This document shows, piece after piece, positions 1 to 64,000 of a stretch of 64,000 nt of DNA. The notes below the pieces were generated by a model, which was given only the letters and a program-made list of their open reading frames with translations, did not search any database and was not told the DNA's origin. How positions within the stretch are numbered: position 1 is the first letter of the stretch; every line of letters begins with the position of its first letter. The DNA lies in contig CP064970.1 in assembly GCA_016699305.1 (NCBI GenBank), positions 157,419-221,418 of the forward strand, given 5' to 3'. The position numbers and the translations under genes are program-made. This stretch comes from Alphaproteobacteria bacterium (GTDB lineage: Bacteria; Pseudomonadota; Alphaproteobacteria; GCA-016699305).

Positions 1-841
1 GACGAACCTCCGTGAGCATATTTTTCAGGGCGTCATTGCAGATCAATCCCGCATAATTCGAGAAGATTTCTTCGCGCTTTTCTTCCCGTTTATGCTCCCA
101 TTTTTTCGAGAGAGGCACAACTCTGGATGCCATCAACTTTCTCTCACCGTTCAAGAAATACTGCCGTTGATGGAAATCACGCCTTGTGTCCTCGTTATCG
201 TTTGCTTCCATCCGGCCTTTCGACAAAAGAAGCTCAGCCCAGCAAATAACCTGAAAAGCTTCGTCTTTGCTGATTGCATAGAAATCATGCACCATTTTGC
301 GCGGCAGTTCATTGACGGCGACAATCTTATCGTTGTTAACAAGCGCAGGCATCTCATAGTGATAAAAAATACGTTTGTGGTCGGCCCCGCAAACTGCAGT
401 AGCGCCATATCCAAAAGCAGACTTGATATAAGAGCGGGAAACCCGCGACATCACATAGTCGCCACCCGCCTTAATTACATTTGGATCCGTCACGCCTTGT
501 GACAGGAAGTATTCCTTTATGCCTACGTAGAGCTTGTTTTCAATAAAGAGAAACTTGCCAATTGGAGACCCGTCCAACCAAACTACGGGGATTCCTTGGC
601 GCAGCAATTCCTGAACCATTTGATCGGTTCGTTTCAGGTTATCTATTCTCGGAGCATACGGTATAAATAGATCTTTTTCTGGTGAAACGATAACATCTGG
701 GCCTGTGTATGAAAGGCTATATCCTTTGTGATCAAAGGCCAAAACACCGCCATGCCGAGCGGTAATTTCGCATCGAGCAATACGCCAAGCCTGTTCAGGG
801 GACTTTCCTGAGAAAATATTGGATGGTGATGGAGTAGACAT
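1..841 (-). CDS. Hypothetical protein (island cargo); the 3' end runs off the window
   Basis: I translated this frame by hand. It is open from ATG 841 (MSTPSPSNIFSGKSPEQAW...) down to position 1. It is missing from the ORF track because there is no stop in the window. The start is 11 nt downstream of the preceding gene's stop. No recognisable motif. Confidence 0.5.
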   Translation of the reverse strand, partial: MSTPSPSNIFSGKSPEQAWRIARCEITARHGGVLAFDHKGYSLSYTGPDVIVSPEKDLFIPYAPRIDNLKRTDQMVQELLRQGIPVVWLDGSPIGKFLFIENKLYVGIKEYFLSQGVTDPNVIKAGGDYVMSRVSRSYIKSAFGYGATAVCGADHKRIFYHYEMPALVNNDKIVAVNELPRKMVHDFYAISKDEAFQVICWAELLLSKGRMEANDNEDTRRDFHQRQYFLNGERKLMASRVVPLSKKWEHKREEKREEIFSNYAGLICNDALKNMLTEVR

Positions 842-852
842 TGGTTCGTCCC

Positions 853-1356
853 TTACTGGTCGAACCGCTTGTCCCTTCGCGTTTTAGGTGGTGTTTTAGG
901 AGAAGATGGGTTTTTATAAACAACTTGATCTTCTGCTGAATAATAACTTCCAACGATGCGTTGCTTGATCGGGCGCATATCCTTCTGTTTACGGTATTCA
1001 ACGCCGGTAAGTTGGTCTTTTACGAGTTGATCAATGAGCAGTTTTTCGTCTTCGGGCGAAACTTCAAGATATTGCCCTGTTTTCGCATCCGTCTCAAAAG
1101 AAGCCGGGTATAAATAGCCACGGCGTTTTTCGAGATCCTTCACATAGACGTTAGGAATGGTCGTGATAAAAAGATCGTCACGAGCAAAATCCTCGCCCAT
1201 CGTGATGTACATCATTTTTTGGCCAACGCGGTACACCACGGTTTCCTCTCCGAAACCGTTGTCGATCATTTCGACAGGTGTTTTGCTCGTTGACGGCATT
1301 ACAAAGGGCATCCAAACCAAAGGCGTTTCATAATTTAAAGCTACGGATCCCAACAT
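853..1356 (-). CDS. Hypothetical protein (island cargo)
   Basis: ORF 853-1380. The ATG at 1356 (MLGSVALNY...) has a GGAGGG SD 5 nt upstream. The C-terminal tail is basic. No recognisable family. Confidence 0.5.
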   Translation of the reverse strand: MLGSVALNYETPLVWMPFVMPSTSKTPVEMIDNGFGEETVVYRVGQKMMYITMGEDFARDDLFITTIPNVYVKDLEKRRGYLYPASFETDAKTGQYLEVSPEDEKLLIDQLVKDQLTGVEYRKQKDMRPIKQRIVGSYYSAEDQVVYKNPSSPKTPPKTRRDKRFDQ

Positions 1357-1523
1357 AACGCCCTCCAATGGCTTTCTCAAATAGTTTCAGAAATATTAAC
1401 GGGTTAAAATGCCCTGCCGATGAACCCGAACACGAGGGGTATCTTACCAGAAAATGGCAAGCAAAACAATTTCATCAATACTTTCAACCACATAGTTACT
1501 TTTGTGTTAACAGGTTTTGGACG

Positions 1524-3080
1524 TTAAGGAATATGCGCAGAAATTATTGCGTTTTTCTCGGGCGGATTAACCATACCGCCTTCTCTTGCTGTGTTGGCGT
1601 TGCCATTTTCCACAAAATCATCCAAGTCCGCGCTCGTGTATCGCACGCTGTTTCCAACTTTGACATGCTTCGGGCCGGTTTTTCGCCAGCGCCAATGATC
1701 CATTAGGCGTGGGTTCACGCTCAGGTATTTGGCGGCCTGTTCGGACGTCATGAAGCGCGGCAGGTCATTGGTATTTTCGATGCACAGCAAGCCCGCAAGA
1801 GGAGCTAAGGCTGGTGGATCGACGGGAACGGCTTCAACATCGATGATCATTGGATTACTTGGTGGGGGAAGCGCTAAGAGGCATCCAAGTTCGTCGGTGA
1901 TTTTGCTGGCGGCTTCAAGCGCCGGATCGGTCGCAAGGTGTGCGTAGCGCGCCGTCGTTTGCGTTTGGGTGTGGCCGAGCAACTTTCCGATCATGGGAAG
2001 GCTCATGCCCATTGCTACGGCGTTTGAGGCGAAGGTGTGCCGAAGATCATGAATGCGGACATCTTCAATCTCCGCCCATTTACGGATTTTTTGCCACGTG
2101 GATTGCAAATCATAGATGGGTTCCTCCGGCTTGCTGTCAGAGCAAATCAAATACGGGTTGCCGTTCTTGTGCGGCAGATGACGCAACAGGTCGATAGCCG
2201 TCCGACCGAGGTGAATGAACTTCGGGCCGGTTTTGGAATCCGGCAATCGGATGATCCCGCGATCAAGCAGCACATATTCCCATTTGCAGCACCGGATCTC
2301 TCCAAGACGAGCACCGGTCAAAATCAGCAGACGGAAAGCGGCAATGGCATAAGGCGAGCAGAGCGTCGCTTCTTCCGCCATGCGAAGCGTTTCGCCCAGT
2401 CGACGCATCTCGTCGGCGGAGAGATAGCGCTCGCGTTTGACCTCCTTAAACTTTTTCAGGTGGCGGCAGGGGTTTGATCCGTCCTGACGCAGACCCCACA
2501 GCTCCGCGAGATTGAACATCTTGGAAAGCACAACCATGACTTTGTTCGCTTTGTCGGGGCTACTCGCAAGTTTGTGTTGAAGATTGGCGATGTCCGCGCG
2601 TGTGATGCTGGCGACCTTTAGGTGGCCAAGTTCTGGGATGATGTGTTTGTTCAGGAGATGCGTGTACTGAGCGCGGGTGCTTGGCTTCAGATGATCCTTG
2701 CAATGTACATCCTGAAACCTTTGCCCCAGATTGCGCACATCTGGAGCGGCGGCAAGCGCCTGCTTATCGCCGGAGGGATCGCCGCCGCCCCGCACAATGG
2801 CCAGAGTCTTTGTTGCCTTGACGCGCGCCTGCTCGACAGTGAGGACGGGATAATGACCAAGTGTGCAACGTCTGGCTCTGGTGCCCACGCGGTATTGCAG
2901 GACGAAGATCCTCTTTCCCGATGGCATGATGCGCACACCGAAGCCCGGCAATTCATCGTCAAAGATGAAATAGTCCTTGGCCTTGATCTCGGCGGATTCC
3001 AATGTGCGTTTCGTCAGTCGTGCCACAGCGTTCGAGCCTGTCGTTATTATGGTTCTCGTCAGCCATGCGCGCCGTTTCAT
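1524..3080 (-). CDS. Tyrosine site-specific integrase (P4/DUF4102-type arm-binding N-terminus) with a fused C-terminal AlpA/excisionase-like HTH
   Basis: The N-terminus (FIFDDELPGFGVRIMPSGKRIFVLQYRVG) matches the arm-binding domain type. The catalytic region reads HDLRHTFASNAV...LLGHTQTQTTARYAHL. An extra C-terminal segment reads FMTSEQAAKYLSVNPRLMDHWRWRKTGPKHVKVGNSVRYTSADLDDFV. Confidence 0.9.
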   Translation of the reverse strand: MKRRAWLTRTIITTGSNAVARLTKRTLESAEIKAKDYFIFDDELPGFGVRIMPSGKRIFVLQYRVGTRARRCTLGHYPVLTVEQARVKATKTLAIVRGGGDPSGDKQALAAAPDVRNLGQRFQDVHCKDHLKPSTRAQYTHLLNKHIIPELGHLKVASITRADIANLQHKLASSPDKANKVMVVLSKMFNLAELWGLRQDGSNPCRHLKKFKEVKRERYLSADEMRRLGETLRMAEEATLCSPYAIAAFRLLILTGARLGEIRCCKWEYVLLDRGIIRLPDSKTGPKFIHLGRTAIDLLRHLPHKNGNPYLICSDSKPEEPIYDLQSTWQKIRKWAEIEDVRIHDLRHTFASNAVAMGMSLPMIGKLLGHTQTQTTARYAHLATDPALEAASKITDELGCLLALPPPSNPMIIDVEAVPVDPPALAPLAGLLCIENTNDLPRFMTSEQAAKYLSVNPRLMDHWRWRKTGPKHVKVGNSVRYTSADLDDFVENGNANTAREGGMVNPPEKNAIISAHIP

Positions 3081-3241
3081 GGAAGCACTGTGGAAGCAAG
3101 AGGCTTCAAACCGGTGCGTAAAGCTGATAACCAGACAGTCGCTCTATAGGTCGCTGGAAGTCAACTAACACATTGATATAGCGTAATAAAAAGCGTTTCT
3201 TCGCATTCCTGCGAAGTTGTGCAAAATAGGCCGAGCGCAGT

Positions 3242-3286
3242 TTGGTAAGGACGGGGTCGGAGGTTCGATTCCTCTCAGTAGCACCA
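3242..3286 (+). other. tRNA 3' half (anticodon-loop-like TTGGTAA, variable loop GGGTC, T-arm GGAGG-TTCGATT-CCTCT, acceptor CAGTAGC, discriminator A, CCA); probable att remnant, tRNA-Thr(GGU)-like
   Basis: T-arm, acceptor and CCA have exact tRNA geometry. The complementary 5' acceptor strand GCTACTG is absent from the 120 nt upstream, and the anticodon stem cannot be closed. Confidence 0.5.
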
Positions 3287-3415
3287 TTTTTTCAATGAGT
3301 TATCCGCATTACCTCCATGAGTTGGGCAGTCTCGGCGGGGATGAAAGAATTATGAATATATGTCATTTGTTGTTACACTCTGAGGCGTTGCTGTAGATAT
3401 CTTTGGTAGGTAGCC

Positions 3416-3811
3416 ATGAAAAATTCATCCATCATCGTCTTAGGTTTAGCTTTGGCCTGTTCTGTGGCTACGTCTGCCATGGCAGCGCAGGATCGCTTGA
3501 GTGCCGAGCGCGGCTCATTGCAGCGTCAATGGGATAGAATACAGCCTCAATCTCAGGTGCTCCACGCTGAGCAGGATGATGTTGCAGTCGGGGGTGCCAC
3601 GTCTCTGGGCGCCGGGCGTACGTCCATAGGCAGAAGCGGGACGCCGCTGGCTGCGGGAGGGAGTCCGCTTGGAATGCGGGGCAGTCCTCTGGGTACGGCG
3701 CAATCTAATCTGGGTTATGGTGGTTCTCGGGTGCAAAATCCAGGCGGCGTGCTTAGTTCGCAGACAGCACCGCTCAGCAGTTATCAAAACGGCCTACAGA
3801 TTGCTCGCTAA
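3416..3811 (+). CDS. Small secreted Gly/Ser/Pro-rich protein (hypothetical)
   Basis: Signal peptide MKNSSIIVLGLALACSVATSAMA. The rest is low-complexity with a reiterated G-(S/T)-P-L-(A/G) motif. Confidence 0.5.
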   Translation: MKNSSIIVLGLALACSVATSAMAAQDRLSAERGSLQRQWDRIQPQSQVLHAEQDDVAVGGATSLGAGRTSIGRSGTPLAAGGSPLGMRGSPLGTAQSNLGYGGSRVQNPGGVLSSQTAPLSSYQNGLQIAR

Positions 3812-4009
3812 TGCTGTGAGACGCTCGCTCTCGTTCATGACCTTGTAGGCCCCGCAGTATTTCCGGTTTGTAAGACGTATTTTCGGGGCTATGCTGCTGT
3901 TCTTCCGCGCACACTACGTCTTGCGTTTGATGGTTTTGGCTGGATGAACGCGGTCTGCAATGCAGTTTCGGTCGGCCTGATATCTGCATTCCGCATTTTG
4001 CCACAGCGC

Positions 4010-5437
4010 CTATCTTTCCCTCAAGCTTTCATGCCCATATTGTAAGAGTGGGCTAAGGAAGTATTCGATCACGCGGCGTTTGCCGGTTTTGATCTCCACT
4101 GTCACGGCCATGCCGGGGCCAAGATGCACCTGTGTGCCATCGACCAGGATCGTAGAGCGTTCCATTCGGACGCGGGCGGTATAGATGAGGCCGCGTTTCT
4201 CGTCATTGATGGCATCGTGCGAGACGGAAAGCACCTTGGCATGAAGGGTGCCGTATTTGGTGTAGGGAAAAGTTTCGATCTTAATCTCGGCGTTCTGATT
4301 GGCTCTGACGAATCCGATATCCTTATTCTCGACGAAGGCTTCGATTTCCAAAGCGTCGTCGCGCGGCACGACGACCATCAACGCCTGGGCCGGCGTGACG
4401 ACGCCTCCCACGGTATGCACCGCCAATTGCTGAACTGTGCCTTCCACCGGCGCGGTCAGAGTCATCAATTTGCCGCGCGTGTCGGCTTTGAGCAATTCTT
4501 GCTCGGTCGCTGCGGCTTTTTGCATGCCGTCATTCAGGCTGTCCAGATGCGTGCGGCGTGTCTCGGCGGTAAGCTGGGATTTTTGTCCCTCGGCCTCACG
4601 CAAAGCGGCCTCGATCTCGTTCAGGCGACTGCGCTGCGCGGCCAGATCCGACTCCTGTTCGATATGGGCCTGTTGCTTTTCTAGATAGGCATGCTTGGAT
4701 ACCGCGCTGCGTTCCAGTAACTCCTTAAAGTCCTGGGCGCGCTGGCGCGCGAGGGGAGCCGTTTGCTCTAATTTATGCACCAGTTCCCGAGTTGATTCCA
4801 ACTCCGCCTGACGCTGCGCAATGGAGGCATCCATGCGTTCCAGTTTGGCCAGATACTCGCCATGCTGGCCCGATAGCCAGGACAGCGCCTCTTGCCAGCG
4901 TGATTCATCCAAATGAGCTGGCCGTTGTGGCAGTTCCAGCTTGCCTGAATCCAGCGCCGCCAGCATGGCTTTCGAACGCGCGGCCTGCAATTGGGAGAAA
5001 CCCAAATCGCCCGTTAGGCGGTCACGGTCTGCCTGGGCGTTTGTGGCATCCAACTCGATCAGCACATCTCCGGCTTTGACAGATTGCCCATCATGAACAT
5101 GGATTGCCTTAACCGTGGCGGTTTCGATCGGCTGGATGGTCTTGGTGCGGTCTCCTGGCACGATGCGTCCTTGGGCGGTGGCCACCATGTCAATCTGTCC
5201 GAATGTCGCCCATAGCACAGCCAACAAGGCAAAGCTCATGATAAGCCACATCGCCATGCGCGGCGCAGGGGATGGCGGCGTTTCCTGCAACGCCAACGCA
5301 GCGGGTAGAAATTGCGCTTCATGCGGCAAACGCGCCGGGCTATCCAGCTCTTGCCGATGCCGCCAAGCGTGACGTAGCACCGCCGCATAGCGCTTCCACA
5401 AATCCCCCCAAGCCTTGCTGTGTAATGTCCAGGTCAT
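4010..5437 (-). CDS. Type I secretion membrane fusion protein, HlyD family
   Basis: One N-terminal TM segment, a long coiled-coil region (LERMDASIAQRQAELESTRELV...), and a C-terminal beta-barrel block (VTVEIKTGKRRVIEYFLSPL) typical of HlyD. It begins 6 nt after the ABC gene ends. Confidence 0.9.
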   Translation of the reverse strand: MTWTLHSKAWGDLWKRYAAVLRHAWRHRQELDSPARLPHEAQFLPAALALQETPPSPAPRMAMWLIMSFALLAVLWATFGQIDMVATAQGRIVPGDRTKTIQPIETATVKAIHVHDGQSVKAGDVLIELDATNAQADRDRLTGDLGFSQLQAARSKAMLAALDSGKLELPQRPAHLDESRWQEALSWLSGQHGEYLAKLERMDASIAQRQAELESTRELVHKLEQTAPLARQRAQDFKELLERSAVSKHAYLEKQQAHIEQESDLAAQRSRLNEIEAALREAEGQKSQLTAETRRTHLDSLNDGMQKAAATEQELLKADTRGKLMTLTAPVEGTVQQLAVHTVGGVVTPAQALMVVVPRDDALEIEAFVENKDIGFVRANQNAEIKIETFPYTKYGTLHAKVLSVSHDAINDEKRGLIYTARVRMERSTILVDGTQVHLGPGMAVTVEIKTGKRRVIEYFLSPLLQYGHESLRER

Positions 5438-5443
5438 GGCGGC

Positions 5444-7606
5444 CTATCCCTGCTGCAATCGGTGCAGCCGTGCATAATGTCCGGCTTGACGCTGCATCAA
5501 TTCGGCATGTGCCCCAGCTTCGACGATGCGGCCCCGGTCCAGCACAATGATCCGATTGGCGTCCCGCACAGCGGACAAACGATGCGCGATGATGATCACC
5601 GTACGGCCCTGGCAAATGACTTTCATATTGTTTTGAATCACGCGCTCGGATTCATAGTCCAACGCGCTGGTGGCCTCATCAAAGATCAGGACACGCGGAT
5701 TGGTCATCAACGCGCGGGCGATGGCGATACGCTGACGCTGTCCACCCGAAAGGGTCGCGCCATGCTCGCCCACCATCGTGTCATAGGCTTCGGGAAGCTC
5801 CAGGATGAACTCATGCGCACCCGCCATCTTGGCGGCGCGCATCACGGCTTCGAGCGGCGCTCCTGGATCGGACAAAGCGATATTGTCGCGGATCGATCGG
5901 TTGAACAGCACATTTTCTTGCAAGACCACGCCGATCTGCCGCCGCAGTGACGATGAATCGGCCAGAGCCAGATCCATCCCATCGATCAGCACGCGCCCAC
6001 GTTCAGGCACATACAGCCGTTGCACCAATTTGGTCAGCGTGCTTTTACCCGACCCCGAACGACCAACGATGCCCAGTATCTCACCCGGTTGAATAACCAG
6101 TTCGATCCCGCACAACACTTCTGGCCCATCCGGGCGATAGCGAAAGGTCACATGATCCAGTTCGATCCGCCCCTTCAGTGCCGGAAGGCTGCTTTTCGCC
6201 CCCGCCGTCTCTCGATGCGTGTTCAGGATATCGCCCAGGCGCTGCATGGAGATACCGACCTGCTGGAAATCCGTCCATAACTGCGCCAAGCGCATCACGG
6301 GCTGCGCCACTTGTCCTGCCAGCATGTTAAAGGCAATTAGCTGGCCGACCGTCAGATGGCCTTCCATCACCAATCGTGCCCCGACATACAGCGTTGCCAC
6401 CGTCACCAGTTTTCCGATCAACGAAACGCCATTGCTGGCGAAGTTACCCAAAGCAGTGGTGCGGAAGCTGGAGGACACATAGGCCGCCAATTGGTTATCC
6501 CATTTGCGCGTCCATTGCGGCTCGACCGCCATGGCCTTGACCGTATCAATGCCGCTGATGGTTTCGACCAAAAAGGCTTGGTTCTCGGCACCACGATTAA
6601 ATTTCTCGTCCAGTCTCGCGCGCAATAAAGGGGTAACGAAAGCCGACAAAATGCCATAGCACGGCAAGGACAACACCACGATCAAGGTCAGCCAGCCGCT
6701 GTAGCACAGCATTACCGCGATAAAAACCACCGAGAACAGCAGATCAAGGACCAAGGTAATGGCGTTGCCCGTTAGGAAAGAGCGGATATTCTCCAACTCC
6801 CGTACACGCGCAACGGAATCGCCCACGCGCCGCGCCTGAAAATAGGCCAAGGGCAAGCCCAGCAAATGGCGAAACAGCCGTCCCCCCAATTCCACATCAA
6901 TGCGGCTGGAGGTATGGGCAAAGATATAACCACGCAGGGTATTCAACGTGACCTCGAACAGCACCACCACGCCAAGCCCTACGGCGATCACATCCAGAGT
7001 CGTCATGCCTCGATGCACCAGAACTTTATCCATCACCACTTGAAAAAACAGAGGCGTGATAAGCGCGAAGATTTGCAGCACAAAACTGACCAGAAGAACC
7101 TCACCCAGCAAACGGCGATATTTGACAACGGCGGGGATGAACCATGAGAAATCAAATTTTGCCATCTCTCCCGCCAGCGAAGCGCGCGAGGTGAATAGAA
7201 TCAATTCCCCCGTCCAGCGCGCATCAAGTTCTGCGCGGCTCACCGACTGAGGGCGACCAACAGCAGGATCCTGGATCAACACTTGATCCTCTTGTGCGCG
7301 CGCCACGATAAAGAATCCGCCCGCCCGATCTACGGCGATAGCGGGCAGCGGCGCGCGATCTAAACGTTCGATCTGCGTGCGCGTCAGCTTGGCATGCAGG
7401 CCCAATTGCTTGGCCGCCAAAAGAATCTCGGCTTGACCCAGCCTATGACCGTCAGATGCATGCTCATGAAGGATTTGATCGGGATCCGCCGCTACGCCGT
7501 GAAAGCGCGTCATCATCACAAGGCATGCCAGCCCCGAATCCACCACCGCCCCCGCAGTAGCTGCAGGATTGATTGTTGGTTTCTTGACGGAATCTTGCTC
7601 GGACAT
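5444..7606 (-). CDS. Type I secretion ABC transporter (HlyB type) with an N-terminal C39-like domain
   Basis: Walker A GRSGSGKST, signature [15 protein letters not shown], Walker B LIFDEATSALD, and a six-helix TMD. The N-terminal DSGLACLVMMTRFHG aligns with the C39 block, but Ser replaces the catalytic Cys. That is the inactive CLD form seen in RTX exporters. Confidence 0.92.
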   Translation of the reverse strand: MSEQDSVKKPTINPAATAGAVVDSGLACLVMMTRFHGVAADPDQILHEHASDGHRLGQAEILLAAKQLGLHAKLTRTQIERLDRAPLPAIAVDRAGGFFIVARAQEDQVLIQDPAVGRPQSVSRAELDARWTGELILFTSRASLAGEMAKFDFSWFIPAVVKYRRLLGEVLLVSFVLQIFALITPLFFQVVMDKVLVHRGMTTLDVIAVGLGVVVLFEVTLNTLRGYIFAHTSSRIDVELGGRLFRHLLGLPLAYFQARRVGDSVARVRELENIRSFLTGNAITLVLDLLFSVVFIAVMLCYSGWLTLIVVLSLPCYGILSAFVTPLLRARLDEKFNRGAENQAFLVETISGIDTVKAMAVEPQWTRKWDNQLAAYVSSSFRTTALGNFASNGVSLIGKLVTVATLYVGARLVMEGHLTVGQLIAFNMLAGQVAQPVMRLAQLWTDFQQVGISMQRLGDILNTHRETAGAKSSLPALKGRIELDHVTFRYRPDGPEVLCGIELVIQPGEILGIVGRSGSGKSTLTKLVQRLYVPERGRVLIDGMDLALADSSSLRRQIGVVLQENVLFNRSIRDNIALSDPGAPLEAVMRAAKMAGAHEFILELPEAYDTMVGEHGATLSGGQRQRIAIARALMTNPRVLIFDEATSALDYESERVIQNNMKVICQGRTVIIIAHRLSAVRDANRIIVLDRGRIVEAGAHAELMQRQAGHYARLHRLQQG

Positions 7607-7658
7607 GCCTGTGCTCGTATCAAATAGAAAGAGGTATATTATTTCATAATCGTTTTAA

Positions 7659-7704
7659 TATTTCGTGACCAACGCCACCGAAACACACTATAAGTCACGA
7701 AATA
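7659..7704. promoter_or_regulatory. Perfect 11-bp inverted repeat (TATTTCGTGAC ... GTCACGAAATA, 24-nt spacer) between the RTX gene and the T1SS ABC gene
   Basis: Read directly from the sequence at 7659-7669 and 7694-7704. It could be an operator or an RNA stem. Confidence 0.35.
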
Positions 7705-7717
7705 CTCTACCCATTTA

Positions 7718-7742
7718 GGGGGGGGGCAAACGAAGCCCCCCC
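7718..7742 (-). terminator. GC-only stem-loop (8-bp G/C stem, 7-nt loop) just downstream of the RTX stop codon; possible attenuator between cargo and exporter genes
   Basis: GGGGGGGC-AAACGAA-GCCCCCCC at 7720-7742. No U-tract follows on the transcribed strand, so this is not a canonical intrinsic terminator. Confidence 0.35.
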
Positions 7743-7757
7743 ATTCCAACCCCCTAC

Positions 7758-10700
7758 TTACGCCCAATTCGCGGCGATCACGCTGGCTAACGCCGCTTGG
7801 TAATTGCCGGGCAAGGTCGTCTGACCCATCACGGGTGGCGTGAAGCCCGCCATAGCGCTAACCAGATTCTCGACTTGGCTGTCCAGCAGAGTCTTGGCGT
7901 TAGAGGATTTGATCTGCTCGACATGATAGGCCTTGCCTGAATACCAGTTGCTGACAGTGACCTTATCCGCAGTGCCGATTAAGCTGACTTCCAGATTGTT
8001 CCCCACATGACGGAACCAGATTTGATCGCTGTTTGCTCCCGACAAAAAGGACAGAACATCCACATTGCCCGTGGTAGCGTCATTTTCCGTTAGAATGTCC
8101 GAGCCATCTCCTGCGGCAAAGTTATAAGTGTCATTACCCGAACCGCCCGTGAGCTGATCATTATCAGCATTACCAACCATAATGTCATTTCCAGCCCCGC
8201 CGCTGATGATGTCATTCCCAGCCCCGCCACGCAGCACATCAGCCCCTGTGCCGCCGAAAAGACGATCATTGCCGTTCTCGGCCCACATTTCGTCATTGCC
8301 CGATCCACCGGCCAGCATATCGTCGCCCTCGCCGCCGACCAGCTTATCGTTGCCGCCATTGCCAAAGATCTGATCATTGCCGCCATAAGTGCGGATGGTT
8401 TCCGCCTCGGCATCGCCCCAATAGATATCCGCCGCCGTGTTCGTCGTAGCCGTGCCCAAGGTGATATTCGTGCCGTAATTGCCACCCCACACCCAAGAGT
8501 CATAGGCGTAAAGACCCGCATAAGACCCATCATCGAATTGCAGCCAATCGATCGGACGATAAGCCGAATACTGATATTTCAGCAGCACATCATCGGCCGC
8601 GTTCAGCTTGATCAACACGTCATTCGTGGCTCCGGTCACCGAGAATCGTAGCGCATCGGTATCGGCCAGCCCTTGGATCAACAGCGTGTCCGTCCCCGCG
8701 CCGCCACCGCTGGCGTCATCGAGCACATCATGACCGTAACCGGCGGCAAAGACATATTTGTCATCGCCCAGACCGCCATAGAGGACGTCGGACCCAGCCT
8801 CGCCATAAAGCTGGTCATTGCCATCATTGCCCTGAATTTGGTCATCGCCCGCCCCGCCATACAAGGCGTCGGCATCTCCCTCGCCATAGATTCGATCATT
8901 GCCAGCGCCGCCCCATATGTGGTCAAGCCCTGCGCCACCACGGATCGCATCATTCCCTGCATCACCGTTCAACTGATCCGCGCCGTCTTCGCCATAGAGC
9001 GTATCATCGCCATCGCCGCCCCAAGCTTTGTCGTTGCCGGTGCCGCCTTGGATAAGGTCCACCCCGGCATCGCCGTTTAGTTGATCGTCGCCGTCTTGAC
9101 CATAGAGCTTGTCATCGCCGAGGCCGCCCCAAGCTTTGTCGTTGCCGGTGCCGCCTTGGATAAGGTCCACCCCGGCATCGCCGTTTAGTTGATCGTCGCC
9201 GTCTTCGCCATAGAGCGTATCATCACCATCGCCGCCCCAAGCCGAGTCATTGCCGATGCCGCCTTGGATAAGGTCCACCCCGGCATCGCCGTTTAATTGA
9301 TCGTCGCCGTCTTCGCCATAGAGCTTATCATCGCCGGTACCGCCCCAAGCTTTGTCGTTGCCGGTGCCGCCTTGGATAAGGTCTAACCCGGCATCGCCGT
9401 TCAACTGATCCGCGCCGTCCTCGCCAGAGAGCGTATCATCACCATCGCCGCCCCAAGCTTTGTCGTTGCCGGTGCCGCCTTGGATAAGGTCCACCCCGGC
9501 ATCGCCGTTTAATTGATCGTCGCCGTCTTGGCCATAGAGCTTATCATCGCCGAGGCCACCCCAAGCTTTGTCGTTGCCGGTGCCGCCTTGGATAAGGTCT
9601 AACCCGGCATCGCCGTTTAATTGATCGTCGCCGTCTTGGCCATAGAGCTTATCATCGCCATCGCCGCCCCAAGCGTTGTCGTTGCCTTCTCCACCGGAAA
9701 CTCCGTCATTTCCATCACTGCCCCAGCATGTATCGTTGCCGTTGCCGCCGGATATCCCGTCATTCCCCGCTTCGCCGTTCAGCTGATCATCGCCATCGCC
9801 GCCCGAAATTGAATCATTCCCATCACCACCCCAAGCTTTATCATTGCCGGCCTTACCTTCAAGATTGTCATCCCCAGCATCGCCGAATAGCTGGTCATTG
9901 CCATTGTCACCTGAAATCATGTCATCCCCAGCATTGCCGTAAAGCTGGTCATTGCCATTGTCACCTGAAATCATGTCATCCCCAGCATTGCCGTAAAGCT
10001 GATCATCGCCGTCTTCGCCAAACAGCCTGTCATCGCCATCGCCGCCCCATGCTTTGTCATTGCCCACGCCGCCGAATATCCAATCATTCCCGGCATCGCC
10101 GTTTAGTTGATCGGCACCGTCTTCGCCATTGAGCGTATCATCCCCGTCTCCGCCCAATATTTTGTCATTGCCGGCACCCCCTAACACAGAATCGTTACCT
10201 TCCCCCGCATCGATCACATCATCCGTCGCCGCACCTACAATGCCTGTTATATTGTCATCCCAATCCGTCCCGAACGTTTTCATTGAAAGTCCCGCCAGGG
10301 ATATCATCTGTCCGTTTGACAACTTGATATAGTCTAACCGATTGCTTACAGCATGATAGAACTGACCCATCACCGTAATCAGATCAAGCCCCGCGATCAC
10401 AATCGCCAGGTTCTGGTTGCCATCATGGTAATAGGACACCTGCGCTGCCGTAATGCCGGCCGGAGCCAGCAACACATCCTGCAGATCGTTGCCCTCCTCA
10501 TAAATGCGGTCATAGCCGGACGAGGCAACATAGATGTCATTGCCGACCCCACCTTCCAACACATCCGTCCCAATGCCGCCGTCTAATTTATCATCAGACA
10601 TGCCGCCATATAAAGAATCATCCCCGCCGTAGCCATATAAAGCCATCTTAAAAGTAGGAGAAGTCCAGGTAAAGTCGTGTCCATAAGAGAATATACTGTC

Positions 10701-13001
10701 ATTTCCCTCAGTCCCATAGGATGAAACCGTGATGCGATTGTCACCTTTCATAGAATAGACCACACCATTCGCCAAACGTAAATTATCTATATTTGTGATG
10801 CGTCTATCATTTATGGGAATAGTGGAAAATTCCACATACTGATTTTCTTTTAGAGCTATTTCTCCTAAATTAGCTACATGAATCTTTAATGCATAACTAT
10901 CAGAATATGAGGCATGATAATGATCAGTATATTCAAAATTTAAATTAGATAGAGTCACGCCAGTCGGCATAACTATCGTATCATTACTGTTATAAAAATA
11001 GGGTGTGTTATTGACACGATATGTTGAATTATCATCATAGCGATCATAACCACTTGTATAAATATACGTATCATCCCCGCTTCCACCATAAACATCATCA
11101 TCGCCATCTCCACCTTTAAAAGTATTATTTCCAGAGATGCCTAGAATATCGTAAGAACCTACGTCTCTTAGAACATCATTTCCGGCGCCGCCATCCAGTA
11201 TATCGTTGCCTACGTCTCCATATAATTCATCTCTCCCCTCACCGCCGTATAACGTGTCATTACCTTCACCCCCATATAATGTATCGCTTCCCGTCCCGCC
11301 GTATAATGTATCTTTGCCTAAACTTCCTGCCATCCAATCATCGTCTTCATCGCCATAAATAACATCATTGGCAGATCCCCCAATGATATGGTCATATCCT
11401 GTATTGCCATGAAGCGTGGCATTTACCATCAGGCCGGATATACTGATAAGGTCATTCCCGCCCATGCCATTGACGCTGACATTTTGCGTCCATGCACCCG
11501 ATGACGAGTATATCGTGTCATTATAATTGGTGCCGTAAGAGATGGGGACGTACATATTGGTGTACACGCCGCCGGCATCTGTCCCATACCCATAGGTATG
11601 CTGCACAGGGGGAGGCGCAGGCTGATTCATGTGAATCAGATATGTGCCGCCTGCCGCGCTGGCCGTAGGCGTAATGGTAAAATCCGTAAAAGCCCATCCC
11701 CCGGAAGACGGATAGATCCGAAAGCCAGGGTCCGATGAACCGCGCAGCACCACCAAAGCGCCGTCAAGGTCGTCGTCCAGCTCGCTGGGCACGACATAAA
11801 TCATCTTGGTTGTCGTGTCGAAAATATAGGCGCGGTTTTTATTGGGCAGGAAAGGCAAAGGGGTGTCCTGCGCGCCGATGGCGATGGCCTGGATCGGCAC
11901 GCGGATCATGCTGCCCACGGCCACAGAACAAACTCCCGCGTCCCAGTAAACGCCATCATCCTCGGTCACGCGATCATTCAGCCGCCCTAACAGATCGGCG
12001 CTATATCTCACACTGGCGGCGATAGAGGCCAGGGTTTCTCCCGGCTGCACCAGATGAAACCCCGTGCCCGGCACATTCACCGCGTCCCGCGCGCTGGCCA
12101 GCAGATTGGCGCGAATGGCTGTTAAGTCCGTCACCGCCGTACTGCCCGCCGGAAATGTTTTGATATGATTGGCGATATTCGCGGCCTCCTGCTTCAACGC
12201 CAAAGCCACAAACACCCCCGCCAGCGGATTGGCGGTAAAGTTGATGCTGGTTGCGTTATCGTCAGTTTCCACAGCTGTCACGCCCAGCGCTGCCGCCAGG
12301 TCACGGAGGCGGCGGCTTTCCAGGCCCTGTTTATAAACGCCCTCGGCTTTATTATTAAAGAACAGCACATCGGCCAGGAATGCGCCGATATTGCCTTGCT
12401 GAATATATTTTCCCTGCAAATCCCCATAAACCCCGTTATACTTTTCGCTGATCAACAACGCATGCAGGCCGTTATTCGCCAATGTGTGGCCCTCATCACC
12501 GGCGTTCAGCTTCGGATCCGTGATCTTACTGATCAATTCAGGCTCGTATCGGCGCTTCATCGCGGCGTTCAGCAAGGCCAGGCCTTGAGCCTGCGTTAGG
12601 CCCTTGGGTGGCTGGTCCGTGACCGTCCCTGCATAATCATTCTTGAAAGCGGTATTGAGTGCCGCCAATGTCTTTTCGTCCCCAGACTTAATATAACTGA
12701 CCAGCAATTCGCGCGTACTATACATTGTGCCGCCGACATCATTTGTCTTAGCATCACTGATGGCAATCCCCGCCGCCGTGAAATCGGCAATAATCCCCGC
12801 ACCCGTCTGCTTGCTGATGTCATAGCCATAGCCGATAGTGTAGTCCAGATTCCCCGGTTTCCCATACTTTCCTGCTGCGGGAAGGTTACTTCCTCCCAAA
12901 TAAAGAGGCCTGTTCTCTCCCTCCTGGAGCATCTTGTTACGCACGGCCAGATAGGCGGCGTTATCAGCATAGTTTGGAAAAAGAACGGCGAATTTCGACA
13001 T
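7758..13001 (-). CDS. Giant RTX (GGxGxD nonapeptide) calcium-binding T1SS substrate with an N-terminal lysozyme-like domain and a LysM motif
   Basis: The ATG at 13001 (MSKFAVLF...) has a GGGAG SD about 9 nt upstream, so the track's earlier start at 13112 is unlikely. There are dozens of GGxGNDxL/GDDxLYG repeats. The C-terminus (VLSFLSGANSDQIWFRHVGNNLEVSLIGTADKVTVSNWY...VENLVSAMAGF) is typical of RTX secretion regions. N-terminal blocks are QEGENRPLY...DYTIGYGYD, GLTQAQGLALLNAAMKRRYEPEL and LHALLISEKYNGV...GNIGAFLADVLFF. The LysM-like block is FHLVQPGETLASIAASVRYSADLLGRLNDRV...MIRVP. Confidence 0.9.
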   Translation of the reverse strand: MSKFAVLFPNYADNAAYLAVRNKMLQEGENRPLYLGGSNLPAAGKYGKPGNLDYTIGYGYDISKQTGAGIIADFTAAGIAISDAKTNDVGGTMYSTRELLVSYIKSGDEKTLAALNTAFKNDYAGTVTDQPPKGLTQAQGLALLNAAMKRRYEPELISKITDPKLNAGDEGHTLANNGLHALLISEKYNGVYGDLQGKYIQQGNIGAFLADVLFFNNKAEGVYKQGLESRRLRDLAAALGVTAVETDDNATSINFTANPLAGVFVALALKQEAANIANHIKTFPAGSTAVTDLTAIRANLLASARDAVNVPGTGFHLVQPGETLASIAASVRYSADLLGRLNDRVTEDDGVYWDAGVCSVAVGSMIRVPIQAIAIGAQDTPLPFLPNKNRAYIFDTTTKMIYVVPSELDDDLDGALVVLRGSSDPGFRIYPSSGGWAFTDFTITPTASAAGGTYLIHMNQPAPPPVQHTYGYGTDAGGVYTNMYVPISYGTNYNDTIYSSSGAWTQNVSVNGMGGNDLISISGLMVNATLHGNTGYDHIIGGSANDVIYGDEDDDWMAGSLGKDTLYGGTGSDTLYGGEGNDTLYGGEGRDELYGDVGNDILDGGAGNDVLRDVGSYDILGISGNNTFKGGDGDDDVYGGSGDDTYIYTSGYDRYDDNSTYRVNNTPYFYNSNDTIVMPTGVTLSNLNFEYTDHYHASYSDSYALKIHVANLGEIALKENQYVEFSTIPINDRRITNIDNLRLANGVVYSMKGDNRITVSSYGTEGNDSIFSYGHDFTWTSPTFKMALYGYGGDDSLYGGMSDDKLDGGIGTDVLEGGVGNDIYVASSGYDRIYEEGNDLQDVLLAPAGITAAQVSYYHDGNQNLAIVIAGLDLITVMGQFYHAVSNRLDYIKLSNGQMISLAGLSMKTFGTDWDDNITGIVGAATDDVIDAGEGNDSVLGGAGNDKILGGDGDDTLNGEDGADQLNGDAGNDWIFGGVGNDKAWGGDGDDRLFGEDGDDQLYGNAGDDMISGDNGNDQLYGNAGDDMISGDNGNDQLFGDAGDDNLEGKAGNDKAWGGDGNDSISGGDGDDQLNGEAGNDGISGGNGNDTCWGSDGNDGVSGGEGNDNAWGGDGDDKLYGQDGDDQLNGDAGLDLIQGGTGNDKAWGGLGDDKLYGQDGDDQLNGDAGVDLIQGGTGNDKAWGGDGDDTLSGEDGADQLNGDAGLDLIQGGTGNDKAWGGTGDDKLYGEDGDDQLNGDAGVDLIQGGIGNDSAWGGDGDDTLYGEDGDDQLNGDAGVDLIQGGTGNDKAWGGLGDDKLYGQDGDDQLNGDAGVDLIQGGTGNDKAWGGDGDDTLYGEDGADQLNGDAGNDAIRGGAGLDHIWGGAGNDRIYGEGDADALYGGAGDDQIQGNDGNDQLYGEAGSDVLYGGLGDDKYVFAAGYGHDVLDDASGGGAGTDTLLIQGLADTDALRFSVTGATNDVLIKLNAADDVLLKYQYSAYRPIDWLQFDDGSYAGLYAYDSWVWGGNYGTNITLGTATTNTAADIYWGDAEAETIRTYGGNDQIFGNGGNDKLVGGEGDDMLAGGSGNDEMWAENGNDRLFGGTGADVLRGGAGNDIISGGAGNDIMVGNADNDQLTGGSGNDTYNFAAGDGSDILTENDATTGNVDVLSFLSGANSDQIWFRHVGNNLEVSLIGTADKVTVSNWYSGKAYHVEQIKSSNAKTLLDSQVENLVSAMAGFTPPVMGQTTLPGNYQAALASVIAANWA
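8955..9660. repeat. About six near-identical tandem 108-nt (36-aa) repeats inside the RTX gene
   Basis: The unit LNGDAG(V/L)DLIQGGTGNDKAWGG(D/L/T)GDD(K/T)LYG(Q/E)DG(D/A)DQ recurs. Nucleotide copies are nearly identical (ggataaggtccaccccggcatcgccgttta...). Confidence 0.85.
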
Positions 13002-13026
13002 GTTGGTTACTCCCGACTTGTGTGGA

Positions 13027-14065
13027 TCAGTGGTGGCCTGGTGCGAATTTGATTTTATGCGTGATGCTGGATTCGATGTAACACAAGTCATCACCGGGTG
13101 GTCGTGCCGCATCGGCCACGACCATCAGGTCATGCGGGGTAGTGCTCATCAATATAAGGTAATATTTGCCGTGAATATTCGCAAAATGGGCAAGACTCGG
13201 CCCCCGATCAAAATTACTCCATGGCATTTCATCCTTCTGCAATTCAGCAGAAATCTTAGGAAATACCAGCTTACCTTGATACCCCAAGAGACTCCTTATA
13301 CCATTGACGGCAACCCTTACCGATTTTTCCATCATTTACCTCTTCATATGGCAGGTATGATTTGTAATAAGACCAGTCTTCCATTTTCAGTTTATCTGCA
13401 GGAATATCCCACTCCAAAAGCATGAATGGTGGCTGGATTACAGAGCGATACTTATCCGACGGATTCGTATGGATCGTCACCAACCGATCCACGCCGTCAT
13501 TCTTATAGGGCAGGATTTGCCAGTATTCCAAAGGTGCATCACCAATTGCAAAGCGACTGCCGTTATCGCCAGATGTCCCGCCTTGAATAAAATTCCACTG
13601 GGTGAAGATGGGATCGCTGAACAGCGGGTTTTGGGAACGATAGAAATCGTGATGCCCCCAGCGGAGGTTTTCGATCTTATCCGGTCGCGGCATCGGATGC
13701 GTGACTCGCCGGATGGCTTCCTTAGGATCCATACGCAGCGTGTCGTTCAGCGTCTTCACGATCACCTTGCACACCGGATCGCCATCATAGACCAGCTTAT
13801 AGGTGCGGCGTGGCCGCAGCCCCCAGCCGCCCAGGCAGTCGGGCGCGTAGCAGCCCAGTTTGTCGCAGGCCTGTGCTGGCACGGTGCTTCTTGCTCGCCC
13901 GCACGCGCCACCCCATGAGACTTTGGGCACGCCTTCTTCAGCATCGGCCTGCGCCGCACCGCTGGGCGGCGTTTGCGCATACACCGCGCTTGGCATCATG
14001 CCCATCAAGGCCGATCCCAAAAGAAAGACGGAGAGGACAGAGCGCGAAGCGGAAAAGGTCATCAA
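13027..14065 (-). pseudogene. Copy B1 of the signal-peptide protein upstream of the RTX gene; disrupted by a +1 frameshift (or a sequencing error)
   Basis: ORFs 13271-14065 and 13027-13335 together reproduce the 345-aa protein encoded at 14523-15560. There is an extra base at about 13312 (gacggcaaccc against gacggcaccc in copy 2). Confidence 0.8.
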
Positions 14066-14126
14066 ATCACCTCGAAGTTAAGCGGCCAGCGCAGTTGCAA
14101 ATATGTTTCTTGTCCTTACACGCCCG

Positions 14127-14155
14127 GATATAGCGCATCCGCGCGTGCCGTGCAA
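14127..14155 (-). promoter_or_regulatory. Candidate sigma70-type promoter for B1 (TTGCAC-17 nt-TATATC on the minus strand)
   Basis: The -35 is at 14150-14155 and the -10 at 14127-14132, 62 nt upstream of the B1 ATG. The identical sequence recurs upstream of B2. Confidence 0.3.
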
Positions 14156-14204
14156 TGGAAATAATGTCGATTTATTACATACCCTTGGTTGGTTAATGCG
14201 CCGA

Positions 14205-14497
14205 TCGCGCGTGCTATACAGCACACCGCCAACATTGTTTGTCTTGGCATCGCTGATGGCGATCCCCGCCGCCGTAAAATCGGCAATAATTCCTGCACCC
14301 GTCTGCTTGCTGATGTCATAGCCATAGCCGATAGTGTAGTCCAGATTCCCCGGTTTCCCATACTTTCCTGCTGCGGGAAGGTTACTTCCTCCCAAATAAA
14401 GAGGCCTGTTCTCTCCCTCCTGGAGCATCTTGTTACGCACGGCCAGATAGGCGGCGTTATCAGCATAGTTTGGAAAAAGAACGGCGAATTTCGACAT
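14205..14497 (-). pseudogene. Orphan 5' fragment of the RTX gene (first ~97 codons, including the TIGYGYD block), fused to the upstream region of B1
   Basis: MSKFAVLFPNYADNAAYLAV...ISDAKTNNVGGVLYSTRD is nearly identical to the N-terminus of the full gene. It then reads into non-homologous sequence (RRINQPRVCNKS...) and stops at 14078. Confidence 0.85.
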
Positions 14498-14522
14498 GTT
14501 GGTTACTCCCGACTTGTGTGGA

Positions 14523-15560
14523 TCAGTGGTGGCCTGGTGCGAATTTGATTTTATGCGTGATGCTGGATTCGATGTAACACAAGTCATCACCGGGTGGTCG
14601 TGCCGCATCGGCCACGACCATCAGGTCATGCGGGGTAGTGCTCATCAATATAAGGTAATATTTGCCGTGAATATTCGCAAAATGGGCAAGACTCGGCCCC
14701 CGATCAAAATTACTCCATGGCATTTCATCCTTCTGCAATTCAGCAGAAATCTTAGGAAATACCAGCTTACCTTGATACCCCAAGAGACTCCTTATACCAT
14801 TGACGGCACCCTTACCGATTTTTCCATCATTTACCTCTTCATATGGCAGGTATGATTTGTAATAAGACCAGTCTTCCATTTTCAGTTTATCTGCAGGAAT
14901 ATCCCACTCCAAAAGCATGAATGGTGGCTGGATTACAGAGCGATACTTATCCGACGGATTCGTATGGATCGTCACCAACTGATCCACGCCGTCATTTTTA
15001 TAGGGCAGGATTTGCCAGTATTCAAAGGCCGTATCGCCGATCGAAAAACGGCTTCCATTCTCACCATGAATCCCGCCCTGTATTAAATTCCACTGGGTAA
15101 AGATGGGATCGCTGAACAGCGGGTTTTGTGAGCGATAGAAATCCACACCCCTCCATCTGAGTTTTTCGATCTTGTCCGGGCGCGGCGTCGGATGCGTCAC
15201 GCGCTTGATGGCTTCTTTGGGGTCCATACGCAGCGTGTCGTTCAGCGTCTTCACGATCACCTTGCACACCGGATCGCCGTCATAGACCAGTTTATAGGTA
15301 CGGCGTGGCCGCAGCCCCCAGCCGCCCAGGCAGTCGGGCGCGTAGCAGCCCAGTTTGTCGCAGGCCGTGGCGGGAACGGCTTTTCTTCCCTGATCGCACG
15401 CGCCGCCCCATGAGACTTTGGGAATGCCCTCTTCATCATCGGCCTGCGCCGCACCGCTGGGCGGCGTTTGCGCATACACCGCGCTTGGCATCATGCCCAT
15501 CAAGGCCGATCCCAAAAGAAAGACGGAGAGGACAGAGCGCGAAGCGGAAAAGGTCATCAA
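14523..15560 (-). CDS. Copy B2: secreted or periplasmic 345-aa protein of unknown family (candidate immunity or accessory protein of the RTX locus)
   Basis: GAGGTG SD 6 nt upstream of the ATG. Signal peptide MMTFSASRSVLSVFLLGSALMGMMPSAVYA-QT. The mature N-terminus is Cys-rich (GGACDQGRKAVPATACDKLGCYAPDC). I recognise no motif. Confidence 0.8.
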   Translation of the reverse strand: MMTFSASRSVLSVFLLGSALMGMMPSAVYAQTPPSGAAQADDEEGIPKVSWGGACDQGRKAVPATACDKLGCYAPDCLGGWGLRPRRTYKLVYDGDPVCKVIVKTLNDTLRMDPKEAIKRVTHPTPRPDKIEKLRWRGVDFYRSQNPLFSDPIFTQWNLIQGGIHGENGSRFSIGDTAFEYWQILPYKNDGVDQLVTIHTNPSDKYRSVIQPPFMLLEWDIPADKLKMEDWSYYKSYLPYEEVNDGKIGKGAVNGIRSLLGYQGKLVFPKISAELQKDEMPWSNFDRGPSLAHFANIHGKYYLILMSTTPHDLMVVADAARPPGDDLCYIESSITHKIKFAPGHH

Positions 15561-15621
15561 ATCACCTCGAAGTTAAGCGGCCAGCGCAGTTGCAAATATG
15601 TTTCTTGTCCTTACACGCCCG

Positions 15622-15650
15622 GATATAGCGCATCCGCGCGTGCCGTGCAA
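15622..15650 (-). promoter_or_regulatory. Candidate sigma70-type promoter for B2 (duplicate of 14127-14155)
   Basis: Same TTGCAC-17-TATATC sequence, 1495 nt to the right. Confidence 0.3.
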
Positions 15651-15717
15651 TGGAAATAATGTCGATTTATTACATACCCTTGGTTGGTTAATGCGCCGAT
15701 CGCGCGTGCTATACAGC

Positions 15718-35343: not shown

Positions 35344-36039
35344 CTACCCCCCCCAAACTGTTCTGTTATGCAGCACATAGAAGAAGTAGTGAAGACCCAG
35401 CGGCAATCCTGGTGTTCCAGCATTTGGCATAGACAAATTTATACATCCAAATTGACCATGTTCCCCAGTGCCCCAAGAAGAATAGATGCCCACAAATTTA
35501 TTGAGTACTACAGCGCCGTAAGTACTATTATTACCACCTAAATTTATTATTGCATTGCATATATCATCACTTAACCCGGGCAGAAGTATTGCTATATCGC
35601 CATTCGCAGCATTATTCGTGACTGCACCTCCCATGAGATTCATATAACCAGTAAACACATATGATTGATAGTTTAAGGGAACGGAACTCAAATCAATCCC
35701 GGATGGTGGATTTTTCCAGACAATACCGCCGCCATTAACATCAAAGACATGACAGGATTTATCGGATGGTGCATTTGAATTTGTATAGCCGTTGTCGATA
35801 GGGTTTTCAAAGCTGATTTCCGTATCGGTGCAACCCTTAGCAATCACTCTATCCACGCCGATTTGCAACTCATTGACATATCCAAGAATGGCCGTTGCTT
35901 GGGCTTTGAGTTTAACCGCCGAGATATCACCATTGAACGCGCCCGACCCCGCCGCAATGGCAGCGGCCAGGACAGCTAGAATCGCCACGATGAACAAGAT
36001 CGGCGCTATGGCTATACCGCGCTGATTGGTTCGCCTCAT
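35344..36039 (-). CDS. Pilin-like protein, paralogue 3
   Basis: MRRTNQRGIAIAPILFIVAILAVLAAAIAAGSGAF... The proximal leader (36040-36110) is related to the other two, but the distal part differs. Confidence 0.7.
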   Translation of the reverse strand: MRRTNQRGIAIAPILFIVAILAVLAAAIAAGSGAFNGDISAVKLKAQATAILGYVNELQIGVDRVIAKGCTDTEISFENPIDNGYTNSNAPSDKSCHVFDVNGGGIVWKNPPSGIDLSSVPLNYQSYVFTGYMNLMGGAVTNNAANGDIAILLPGLSDDICNAIINLGGNNSTYGAVVLNKFVGIYSSWGTGEHGQFGCINLSMPNAGTPGLPLGLHYFFYVLHNRTVWGG

Positions 36040-36297
36040 GCTGTTTGTGGCCTTGCCATGCTTTACGGAAACGCAGCCTTCTCAAGCGAGAAGACCGCGC
36101 CCCCCGTTACCCTGTGCGGTCATCGGCTTCCCAGCCTGTACCGCAATCCCGGCCCTAGTGTAGCGTCTGCATAGCGCTGTTGCAATGAGGGGTCCAGGGG
36201 GGCGAGGCCCCCCTGTGATTGTGCGTCAAGTGCTGCAGCACCGAAAGATCAAGGCGTTGGATCATCAAAAATATGACGGGTGGTAAGATCAGACGCC

Positions 36298-36945
36298 TTA
36301 GACGAAATAATCGAAGACGTTAATGTAGGTATAATAATTATAGCTGTAACCGTCTCTTGGGTCTTGAGCATCGCCCACCATATTGGCGATGGAGGTGCCT
36401 GTGGATGTGGAGATCGAAGTTTTCTGGAATTCTGAGGCGGGTGTTTCCACGGTGTCATAGTCCTTACTGAATTTGCCCGCGCTCAGCTGAATGGCATAAG
36501 AGGGAGATTTTGAAACGTCGCCGCCTGTCTCGCGCGTGGTGCGCAGAACATAATTTCCGGCGGCCATATCGAATTTGTCCGCTCTCATCTTGTCATAGGC
36601 TGTCTTTAGGTCGCCGCTGGTGGCTTCGCTGTCGGCGATGACACGGCCATTTTGTAGGACTTCGACTCGAACAGGAGGCCGAGTTGAGGTATCAACGACG
36701 CTCTCATCATCTGTTCTACTGGTGGTCAGGGTCAGGCCCACTTGTGTCGATGCGCTGAGGCGAAAGCTGAAGTGATCGACGCGATCTTTGTTTGTGAGGG
36801 CGCTGACAACGGTCAGACGTGTTCGATCCGCCGTCAGCGTGCCGATGGCCCGGGCGTTCAAGATGTTCTCTCCGCTGACGTCTTCAGTCGCCTGACTATA
36901 GGAGAGCGGATTGCGATACACATCGGTGTCGATGGTCAAGGGCAT
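36298..36945 (-). CDS. Hypothetical protein, possibly with a pre-peptidase-C-terminal-like beta-sandwich
   Basis: No signal peptide. The DRVDHFSFRLSASTQVGLTL pattern is only suggestive. It lies first in the same-strand run that continues into the pilin-like genes. Confidence 0.45.
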   Translation of the reverse strand: MPLTIDTDVYRNPLSYSQATEDVSGENILNARAIGTLTADRTRLTVVSALTNKDRVDHFSFRLSASTQVGLTLTTSRTDDESVVDTSTRPPVRVEVLQNGRVIADSEATSGDLKTAYDKMRADKFDMAAGNYVLRTTRETGGDVSKSPSYAIQLSAGKFSKDYDTVETPASEFQKTSISTSTGTSIANMVGDAQDPRDGYSYNYYTYINVFDYFV

Positions 36946-37052
36946 GGGGTCCCCGCCTTATAGATAAACTGTCCGAGTCCATTTTTTCCCTAAATGGTTG
37001 AGAATTTGTTACGATGCGTGTGGGGTAAGCAGCTCCCCCCGAAAAACCTCTT

Positions 37053-38963
37053 TTATTGATCCTGCACACTCCCCGTCAGCAACCGATCTAACCGTGCCGA
37101 GAAAAGGGCGGCATCATGTGGGGGCAGGCCTTCCAGGATGCGGGCTTGATCCAGTAGCAGCCAGGCCGAGTCGGTCATGTGTTGATCCGCTTGGCCTTGC
37201 TGGGCGCGAGTCAGCATGGCTTGCACCAAGGGATGGCCGGGGTTGATCTCCAACACGCGCTTGACCGGGTCGGGCAATTGTTTGTGCATGCGCAGCAGTT
37301 TTTCAAGATGCATGTCCAGATCGCCGCCATCGGCCACCAGACAAGCCGCGCTTTCGGTCAGCCGCGCCGAGGCTCGCACGTCTTTGACGGCGTCCGACAA
37401 GGTGGCTTTCATCAGAGTCAACAAGGGGGCTAGATCGCGCGATGAATCGTCTTGCGCGGGGGCGGCTTCGTCGGTTTTCTTGTCATCACGCTTCGCGCCC
37501 GAGTCCATGTCCATTTTGACAAAATCCGCATCGCCGCGCGTGACCGAGCGGAACGGCTTGTCCTGGAAGGCTCCAACCATACTGATCCAAAAATCGTCCA
37601 CGGGATCCGTCAGCAAGGCAACCTCGATTCCCCGCGCGCGGAATCCCTCAATCTGCGGACTGCGCTTTAAGGTTTGCGCGTCGTCGCCCGTGATGAACCA
37701 GATGGCATCCTGTCCAGGCTTCATGCGCCCGATATAATCGGTCAGGGAAACCGGCTGGTCGGGCGAGGTGGTGGTGCGGAATCGCAGCAGGCCCAAAAGC
37801 GTGTCGCGGTATTCGCCGCCCGTGTCGTCGTACAGACCTTCCTTTAGCACCGAGCCAAAATTGTCCCAGATATTTGCGTAGGTTTCCGGCTTGTCCTGGG
37901 CGCAGCGTTCTAATTCTTGCAGCGCGCGCCGAGTGATGGCACCGCGCAGACGGTGCAAGATGGGGTCCTCTTGCAGCATTTCACGGCTGATATTGAGGGG
38001 GAGGTCCTCGCTGTCCACCACGCCGCGCAGGAAACGCAGCCAGGGAGGAATAAGGCCCTGCGCGGCCTCGGTGATGAACACGCGCTTGACATACAGCCGC
38101 ACCCGATGGGCGCGCTTTGGATCGAACAGGTCCAAGGGGCGCGACGAAGGCACGAACAGCAAGGCCGTGTATTCCATGCGGCCTTCGGCGTGCCAATGGG
38201 CGGTCAGCGCCGGTTCGTCAAAGCTATGGGCCACATGGTGATAGAATTCGCGCAGGTCGTCTTCGCTGATCTCGGATTTGGGCCGCATCCAAAGCGCCTT
38301 GGCCCGATTGATCATCGGGGCCGTGTCGTCCTCGCCCAACAGGATCGGAACGGCGATATGGTCCGAGTAGGTATGGACGATGTGCTTGATGCGTTCCTCG
38401 GTCAGGAATTCATCGGCATTTTGCTTAAGGTATAAAGTGACGCATGTGCCGCGCGGCGATTGTTCGGCCTCGCTGACCACAAAATCGCTCTTACCGTCCG
38501 AACGCCAGCTCCATCCTTGCTCTTCGCCCGCGCGGCGGCTGGTCACCTCCACCATCTCGGCGACCATGAAGGCCGAATAGAATCCAACGCCGAACTGTCC
38601 GATCAACGACAATGGGTTCGAAGCATCCGCCGCCCCCGCCGCCTTGTCGATGAAATCCGCCGTGCCGGAACGGGCGATGGTGCCCAGATTTTCGATCAGC
38701 TCGTCCCGGTTCATGCCGATGCCGTTGTCGATGACGCTCAGCGTCCGCGCCTTAGGGTCCACGGATATGCGGATACGGAACGCAGGATCGCTGTCCAGTA
38801 ATTCGGGGCGGGTGAGGGCCTCATAGCGTAGCCGATCGCACGCATCCGCCGAATTCGAGATCAATTCGCGCAGAAAAACATCGCGGCCGCTGTACAAGGC
38901 GTTGGCGACAATGTCCAACAGCCGGGCGACCTCGGCTTGAAAGCAAAGCCGTTGTTCGGCCAT
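37053..38963 (-). CDS. htpG: Molecular chaperone HtpG (Hsp90)
   Basis: FQAEVARLLDIVANALYSGRDVFLRELISNSADACDRLRYE and GQFGVGFYSAFMVA. Confidence 0.95.
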   Translation of the reverse strand: MAEQRLCFQAEVARLLDIVANALYSGRDVFLRELISNSADACDRLRYEALTRPELLDSDPAFRIRISVDPKARTLSVIDNGIGMNRDELIENLGTIARSGTADFIDKAAGAADASNPLSLIGQFGVGFYSAFMVAEMVEVTSRRAGEEQGWSWRSDGKSDFVVSEAEQSPRGTCVTLYLKQNADEFLTEERIKHIVHTYSDHIAVPILLGEDDTAPMINRAKALWMRPKSEISEDDLREFYHHVAHSFDEPALTAHWHAEGRMEYTALLFVPSSRPLDLFDPKRAHRVRLYVKRVFITEAAQGLIPPWLRFLRGVVDSEDLPLNISREMLQEDPILHRLRGAITRRALQELERCAQDKPETYANIWDNFGSVLKEGLYDDTGGEYRDTLLGLLRFRTTTSPDQPVSLTDYIGRMKPGQDAIWFITGDDAQTLKRSPQIEGFRARGIEVALLTDPVDDFWISMVGAFQDKPFRSVTRGDADFVKMDMDSGAKRDDKKTDEAAPAQDDSSRDLAPLLTLMKATLSDAVKDVRASARLTESAACLVADGGDLDMHLEKLLRMHKQLPDPVKRVLEINPGHPLVQAMLTRAQQGQADQHMTDSAWLLLDQARILEGLPPHDAALFSARLDRLLTGSVQDQ

Positions 38964-39394
38964 GGTGATGCTCCTCTGTTCGAAACGTTAACAAGTGCGC
39001 GACCTTCAAAGTAAATCTGTTGGCCAGGTTGTCAACTCTTTGGTTGTTTTCTCAAATGTGGATAGAAATCAAGCCCATATTGCGCGACATTTTGTCACGC
39101 AGACAAAAGTCCAGTTTAACCATATCTTAACGCTGGAAGTAAACTCCTCGGCACTGTATAACGTTCTGACTTCGGTGTAGTCTGGTTCCGGAATGGATGG
39201 CGGCCAAATGTCTGCTGACTTCTCGTACGGACAGACACTGAAGACGGTATGGGCCGGTCGTTCTGCAGAGTGCGGATAAGGCTGGCAACGAATGAAACGG
39301 TGCGGAAATAAATGCCACTTCCATGCCTCATTGTCGAAAAACGGTGGATCTGACTGTCCTTGTCCGGTAACCATCAACGCACGTGGAGGGAAGC

Positions 39395-40060
39395 ATGCCT
39401 GATACGCTTTTTACGGGGCCAGCTGGCCGCCTAGAAGGTCGCTACAGCCCTGGTCGTTCTCCGATCGCTCCCATCGCGTTGGTGCTGCACGCCCATCCCC
39501 AATATGGCGGGACCATGAACACCAAGCTGGTCTACTCGCTGTTCAACAGCTTTGCTCAGCGTGATTTTGCCACGTTACGTTTCAACTTTCGTGGCGTTGG
39601 TCGCAGTCAGGGCAGTTATGACGGGGGCGAAGGCGAGCTTAGCGATGCGGCAGCGGCTCTAGATTGGCTGCAAACTGCCAACCCCAATGCGCGTTCGGTA
39701 TGGGTGGCGGGATTCTCGTTCGGCGCTTGGATTGCCATGCAGCTGCTGATGCGCCGTCCCGAGATCGACGGTTTTGTATCGGTTGCGCCGCCTGCTGGCC
39801 GTTTGGACTTTAACTTTCTGACTCCGTGTCCGGCCTCGGGGCTGATTGTACAAGGAGGCAGGGATGACATTGCCGAGGAGACGTCCACGGCTGCCTTGGT
39901 ACAGAAACTGTCTCGTCAAAAAGAAGTGATGATCGACTACCAGGTGATCCCCGAAGCGGGGCACTTTTTCAGCGATCATTTCCAGGATATGGAAAGCGCT
40001 GTGGGCGGCTATCTCGACCGCGTTTTGCGTATGCCTACCGCTCTGGCCGCCAGCGCCTGA
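39395..40060 (+). CDS. Alpha/beta hydrolase (small, single-domain)
   Basis: GGAGGG SD 5 nt before the ATG at 39395. Motifs: LVLHAHPQYGGTM and the nucleophile elbow GFSFGA. Confidence 0.7.
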   Translation: MPDTLFTGPAGRLEGRYSPGRSPIAPIALVLHAHPQYGGTMNTKLVYSLFNSFAQRDFATLRFNFRGVGRSQGSYDGGEGELSDAAAALDWLQTANPNARSVWVAGFSFGAWIAMQLLMRRPEIDGFVSVAPPAGRLDFNFLTPCPASGLIVQGGRDDIAEETSTAALVQKLSRQKEVMIDYQVIPEAGHFFSDHFQDMESAVGGYLDRVLRMPTALAASA

Positions 40061-40131
40061 CAACGGTGCCCTCTATGAAGGTGTTCAGCCCAATGAGCCG
40101 AGCATCTCCATAATGCGGGGTAAGGGGCGTT

Positions 40132-41256
40132 TTACGCTGCCATATGAATGACGCCGCCGGTCATAGGCTCGGGTACGCCGGTGGTCTCGGGTACGGAAAG
40201 CGGCAGATGGTTCACGCTGCGTACGGCCATCCAGGCAAAGGCCTCGGCCTCAAGGGCGTCGCCGTTCCAACCCAGAGTCTCCACTGCCGCGACGGGCATG
40301 TCGCATGCGGTCGAAATCATCTCTGCCATATAGGCGTTATGCCTCCCGCCGCCCGTGACATAGAGCGCGCTTGGTCGTTGGGGCAGATGGCTCAGGCAGC
40401 GCCCGATTGCGCGCGCGCTGAAGGCGGTCAAGGTGGCGGCACCGTCTTCGGGTGACAGCGATTCCAGCCCTGGTGTATGCAATTCATCGCGGTCCAAAGA
40501 TTTGGGCGGCGCGCGGTGGAAATAAGGTTGATCCAGCCAAGTATTTAGTTGGTCGTGGTGAATTTTCCCTTGGCGCGCCAGCTGGCCGTTGCGGTCAAAG
40601 GGCATTCCTGTATGGCGCATGACCCAATCATCCAGCAAAGCGCCGCCAGGGCCGGAATCAAATCCCATGATGTCCCGCTCGCCCAATCCCAGCCATGTTA
40701 CATTGGCGACGCCGCCGATATTCAAGATCGCTGCAGGTCGCCCCTGTTTGCCTAAACGCGCCTGGTGGTATAACGGCACAAGCGGTGCGCCTTGGCCGCC
40801 GGCGGCCACGTCATGCTGGCGGAACTGGTTGACCACGGCCAGGTTCAGATCCGCCGCTAATCGGTCGCCATCGCCAATCTGCCAGGTAAAACGGTGCGCG
40901 GGATCGTGCGCCAGCGTATGGCCGTGAAAGCCGACCAGGTCGATATCGGATGTGTCCAGTTTCATCTGGTCCAGCAAATGCCGCACGGCCTTTGCATGCA
41001 AATCGGTCAAATCTTGTTCGATTTCCGGAATTTGTTCTGTCTGCTTGCCACCTAGGCATGAGCGCAGGCGTTGGCGGAATGCGGCATCATAAGGAAGTGT
41101 GGCAAAGCCCAAAGGCTCGATCACCTCGCGCCCATCGGTACGGATGATCGCGGCATCCACGCCGTCCAGGGAAGTCCCGCTCATCAGCCCCACAACGGTC
41201 ACCAGAGGCTTCGCGTCATCGAGGCTCTTCACCTCGCGCTGTTTTTGTTGTTCCAT
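40132..41256 (-). CDS. anmK: Anhydro-N-acetylmuramic acid kinase
   Basis: [14 protein letters not shown] near the N-terminus, then NIGGVANVT. The ATG at 41256 has a GGAGGG SD. Confidence 0.85.
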
Positions 41257-41311
41257 GTCTCCGGCCCTCCCTGGCGAGTGGCAGACGAATATTCGGGAAG
41301 GATATACCAAA

Positions 41312-42682
41312 ATGGATCAGAACCCAACACTTCAACGTGTAACCCCGCGTTTGCCGTCAGGGACGTTAGAGCTGCTGCCGCGTCAGCAAATTGCCTTTCA
41401 ACATCTGATGGATACCATCCGATGCGGCTATGAACGCTTTGGCTTTCTGCCGATTGAAACGCCGGTTTTCGAATTGACCGATGTGCTGCTGACCAAGTCC
41501 GGCGGCGAGACGGAAAAGCAGGTCTATTTCGTGCAGTCCACGGGATCCTTGAAGCAGGGAGACACGCCGGATATGGCGCTGCGTTTTGACCTGACCGTGC
41601 CGCTTGCGCGTTATGTGGCACAGCATGAGCGTGAATTGAACTTTCCCTTTCGGCGCTATCAGATGCAGCGCGTCTATCGCGGCGAGCGGGCGCAAAAAGG
41701 GCGCGAGCGTGAATTCTATCAATGTGACATCGACATCATCGGCAAGGATCATCTGGATATCGGCTTTGACTCGGAGCCGCCCGCCATCATCAACCATATC
41801 TTTGGCGAGTTGGGCGTGGGCGATTTCGTCATCAGCTATAACAATCGCAAACTGCTGAAAGGCCTTCTTTCGTCATTGGATGTGCCCGAAGGCGAGGCGC
41901 AGACCTTGGCCCTGCGCGAGGTGGACAAGCTGGATAAGTTAAGCCCGGATGTTGTGTCTGAAAACCTTGCCAAACTGGGCATGGCCGAGGCCGCGCGGTC
42001 GCGGTTGCTGGAGTTGATGAGCATCCGTTCGGGCACGTCCGATGCCTTAGCCGCCTTACGCGCATGGAAATCCGACCATCCGCTTTTTGTGACCGGCGTG
42101 CAAGAAGTGGAACGTGTGGCGGCGGACCTAAAGGCCATGGGTGTCAGCGAGGATCGCGCGCGGTTGAACCTGTCCATTGTGCGCGGCTTGGACTATTACA
42201 CCGGCACGGTCTATGAAACCCACATCAAGGGCCACGAGAATTTCGGCAGCGTCTGCTCGGGTGGACGTTATGACGATCTGGCCAGCCACTACACCAAATC
42301 AACCTTACCGGGCGTGGGCATATCGATCGGCGCGACACGTTTGTTTGAACAGATGATGGAAGCGGGACTTGTCGGCGCGGCGGACAGCACGGTCCAGGTG
42401 CTGGTGGCGCGTTTGGACGAGGGCTTGGCCTCGGATTATCTGTCTATCGCCACGGCTTTGCGCAAACAAGGCGTCAACACGGAAGCATGGCTACAGCCCG
42501 GCGCCAAGATGGACAAGCAAATGCGCTATGCCGATAAGGCGGGCATCCGCTTTGTCGTGATGATGGGCGCGAATGAGAAAGCCTCAGGTCAGGCGACGTT
42601 TAAGGATATGCGCAGCGGCGTGCAACAGACTGTCTCTGCCGGCGATCTGGCCGCGCATATTGCGGGGGCGCTGCGGTCTTGA
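41312..42682 (+). CDS. hisS: Histidine--tRNA ligase
   Basis: The class II motifs are [29 protein letters not shown] and GGRYDDL. The C-terminal anticodon-binding domain includes [13 protein letters not shown]. The start is at ATG 41312, because the track's longer ORF overlaps anmK. Confidence 0.9.
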
Positions 42683-43773
42683 ACGCCGATGGTACGACCT
42701 TATCTGCGGTATTGGCCAAAGCGCGGGCGACATTAAAGGCCGCCGGGATTCCCGATCCGCAATTGGATTCGCGTATCCTGGCCGCCGCCGCCTTGGGCTT
42801 GGAGTCGGGCCAAACGGCCCTGCATGGCAATATGTTATTGAGTGAATCTCAACAGCAACGCATCGCGCGTTTGGTGGATCGCCGCTTGGCTCATGAACCG
42901 GTCGATCGCATCTTGGGCCGCCGCGCGTTTTGGACATTGGATCTGCGTTTGAACCAAGACACATTGTCGCCGCGCCCGGATAGCGAGTCTTTGGTGGAAG
43001 CTGTTCTTGGCGAATTGTCCGCGCATGACGCGCCTTTGCGTTTGCTGGATATCGGCACCGGCTCGGGGTGTCTGCTGCTGGCTTTGCTGTCCGAGATTCC
43101 CCTTGGCTGGGGGCTGGGTGTGGATATCGCTCCCGGCGCGGCGGCCATGGCGCGCTTGAATGCTCGGCTGAGCGGCTTGTCGGACCGGTGCGCCTTTGCG
43201 GTCATGGATGGTCATTCAGGGCTGGCCAAGCTCGCTCGGTTTGATGTGATCCTGTTCAATCCACCTTATATTCCCCGGGCCGATGTGGCGCGGTTGGCCC
43301 CCGAAGTGCGCGGACATGATCCGCATCAAGCATTGGTGGGTGGTTCCGATGGATTGATGTTTTATCGTCGTTGGATTAAATCGGCCCGCGCTTTGCTTGA
43401 ACCTGGTGGCCTATTGGCGCTTGAGATCGGCCAAGGTCAGGCGGCGGCGGTCACGAATATCCTGCGCTTGAATGGATATGCGGTGCGCGTGCGTCAACGC
43501 GATCTTGCGGGAATAACGCGCTGTCTTTTAGCCCGGCTTAGGGGGCCGTCCCACCCAGCGCGACCGACATCCCCGCAGGGAAAGCCTGCAGCCAAGCGAC
43601 CAGGATCAACGGTATCGTCACAGTCATCATCACCAGTCCTAACCAAACCTGGGCAGGCAGGGCCAGGAAGAAAACCTGAATCTGCGGAATCAGCCGAGCG
43701 ATCACGCCAAAGCCGACATACAGCACCGTCATCAAGATCAAAAAAGGCGCGGCCAATTCGCAGCCCAGCATAA
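42679..43773 (+). CDS. prmC: Release-factor glutamine N5-methyltransferase (PrmC/HemK); the ORF has a long low-complexity C-terminal extension
   Basis: [14 protein letters not shown] and the FNPPYIP (NPPY) motif. The last ~80 codons run antisense through fliR. Confidence 0.8.
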
Positions 43774-44329
43774 AGGTTTGTCCGACCAACCGGGCTAGAC
43801 CCAGGCTGAATTCCCCAACTGGCAGGGCGGCTCCGGGCTTAAGCGTGGTGTAGCTGTCCGCCAAGGCGCGCAGCATCATGTGGTGCAGGTCTGCCGCCAT
43901 GAACAACAACACGCCCGCCATACCGATGATGGCAGCCGGGGGCGAACCTTGACCGGCCATGGCCGGGTTGAAGATCGCCGCGCTATTTAAGCCCACTTGG
44001 TAGGCGATGACATTACCCGCCGTATCAAGAGCCGAGAGCATGATTCGCGCCAAAGTGCCGATGAATATCCCGATCAAGCATTCGCCCACGATCAAAGCCG
44101 TTAGCTCCGCCAACCCTTCGGGTTGAGGGGGCAACACGCCGCGCAGCGGCGGCATCATGAGAACCACGAGTGACAAGGCCACCAATAGGCGTATGCGCAC
44201 CGGCACAAAAACCTGGCCAATGCCAGGCATGACCATCAGCATGGATCCGAGACGCGCGAACAGAAGCAGAGAGGGAAAGACCTGTTGCCCCATCATTTGG
44301 GCAGGATCGAAGGTCAGCAGGGAATTCAT
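43538..44329 (-). CDS. fliR: Flagellar export apparatus protein FliR
   Basis: Polytopic membrane protein lying immediately downstream of fliQ. The N-terminus (FPSLLLFARLGSMLMVMPG) is FliR-like. Confidence 0.85.
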   Translation of the reverse strand: MNSLLTFDPAQMMGQQVFPSLLLFARLGSMLMVMPGIGQVFVPVRIRLLVALSLVVLMMPPLRGVLPPQPEGLAELTALIVGECLIGIFIGTLARIMLSALDTAGNVIAYQVGLNSAAIFNPAMAGQGSPPAAIIGMAGVLLFMAADLHHMMLRALADSYTTLKPGAALPVGEFSLGLARLVGQTFMLGCELAAPFLILMTVLYVGFGVIARLIPQIQVFFLALPAQVWLGLVMMTVTIPLILVAWLQAFPAGMSVALGGTAP

Positions 44330-44334
44330 GACTC

Positions 44335-44601
44335 TTAGCCGCCGGTGATCATACGCTCGGCCAAAGCGTGCGTGAAATCGCTAAGCGTGGCCAGCATATA
44401 GGGCAGCATCAGCAACGCGCCGCCGAAGATGGCGATCATCTTGGGCACGAAGGAAACGGTCATTTCTTGAATCTGGGTCAGCGTCTGGAGAATGGAAATC
44501 AGCGTGCCGATCACCAGCCCCAGCAACATCAAGGGTCCGCCCAATTTAGCCGAGACGATCAGCGTCTCGCGGCATAAGGCAATCACTTCACCTTCATTCA
44601 T
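44335..44601 (-). CDS. fliQ: Flagellar export apparatus protein FliQ
   Basis: 88 aa with two TM segments, plus the blocks LLLGLVIGTLISILQTLTQIQEMTVSFVPK. Confidence 0.9.
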   Translation of the reverse strand: MNEGEVIALCRETLIVSAKLGGPLMLLGLVIGTLISILQTLTQIQEMTVSFVPKMIAIFGGALLMLPYMLATLSDFTHALAERMITGG

Positions 44602-44678
44602 GGCGACGTCCGTTCATTGCTGCTTTCCCACAGATAAGGAAAGAGCCGATATCCTTAAACAAACGCTAATGCGCCGTT

Positions 44679-45098
44679 TTAGCCACCCATATCATTTTGC
44701 AGGCGTGTAATGTGATGCCGCGGCCCGGAGACATTCATCTGACTGCCCAGGAATTCCACGCGGATGCGGTCGGCGAATAGGCCAGCCTTTAATGTCGGTT
44801 TGAAGGTCATCATATGCTGCATGCGCGTCTCGACGCGATACCCCATGCGACCCAATAGTAATTGCAGGTGCAAGGATGGGTCTCCCGGCTGTCCCGAGGA
44901 ACCGAGTGATAAAGCATATTCCTGTGCGTGATAGCCGATGCCCACGCCAAAGACCAGGCCAACCATGATGCCGATGACGATTGCTGTAGTGGGCGGCACA
45001 TTGGTGATCCTCCAATAGATCATTCCAAAGGTCAGAGCGCTGCCCAAGCCTATCAAGAGCATAATTTGAAGAAAGCTTCTGCCGCTTAGGTTATTCAT
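44679..45098 (-). CDS. Hypothetical membrane protein upstream of fliQ
   Basis: Two N-terminal TM segments and a soluble tail. No motif recognised. Confidence 0.5.
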   Translation of the reverse strand: MNNLSGRSFLQIMLLIGLGSALTFGMIYWRITNVPPTTAIVIGIMVGLVFGVGIGYHAQEYALSLGSSGQPGDPSLHLQLLLGRMGYRVETRMQHMMTFKPTLKAGLFADRIRVEFLGSQMNVSGPRHHITRLQNDMGG

Positions 45099-45251
45099 AC
45101 AGCCACTCCTGTCCGAGGATATCCCTGGTCTTTCTCATGCTTTTAACTAAGAAACCTTTCATAATCGTCAAGAAGACAAGTTAAATCTCGTTGCAAATAC
45201 GGCCATATCTCCGGTTGACCCGCTCGCCATCAGACGCCATGATGCGCCGCC

Positions 45252-47483
45252 ATGAAAGCATCATCCGCCGAATCCTTGATCATTGAACGTCCGTTTGCCG
45301 ATTTATTGGGTGAGCGGTACTTGTCTTATGCCTTGTCCACGATCATGTCGCGGTCCTTGCCCGATGTGCGCGATGGGTTAAAGCCGGTGCATCGGCGTCT
45401 GCTATACGCGATGCGTCAGCTGAAAATGTCGCCATCCACGCCGCCGCGTAAATCCGCGCGCGTGGTGGGCGAAGTGATCGGCCGGTTTCATCCTCATGGC
45501 GATGTGGCTGTCTATGATGCTTTGGTGCGTTTGGCCCAGGATTTTAATCTGCGCTATCCGTTGATCGAGGGCCAAGGCAATTTCGGTACGCTGGACGGCG
45601 ATAACGCCGCCGCGATGCGCTATACCGAGGCACGTCTAACGGACATTGCCGAGGCGTTGCTGGACGGCATCGACGAGGACACGGTGGATTTCCGCGCCAC
45701 TTATGACGGCGAAACCCAAGAACCCATTGTTATGCCAGCCGCTTTCCCCAATCTGTTGGCCAATGGGTCATCGGGCATCGCCGTGGGCATGGCCACCAGC
45801 ATTCCGCCGCATAATGTGGGCGAGATATGCGAGGCGTTGCGTCATTTGATCGCCACGCCCGATGCGGGTTTGGACAAACTGGCCAAACTGATTCCCGGCC
45901 CCGATTTCCCGACAGGCGGCGTCCTGGTCGAGGACCGAGCGGCGATTGTCGAATCCTATCGCACCGGCCATGGCAGCTTCCGTCTGCGCGCGCGGTGGGA
46001 GGTGGAGCAGCTGGCGCGCGGCGCGTGGCAGATCGTAGTGACGGAGATTCCCTGGCAGGTCGCCAAAGGCCGATTGATCGAGCAATTGGCCGATCATATC
46101 ACCACACGCAAGCTGCCCTTGCTGGACGATGTGCGCGACGAATCGACCGAAGATGTGCGCCTGATTCTGACACCCAAGAGCCGCACGGTGGAACCGACGG
46201 TTTTGATGGAATCCGTCTTCCGCGCCAGCGATCTGGAATCCCGCATACCCTTTAATATGAACGTCCTGGACGCCCAAGGCGTGCCGCGCGTGATGGACCT
46301 CAAGGAAGTGCTGCGCGCCTTCTTGGACCACCGCATGGAGGTGTTGCAACGCCGTTCACGCCATCGTTTGGCGGCCTTGCGCGCGCGGTTGGAAATCCTG
46401 GCCGGATACCTGATCGTCTATTCGCATCTGGACGAGGTGATCCGTATCATCCGAGAAGAGGACGAACCCAAACAGGCTTTGATGCAGCGCTTTCGCCTGA
46501 CGGAGAATCAGGCCGAGGCGATCTTGGAGATGCGTCTGCGTTCGTTGCGCCGTCTGGAAGAGAAATCTTTGCGCGACGAAAAGAACCGCTTGGACGCCGA
46601 GAGCGCGGATATCGAATCCCTGCTGACGGACGAACCCCGACGCTGGAAAAAACTGGACGCGGAAATCTTGGCTACGTCCGAGAAATACGGCAAAAAGACC
46701 AAGCTAGGCAAACGCCGCACCCAATTGGCCGAGGCTCCGGCTGAAGTCGAGATTCCCGAAGTGATCGAGCGCGAGCCGGTCACGGTGTTCTGCTCGGAAA
46801 AAGGCTGGATCCGCGCCGCGCGTGGCCATATCGCGGATATCAGCGAGATTAAATACAAAGAAGGCGACGCCGCGCGTTTCGCGCTGACTTGTGAGACGCC
46901 CGACAAACTGCTGTTGCTGGCCAGCGATGGACGCCTCTATACGCTGGCTGTGGACAAGCTGCCGCGCGGCCGTGGCCTTGGCGAGCCGGTGCGCCTGATG
47001 ATCGACATGGCGCCTGATGTCGATATCACCGCCTTGATTCGTCATGAGCCGGGCGGAAAATTGCTGGCCGCCAGCAGCGACGGGCGCGGATTCCTGGTGC
47101 CTGCCGATGATGTGTTGGCGCAAACCCGTGTGGGCAAGCAGGTGATGAATCTGGCCGATGGCGCGCGTGCTTTGTGGCTTATTCCCGCCCGGGGCGATCA
47201 AGTCGCGGTCCTTGGCACCAACCGCAAGATGGCGATTTTTCCTTTGGCGGACTTGCCGGAAATGGCGCGTGGCCGAGGCGTCATGCTGCAAAAATACGCG
47301 CCGGGCGGCGGCATGCGCGATCTGATCGTCTTTGCCCTTGATAAGGGCTTACCCATCCCCGGCAAAGCCGATGCGCGCGAAACCAAACTGCACCTATGGC
47401 AAGGCGCCCGCGCCGCCACCGGCCACCTAGCCCCGCCCGCCATCGCCCGCAGCGGCTTTGGAGTGCCGGGGGAAAAGGGTTAG
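45252..47483 (+). CDS. parC: DNA topoisomerase IV subunit A
   Basis: [31 protein letters not shown] (active-site Tyr), and the C-terminal beta-pinwheel. The length fits ParC rather than GyrA. Confidence 0.9.
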
Positions 47484-47487
47484 CCCA

Positions 47488-48462
47488 TTACTTCGGGAAC
47501 ATCCGGCATGACGGATCGAAGGGGGGCTCAGGTTCGTCCGTGGGGGGTGTTAGGCCCAGTTGGGTCAGCATCAGGCTGAAGGGGTCGGGCAGGGGGGCTT
47601 GGATGTCCAGCTTGCCGCCGCGCGGATGAGGAAGGACCAGGCGGCGGGCATGTAGGAACATGCTCTTTTCCTTTTGATCGGGGCGGCCATACATCAAGTC
47701 GCCCAGAACCGGAGCCTTCATAAAGCGCAGATGCGCGCGCAATTGATGGGTGCGCCCGGTTTGCGGCCACAGACTGACCAGGGCGGTCTTTTCCGTCGAA
47801 TCCAAAACGCGATAGAGGGTGCGGGCGGATTGGGCCTGTTCCAGGTCCTTGCCGCGCGCGATCATCATCACCTTGCCTTTGCGGAACAGGAATTGGTCGA
47901 TCAGGCCGGAATCAGGTTGCGGCACGCCGCGTGTGATGGCCCAATAGGCTTTATGCGCTTCGCGTCCGCGAAAGGCGCTGGCCAGTTTGTCGGCGGCAAA
48001 GGGATTCAGGGCGATCAATAAGACTCCGCTGGTCTCACGATCCAGCCGATGGACCAAATGCACCGGTTGGCCCAATAAGGCGGCCATCACTCGATCCAGC
48101 GAGGTGGTCTGCCCTGTTCCGCCTTGCACGGCAAGTCCGGCGGGCTTGTTCAGGGCCAGCAGGTCGTCGTCTTGAAACAAGATGCGTTCGCGCAAGTCCT
48201 GAGCCAAACGCGGCGGCAAAGACATGCGCGCTTTGTCGGCCACCGAGGAAGACTCGTCGCTGAGAAAGGGCGGCAAGCGCACGATCTGGCCCGCCTGCAG
48301 GCGTTCCCCCGATTTCACGCGGCGGCTATCGACGCGGATTTGCCCCTCGCGCAGCAGGCGCAGCAGCCATATCTGTGTCAGTTCGGGCACATGACGCTTT
48401 AACCAGCGGTCCAATCGGACGCCGGTCTCATCTTCGGTGACGGTCAGCTTTCGTACAGGCAT
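47488..48462 (-). CDS. RluA-family (RluC/D-like) 23S rRNA pseudouridine synthase
   Basis: N-terminal S4-like domain (GVRLDRWL) and catalytic block HRLDRETSGVLLIA. Confidence 0.85.
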   Translation of the reverse strand: MPVRKLTVTEDETGVRLDRWLKRHVPELTQIWLLRLLREGQIRVDSRRVKSGERLQAGQIVRLPPFLSDESSSVADKARMSLPPRLAQDLRERILFQDDDLLALNKPAGLAVQGGTGQTTSLDRVMAALLGQPVHLVHRLDRETSGVLLIALNPFAADKLASAFRGREAHKAYWAITRGVPQPDSGLIDQFLFRKGKVMMIARGKDLEQAQSARTLYRVLDSTEKTALVSLWPQTGRTHQLRAHLRFMKAPVLGDLMYGRPDQKEKSMFLHARRLVLPHPRGGKLDIQAPLPDPFSLMLTQLGLTPPTDEPEPPFDPSCRMFPK

Positions 48463-48485
48463 GGGGATAGGGTATACAAGGTTTT

Positions 48486-48662
48486 ATGACGAATGAGAAA
48501 GTTTCACGAACTGCCCAAACACCGGCCAAAACCGCCCAAGCTCAACGACAAGCTAAGTTGGCCTCTGCCTTGCGTTCCAATCTGCATAAGCGTAAGGCTC
48601 AATCGGCCATCCAGGCCTCTGGCGCGACCTTGTCCAAGCTTGACGCGCCCCGGGAAAAGTGA
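48486..48662 (+). CDS. Small basic protein (58 aa), hypothetical
   Basis: MTNEKVSRTAQTPAKTAQAQRQAKLASALRSNLHKRKAQSA... This frame looks more protein-like than the overlapping 70-aa track ORF. It falls below the track's length cutoff. Confidence 0.35.
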   Translation: MTNEKVSRTAQTPAKTAQAQRQAKLASALRSNLHKRKAQSAIQASGATLSKLDAPREK

Positions 48663-48701
48663 GCAAATCCCAAACGAATTGACCGCGTACACGGGGCGAA
48701 A

Positions 48702-49313
48702 ATGAGACTTTCCGATGTCGATATAAAACGACTCATGGAATCGGGTGAGGTTGTGGTCACACCCAGGCCCGGGGATAACTATCTAGGCTCGGTGTCGTTG
48801 GACTTGCAGCTGGGATCGCATTTCCGAGTCTTCGTGCCGGGCCGCGCGTCCGGCGTCGATCTGATGCCTTTGGACGGGCGTAAGCCGACCGACGAGGTGG
48901 CGGATCTGATGGACGATGTCCATATCACCGCCAATGACATTTTCTATTTGCATCCGGGCGATTTTGCCTTGGGCGTCACTTTGCAGCGTGTGAAATTGCC
49001 CACGAATATCGTGGGGCGTTTGGACGGTCGCAGCAGTTTGGCGCGGTTGGGGCTGATGGTTCATGCGACGGCGCACACCATCGATCCCGGTTGGGACGGC
49101 AATATCGTGTTGGAATTCTTTAATTGCGGTCGTCTGCCTTTGGGATTGCGCCCTGGCATGCGGATTTGCGCCCTCAGTTTCGAAGAGCTGAAAACCGCCA
49201 CCTCCAAGCCTTATGTCTCGCGCGAGGACGCCAAATATCGGCAACAGGAATTGCCCTTGGCCAGCCGCATCGGCATGGACGAGGCCTGTAAGAAGCAATC
49301 GGAGGCCGCATGA
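48702..49313 (+). CDS. dcd: dCTP deaminase (trimeric dUTPase-fold family)
   Basis: LSDVDIKRLMESGEVVVTP, SVSLDLQLG, GRSSLARLGLMVHATAHTIDPGWDGNIVLEF. Confidence 0.9.
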   Translation: MRLSDVDIKRLMESGEVVVTPRPGDNYLGSVSLDLQLGSHFRVFVPGRASGVDLMPLDGRKPTDEVADLMDDVHITANDIFYLHPGDFALGVTLQRVKLPTNIVGRLDGRSSLARLGLMVHATAHTIDPGWDGNIVLEFFNCGRLPLGLRPGMRICALSFEELKTATSKPYVSREDAKYRQQELPLASRIGMDEACKKQSEAA

Positions 49314-50827
49314 GCGCGCCTTTATCGTTTGAGCCGCTTTACTACAAAGAACGCCTGAATCTTATTAATCCCACAGGCGATGTCGGCGTCGCCACCTTGT
49401 GGACGCCTGTGAACACCGCCGTGGACTATATGAAGAATCTGGGCATTGATCTGGGGCCTGAAACATCGCGCATTGCCGTAGTCGCCAATTTATACGGCGA
49501 TGGCTTGGCCCAAATGATTCGCAATCTGCTGTGGAATCCGCAAATCCGCCATCTGCTGATATTCGGCCAGCCCTTGACCGAGGCGGGGGCCGAGTTAGAG
49601 AATTTGCTGACCCTGGGCGCGGAGCCGGTCGAGGATATGGGGCAAAAACGCTTGTTGATTCGTGGCACCGATCGCAAGCTGGATTCCCATTTCGATCCCA
49701 GCCTGCTGCAGGGATATTATAAGATCAAGCGTTACGGTAAGCCCTCTTTGCCGGAAACCAAGCAAGGCGTGGGCACGTTCTTTAGCGACTTACCGCCTCC
49801 GGTTCCCGCCGCGCGTGATCGTATCGAGGCCCCCTTGCCGCAATTCAAGCCTAATTTCTTTCCATCCGAAGCGCGCAGCCATACCATCACGCGCCGTCGT
49901 CCCTTGGATGCTTGGGAAGAAGTGGTATGCCGCATCATGCGCTTTGGCGTGCCTTCGGTGGCGGGTGTCACCAAGCAACGCTTGGAGCTGCAAAACTTGA
50001 AGGTCGTCATCACCGAGCCTGTCGAAGACCGCGACGAGGATTTGCGGCCCTATGGATATTCGCGCGAGAAATTCGCCCGCTATCAGCAAGAATTCTTGTG
50101 CGGCGATGTGCCCGAGGATGTGCAGTACACCTATGGCAGCCGTATGCGCGGGGGGTGGCCCGGTCTAGATGGACGTACTGATGATGCCGTGACATTCATT
50201 GCAAACAAACTGGCCGAATCTCCCTCCGAGCGCAGCGCTTTTATCTCTATCTGGCATACCCCTGAAGATTTATTCGCTCCCGAGGAACGCAGCCGTCCTT
50301 GTTTGGCCAGTCTGTTCTTTCGTGTGTTCCAGGGGCATCTGACTCTGAACGCGACTTTCCGACTGCATAATGTGATGAGCGCGTGGCTGATGAACGTCTA
50401 TGGTCTGATTGCCTTGCAGCGCGAGGTGGCTGAGAAAGCGGGTGGATTGCCCATCGGTCCCATCACCGTGGTCAGCCAATCCATTTCCATTGATCCCGAC
50501 TCCCAAGACCGCTTTGCCGTGGCGCAACAGATACTGGCCAATAAGATCGATGATCTGGAACTTGACCGCGAAACCGGCAAACGTATCCTGCGCGAAGATC
50601 CCAACGGATATTTTACCTTTACGACGGACAACGAGACGAGCGAGATCGTCGTGGATCTCAAAATGGGCGGCGAGACGCTGCAACGCTATCGCGGGAAGAC
50701 GGCGGAGTCGGTGGAGAATCAAATATCCCGCGATAACGCCATTTCAGATATCGGCCATGCGCTGTATGTCGGGCGGCAATTGGCGATCATGGAACAGAGG
50801 CTGAAAAAAGGGCAGGCTGAATCGTGA
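49310..50827 (+). CDS. Three-domain fusion: MtrA-like N-domain, thymidylate-synthase-like core, DUF4346-like C-domain
   Basis: The start overlaps the dcd stop (ATGA). The N-domain has VGVATLWT and NLYGDGLAQMIRNLLWNPQIRHLLIFG (compare MtrA [24 protein letters not shown]). The core RPCLASLFFRVFQGHLTLNATFRLHNVMSAWLMNVYGL aligns with ThyA PCHAFFQFYV...[20 protein letters not shown], conserving Cys, Arg and the base-specifying Asn. The C-terminal DPNGYFTF...GHALYVGRQLAIMEQ is DUF4346-like. Confidence 0.75.
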   Translation: MSAPLSFEPLYYKERLNLINPTGDVGVATLWTPVNTAVDYMKNLGIDLGPETSRIAVVANLYGDGLAQMIRNLLWNPQIRHLLIFGQPLTEAGAELENLLTLGAEPVEDMGQKRLLIRGTDRKLDSHFDPSLLQGYYKIKRYGKPSLPETKQGVGTFFSDLPPPVPAARDRIEAPLPQFKPNFFPSEARSHTITRRRPLDAWEEVVCRIMRFGVPSVAGVTKQRLELQNLKVVITEPVEDRDEDLRPYGYSREKFARYQQEFLCGDVPEDVQYTYGSRMRGGWPGLDGRTDDAVTFIANKLAESPSERSAFISIWHTPEDLFAPEERSRPCLASLFFRVFQGHLTLNATFRLHNVMSAWLMNVYGLIALQREVAEKAGGLPIGPITVVSQSISIDPDSQDRFAVAQQILANKIDDLELDRETGKRILREDPNGYFTFTTDNETSEIVVDLKMGGETLQRYRGKTAESVENQISRDNAISDIGHALYVGRQLAIMEQRLKKGQAES

Positions 50828-51525
50828 CCACCCCGCCTATGATCTTCTTTGATATCGGCATGACGCTGATGCAAGGGCCTATTTCTGCCGCGCCTTCTAA
50901 TCCTTTGGCCGAGAAGCTAGGTTTGAGCGCTGCTGCCCAAAAAGACCTGCGTCATCAGATGATGGTGACTCCGTTACTATCTTACGAGGCTCTGGCGCAA
51001 TTTCTGGCCGATCGTTATGTGGTGCCCTTGCCCGCCGCCTTGGAAGCTTCCGAGCATGTTTGGAAATCTCAAGCGGGGGATGATGTCCAGCCTATACCCG
51101 GCGCGAGGGAATTGTTGCAGGACTTTAGGAATGCCGGGATGCGCGTGGGGTTCATCTCGACGATCTGGTTTCCTTATGCCCAAAGTTTTGATCGACTGTT
51201 TGGTGATTTGGCTGAAAGCGAATACCGCTTTATGTCCTATCTGCTGGGGCGTGAAAAGCCGGATCCCAGTATTTTTCAAGACGCCGCACGCGCGGCGGGA
51301 TGTGAGCCTTCGTCATGCCTAATGATTGGCGATTCCTATGACAGCGATATCCGACCGGCCATCAATTTAGGCTGGAAGACGATTTGGCTGTTGCATCGGG
51401 CCGATAAAGAAGCCGCCTTTGTCAATGCGGTGTCAGCAGGAACTGCACCCAAACCAAGCCTTACCATCGATTCGATCACTAAGCTTGACGTGAAACGGTG
51501 CCTTGATATCTTGTCGCTATCCTAA
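50824..51525 (+). CDS. HAD-superfamily hydrolase (variant motif I D-I-G-M-T)
   Basis: The GTG start overlaps the upstream stop (GTGA). Motif I FFDIGMTL, motif II ISTIW, motif III GREKPDP, motif IV GDSYDSD. Confidence 0.7.
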   Translation: MTTPPMIFFDIGMTLMQGPISAAPSNPLAEKLGLSAAAQKDLRHQMMVTPLLSYEALAQFLADRYVVPLPAALEASEHVWKSQAGDDVQPIPGARELLQDFRNAGMRVGFISTIWFPYAQSFDRLFGDLAESEYRFMSYLLGREKPDPSIFQDAARAAGCEPSSCLMIGDSYDSDIRPAINLGWKTIWLLHRADKEAAFVNAVSAGTAPKPSLTIDSITKLDVKRCLDILSLS

Positions 51526-51536
51526 AGGAGACGACC

Positions 51537-52160
51537 ATGAAATTGCTGCGCTGGGAGATGATGTCTGCGGAAGAAACGCTGGACCGTTTGGCCCAGACTC
51601 GTTTGCGCGGACATGGACAGAAGCTGATCTACGAAAAGGCGCGGCTTTCATTGATCCAGCAGGTCGATACGGATCGCCTGGTTCCTGCTCAGCGTTATCT
51701 GTGGAAGCGGGATTTGGACAATGCCATGGCCATGCAACGCCTGTTCGCGCAACAGGGCTTAGACGTGTTTGCCTTGGAAGGCGCCGTCATGTTCTGGATC
51801 GAACGCGACGGCGAAGAGGAAGGCCCCATTCCCATGACGCCGCCCATCGTGGAAGAGTCGATTGAGGCAGACGGCCAGAAAATCTGGCTGATCAATGACG
51901 GCATGCACCGCATCGCCGCCGCGCGTTCCTTGGGCCAAAAGATCAATGTGGTCTTGGCCGAGAACGTCCCCACCGAATACCCCTATTACGCCTTCCCGGC
52001 TCCGGGTGGCTGGCAGGATGTGCAGACCTATGATGTGCGTCCCGAGGGCGCGACGAAAAAGCTTTATCGCTTCCCCGAGACCTATAAAGACCTCTTCCGC
52101 GATTTTAACGATGTCTTTCCCGGCATGCAAAAAGACCGCCGTCAGGCCGAGGCGGCGTAA
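51537..52160 (+). CDS. ParB/sulfiredoxin-fold domain protein
   Basis: AAAGGAG SD. WLINDGMHRIAAARSLG matches the DGxHR core of the ParB N-terminal domain. No HTH or DNA-binding region is recognisable. Confidence 0.6.
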   Translation: MKLLRWEMMSAEETLDRLAQTRLRGHGQKLIYEKARLSLIQQVDTDRLVPAQRYLWKRDLDNAMAMQRLFAQQGLDVFALEGAVMFWIERDGEEEGPIPMTPPIVEESIEADGQKIWLINDGMHRIAAARSLGQKINVVLAENVPTEYPYYAFPAPGGWQDVQTYDVRPEGATKKLYRFPETYKDLFRDFNDVFPGMQKDRRQAEAA

Positions 52161-53059
52161 GCCTCTCTTGCCGAGATATGTGCCGGCTGCCGGGTTCCCA
52201 CATAGAACCATTCCTCGCCCAGCGGACAATCGTGCCGAGGGAGAAGGATGTAACCGTCTTGCTGGGCTGTGACGGGAGTTCCGTCGGCACGGATGGCTAA
52301 TATGTCTCCTGCTTTGACGGAATCAGCGTGTTTCCAGTCCTTCGCCAGTTCGCCGCCATCTGTGCGCCAATAGACATGTTCCAGTCTGATGCGCAGCCGG
52401 GCAGGACGGGGCGGGACCTTTCTTACTGACGACAGCAGGCCAGCGTGAGACATAGCGCGCAAGATGGCGGTCATGGCGACTTGTACAGATGCGGGGTCTT
52501 TGTGCCAGCCGCATTCCAAAGTGACGGCGGTTGCCCCATATTGACGCGCATATTCCGTGGTGCCGATAGATGTGCGGTCATCAGTCTCGGCCACCTTACC
52601 CAGCAAACGGGCATAGGCATCGCTCCAACCATAAATTTCGGTCTCTTGTCCAAGGGCCGCTCGATAGGCGTCTTCTCGCTGGGATGGCGGACCGGCAAAG
52701 AGAAAGGCCGGCCCTTTCGAGTGATAGGAGTGCAAATCCAATAGGAAATCGCATGATTCCAGCACCGGACACAGGATATTCCCCAAGTAATCCTCGTACA
52801 GAACAGGCCGTGCGCGGCGGCGCAGGTCGCGATTGAGATTACGGTCGATATATCGCACGCCCCTCTCATAAGCCAAGGGATTGGCCACCGGCACGAAGGT
52901 CACCGCGCCGCGTGCAAGGGTGATGTCCTTACGGATCAAGCTGTCCACGATGGTGCGGATGGCCGCCGTGCCGCAGGTCTCGTTGCCATGGACGGCCCCC
53001 AGCACCACCATATGAGGGCCAGGCTGTATCGCTGCGAAACGTAGGATTTCTATGGTCAT
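52142..53059 (-). CDS. Succinylglutamate desuccinylase/aspartoacylase-family zinc hydrolase
   Basis: VVLGAVHGNETCG and the LDLHS block. The ATG at 53059 has an AAAGGA SD. Confidence 0.75.
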   Translation of the reverse strand: MTIEILRFAAIQPGPHMVVLGAVHGNETCGTAAIRTIVDSLIRKDITLARGAVTFVPVANPLAYERGVRYIDRNLNRDLRRRARPVLYEDYLGNILCPVLESCDFLLDLHSYHSKGPAFLFAGPPSQREDAYRAALGQETEIYGWSDAYARLLGKVAETDDRTSIGTTEYARQYGATAVTLECGWHKDPASVQVAMTAILRAMSHAGLLSSVRKVPPRPARLRIRLEHVYWRTDGGELAKDWKHADSVKAGDILAIRADGTPVTAQQDGYILLPRHDCPLGEEWFYVGTRQPAHISAREAYAASA

Positions 53060-53070
53060 GGGGGATCCTT

Positions 53071-53706
53071 TCAGGCAACCGAGTAGGACGGAATAAATGG
53101 GATAGGGGCGTGACATCTCGATGCCGCCATCACCGGCTCAACATTCATTCCCAATAACCGACAGGGCACCACAAAAGTGATGCCGTTGCGGGTGTTGTAT
53201 TCGGTTCGCTCGGCCATGACATGCGCGCCCATGGCCGTATAGAAGGCCTGTGTTCCCGGCTTGTCGCGCAAGGCATTGATGACCATGCCGTTATACCCCA
53301 GGCGACAAAGCTCGGTCGCTGCCCGGGCGAAAAGCTGGCGGCCGATGCCTTGGCGCTTTTTTGTGGGGTCGGGATACAGCCAATGCAGCTCGCCACAGAT
53401 GGCTGCGGGCAAGTTTGTGCGGATCTCGGGATAATCGTCTGCGCGTCCCACCATGAAAAAACCGACAAGCTGACAGCCTTCTTGAGCCTTCATCATGCAG
53501 GAAGGCTCATAGTGCCCGGCTAAAAATTTTGTGATGGCCTTGTCGAAATAGCCTTCGGCCATAGCCTGCGTGATATAGCCCGGGATCAGGGCTTCATCTT
53601 CGGCCAGCCGCGCCTTGGCGAATAGTTCCGCTAGGGCGGGTTGGTCTCGGTATGTCACGGGAGTTAGATGCACATTGTTCATCATCATATTTCTGTATCT
53701 TTCCAT
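53071..53706 (-). CDS. GNAT-family N-acetyltransferase
   Basis: Acetyl-CoA loop KRQGIGRQLFARA, followed by the conserved C-terminal FY block. Confidence 0.8.
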   Translation of the reverse strand: MERYRNMMMNNVHLTPVTYRDQPALAELFAKARLAEDEALIPGYITQAMAEGYFDKAITKFLAGHYEPSCMMKAQEGCQLVGFFMVGRADDYPEIRTNLPAAICGELHWLYPDPTKKRQGIGRQLFARAATELCRLGYNGMVINALRDKPGTQAFYTAMGAHVMAERTEYNTRNGITFVVPCRLLGMNVEPVMAASRCHAPIPFIPSYSVA

Positions 53707-53790
53707 GTAATGAATCTGAAGGCTCTTTTCCTACGTATTATCTAAAATTTCCAATTGTCATTACTCATCCAATGATGCATTTTATGCATC

Positions 53791-54603
53791 ATGGAGCTGG
53801 CGTGGCTGGAAGATTTCCTGGCATTAGAGCAAACCCGCAATTTCACGCGGGCGGCTGCCTTGCGTTGCACAACGCAATCCGCCTATAGCCGCCGTGTGAT
53901 GCGGCTTGAGGAATGGTTGAAATGCCGTTTGTTTGTGCGTCATACGCGGCCCGTGCAGATGACTCCCGAGGGGCAAGAATTCCTGGCCCGCGCGCGCCGT
54001 CTGCGCGAAGACATGATGGATTCGCGCCGCGTGTTGGGGACTTTGGCTAGCCATTACGAATGCGCCACCCGCATCTACACCACCAACACACTGGCTATGG
54101 GATTCGCGCCCGATTGGTTGCGCACGAGGCAATCCACATCGCTGACCCTAATTGTTTCTTCGGTCACAGGCTGTATCGAGGCATTAAAGGCGGGGCGGGC
54201 TGATTCCCTCTTGCTGCCCGTAGTGCCAAGTCATGATGATGATTTGGCGGCCTTTCAGGTGGACGTGGTGGGGCATGACGTGTTGGCCTTGATGGGCGTT
54301 CCGGATTTACGTCAAACCATCAAGATGCGTGCAGGAAAATTGCAAGGTCCGGTGATGCGCTACACGCCCGGCACTGTCTATGGCCAATGGATAGAAGCTA
54401 TGCTCGGTCTGCGCGGCATCGCTTTGGTATCGTCCGCCCCGTGCGAAAGTCCCTCCGCCGAAGCTTTGGTCTCCCTTGCCGTGCATGGATTTGGTGCCGC
54501 TTGGATTCCTAAAATCCTCAGCCGCGCGCCTCTTGTCGAATACAGGTTAGCCGACGACCTTCGCGTGCCTTACGACATCGGTTGGGTGCGCAAGATCCTA
54601 TAA
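53791..54603 (+). CDS. LysR-family transcriptional regulator
   Basis: N-terminal wHTH LEDFLALEQTRNFTRAAALRCTTQSAYSRRVMRLEEWL. Divergent from the GNAT gene. Confidence 0.85.
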   Translation: MELAWLEDFLALEQTRNFTRAAALRCTTQSAYSRRVMRLEEWLKCRLFVRHTRPVQMTPEGQEFLARARRLREDMMDSRRVLGTLASHYECATRIYTTNTLAMGFAPDWLRTRQSTSLTLIVSSVTGCIEALKAGRADSLLLPVVPSHDDDLAAFQVDVVGHDVLALMGVPDLRQTIKMRAGKLQGPVMRYTPGTVYGQWIEAMLGLRGIALVSSAPCESPSAEALVSLAVHGFGAAWIPKILSRAPLVEYRLADDLRVPYDIGWVRKIL

Positions 54604-54635
54604 CCGCCCACGCCCTGCAGGCTGAATGGTGACGG

Positions 54636-56957
54636 TCAGCCCGATGTGGTGACTTCGACGCGGTCCGCGTCCTTATCCGAATTGTCCACCGGCGTGCCCA
54701 GAGCGCGGATGTCCATACGCTCACTGGAAATGCCGGATTTCAACAGGAAGGCTCGAACCGCCAAGCCCCGTGACAATGCCAGGCGGCGCGCACCTTGAGT
54801 GGTGCCTCCCACAGGAGAAGAATAGGCGGTGATGGTCAAACGCGCGGACTGGTTGGCTTCCATCGAACGCAACAGGACGCGCAAGGAATCTTCCCCGTTT
54901 GCCCCAAGATTGTCGGACCCCGGCGTGAAGGATAAACGCACACGCTGCATGGGTTTTTCCGCCATGCTGGTGCTATCCGTGCTTTTTGCCGGTGCCAGCG
55001 GCGTTTCAGGCTTGACCGTTGGCACTGTAGCAGGCGCAGGAGCGCTAGGCGCGATCGCGGGTGGTTTTGGTTGCGGTGGAGCCACCGGCTTAGCCTGAGG
55101 CACAGTCGGTTGAATATTTGGCATAACGCTGTTTTGAGGGCTGGCTGGGCTATATGGCACGGGTGATGCGCCGCTCTTGTTTAATATCATGCGCACAGGC
55201 GGGATGGGCTTGGCCAGGTCTCGCACAGGAGGTGGCGGCAGACTGGGATTGGGCGCGGCCAACATCTTGTCCTGATCGGGAATGTTGGCCTCAGGCGCGG
55301 CTGTCTTGGGCAGACGAGGTATCCGCAATTTTTGTCCATTTGGCTCGGGTGCGGCAGCTGTGGCCGCAGTCGGTGATTCATCAGCCTTAGTAGCCGGTTC
55401 TTCCTGTGCCAATTGCGGTTGAGCATCAGGTTGTGTGGACGGCAAGGGGGCATCAGCAACGACCTGAGACGCCGGCGGTGGTGTTGCGGGATTTGAACGG
55501 TCTGCCTGTTGTTGGTTGGGTTTAGGATCATTCGCGGGCTTCTCCGCCGCAGATTCCTTGACGGCTGCGGGGGCAGTCTCTTTAGACACAGGTAAAGTGG
55601 GGGCGGCGCGCATAGCAGGTTCGGTCGAAGTGGGAACGGGCTCCGCCGCAGATCCCTCGCCACGCGTGAACAGTTTGCGCGAATGCGGCGTGGGTACCGG
55701 CTCATCCGCTGTTTGCGGTGACAAAACCTGCGGCTCGTTCATCAAAGCTGTGGCTAAAGGCGCAACAGGCAAATCCAACCCGCGTCCGATCTGGGCAGGA
55801 CGATCTGCCGTATCCGTCTTGCTCGGCAGTTCAGGAACAGCAGGAGCGACAGCCGGTGTCGCTTCCTTGGGTGTAACTGGGGTCGAGGCCACCACAGGTG
55901 GCGGCGCAGGCGGTGTCACAATGCTCTGCTGGGCTGGTGCTGACTGTATTGCTGGGTCAGATGGCTTGGCATCAGCCGTTTTGGCTGTGGGTAAGGGTGC
56001 CGCATTCTCAAGCTGAGGTTCCAAGGGCTGGATCGGCTTAGGCGATTCTGGTTCTAGGGGCTTGTTGGGCACAGCGGATGCCACAGGATTCAAAGATGGA
56101 GCGACTGCGGGTGTAAGTGTAGGTTCCGCCACAACGGAATCGGACTTAGTTGCCGCCATGGCTTTATGAAAGGCCTGATCCAAACTGCGCGAGTCGAGCT
56201 TGGTAGAAGGCTGTACAGACGAAGAATCTTGTCTATGCCGGGCAAGAACCAAGGGATCTCGGGAATCAATCGGCTGGGCGATGGGCGTGGCGGCAGGTCG
56301 ATCAACCCCCATAGGTACCTGGGCTGCAGCTTCAGGTGCCGTAGGAATAGCGATGCTGGACTGCGATGTCGGACGCGTGACGACTAAGCTGCGCGTCTCG
56401 GGGGATCGGTAGCCGCTGGGCATAGATATAGATGATGAAGGCACGGCAGCAGGCGCTGCGGGGTTCCTTAGCAAATTGACGGGGGACGGAATACCCTGAT
56501 TGGAGGCCTTTTTAGCCTTAGAATTATGTCCCAACATGGCCTCGGGTGACAGCTCGTTGGCTCCCGGCCATTCACGAGGAAGTATCCTGCGTTCCGGGTT
56601 ATATGTCTCCACACTAGGAGCTGTGTTGGCCGTTGTGTTCTTGGACTGAATGACCACCTGACCAGATTGAGCATGAGCTACCCATGGTGACAGGGAAAAC
56701 AGCGCCAGTGCGGCTAAACCGCAACGCCCAAAACGAACGCGCCGTAACGCATCCTTTCCGGACAGGCCGAAACAACGAACTATAATCTGGCCGTAAGACA
56801 ACGCACTCTCCCTGGAACGACGGCTTTCCCGTTGCCTGCGAACGATGTGGCATCTATGCCAAAGATCGATTCGAGGCGATACGCATATTGCCGCAAGAAT
56901 GCCCGGAAAACAATGCTCGACGGGGATTTTTCTGTTTGGGCGTCTCATGGAACGCAA
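54636..56957 (-). CDS. Large Pro/Ala-rich envelope protein with a C-terminal OmpA-like peptidoglycan-binding domain
   Basis: The C-terminus RLTITAYSSPVGGTTQGARRLALSRGLAVRAFLLKSGISSERMDIRALG is OmpA-like. A signal-like segment GLAALALFSLSPWVAHA lies ~70 codons into the ORF, so the true start is uncertain. Confidence 0.7.
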   Translation of the reverse strand: MRSMRRPNRKIPVEHCFPGILAAICVSPRIDLWHRCHIVRRQRESRRSRESALSYGQIIVRCFGLSGKDALRRVRFGRCGLAALALFSLSPWVAHAQSGQVVIQSKNTTANTAPSVETYNPERRILPREWPGANELSPEAMLGHNSKAKKASNQGIPSPVNLLRNPAAPAAVPSSSISMPSGYRSPETRSLVVTRPTSQSSIAIPTAPEAAAQVPMGVDRPAATPIAQPIDSRDPLVLARHRQDSSSVQPSTKLDSRSLDQAFHKAMAATKSDSVVAEPTLTPAVAPSLNPVASAVPNKPLEPESPKPIQPLEPQLENAAPLPTAKTADAKPSDPAIQSAPAQQSIVTPPAPPPVVASTPVTPKEATPAVAPAVPELPSKTDTADRPAQIGRGLDLPVAPLATALMNEPQVLSPQTADEPVPTPHSRKLFTRGEGSAAEPVPTSTEPAMRAAPTLPVSKETAPAAVKESAAEKPANDPKPNQQQADRSNPATPPPASQVVADAPLPSTQPDAQPQLAQEEPATKADESPTAATAAAPEPNGQKLRIPRLPKTAAPEANIPDQDKMLAAPNPSLPPPPVRDLAKPIPPVRMILNKSGASPVPYSPASPQNSVMPNIQPTVPQAKPVAPPQPKPPAIAPSAPAPATVPTVKPETPLAPAKSTDSTSMAEKPMQRVRLSFTPGSDNLGANGEDSLRVLLRSMEANQSARLTITAYSSPVGGTTQGARRLALSRGLAVRAFLLKSGISSERMDIRALGTPVDNSDKDADRVEVTTSG

Positions 56958-57142
56958 TAGGCCGATTTTATCGGCACATTGTCTGGTGTTACGCCTTTCT
57001 GGTTTAAGGTGCTGGCCTTGCTTCGATGCTGATGGTCATAGCAAACAATATTTGCTATGGAATTGGCCGTGCCATCGTTCTAAGATGCCCCGCCGCTAGG
57101 TAGGGGCACATGGCGCGTGTCCGGGTGCGGATAGGCACATGC

Positions 57143-57218
57143 AGGAGTGTAGCTCAATTGGTAGAGCACCGGTCTCCAAAACCGGGGGTTGGGGGTTCGA
57201 TCCCCTCCACTCCTGCCA
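57143..57218 (+). tRNA. tRNA-Trp (anticodon CCA)
   Basis: Folded by hand as AGGAGTG/CACTCCT acceptor, GCTC...GAGC D-arm, CCGGT-CTCCAAA-ACCGG anticodon arm and GGGGG-TTCGATC-CCCTC T-arm. The CCA is encoded. It sits in the classic position upstream of secE-nusG. Confidence 0.93.
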
Positions 57219-57290
57219 GTGCCATGGTTATCCAGTATGGGATTCCCCGCACGGGCGAGTCGTTGATCGAAGGACAAAGGTTGAACGCTG

Positions 57291-57485
57291 ATGATTAAAA
57301 ACGTAGTGCAGTTCAGTCAGGAAGTGCGAAGGGAGATCGGCAAGGTCACTTGGCCGACTCGTCGTGAAACCTGGACGACCACTCTATTGGTCTTCATCAT
57401 GACGGTGCTGGCCGCGCTGTTTTTTTTGTTTGTCGATCAGGTCTTGGCCTGGGTCGTCAAGCATGTCCTAAGCCTGGGTTCGTAG
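57291..57485 (+). CDS. secE: Preprotein translocase subunit SecE
   Basis: 64 aa. VRREIGKVTWPTRRE followed by a single TM segment. Confidence 0.9.
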   Translation: MIKNVVQFSQEVRREIGKVTWPTRRETWTTTLLVFIMTVLAALFFLFVDQVLAWVVKHVLSLGS

Positions 57486-57489
57486 GAGG

Positions 57490-58071
57490 ATGCAAACCAT
57501 GAGTGAGACTCCAGCGGCGAAGGCCGCTTCCCCCCGGGCGAGCGGGCCGCGTTGGTACGTGATTCACGCCTATTCCGGCTTTGAGAAGAAGGTCGCGGCG
57601 GAAATCCGCAAACAGGCCGAGACCAAGGCCTTGAACGATATGATCGTCGAGGTCGTGGTGCCTTCCGAAGAGGTGGTCGAGATTCGGCGTGGCGCTAAGA
57701 TCAAGTCGGAACGTAAGTTCTATCCCGGCTATGTGCTGGTCAAGATGGAGCTGACGGACGAGACATGGAATCTGGTGCGCAATGTGCCGCGCGTGTCGGG
57801 CTTTCTGGGCGGCGGCAATCGTCCTTCGCCGATCAGCGAGGCCGAGGCTCAGCGCATCTTGAACCAGATGGAAGAGGGCGTTTCGAATCCACGGCCTTCG
57901 GTGACCTTTGAGATTGGCGAGCAGGTTCGCGTATGCGATGGACCGTTCGCTTCCTTTAATGGCACTGTCGAAGAAGTCGATGAGTCGAAATCGCGCTTGA
58001 AGGTTTCGGTGTCAATCTTTGGTCGCTCCACGCCCGTGGATCTGGAATACGGCCAGGTCGAAAAGGTCTGA
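57490..58071 (+). CDS. nusG: Transcription termination/antitermination factor NusG
   Basis: NGN domain RWYVIHAYSGFEKKV. KOW motif GEQVRVCDGPFASFNGTVEEVD...IFGRSTPVDLEYGQVEK. Confidence 0.93.
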   Translation: MQTMSETPAAKAASPRASGPRWYVIHAYSGFEKKVAAEIRKQAETKALNDMIVEVVVPSEEVVEIRRGAKIKSERKFYPGYVLVKMELTDETWNLVRNVPRVSGFLGGGNRPSPISEAEAQRILNQMEEGVSNPRPSVTFEIGEQVRVCDGPFASFNGTVEEVDESKSRLKVSVSIFGRSTPVDLEYGQVEKV

Positions 58072-58628
58072 TGCCCAAGATGGGGGTGCCCATGCGCCTG
58101 ACGGTCTTGTCTTTTGTCCTAGCCTTGGGCTGCCTGGCCCTGGTTGGCTGTGGCTTTCGTCCCGTTTATGGGGGACTTGGCGGGCCTGTGTCGGGTGGGG
58201 AAAGGCTGAACGAGGTTTGGATCGGCACCATCCCGGACCGCAACGGCCAGATGTTGCGCAACATGCTGACTGACAGAATTCACGCCGAGGGCGTCCCGTC
58301 AAAGCCGCGCTATCGTCTGGATGTAACTTTGACAAGCGGCGAAGGCGATCTGGGGTTGCGTAAAGACGCCACCGCCACAGGGCGTCAGCTAACGATCCAC
58401 GCATCTTGCGTGTTGACCGATGCGATCGAGGGCCGCCAGGTGGCACGTTGGGCGGATCGTAGTGTTGTGCGACACAATATCCTTATGGCACCCTATGCAA
58501 CGCAGGTTTCGCGCGACGATGCATGGCAACGTGGGTTAACTGACCTAAGTGACAGCATCATCCGCAGTCTGACGGTTTACCTGCAGCCTGCCCCCAAAGC
58601 AGGGCAGAAAGCGCCGACACAGCCTTGA
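58071..58628 (+). CDS. Lipoprotein, LptE-like
   Basis: Lipobox LALVGCGFRPVYGG, the alphaproteobacterial LptE-type N-terminus. The start overlaps the nusG stop; an alternative start is at 58092. Confidence 0.55.
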   Translation: MPKMGVPMRLTVLSFVLALGCLALVGCGFRPVYGGLGGPVSGGERLNEVWIGTIPDRNGQMLRNMLTDRIHAEGVPSKPRYRLDVTLTSGEGDLGLRKDATATGRQLTIHASCVLTDAIEGRQVARWADRSVVRHNILMAPYATQVSRDDAWQRGLTDLSDSIIRSLTVYLQPAPKAGQKAPTQP

Positions 58629-58704
58629 TTTTGCGGGGCCACGTCCTACTTAGAAATAAGCCCATGTGTAAGATATGGGCCTGCCCCTTGATCTGGAGAG
58701 CTTT

Positions 58705-59307
58705 ATGTCCAAGCATGCCTTGACCACGGCAGATATCCTGTCAATGGACGTTTATGAACGGGAGCGTGCCGAACGTAAACGCGCCATCCAGCCGATGAAG
58801 CGGTTGCGCCGTGTGGAGGTGGGGCCATGCGCCGCATTCTACTTCGAGAACTACGACACAATGTGGCTGCAAGTCCATGAAATGCTTTTCATTGAGAGGG
58901 GTGGAAACGAACAGCTGGCCGATGAATTGGCCGCCTATAACCCGCTCATTCCCAAAGGCAACGAGCTGGTTGCTACCTTAATGTTCGAGATCGAAAACGC
59001 CACAAAGCGGCATGAGCTTTTGGCCAAATTGGGTGGTGTCGAAGAGACGGTCAGTTTCACGGTAAATGGCTTGTCTGTTCGCGCAGTCCCCGAGGACGAT
59101 GTGGATCGCACCACGGCGGATGGCAAAGCCTCATCTGTCCAGTTCCTGCATTTTGTGTTCGATAAGGAACAAATCGCGGCATTTTGCCAGCCAGGGCAAA
59201 GCATCATTCTGACCATTAGCCACCCGGCTTATGCGCATAGTGCCGTTATTCCAGAAGCAACGCGCACGGAACTGGCCAGGGATTTTGATCTTAACTTGTT
59301 AGCTTAG
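58705..59307 (+). CDS. DUF3501-like protein
   Basis: The pattern KRLRRVEVGPCAAFYFENYDTMWLQVHEMLFIE...YNPLIPKGNELVATLMFEI...SSVQFLHF matches the family. Confidence 0.65.
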   Translation: MSKHALTTADILSMDVYERERAERKRAIQPMKRLRRVEVGPCAAFYFENYDTMWLQVHEMLFIERGGNEQLADELAAYNPLIPKGNELVATLMFEIENATKRHELLAKLGGVEETVSFTVNGLSVRAVPEDDVDRTTADGKASSVQFLHFVFDKEQIAAFCQPGQSIILTISHPAYAHSAVIPEATRTELARDFDLNLLA

Positions 59308-59403
59308 GCGGCCCATCGCTGCCTTAGATTAACGCAATATTAAGTCGCTTGCTGTGTAGTTTCTGGCGAAGCTCATCCCGCCACGCTTGCACAGGGAACG
59401 GAC

Positions 59404-60744
59404 ATGGCAAATTTCAACTTTGACAGACCGACACGTCTCAGATTTATGCGCCTGGATGACAAGGCCACGTCCCAATTACGCGAGACATGGCCCAAATTGG
59501 AACCGAAAATCCAGGGCATTCTTGAGGAGTTTTATCGTCATCTGATGGGGTTCGACGCCTTGTCCAAGATGCTGGGCGGACCTGACAATGTGAAGCGTTT
59601 GATCGGCGCGCAAAGCCAGCATTGGCGCGCTTTGTTCTCTGCCCAGTTCGACGATGCCTTTATGGATCGCGTCACGCGCATCGGCCAGGCTCATCAGCGT
59701 ATCGGCCTAGAGCCGCGCTGGTATATTGGCGGCTATAGTCTGGTTTTGGAACGGTTGTTAGCGGCGCTTAGCGCGGTCGAATCCAACGAAGAACGACGCC
59801 GCGACATATCTGGGGCCATCACCCGCGCTGTGTTCCTGGATATGGACTTATCCATTTCCGTCTATCAGTTCGCCGAGATCGAGGCGCGCGAAAAGCGGTC
59901 GAGCAAGGTTGAAGAAATCCTAGGCAACTTTGATCACATCGTGGGCGGGATTATGCAAACCGTCGATCAAGCCGCTGATAAGGTCAGCGGCGCGACCCAG
60001 CAGGTATCCAGCCTGGCCAGCGAGACATCCTCACGTTCTTCGGAGGCGGCGCATTCGGCGCAGGAGGCCTCGGGGAATGTGCAGACCGTGGCGGCGGCGG
60101 CCGAAGAGCTGTCGGCCTCCATTCGTGAGATCAACAAGCAGGTAGCCGATTCCACGTCTTTGGCCACAACCTCGGTCGGCAAGACCCATGTCATTCAAAA
60201 TACGGTGCGTACCCTTAGCGACGCGGCGGCCAATATCGACAACATCATTGGCTTGATCCGCAGCATTGCCAGCCAGACCAACATGCTGGCGCTGAACGCT
60301 GCCATCGAGGCGGCACGGGCAGGGGCGGCGGGCAGTGGGTTCCAGGTGGTCGCCAATGAGGTCAAGACCTTGGCCAAACAGACGGCCAAGGAAACCGAAG
60401 CCATCGGCGCGGTGGTGGCATCCATGCAAAAAGCGACGTCGCAGGCGGTTACGGAAATCAGCGAGGTTTCTGGCGATATCAGCCAGATATCGGATATCAT
60501 CGCCTCGATCGCCTCGGCTGTGACCCAGCAAACGGCGGCGACGCAGGAAATAGCCCGGAACATTCAACAGGCCCTGGACCGCACACGCATGGTCAGCGAC
60601 GATGTGGACATTGTCAGCCACAACGCTTCGGACACACTGTCAGCCACGAATGAGACGCGCGAGTCCTTGCAGAATTTTCTGGATCAGTCTCGCAGTCTGC
60701 AAGACAGCATCCAGAAGTTCTTCGAGCAAATCCGCGCGGTTTAG
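59404..60744 (+). CDS. Globin-coupled (HemAT-like) methyl-accepting chemotaxis protein
   Basis: The N-terminal sensor-globin blocks are [15 protein letters not shown] and [22 protein letters not shown]. The C-terminal MCP signalling hairpin reads [37 protein letters not shown]. No TM segments. Confidence 0.85.
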
Positions 60745-61224
60745 CCGCTTGCTTTAGCGGTATAGGAGCCGATCATCCTTCTGGGCTTGCCTTCTGCGTG
60801 TTGGGAATATTGTTTTTGTGTCGATGAAAGACAGGCAGATAGGCGCTGGTCTTGGGCATATCCTCCAACAACAGCCCCTGATGCAGAAAAAGCCCCGCCA
60901 GCCAAGGCATATAAGTCTTTCGTGGGGTGGGGTCGGCGTCCATAAGCTGCCGATAGGTACCTGGCTTTTTCGCCTCGATGATGGCTTTTAACTTGCTGCC
61001 CATGGAAACGGGGCTTGCTCTGATAAACTGTTTGGAACGATGATCCTAAGGTAGGCAATAGTCATATCGACATAAGAATGTCGCTTTCGTGGCATGGTTC
61101 TATGCCGCGTGAATCCTTTTCTTAGAAACTTTCTTACCCGGAAGACATGCCATGTCTTGCCAATTTATGTGTGGTGTGTATCGTGTGATCGATGTCGTGA
61201 CTTTGAGTGGTTAGAGAATCGTCC

Positions 61225-62076
61225 ATGTCCGCGCCTGCTTTGTCCTTACCTGCCGATCCTGCCTCGCTTTCATGGAGCGCCTTGGCAGTTGCCATTCGTC
61301 AAGTTGCCTTGCCTCTGATGTCTGCGGCGTGCGAGGTCAAGGCTATGGGCAGTGGAGGGGAGTCAGAGGGCGCGACAACGGAAGCTTCTGTCTTTGTTGA
61401 GCTTCTTGAACATGTTGTCCGTGCGACTGAATCGAGTTTGGCGCGTCATGGCGCCACCGATCCGGTCCCCGACTCGGTGCGTTGGGCCATGGCGGGAGCG
61501 GCCAGTTCATGCGTCGCGGCATTGTATCGCGTCAGTGGGCGCGTCCCCGAACAGCAAGAAATTGAAGGTACTTTGGCGGCCTTGTTGGAATCGCCGCGCA
61601 CATTGGCGGTGTTGGGTAGTGCCGTGACCGATTGTCTGCCCAATACGGCGGCAACCTTTCGCGCCCGGTTGATTGACGCCCTGGCCCCTGTTGTCGGTGC
61701 CGTGGCCCAGTACTCTTATGGTCGTCCCGAACATGCTTTGCTGTCGGATGTCACTGCCCGCATCTTTAAGATGGGCGACCAGGTGACGCGCGCCCTGGCC
61801 CCGCGTGGGCTTTCGGCGGAGGACTGGCGCATTCTGACATGGAATGTCGTGCGTGCCTTGTGCCAGCTCTATTCGGACGCGCATTATGCCGAGGCGGATC
61901 GTTTATTGTATCTGGATCCGACCGAGCGCGACGCATTGATCCAGAAAAACAAGGGCGTGATGCCGATGGATCGTGTCTGGCAGGCATTTGATCAGCGAGT
62001 CAGTATGTTGGCGACTTTGGCCGCCTATCTAGAAATCCCCGAGACTGCAACCTTAGATGCACAGGATCTGTCGTAA
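61225..62076 (+). CDS. Hypothetical protein
   Basis: Long ORF with GC-rich codon usage, starting at ATG 61225 (MSAPALSL...). No motif recognised. Confidence 0.5.
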   Translation: MSAPALSLPADPASLSWSALAVAIRQVALPLMSAACEVKAMGSGGESEGATTEASVFVELLEHVVRATESSLARHGATDPVPDSVRWAMAGAASSCVAALYRVSGRVPEQQEIEGTLAALLESPRTLAVLGSAVTDCLPNTAATFRARLIDALAPVVGAVAQYSYGRPEHALLSDVTARIFKMGDQVTRALAPRGLSAEDWRILTWNVVRALCQLYSDAHYAEADRLLYLDPTERDALIQKNKGVMPMDRVWQAFDQRVSMLATLAAYLEIPETATLDAQDLS

Positions 62077-62194
62077 TCGGGACCTGTTGATGAAACATTC
62101 TTGACGCTAACGACTTTGCAAGGCTTGTTAGAGAATGATATAGGCCGTTGCGCGTCGCGCTTTGGCCATCGGCGCAACGGAAGTTAGGAAAATC

Positions 62195-62650
62195 ATGCTT
62201 GCATCTCCACATGTCATTGCGGCTTGTCTTTTGGCGGCAGCCAATACCTACCAAGTGCCTCCCGCCGTGATGATCGGCATTTTGCATGTCGAGCGCGGCC
62301 GCGTGGGGGCTGAGTCTGGCCCGAACATTAATGGCAGCTTTGATCTGGGACCGATGCAGGTCAACACCATGTGGATGCCGCAACTGGCGCGTTATTGGGG
62401 TATTGATGCCCGCAAGGCGCGTGTCATGGTGCGCGACAATGTCTGTGTGAACATGAAGGTTTCCGCTTGGATATTAAAACAGAAAATTGGCGAAGCTGGT
62501 GATTTGGCGGGTGGTATCGCCCGTTATCATTCGGCCACGCCCGCGCTGGGGCAGCGCTATGCCCGCAAGGTGATATCGGCCATGGAGCGCCATGGCCTGA
62601 TCGATCACGGACAGGGTGCGGGACGAGAACGGCGCGTGGCCCAAAGATAG
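62195..62650 (+). CDS. Lytic transglycosylase (SLT domain, VirB1/P19-like small form)
   Basis: GILHVERG (catalytic Glu), DLGPMQVN and ARYHS blocks, plus a signal-like N-terminus. The ATG at 62195 has an AGGAAA SD. Confidence 0.8.
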   Translation: MLASPHVIAACLLAAANTYQVPPAVMIGILHVERGRVGAESGPNINGSFDLGPMQVNTMWMPQLARYWGIDARKARVMVRDNVCVNMKVSAWILKQKIGEAGDLAGGIARYHSATPALGQRYARKVISAMERHGLIDHGQGAGRERRVAQR

Positions 62651-62720
62651 CTTTAAGGGTTTTGACGTGCTAACCTCCCGCTCGTGAGATTCGCGTGTCC
62701 ATGAGGGGGAGGTTGTTCGC

Positions 62721-63809
62721 ATGACGGCTTTGTTGAGTGGCTGGCGGTTTTGTTTGTGCGCCAGTCTTATGGTGGTCCCGGTGACCTCTATGGCGGCACC
62801 TGCGGAAGGTACCCCAATCCAAGCTCCTGGAATGCCCGGCTTGTCCGCACAGGCCCCTGTGGCCCAGCAGACAGAGGCGCAGCCGTCTGTCCGTCCTGAC
62901 CCTTCGCGTTATCTGCCTTTTCAGACCATCATGAAATTCGGCGGCAAGGTCTATTACATGGGCCGCCGCTATGGATTGGATGGCTGGTTCATTGTCCAGG
63001 AAGGCAAGATTCAAATCGCCTACACCACGGCCGATGGCATGGGCATTATGTTTGGTATGCTGATGTCCAGCGACGGTGCCAACATCACCAGTCAACAATT
63101 GGCGCAATTAAGCGCGTCTGAAGAAGACGTGCGCAAGCTGATGCAAGGCAATAACCCGCAATCGGGTTCAACGCCGCCGGCATCTCCTGCTTTCAATCCG
63201 CCGATGGCTACGCCGCCTTCCACCGCGTCGAGTTCGGTCCAGGCTCCGGCTTCGGGCAATTGGATCGAGTCCGCCAGTCGCGCGCCCGTTATGCCGCAAG
63301 AATCGTTGCTGACTCCGCCGGACAACAAACAGCTTTCTCCGGGCGAGCAGTTGTTGAGCGAATTTGCCACCAAGGCCCAGGGCGTCAGCATTGGCAAGCC
63401 TGGATCGCCGGAAGTGGTGATGGTGATGGATCCGCAGTGCTCGCATTGCAAGCAGACATGGCGCGATCTGTATGACGATGTAGCGGCGGGCCGGTTGCGG
63501 TTGCGCTTGGTGCCGACGGGCAATGACAATGCCGAGCATGATAAACTGGCTGCTGGCCTGTTGGCTTCGCCCAAGCCGGGTGAGGCTTGGAATAAACACA
63601 CCAAGGGTGACAGCAGTGGCCTCGAAGGTATGGCCAGCCCAGATATGATCGCCGCTATCCACGCGAATCACGAATTGATCGTGCGTTGGGGAATTACCCG
63701 GACTCCTTACCTGATCTATCGCGGACGCGACAACCAGGTGAAGATTGTCGAAGGGAAACCCAAGAGCGTCAGTACGCTTATCGCTGATCTGCCGCCTGCG
63801 GCTCCTTAA
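62721..63809 (+). CDS. DsbC/DsbG-like periplasmic thiol:disulfide isomerase with a Pro-rich linker
   Basis: A signal peptide is followed by an N-terminal dimerisation-like domain. The thioredoxin fold carries CSHC (MDPQCSHCKQTW) and a cis-Pro block (ITRTPYL). Confidence 0.75.
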   Translation: MTALLSGWRFCLCASLMVVPVTSMAAPAEGTPIQAPGMPGLSAQAPVAQQTEAQPSVRPDPSRYLPFQTIMKFGGKVYYMGRRYGLDGWFIVQEGKIQIAYTTADGMGIMFGMLMSSDGANITSQQLAQLSASEEDVRKLMQGNNPQSGSTPPASPAFNPPMATPPSTASSSVQAPASGNWIESASRAPVMPQESLLTPPDNKQLSPGEQLLSEFATKAQGVSIGKPGSPEVVMVMDPQCSHCKQTWRDLYDDVAAGRLRLRLVPTGNDNAEHDKLAAGLLASPKPGEAWNKHTKGDSSGLEGMASPDMIAAIHANHELIVRWGITRTPYLIYRGRDNQVKIVEGKPKSVSTLIADLPPAAP

Positions 63810-63869
63810 CGATCATTCTCCTAAGGGTGATCTATCGGCCATGTTGGACATCAAGTAAGAGGCGTAGGC

Positions 63870-64000
63870 ATGAGTGAGGATGAAAACTCGGGCGGTCACG
63901 AGATTGCTCAACGCAAAAGCAATGCTTTGCCAACCCGCAAACCCTCTGCTTCGCAGGCGCTGGACGTTGCTTCCAGTTTAACTCGGGCCGTGCATGGTCA
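63870..64000 (+). CDS. Hypothetical protein, N-terminal fragment (runs off the window)
   Basis: ATG at 63870 with an AAGAGG SD, open to the window end. Confidence 0.4.
   Translation, partial: MSEDENSGGHEIAQRKSNALPTRKPSASQALDVASSLTRAVHG

Follow-up and report, generated by a model that had tools for sequence, protein, structure and literature searches.

What might a type I secretion system (T1SS) deliver when its large RTX substrate begins with a lysozyme-like, wall-directed head, and what part would be played by an exported protein encoded just upstream? The question is raised by a 64,000-nt stretch of DNA from an Alphaproteobacteria bacterium (hereafter the window), whose initial annotation read the N-terminus of the substrate, here called A, as GH24 lysozyme-like and the upstream protein, B, of no recognised family, as a candidate periplasmic immunity protein.

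The secretion operon and its RTX substrate

The minus strand of the window carries a type I secretion operon at 4010-13001, comprising genes for a membrane-fusion protein (MFP), an ABC exporter, a spacer and A. The open reading frames lie at 4010-5437 (475 aa), 5444-7606 (720 aa), 7758-13112 or 7758-13001 depending on the start (1784 or 1747 aa) and 14523-15560 (345 aa, B). The first encodes a HlyD-family periplasmic adaptor with 410 bits against TIGR01843 (cut-off 208.65) and Pfam HlyD_3 and Biotin_lipoyl_2 matches. The second encodes a T1SS permease/ATPase that reaches 1045 bits against the HlyB model TIGR01846 (cut-off 725.55) and falls under the cut-off of the LssB/LapB-type model TIGR03375 (568.9 against 693.1), so that on profile scores it is assigned to the HlyB type rather than the LapB/LssB type. 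Both calls agree with the initial annotation, as does the inactive C39-like domain at the N-terminus of the exporter. Pfam Peptidase_C39 spans aa 22-142; judged against ComA, Ser24 occupies the catalytic Cys position and the His position is lost. The HlyB-type class is associated with one-step release (PMC6959600; 10.1101/198937), and LssB/LapB-type exporters are those of retention-module adhesins (PMC6959600).

The spacings previously given, 6 nt between the ABC and MFP genes and a structured 151 nt between A and the ABC gene, are likewise correct. The spacer (7607-7757, minus strand) has a minimum free energy of -51.3 kcal/mol (z -3.2 against shuffles) and places a G+C-rich hairpin, GGGGGGGC/GCCCCCCC, immediately past the A stop codon; by its likeness to the hlyA-hlyB arrangement this is probably an attenuator or terminator. 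A TolC-type outer-membrane component is not among the genes of the A-ABC-MFP locus. Elsewhere, in locus L008, a TolC-type gene adjoins an A homologue. The window module itself sits on an integrase-flanked island.

Translation of A (7758-13001, minus strand, 1747 aa) likely starts at ATG 13001, because a GGGAG Shine-Dalgarno sequence lies 8 nt upstream and the N-termini of all A homologues read MS(K/N/Q)F; the frame is also open to ATG 13112. Its nonapeptides and C-terminal secretion region identify A, at the level of sequence, as a predicted RTX type I secretion substrate, in keeping with the earlier description. The repeat blocks, with non-repeat segments between them, extend over aa ~512-1628 (8118-11468), where Pfam HemolysinCabind matches 34 stretches (E 3e-155) and a regular expression for strict GGxGxDxUx finds 33 copies within aa 559-1619. 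The C-terminal secretion-signal region (aa 1669-1747; 7761-7997), ending ALASVIAANWA, contains an HCBP_related match (PF06594, 47.6 bits, aa 1669-1698) and resembles the C-terminus of homologue P0007. Immediately after A come the ABC and MFP genes, as expected of an RTX substrate of a T1SS.

Classical RTX operons have the order hlyCABD, and some RTX proteins, rhizobial RzcA among them, are bacteriocins. The window operon shares with these a substrate gene, a hairpin spacer, a HlyB-type ABC gene with a C39-like domain and an hlyD gene, together with nonapeptides and a C-terminal signal in the substrate. It differs in the wall-directed N-terminus of A, in having an exported protein upstream and in lacking both HlyC and a pore-forming region: no hydrophobic segment of the pore-forming kind was found in A, and B and its duplicate B' carry a signal peptide and have no acyltransferase match in Pfam or NCBIfam. 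A pore-forming RTX toxin of the HlyA/CyaA type was rejected as a candidate for want of a HlyC-type acyltransferase gene.

The N-terminal head of A

The peptide blocks on which the initial annotation based its GH24 reading were found where it had placed them when counted from ATG 13001 (aa 26-34, 53-61, 134-156, 179-191 and 201-215). Four ordered blocks in the head match P21/P22-type GH24 enzymes, E..TIGYG, LTxxQAxxLL, SExYNG and GLExRR, the last of which had been overlooked. E29, T55-IGYGYD61, SExYNG and GLExRR are invariant across the four full-length heads in the alignment. Glu29, near the C-terminal end of helix 14-34 and a candidate equivalent of E11 in T4 lysozyme (T4L), is shared by every one of the 11 family sequences covering this part of the head; this residue, rather than E27, is the invariant Glu. 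The hairpin Thr of the TIGxG motif, equivalent to T4L T26, is Thr in 10 of 11. The absence of the Asp expected before the TIGYG Thr, raised as a caveat earlier, extends throughout the family: the loop between E29 and T55, 9-26 residues long, holds no conserved acidic residue corresponding to T4L D20. Because the second GH24 carboxylate is absent, the chemistry of the head may resemble that of a single-Glu lytic transglycosylase. We infer muramidase catalysis by the head, with Glu29 as the predicted acid.

An AlphaFold (AF2) model of aa 1-310, built on 13 sequences, has a pLDDT of 85.1 and a pTM of 0.83. Nine of its ten best Foldseek matches in the PDB contain a GH24-type lysozyme; the top matches include 8hp8, 6et6 (prob 0.90), 4zpu, 3hde, 8b2s, the pesticin-T4L structure 4epi and the T4L-fusion receptor 5cxv. 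T4-type lysozyme occurs in at least 27 of the top 50 matches, against a background of 579 among 177,635 distinct PDB sequences (about 0.3%), and all BFVD matches with a name and a prob of at least 0.3 are called 'Endolysin' or 'Lysozyme'. Target-normalised TM-scores are 0.40-0.52. As probabilities reach 0.90 but every E-value is 0.26 or higher, the assignment is weak in score and consistent in direction. Profile comparisons follow a similar course. Among the 13 family members PF00959 (Phage_lysozyme) is the only Pfam family to recur, with sub-threshold matches in five (best 19.6 bits against a 22.3 cut-off, E 0.001). Window A itself gives no Pfam lysozyme match even at E 10, a family HMM search of the PDB did not find lysozyme, and hhalign of the family against three GH24 sequences was not significant (E 0.068, probability <1%). 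The GH24 reading therefore stands at the level of fold, through Foldseek and the sub-threshold PF00959 matches, but does not reach the Pfam cut-off; the structure and profile checks proposed with it returned GH24, T4L and pesticin matches and a LysM, whereas hhalign and HMM searches were insignificant. The model and these comparisons support a divergent T4/GH24-type lysozyme-like fold for aa 1-240 (12282-13001, minus strand).

This domain carries an insertion of ~75 aa after the TIGYGYD hairpin and is followed by a small, family-conserved alpha/beta subdomain (aa 241-310; 12072-12281), modelled at pLDDT 92-95 with strands at 242-254 and helices at 259-308. Behind these lies a LysM motif (aa 316-369; 11895-12056), which had been proposed to begin at aa 315. 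PF01476 passes its cut-off of 20.9 bits on the 120-aa fragment aa 301-420 (22.7 bits), scores 18.2 on full-length A and covers profile positions 1-33 of 43 only; it is also above cut-off in homologues P0019 (24.1) and P0009 (25.2). LysM domains bind peptidoglycan and chitin-type glycans.

The head thus bears a fold-level likeness to the GH24 endolysins of PF00959 (T4 lysozyme, P22 gp19, phage 21 R, DLP12 RrrD), with E..TIGYG, LTxxQAxxLL, YNxG and GLxxRR in the same order, an invariant Thr at a catalytic position and an invariant Glu that is the candidate for another. Unlike them it lies under the Pfam cut-off, has no conserved Asp, includes the ~75-residue insertion and the extra alpha/beta subdomain, and is fused to a LysM and an RTX repeat region of about 1300 aa. 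In pesticin the lysozyme domain is C-terminal, behind a TonB box and receptor-binding modules, none of which is seen in A.

Exported partners and a tandem duplication

B was thought to adjoin full-length A. This overlooked a tandem direct repeat detected by blastn at 12709-15717, in which two 1.5-kb copies (12709-14222 and 14205-15717) are 94.7% identical over 1517 aligned nt and have an 18-bp junction sequence in common. Each unit takes in B, the leader that precedes it and the first ~290 nt of A. Differences between copies are concentrated in the 5' half of B and over the final 100 nt of the unit. The minus-strand order is B (15560-14523), 25 nt, A', B' (14065-13027), 25 nt and A (13001). 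Because of this order the 25-nt gap formerly given for B and A is real for B to A' and for B' to A, but not for B to A, and it is the frameshifted B' that directly precedes A.

A' (14078-14497, minus strand; P0002) duplicates the 5' end of A in truncated form, as a 139-aa frame (84% identity over 116 aa). From ATG 14497 it runs through approximately the first 100 codons of A, then the repeat junction, to a stop at 14078, and it retains E29 and TIGYGYD without a secretion signal. B' (13027-14065, minus strand) is broken by one extra T at 13313; it may be a pseudogene, or the T may be a sequencing error. Deleting this T restores an uninterrupted 345-aa product, which differs from B at 25 residues, all within aa 42-194. 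Purifying selection acts on B, the dN/dS between its two diverged copies being about 0.22.

B is intact (14523-15560, minus strand, 345 aa) and probably starts at ATG 15557. The protein contains conserved cysteines and opens with a Sec-type signal that ends AVYA/Q and, in the window copy, lacks a lipobox. As first noted it belongs to no recognised family: Pfam, NCBIfam, PHROGs and the PDB all returned nothing, and no similarity to known immunity or inhibitor families was seen. A single-sequence structure model of B has a pLDDT of 31.

Across homologues of A the head (aa 1-418) is the only common part and the bodies differ; it defines a rare, uncharacterised family. The survey of B neighbourhoods called for by the initial annotation found B homologues recurrently upstream of lysozyme-headed genes, directly so in six independent loci (the window, L001, L002, L006, L093 and L096), where the two genes either overlap or stand 2 to 56 nt apart. 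A second exported family, C, unrelated to B, fills the upstream slot in L002, L007, L008, L090 and L092. About half of the A-like loci are without B and have family C instead, or neither B nor C (the L003 group). The head module is on plasmid-like contigs in L002, L008 and L091. Coupling of B and head genes is conserved, and the distribution of the module is mobile and rare. The recurrence of B upstream suggests that an enzyme cutting the cell wall is paired with a dedicated inhibitor, and it is a plausible prediction that B serves in inhibition or immunity.

Function of the head and its partner

We tentatively favour a model, short of being probable, in which A is a T1SS-secreted RTX protein with a peptidoglycan-directed head (GH24-like domain, alpha/beta subdomain and LysM) and B is its cognate inhibitor. 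A would be synthesised in the cytoplasm, where the HlyB-type ABC exporter, which carries a C39-like domain, would recognise the C-terminal signal and RTX region of the protein. A would then be threaded C-terminus first through the ABC exporter, HlyD-type adaptor and a TolC-type channel to fold outside the cell upon calcium binding. The head, last to emerge, would bind peptidoglycan via LysM and cut glycan strands with Glu29 as the acid catalyst. B would reach the periplasm of the producer independently, through the Sec pathway, and act there as the head's cognate partner, most likely an inhibitor that shields the producer's wall from leaked or sibling-delivered enzyme. Catalysis, a target that may be competitor bacteria or other substrates, and inhibition by B are what we infer.

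Several observations stand on the other side. The fold statistics are weak, the missing GH24 Asp casts doubt on catalysis, and B resembles no known immunity or inhibitor family. The B copy adjoining A is frameshifted and B is missing in about half of the A-like loci, which counts against its proposed role. It is not obvious why one-step T1SS export should call for periplasmic immunity, nor is any route evident across the outer membrane of a Gram-negative target, and adhesin-type domains are present in the bodies of A homologues.

The closest functional parallel is Xanthomonas citri X-Tfe(XAC2609), which has an N-terminal peptidoglycan hydrolase, a peptidoglycan-binding domain and a C-terminal secretion signal, and whose periplasmic inhibitor X-Tfi(XAC2610) guards the producer against cis-intoxication (PMC10933484). 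A similarly combines a hydrolase-like head, a peptidoglycan-binding domain and a C-terminal signal, without a signal peptide and with an exported-partner gene adjacent; inhibition was seen in Xanthomonas and is only predicted for B. X-Tfe differs in using a T4SS and an XVIPCD and in its GH19 fold, where A has a T1SS, an RTX body and a GH24-like fold. X-Tfi and B share no detectable similarity, and the Sec-type signal of B is without a lipobox in the window copy. On the favoured model the locus would be a variation on known lysozyme effector-immunity systems. As the initial annotation had supposed, an RTX or T1SS protein with a muramidase or LysM head is not described in the literature searched.

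The main rival, which we judge unlikely, is a cell-wall anchor. A would be a surface RTX protein, adhesin or S-layer-like, whose head stays periplasmic, grips the producer's own peptidoglycan and tethers the body through the outer-membrane channel, in parallel with LapA retention, with B or C keeping the head inactive or controlling attachment and release. The head is N-terminal and would be exported last; HlyA is exported with its C-terminus leading, and N-terminal domains that fold fast stall the system (PMC4648471). LapA-type adhesins are held by an N-terminal retention module accessible to a periplasmic protein (10.1101/198937), and LapA/RtxA-type adhesins resemble A as large T1SS repeat proteins with an N-terminal domain linked to a periplasmic protein. 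The partner gene is tightly linked to the head, and the missing GH24 Asp fits a binding-only module. The head is conserved where bodies are variable and adhesin-like (AIDA, Big_12 and HYR in P0017), and this keeps the anchor reading alive. However, the exporter is HlyB-type and below the cut-off of the LssB/LapB-type model (PMC6959600), no LapG-like protease or LapD was found, and B has no BTLCP or other Pfam match. A has a lysozyme-like and LysM N-terminus in place of a retention fold and no conserved di-alanine site: the TAAG at aa 75-78 falls within a predicted helix, and homologues do not conserve it. The invariant Glu29 and substrate-groove motifs (YNG, GLExRR) are more typical of an enzyme, and a peptidoglycan-anchored T1SS protein is not described in the literature searched. 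A LapA-type retention-module system in the strict sense was rejected as a candidate on the TIGR03375 score, the missing LapG/LapD, the lack of BTLCP in B and the unconserved TAAG.

Distinctly less likely is a secreted lysin or glycan-binding exoprotein without toxin-immunity logic, serving nutrition or adhesion wherever peptidoglycan or chitin-like glycans are exposed, as on Gram-positive neighbours, fungal walls, host surfaces or debris, with B and C as non-inhibitory accessories in folding, processing or envelope co-operation. The glycan range of LysM would suit such a protein, and no outer-membrane uptake module is recognisable in A by Pfam or NCBIfam. B has no similarity to the lysozyme inhibitors Ivy, MliC and Pim, which are small, below its 345 aa. 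B may not be essential, because the copy beside A is broken while A is intact; yet an intact B remains 1.5 kb upstream in the same orientation. Also against a plain lysin, the head-partner coupling is tight and recurrent across very different repeat bodies and genomic backgrounds, and two unrelated exported families alternating in one slot are typical of cognate protective partners.

That the lysozyme resemblance is chance convergence of a helical fold, with an unrelated head function and coincidental motifs, is very unlikely: structure-search E-values all above 0.2, insignificant HMM and hhalign tests and a model resting on 13 sequences only would allow it, but GH24 proteins head the rankings in two structure libraries (PDB and BFVD), PF00959 is the sole Pfam family recurring among members, four ordered GH24 blocks include the invariant Glu and Thr, and a peptidoglycan-binding LysM lies behind the domain.

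Extended beyond the single locus, the favoured enzyme-inhibitor model leads to a broader proposal, conceivable though doubtful, that the window holds the first example of a mobile class of T1SS interbacterial wall toxins, in which a GH24-like and LysM warhead is carried on interchangeable scaffolds (RTX, AIDA/Ig-like and others) with B or C as immunity protein. If so, B and C would be two unrelated, previously unknown periplasmic immunity families. The tandem B-A' cassette would then be an 'orphan' array of immunity gene and toxin fragment like those of CDI and Rhs systems, but with a 5' location that follows from the N-terminal position of the warhead.

Architecture of the T1SS locus

The T1SS locus is a minus-strand gene set that spans 4010-16112 and is bounded by a P4-type tyrosine integrase (3080-1524, minus strand; Phage_integrase, Arm-DNA-bind_3) on one side and by glmS (from about 16139) on the other. 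G+C content is 47-48% at 1-2 kb and 10-12 kb versus 55-62% elsewhere in a profile of window positions 1-16000. There is no tRNA near the locus, which is probably a genomic island. Relatives of glmS, at about 60% identity, indicate no more than that the host is probably an alphaproteobacterium. In the direction of transcription the genes are a 179-aa ORF (16112-15573); B (15560-14523), an intact 345-aa exported protein; A' (14497-14078), a 139-aa ORF that is a truncated copy of A; B' (14065-13027), a frameshifted copy of B split into 264-aa and 102-aa ORFs; A itself (13001-7758), a 1747-aa RTX protein; an ABC exporter (7606-5444); and a membrane-fusion protein (5437-4010). The initial annotation placed a single B directly ahead of A and skipped the duplication. 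The intact B precedes truncated A', and it is B' that abuts full-length A. The gaps it gave of 25 nt (found in each repeat copy), 6 nt and 151 nt are all correct, as are the residue positions of every peptide block it quoted. Its choice of ATG 13001 as the start of A agrees with a GGGAG 8 nt upstream and with the MS(K/N/Q)F at the start of every homologue.

The 179-aa ORF carries LDLDGDG..FDLDNDG..NGNGLIDNGNELLG motifs with just weak FG-GAP/EF-hand-like matches, is joined at 15717 to the repeat leader and lies a few tens of bases from the opposite-strand glmS start. It probably represents what is left of the 5' end of another gene for a secreted calcium-binding protein, cut when the B-A cassette arrived. 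Convergent with the membrane-fusion protein gene, a 131-aa ORF (3416-3811, plus strand) encodes a protein that starts with a signal peptide, has a repetitive tail rich in Gly, Ser and Leu, and gives no family match. Rfam gave no match in window 1-20000, and a promoter scan performed no better than on shuffled sequence.

Positions 12709-14222 and 14205-15717 are tandem copies of a 1.5-kb unit, 94.7% identical over 1517 nt, each running from a leader through a B gene and the 25-nt gap into A, of which it takes in roughly the first 100 codons. An 18-bp sequence, tgtatagcacgcgcgatc, occurs at 15717, 14222 and, with two mismatches, 12726. The leaders of the two copies have 4 differences and the B copies differ only within codons 42-194 (dS 0.39, dN 0.084, ratio about 0.22). 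From B codon 200 (to 345) through the 25-nt gap to ~90 codons into A the copies are 100% identical, and they diverge again over the last ~100 nt of the unit. Such a mosaic is not what a simple duplication of recent date would be expected to leave. It suggests two old alleles maintained by purifying selection, across which a conversion tract has recently formed; the pattern fits an old duplication, or else an imported allele, overlain by recent gene conversion. B' is full length apart from one extra T at 13313 (GGGTTGCC versus GGGTGCC), and as this frameshift falls within the identical tract it must have arisen very recently, unless it is a sequencing error. The B-A' arrangement resembles, by analogy only, the arrays of orphan immunity genes and toxin fragments seen at polymorphic toxin loci.

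The ABC protein scores 1045 bits against TIGR01846 (HlyB family; cut-off 725.55) and 568.9 against the LssB/LapB-type model, under its cut-off of 693.1, while the adaptor scores 410 bits against TIGR01843. When the N-terminal C39-like domain of the exporter is aligned to ComA, Ser24 occupies the catalytic Cys position and the His is lost, so the domain is of the non-proteolytic type found in RTX-toxin exporters. In A, Pfam recognises 34 RTX stretches (E 3e-155) and places an HCBP_related domain at aa 1669-1698; the C-terminus of A resembles those of its homologues. The 151-nt spacer between A and the exporter gene is more stably folded than shuffled sequence (z -3.2), with a G+C-rich hairpin directly 3' of the A stop codon. 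HlyC-type activation is rejected because the locus has no acyltransferase gene.

The head of A and its predicted GH24-like fold

Window A has no lysozyme match in Pfam, NCBIfam or PHROGs, and for the head the latter two yielded nothing at all. With A(1-420) as query, phmmer against PDB sequences gave no meaningful match and a word-indexed search of 5.8 billion proteins returned zero, while hmmsearch of the PDB with a profile of the head family (the head being A residues 1-418) found no lysozyme and nothing significant. An hhalign comparison of the head family with three GH24 sequences, verified against the PDB, was not significant, though the same blocks aligned as in the initial annotation. 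The AlphaFold model of A residues 1-310, built from a 13-sequence alignment, is confident (pLDDT 85.1, pTM 0.83), and GH24 enzymes rank first when it is compared with the PDB by Foldseek. Top matches include the engineered endolysin EC340, the Acinetobacter prophage muramidase 6et6 (probability 0.90), DLP12 RrrD, phage 21 R, a fungal GH24 muramidase and a pesticin-T4L hybrid. A T4-type lysozyme is present within at least 27 of the top 50 PDB chains against a background of about 0.3% of distinct PDB sequences (579/177,635), and a BFVD structure search gave the same picture. The Foldseek scores are weak, with every E-value at least 0.26, target-normalised TM-scores of 0.40-0.52 and RMSDs of 2.7-3.1 Å that apply to local matches of ~110 columns only. 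The lysozyme-like N-terminus first proposed is supported at the level of the fold. Sequence evidence independent of the structural matches agrees with them: PF00959 (Phage_lysozyme) is matched by 5 of the 13 alignment members (best E 0.001; 19.6 bits, cut-off 22.3) and is the sole Pfam family matched by more than one of them. Four ordered blocks, E29-(N/G)...T55-IGYGYD, LTxxQAxxLL, SExYNG and GLExRR, fit P21/P22-type GH24. We conclude that there is good support for a divergent GH24-like fold at the N-terminus of the head.

The invariant Glu of the head is E29, and Thr55 is conserved. E27, implied as the catalytic Glu by the earlier alignment, is not conserved and is rejected in this role. The accompanying caveat of a missing Asp stands and applies to the whole head family, as the 9-26-residue loop expected to hold the GH24 Asp has no conserved acidic residue. 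Catalysis by the head is plausible, and it might rely on a single Glu in the manner of lytic transglycosylases. The LysM claimed downstream is recovered at aa 316-349 (22.7 bits on a fragment, cut-off 20.9), and the equivalent region scores above cut-off in two homologues.

Partner genes of the head family

Exhaustive phmmer of 1.84 billion cluster representatives found 14 proteins only for the head, a third homologue search with the family profile five only, and a head search of JGI metagenomes four loci. Pfam has no model for the head. GTDB representative genomes hold no relative of the head, B or either profile, PLSDB plasmids gave nothing for head or B, and the INPHARED phage collection, queried with the head only, gave nothing significant. 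Head relatives include proteins of 868-2830 aa that have residues 1-418 in common with A followed by different repeats. In the metagenomic locus L093 (2518-5940) the head is split off, with a 177-aa ORF followed by a 908-aa ORF that opens with the LysM region and has YD-like 'DDGS..T..YD' repeats in place of RTX repeats, an arrangement which shows that repeat scaffolds of several kinds can carry the head. Several contigs with A-like genes are plasmid-like in that they encode replication, partition and relaxase functions.

B has a Sec-type signal (…SAVYA/QT) and conserved cysteines. It has no match in Pfam, NCBIfam, PHROGs or the PDB (phmmer of B; hmmsearch with the B-family profile), and its single-sequence AlphaFold model is unusable (pLDDT 31). 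B homologues with 31-40% identity (E 1e-34 to 1e-61) lie directly upstream of A-like genes in metagenomic loci L001, L002, L006, L093 and L096. The linkage of B to lysozyme-headed genes, anticipated by the initial annotation, therefore recurs in six independent loci, window included, all located from the A side and to that extent biased, since B-centred searches gave nothing else (the word-indexed homologue search returned the window's own B' only and JGI metagenomes nothing). A short Cys-x4-Cys-Tyr loop lies near the mature N-terminus in the B family (B aa 67-72, window 15345-15362), with variants CDKLGC, CNAKGC and CEAKHC and a different second Cys spacing in L093. We take this loop to be reminiscent of the loop CKPHDC with which the lysozyme inhibitor Ivy plugs the active site.

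A second family, C, comprises ~180-aa exported, Cys-rich proteins that are unrelated to B and also lie directly upstream of A-like genes. It stands before B in L002 (8379-8933) and alone in L007 (9214-9942), L008 (3672-4205), L090 (~1327-1644) and L092 (~440-1030), is absent from the window and has no Pfam or PDB match. L091 has yet another putative exported ORF upstream of its A-like gene. The L003/L004/L005 group has neither B nor C, with a LuxR-type gene and an M23 peptidase gene upstream instead. In L003 the genes for the M23 peptidase (55 bits) and the LuxR-type regulator, at 7770-8264 (minus strand) and 8607-9761 (plus strand), are situated just upstream of the gene for a lysozyme-headed protein of 2830 aa; peptidoglycan endopeptidases are among the members of the M23 family. 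When the heads are placed in a neighbour-joining tree, their grouping agrees only in part with partner type, B or C, and is not informative. Given that the repeat bodies differ and that T1SS genes are mostly absent from the metagenomic contigs with A-like genes, the partner gene travels with the head, not with the RTX repeats or the T1SS genes.

Candidate functions and wider meaning

We tentatively favour a model in which A is a secreted, peptidoglycan-directed protein with a LysM and GH24-like head and B is its cognate periplasmic partner, most likely an inhibitor. A would be exported in one step via the HlyB/HlyD-type system and fold outside the cell on calcium, and its head would then act on peptidoglycan. 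B, exported by Sec, would act in the periplasm, where it would most likely shield the producer. Muramidase-bacteriocin and immunity functions are put forward as hypotheses. The closest described system is the Xanthomonas pair X-Tfe(XAC2609) and X-Tfi(XAC2610), in which the effector combines a PG hydrolase at its N-terminus with a PG-binding domain and, at its C-terminus, a secretion signal, and the inhibitor is periplasmic and guards against self-intoxication although the effector is without a signal peptide (PMC10933484).

In the main alternative, which we consider less likely, the head would be retained in the producer's periplasm and anchor a surface repeat protein to the cell wall. Being N-terminal, the head would be exported last (PMC4648471), LapA offers a precedent for retention (10.1101/198937) and the homologues have adhesin-like bodies, whereas the exporter is not LapB-type, LapG and LapD are absent, no di-alanine site is conserved and the groove motifs are invariant. 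A LapG/LapD-type retention system, whose defining features are lacking, is rejected. It is improbable that A is a released lysin or glycan binder with B and C as neighbours that are not inhibitors, and a chance resemblance to the lysozyme fold is very unlikely.

T1SS, RTX repeats, the GH24-like fold, LysM and effector-immunity logic are all of known kinds, while their combination, the head family and both partner families are undescribed. In the full-text literature searched, no RTX or T1SS substrate is described whose head is a muramidase or LysM domain. Effectors of the lysozyme type that are paired with periplasmic immunity proteins are familiar from type IV and type VI secretion systems and from bacteriocins of the colicin kind; type I secretion is not known to deliver them. 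Should the head prove active and B prove to be its inhibitor, a weapon or lysin that degrades cell walls would join the repertoire of the simplest secretion system in Gram-negative bacteria, two inhibitor families (B and C) would be new, and one would have to ask by what route an enzyme secreted in one step comes into contact with the periplasm. Should the head instead tie the protein to the wall of the producer, T1SS surface proteins would have a new means of retention. In both cases the genetic link between the head, B and C, all of them uncharacterised families, is clear and testable.

Follow-up and report, generated by a model that had tools for sequence, protein, structure and literature searches.

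The described enzymes closest to the system analyzed here are thymidylate synthase ThyA (EC 2.1.1.45; PF00303), the methanogen-type thymidylate synthases, which are archaeal and single-domain, and the flavin-dependent 5-hydroxy-dCMP synthases of phages (RB69 gp48 and HY126 AfhB), which are viral, single-domain and O2-using. Three positions of the thymidylate synthase (TS) fold are informative. At the N177 position, Asn confers specificity for uracil over cytosine, and the phage 5-hydroxy-dCMP synthases have Asp there; an Asn at the Asp169 position is a reported signature of the same phage dCMP hydroxylases; and Leu143, which excludes water in ThyA, is replaced by Asp or Glu in phage hydroxymethylases and hydroxylases. 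A further relative is MtrA, the corrinoid-binding subunit of methyl-H4MPT:CoM methyltransferase, in which Gly57 and Asn64 contact the cobamide nucleotide tail and His84 is the cobalt ligand. ThyX and bifunctional DHFR-TS are comparable in possible functional logic alone (no separate DHFR, or a cofactor-handling domain in cis); neither ThyX nor DHFR is related in sequence or fold to the protein described below. We found no paper describing the gene module reported here.

The window, i.e. the whole 64,000-nucleotide stretch of DNA that was analyzed, contains four consecutive ORFs on the forward strand: dcd, encoding a dCTP deaminase (48702-49313); the gene for a 505-aa three-domain protein of the thymidylate synthase superfamily, here named TS3, which is the center of the module (49310-50827); a gene for a variant HAD-superfamily IA hydrolase (50824-51525; PF00702, PF13419 and PF13242); and a gene for a protein of the ParB/sulfiredoxin fold, ParB-CE (51537-52160; PF24392). 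The first-pass annotation had described these genes as translationally coupled, and the junctions were confirmed. An ATGA overlap at 49310-49313 joins dcd to TS3, with GGAGG located 6 nt 5' of the TS3 start, and a GTGA overlap at 50824-50827 joins TS3 to the HAD gene. The HAD stop codon (TAA, 51523-51525) is followed by an 11-nt gap before the ParB-CE ATG at 51537, with the sequence AAAGGAG at 51524-51530. Because ATG 50839 corresponds to the first residue of most HAD homologues, the HAD start may lie 11 nt 3' of the TS3 stop, in which case there would be no overlap. Position 48486, earlier given as the left edge of the operon, lies within a 239-nt intergenic region; dcd begins only at 48702. 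The domain assignments of all four proteins were also correct, as judged by TIGR02274 for Dcd, PF00303/PF14251 and the MtrA-like motif for TS3, the HAD families, and PF24392 together with Foldseek for ParB-CE.

Dcd scored 181.9 bits against TIGR02274 (cut-off 92.8) and was 51% identical to a manually entered sequence of E. coli Dcd. Its nearest PDB entry was 1xs1 (E 1.9e-55), compared with 1e-32 and 5e-13 for the bifunctional enzymes 2qxx and 1ogh. Judged from its sequence, the dcd of the window is an E. coli-like, monofunctional, dUTP-forming enzyme of the ordinary housekeeping type.

At least 346 homologues share the architecture of TS3, and relatives are present in 120 GTDB species representatives. 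TS3 gave a weak match to PF00303 and a clear match to PF14251, and its AF2 model (pLDDT 86) matched ThyA, MilA and AfhB in Foldseek at E values of about 1e-11. The N-terminal domain (residues 1-178; 49310-49843) is Rossmann-like, and its profile matched the MtrA structures 8q3v, 5laa and 9qtq via the motif G-x6-NLLxNPxIRxLxxxG, generalized as G-x6-N-L-[IL]-x-N-P-x-I-R-x-L-x3-G. Gly65 and Asn72 of TS3 are conserved and correspond to Gly57 and Asn64 of MtrA, whereas the position of the cobalt ligand His84 falls in a 2-residue deletion, and Glu54 of MtrA, the partner of His84, probably corresponds to Tyr62, a position beyond the reported alignment that was assigned by manual counting. Unlike MtrA, TS3 lacks a PF04208 match, a membrane anchor and associated Mtr genes. 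Its MtrA-like domain is essentially restricted to the TS3 architecture. The C-terminal PterinBD-DUF4346 domain (residues 417-505; 50558-50824; PF14251, 2.2e-14), for which no solved structure exists, is also C-terminal in long MtrA homologues (NF002128) and in DHPS-like proteins (TIGR00284). The first-pass annotation had suggested a different C1 carrier as one possibility. As His84 is absent, as the host taxa are mostly not known to use methanopterin, and as genes for serine hydroxymethyltransferase (SHMT) and FolD adjoin TS3 in three lineages, methanopterin or another exotic C1 carrier is less likely than folate.

The central TS core (residues 186-412; 49865-50545) aligned with ThyA with an hhalign probability of 98.8% and shares its fold and Pro-Cys nucleophile. 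The dUMP-activating residues Cys331, Arg308, Arg351, Asn362 and Tyr275 align with C146, R126, R166, N177 and Y94 of ThyA, and these five residues as well as H353, N354, Y273 and R338 were invariant in 81/81 TS3 sequences. Variants of about 800 aa carry a fused second TS core and DUF4346 domain; this second core lacks the Cys while keeping the equivalent of Arg308, as expected for a ThyA-type dimer in which the Arg acts in trans. From these sequences TS3 is probably dimeric like ThyA, with the Arg contributed by the partner subunit.

Several features nevertheless set TS3 apart from ThyA. The core is only about 225 aa long, and the alignment provided no equivalent of the W80/W83 helix or of the C-terminal folate clamp. 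In place of Asp169, TS3 invariably has Asn (Asn354); Leu or Phe occupies the His147 position, and Arg127 has no conserved counterpart. Moreover, the core is flanked by the Rossmann-like and DUF4346 domains and has a conserved ParB-fold partner. Neither the invariant Asn nor the missing classical folate clamp had been mentioned in the first-pass annotation. One explanation is that TS3 works catalytically like any folate-dependent ThyA-type enzyme, with release of dihydrofolate, and that the extra domains, ParB-CE and the HAD protein serve as regulatory or pool-balancing accessories, e.g. by adjusting dTMP synthesis to sensed dNTP levels or by running a substrate cycle between a nucleotidase and a kinase. 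The complete set of dUMP residues, the SHMT genes adjoining TS3 in several lineages and the DHFR gene beside it in Solirubrobacterales would fit this explanation, as would the facts that ParB-fold proteins are known NTP-gated switches and that the ParB-CE model matches ParB-CDP and KorB structures. However, with Asp169, W80, W83 and the C-terminus missing, folate binding cannot be ordinary, DHFR was seen near TS3 in Solirubrobacterales only, and TS3 scored far below the curated threshold of every TS equivalog model. We therefore consider this explanation improbable. The best-matching curated family was TIGR03283, the MJ0757/TysY type of methanogen TS, which likewise has a short core. Residues 196-394 of TS3 covered positions 6-193 of 201 of this model (E 2.3e-26) at 92.5 bits, well under the cut-off of 174.55. 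Thus TS3, being bacterial, three-domain and linked to ParB-CE and HAD, is not the ordinary methanogen-type enzyme that the earlier annotation had named as the reading that would weaken a novel pathway.

The phage 5-hydroxy-dCMP synthases resemble TS3 in having a short TS fold without the folate-binding C-terminus and an Asn at the Asp169 position, the R-S-Q-N of RB69 gp48 corresponding to R-x-H-N in TS3. Among solved structures, the best superpositions were with the dCMP hydroxylases 9iqu (TMt 0.82, rmsd 2.8 A) and 9iqc (TMt 0.76). The position three residues before the Cys, equivalent to Leu143 of ThyA, is G, S, D or A in TS3, although this loop is not confidently aligned. These similarities raise the possibility that the product of the module is not dTMP but a deoxyuridylate modified at C5, i.e. 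5-hydroxymethyl-dUMP, 5-hydroxy-dUMP or a similar compound, paralleling phages with hydroxymethyl-uracil DNA. TS3 would then be the C5-modifying enzyme and ParB-CE a dedicated kinase for the modified nucleotide, while the HAD protein would clear a competing or toxic monophosphate or release the nucleoside, and Dcd or dCMP deaminase would supply dUMP. A conserved partner of the ATP-binding, phosphotransferase-type ParB/Srx fold suits a modified nucleotide, and both the coexistence of TS3 with canonical thyA-folA in Solirubrobacterales and the phage-like contig that carries a ParB-CE and TS3 pair point the same way. TS3 differs from the phage enzymes in its uracil-specifying Asn, its two extra domains and its cellular hosts. 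Against a 5-modified product, these hosts include strict anaerobes (Desulfobacterales, Syntrophobacterales and Desulfofundulus), which argues against O2-dependent hydroxylation as the general function of the family. In addition, no glycosyl-, amino- or methyltransferases or other tailoring enzymes were conserved beside the module, which has a housekeeping context with SHMT, dUTPase and dCMP deaminase in very small Patescibacteria genomes and is almost absent from the viruses searched. Among 2.9 million IMG/VR viral contigs, one was identified by TS3 patterns, with a divergent copy on L091 in addition, and 50,697 phage records contained no TS3. Modified thymine is not known from DNA of these bacteria. 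We regard a 5-modified product as the main alternative to dTMP, with a clearly lower probability than the explanation favored below.

ParB-CE matched PF24392 at 6.3e-33. A search retrieved 370 single-domain homologues of about 200-230 aa, and its AF2 model (pLDDT 92.6) matched Atu1540, sulfiredoxin-ATP, 1vk1, ParB-CDP and KorB structures. With its INDGMHR motif, ParB-CE shares the nucleotide-binding core and D-G-x-H-R motif of sulfiredoxin, SerK and the ParB CTPases. It differs from sulfiredoxin in having Met in place of the catalytic Cys and from ParB CTPases in having neither a helix-turn-helix nor dimerization domains, in agreement with the earlier observation that it lacks a DNA-binding region. 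An N-terminal beta region, a basic C-terminal tail and invariable linkage to TS3 and/or HAD are features of its own. The HAD protein has D-I-G-M-T as motif I, so that the Asp at +2 is absent. This absence, also noted previously, extends to the family: D-[IL]-G-x-T and motifs II-IV were retained in 38/38 HAD homologues adjoining TS3.

Gene order was examined at 57 fully flanked TS3 loci. ParB-CE adjoined TS3 in 42 of these and shared its strand in 51/52 cases; HAD adjoined TS3 in 28/57, and at one locus (L085) HAD and ParB-CE were paired even without TS3 nearby. By contrast, dcd adjoined TS3 in only 9/57 loci; Rhodospirillales and Magnetococcales carry it. The proposed operon therefore held up as a unit with respect to TS3 and ParB-CE, which form the conserved core, but not with respect to dcd, which is an occasional member. 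Co-oriented linkage of the module genes recurs in about ten bacterial phyla, so that their association exceeds chance. The neighbors depend on the lineage but do not vary freely, in every case being thymidylate-cycle genes: dcd, dCMP deaminase, dUTPase, SHMT or thyA-folA. In Saccharibacteria the locus comprises ParB-CE, dCMP deaminase, TS3, SHMT and dUTPase with FolD close by, between ribosomal-protein and ArgRS genes, and Paceibacterota and Zambryskibacteria have a similar context. The order in Desulfofundulus is SHMT, dCMP deaminase, HAD, ParB-CE and TS3, with the atp operon just downstream. In Solirubrobacterales, TS3-ParB-CE adjoins canonical thyA-folA, a position comparable to that of mycobacterial thyX close to thyA-dfrA. 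ThyX was not found in any locus scanned, nor was DHFR seen near TS3 outside Solirubrobacterales. These results bear out the earlier view that TS3-ParB-CE(-HAD) is a functional unit of pyrimidine deoxynucleotide metabolism.

The UniRef label of PF24392 proteins is 'ParB-like catalytic effector'. Since dCTP deaminases are known defense effectors, and since the module occurs patchily within genera (e.g. in Azospirillum isscasi), an anti-phage or conflict system that combines dCTP deamination with this 'catalytic effector' to act on deoxynucleotide pools was considered. We judge it very improbable. None of the four proteins had a PADLOC match, no plasmid copies were found, and no mobile-element or defense-island genes were seen around the module. 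The locus is chromosomal and of housekeeping type without a GC anomaly, Dcd belongs to the E. coli-like housekeeping class, and in Patescibacteria and Firmicutes the module forms part of core operons.

The explanation that we favor, with a probability of about 45%, is that the module is a distinct dUMP-to-dTMP system that requires a ParB-fold partner. In this reading the operon would encode a self-contained branch of thymidylate synthesis centered on a non-classical TS. Dcd would convert dCTP to dUTP, and Dut encoded elsewhere or the HAD protein would yield dUMP. A ThyA-like TS3 dimer would hold dUMP by Arg308' of the partner subunit, Arg351, Asn362 and Tyr275, all conserved, and, by analogy with ThyA, Cys331 would attack C6. 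A one-carbon unit would then be transferred to C5 to give dTMP, the most likely donor, from gene context, being SHMT-derived 5,10-methylene-tetrahydrofolate. The cofactor would be held differently than in ThyA, with the MtrA-like Rossmann and PterinBD-DUF4346 domains replacing W80, W83, the C-terminus and Asp169. The Asp-to-Asn change, as in flavin-using TS-fold enzymes, could leave room for another reductant, such that dihydrofolate would not be released. ParB-CE would be an obligatory nucleotide-triphosphate-dependent partner, its likeliest activities being phosphotransfer to or from the product or an intermediate, or NTP-gated activation of TS3. Lacking the general acid, the HAD variant would be expected to prefer substrates with good leaving groups, e.g. 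phosphoanhydrides such as dUTP or dUDP, and its probable role is to supply or trim the dUMP/dTMP pool. We infer these roles of ParB-CE and HAD from fold and motif logic alone.

Several observations count against a dTMP route. An ordinary dTMP synthase should need no dedicated ParB-fold partner, and a dedicated kinase is explained more naturally by a modified-nucleotide pathway. In Solirubrobacterales, the canonical thyA-folA genes indicate that TS3 does not simply act as the only TS. The Asn354 signature, the flavin enzymes as nearest solved structures and, within the uncertainty of the loop alignment, the polar or small residue at the Leu143 position also count against it. In support of a dTMP route are the invariant dUMP-activating residues with the uracil-specifying Asn, the signs of an Arg donated in trans, the thymidylate-cycle neighbors in independent lineages, the occurrence in strict anaerobes, the ordinary housekeeping Dcd that is translationally coupled to TS3 and the nature of the locus itself, chromosomal and devoid of GC anomaly, PADLOC match or plasmid copy. 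We conclude that the operon probably represents an undescribed route for making, or modifying, the DNA base thymine.

The operon consists of four plus-strand ORFs, all present as the first-pass annotation described them: dcd (48702-49313), the gene for the 505-aa thymidylate-synthase-like protein TS3 (49310-50827), the gene for a HAD-type protein (50824-51525) and the gene for the 207-aa ParB/sulfiredoxin-fold protein ParB-CE (51537-52160). The ATGA overlap reported between dcd and TS3 was found at 49310-49313, preceded 6 nt upstream by GGAGG, as was the 11-nt gap with AAAGGAG ahead of the ATG at 51537. The GTGA overlap at 50824-50827 is also in the sequence. In most homologues of the HAD protein the first residue is the one that the ATG at 50839 encodes, and the gene may therefore begin 11 nt past the TS3 stop codon with no overlap. 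The proposed operon start required correction, as 48486 falls inside the 239-nt intergenic region upstream of dcd. A search of this region against Rfam gave no match, so that no riboswitch or leader was detected, and no promoter signal above chance was present there; promoter and terminator scans gave counts no better than those of shuffled sequence.

The neighbours of the operon are housekeeping genes encoding HisRS, PrmC, ParC and a pseudouridine synthase, while an AstE/AspA-like gene, a GNAT gene, a LysR regulator, a tRNA and NusG lie on the downstream side. No GC anomaly was found at the locus. Within the 64-kb window we found no thyA, thyX, folA, tmk, dut or glyA; the rest of the genome comprises roughly 2 Mb. 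Several other features of the window were recorded. After the tRNA (57143-57215) and NusG (57490-58071), a 185-aa ORF without a Pfam match stands at a spot where one could look for a ribosomal protein gene, and is followed by a DUF3501 protein (57143-58628 and 58675-59307). A globin-coupled sensor, in which a protoglobin domain is joined to the signalling domain of a methyl-accepting chemotaxis protein, is encoded on the plus strand (59404-60744). Two large ORFs lie on the minus strand: one of 773 aa (54636-56957), most of which is very rich in Pro, Ala and Ser and whose last ~100 residues are OmpA-like by eye, and a very long one of 1784 aa (7758-13112).

Dcd is an orthodox dCTP deaminase, scoring 181.9 bits with TIGR02274 against a cut-off of 92.8. 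It was 51% identical to E. coli Dcd, and its closest PDB entry was 1xs1 (E 1.9e-55), compared to E values of 1e-32 and 5e-13 for bifunctional enzymes. These comparisons place Dcd nearest to the E. coli enzyme, a monofunctional type that forms dUTP.

The core of TS3 (residues ~186-412) aligned with ThyA in hhalign with a probability of 98.8%. The P330-C331 pair was invariant in 81 of 81 sequences and aligned with the Pro-Cys motif containing C146 of E. coli ThyA; R351 (=R166), R308 (=R126) and Tyr275 (=Y94) were invariant in the same set, as was R338, an additional Arg of TS3. The Asn that specifies uracil was said to be retained, and N362, aligned to ThyA N177, was indeed invariant in the 81 sequences. 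The position of ThyA R127 is occupied by H, K, G, R or S, and the counterpart of R21 is absent from the alignment. In contrast to the shared nucleophile Cys and Asn177, the folate site belongs to ThyA only: Asn354 replaces Asp169 in 81/81 sequences, and the W80/W83 region, the C-terminal clamp and the ThyA residues past ~240 are without counterpart in TS3. We conclude that, as judged from sequence, TS3 belongs to the dUMP-type enzymes of the TS fold, its nucleophile machinery intact and its cofactor site rebuilt.

Within the S-H-S-I-S motif, residue 390 of the TS3 protein in the window (50477-50479) is Gln, whereas His occurs there in 78 of 81 homologues; every other invariant residue is intact. 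This His is possibly equivalent to ThyA His207. In two metagenomic TS3 variants of ~800 aa, P0039 (from Abditibacteriota) and P0032, a single MtrA-like domain precedes a duplicated unit of TS core plus DUF4346. In the second core copy the catalytic Cys is replaced by Ser or Arg and the Arg308 equivalent is kept. This arrangement resembles a pseudo-dimer fused into one chain and having a single active site, and a Cys-less second copy retaining the Arg308 equivalent fits a ThyA-like TS3 dimer in which the Arg would be donated in trans.

Curated models set TS3 apart from known synthases. The match to PF00303 was marginal and partial (25.5 against 24.3), and scores were far below the cut-offs for TIGR03284 (12 against 108) and the NF0024xx models (~17 against 327-405). 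The best curated match was to the methanogen-type TS TIGR03283 (E 2e-26), at 92.5 bits versus a cut-off of 174.55. Whether the core might simply be an ordinary methanogen-type TS had been posed earlier; whereas that enzyme has a single domain, TS3 has three and falls below the equivalog score. It is improbable in our estimation that TS3 is an ordinary, dihydrofolate-releasing TS accompanied by regulatory accessories.

Among solved structures the best superpositions were obtained with the phage dCMP hydroxylases 9iqu (TMt 0.82) and 9iqc (0.76). A 2026 paper describes the Asp-to-Asn change as a signature of flavin-dependent phage 5-hydroxy-dCMP synthases, and AfhB and RB69 gp48 share with TS3 an Asn at the position of ThyA Asp169; the sequence R-S-Q-N in RB69 gp48 occurs at the site of R-x-H-N in TS3. 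However, RB69 gp48 has Asp at the N177 position, consistent with its cytosine substrate, whereas TS3 has the invariant Asn362 for uracil. The Asn354 signature, together with a polar or small residue at the ThyA Leu143 position and the need for a dedicated partner, favours the main rival to thymidylate synthesis, namely that the module leads to a 5-modified dUMP. We found no conserved tailoring enzymes to go with such a pathway, and the fact that strict anaerobes carry the family counts against it. For that reason O2-dependent hydroxylation by a bound flavin is also unlikely as the general function of TS3.

An AlphaFold model of TS3 (pLDDT 86) was confident for the individual domains but not for their relative placement (pTM 0.55). 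The N-terminal domain (residues ~1-178) is Rossmann-like, and its profile matched MtrA 8q3v at E 0.004-0.018 through the motif G-x6-NLLxNPxIRxLxxxG; MtrA structures 5laa and 9qtq gave weaker matches with the same motif, and no PF04208 match was found in TS3. A published paper assigns His84 of MtrA as the lower axial cobalt ligand, Glu54 as its hydrogen-bond partner, and Gly57 and Asn64 as residues that hold the nucleotide tail of the cobamide. Gly65 and Asn72 are the conserved TS3 counterparts of Gly57 and Asn64. His84, however, is lost in a 2-residue deletion of the TS3 profile, and Glu54 corresponds to the near-invariant Tyr62 (a position counted by hand, outside the reported alignment). Thus, the domain shares the motif and the Gly and Asn residues with MtrA, yet because His84 is deleted it would not be a His-on corrinoid binder. 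Corrinoid-dependent methyl transfer from methyl-cobalamin to dUMP, a mechanism prompted by the MtrA-like domain, was rejected for the same reason. The C-terminal domain is PterinBD-DUF4346, which also terminates long MtrA homologues and DHPS-like proteins; no solved structure of DUF4346 was found.

ParB-CE matched PF24392 at 6e-33 and carries the UniRef name 'ParB-like catalytic effector'. Its model (pLDDT 92.6) gave Foldseek matches to Atu1540, sulfiredoxin-ATP, 1vk1 and ParB-CDP, and in its INDGMHR sequence the D, G, H and R of the phosphate-binding motif D-G-x-H-R are invariant. A ParB/sulfiredoxin core lacking a DNA-binding region had been proposed, in agreement with the 207-aa single-domain model, which contains no helix-turn-helix. 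The catalytic Cys of sulfiredoxin is Met123 in ParB-CE, which therefore has neither the helix-turn-helix of ParB nor the Cys of sulfiredoxin.

The HAD protein scored above the cut-offs of PF00702, PF13419 and PF13242, and the solved structures nearest to it are those of generic phosphatases of subfamily IA. Motif I of HAD phosphatases is DxDxT. The missing second Asp noted by the first-pass annotation is a feature of the whole group, with D-[IL]-G-x-T in 39/39 aligned sequences (38 homologues and the protein from the window); the nucleophile Asp is retained and the general acid/base at Asp+2 is Gly. Motifs II-IV (ISNIW, KPD and GD(S/T)YxxD) are conserved.

At least 346 TS3 homologues with the same architecture were identified. 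In a search of 1.84 billion proteins, the N-domain profile matched 444 representatives with an E cut-off of 1e-3 and 190 with one of 1e-10, nearly all of ~460-545 aa, corresponding to ~190-440 clusters at 50% identity in ~10 phyla. The 120 relatives in GTDB species genomes belong to Rhodospirillales, Acidobacteriota (Bryobacterales, Terriglobia), several Patescibacteria classes, Magnetococcales, relatives of Thiomargarita and Beggiatoa, Solirubrobacterales and other Actinomycetota, Desulfobacterota and Bacillota. We counted adjacent genes at the 57 loci flanked by 3 kb or more on either side. ParB-CE adjoined TS3 at 42 of these loci, HAD at 28, both at 27 and dcd at 9. ParB-CE lay directly beside TS3 or separated from it by HAD, and the two genes shared a strand in 51 of 52 cases. 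ParB-CE is a conserved partner of TS3, and a HAD variant usually accompanies them. A HAD-ParB-CE pair also followed a RadA-like gene in the Magnetococcales MAG JADGCV010000001.1 (locus L085, 9299-10648), where TS3 was absent from the surrounding 10 kb and a dcd-like gene lay 8 kb upstream; as they pair away from TS3, these two genes form their own unit.

The gene order in Saccharibacteria was ParB-CE, dCMP deaminase, TS3, SHMT and dUTPase with FolD close by, and related Patescibacteria were similar. In Desulfofundulus the order was SHMT, dCMP deaminase, HAD, ParB-CE and TS3, upstream of the atp operon. These arrangements show that the genomic company of the module is the thymidylate cycle. A housekeeping setting within minimal genomes counts against a 5-modified dUMP product. 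In Solirubrobacterales, however, TS3-ParB-CE adjoins HIT-DHFR-ThyA, and TS3 alongside thyA-folA is what a 5-modified dUMP pathway could explain; overall, we consider that pathway unlikely. Mycobacterial thyX lies close to thyA-dfrA, a gene order that we take to resemble the TS3 position in Solirubrobacterales. At one such locus (L052, 8268-12802) the nucleotide-metabolism island beside TS3-ParB-CE, conserved in ~8 loci, encodes DHFR, a divergent ThyA of 302 aa, an HIT-family protein and a cytidylyltransferase-like protein. It also encodes a protein of 276 aa, whose C-terminal dCMP-deaminase domain follows an N-terminal half of no assigned family, and a 303-aa protein without a Pfam match.

A mobile element was rejected as an explanation, as searches of plasmids and phage records gave no matches to the module and it was nearly absent from IMG/VR, where one contig matched the TS3 patterns. 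Four IMG/VR contigs carried distant ParB-CE relatives, one of them also with a divergent TS3. On the latter, a phage-like contig with a Baseplate_J gene (L091, IMGVR_UViG_3300033066_001775), ParB-CE and the full-length TS3 (3421-4146 and 4937-6448) are separated by small PP-binding and cupin-like ORFs; this TS3 was 33% identical, and the otherwise invariant Asn354 is Arg. Two contigs of ~70 kb, L088 (5001-5606) and L089 (5001-5564), encode distant ParB-CE homologues (31-34% identity), with no TS3 in the 10 kb examined per contig. On L088 the gene for a large terminase with an intein lies ~1 kb downstream of the homologue, and a phosphoribosyltransferase gene is ~4 kb away from it. PADLOC gave no matches, and we regard a defence system as very improbable. 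Both this reading and that of a dihydrofolate-releasing TS are less likely than a dTMP system or a 5-modified dUMP pathway.

Our leading interpretation, to which we assign a probability of roughly 45%, is that the module constitutes a distinct system for converting dUMP to dTMP. Methylene-THF from SHMT would be the probable one-carbon donor, held by the new domains of TS3 instead of the ThyA clamp. Judging from its fold, ParB-CE may be an NTP-dependent phosphotransferase or activator. As Dcd is monofunctional, a dUTP-to-dUMP step would be needed; HAD could be a hydrolase fitted for phosphoanhydrides, and this step is possibly its role. Folate rather than methanopterin is favoured because SHMT and FolD adjoin TS3. 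A role in methanopterin biosynthesis or methylotroph C1 islands was rejected on the same grounds, and a literature search gave nothing relevant. Most of the host taxa are not known to use methanopterin. A more specific proposal, which we consider doubtful, is that TS3 and ParB-CE constitute a third, DHFR-independent and partner-dependent type of thymidylate synthase. Its ThyA-fold, Cys-nucleophile core would use a flavin or other redox cofactor at the Asn354 site, DUF4346 would present methylene-THF, and a nucleotide cofactor would occupy the MtrA-like Rossmann domain. Such an enzyme would make dTMP without dihydrofolate release, would require the NTP-dependent ParB/sulfiredoxin-fold partner, and could be the sole thymidylate synthase of lineages such as Patescibacteria, Magnetococcales and Bryobacterales.

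We found no published description of the module in the searchable literature (DUF4346, PterinBD, ParB-CE, third TS class); the domains themselves are already catalogued, as their Pfam names attest. Thymidylate synthesis is essential and a classic drug target, and to our knowledge only two classes of thymidylate synthase, ThyA and ThyX, are established. Whether the module makes dTMP or a 5-modified dUMP is directly testable, as it is present in cultured strains. If the product is a 5-modified dUMP, this would suggest that free-living bacteria contain an unrecognised modified base or nucleoside. If TS3 makes dTMP, it would be a third solution and would alter the inference of thymidylate and folate dependence from genomes, with the greatest consequence for candidate-phyla-radiation bacteria and other uncultured groups, and the ParB/sulfiredoxin fold would gain a new metabolic role.
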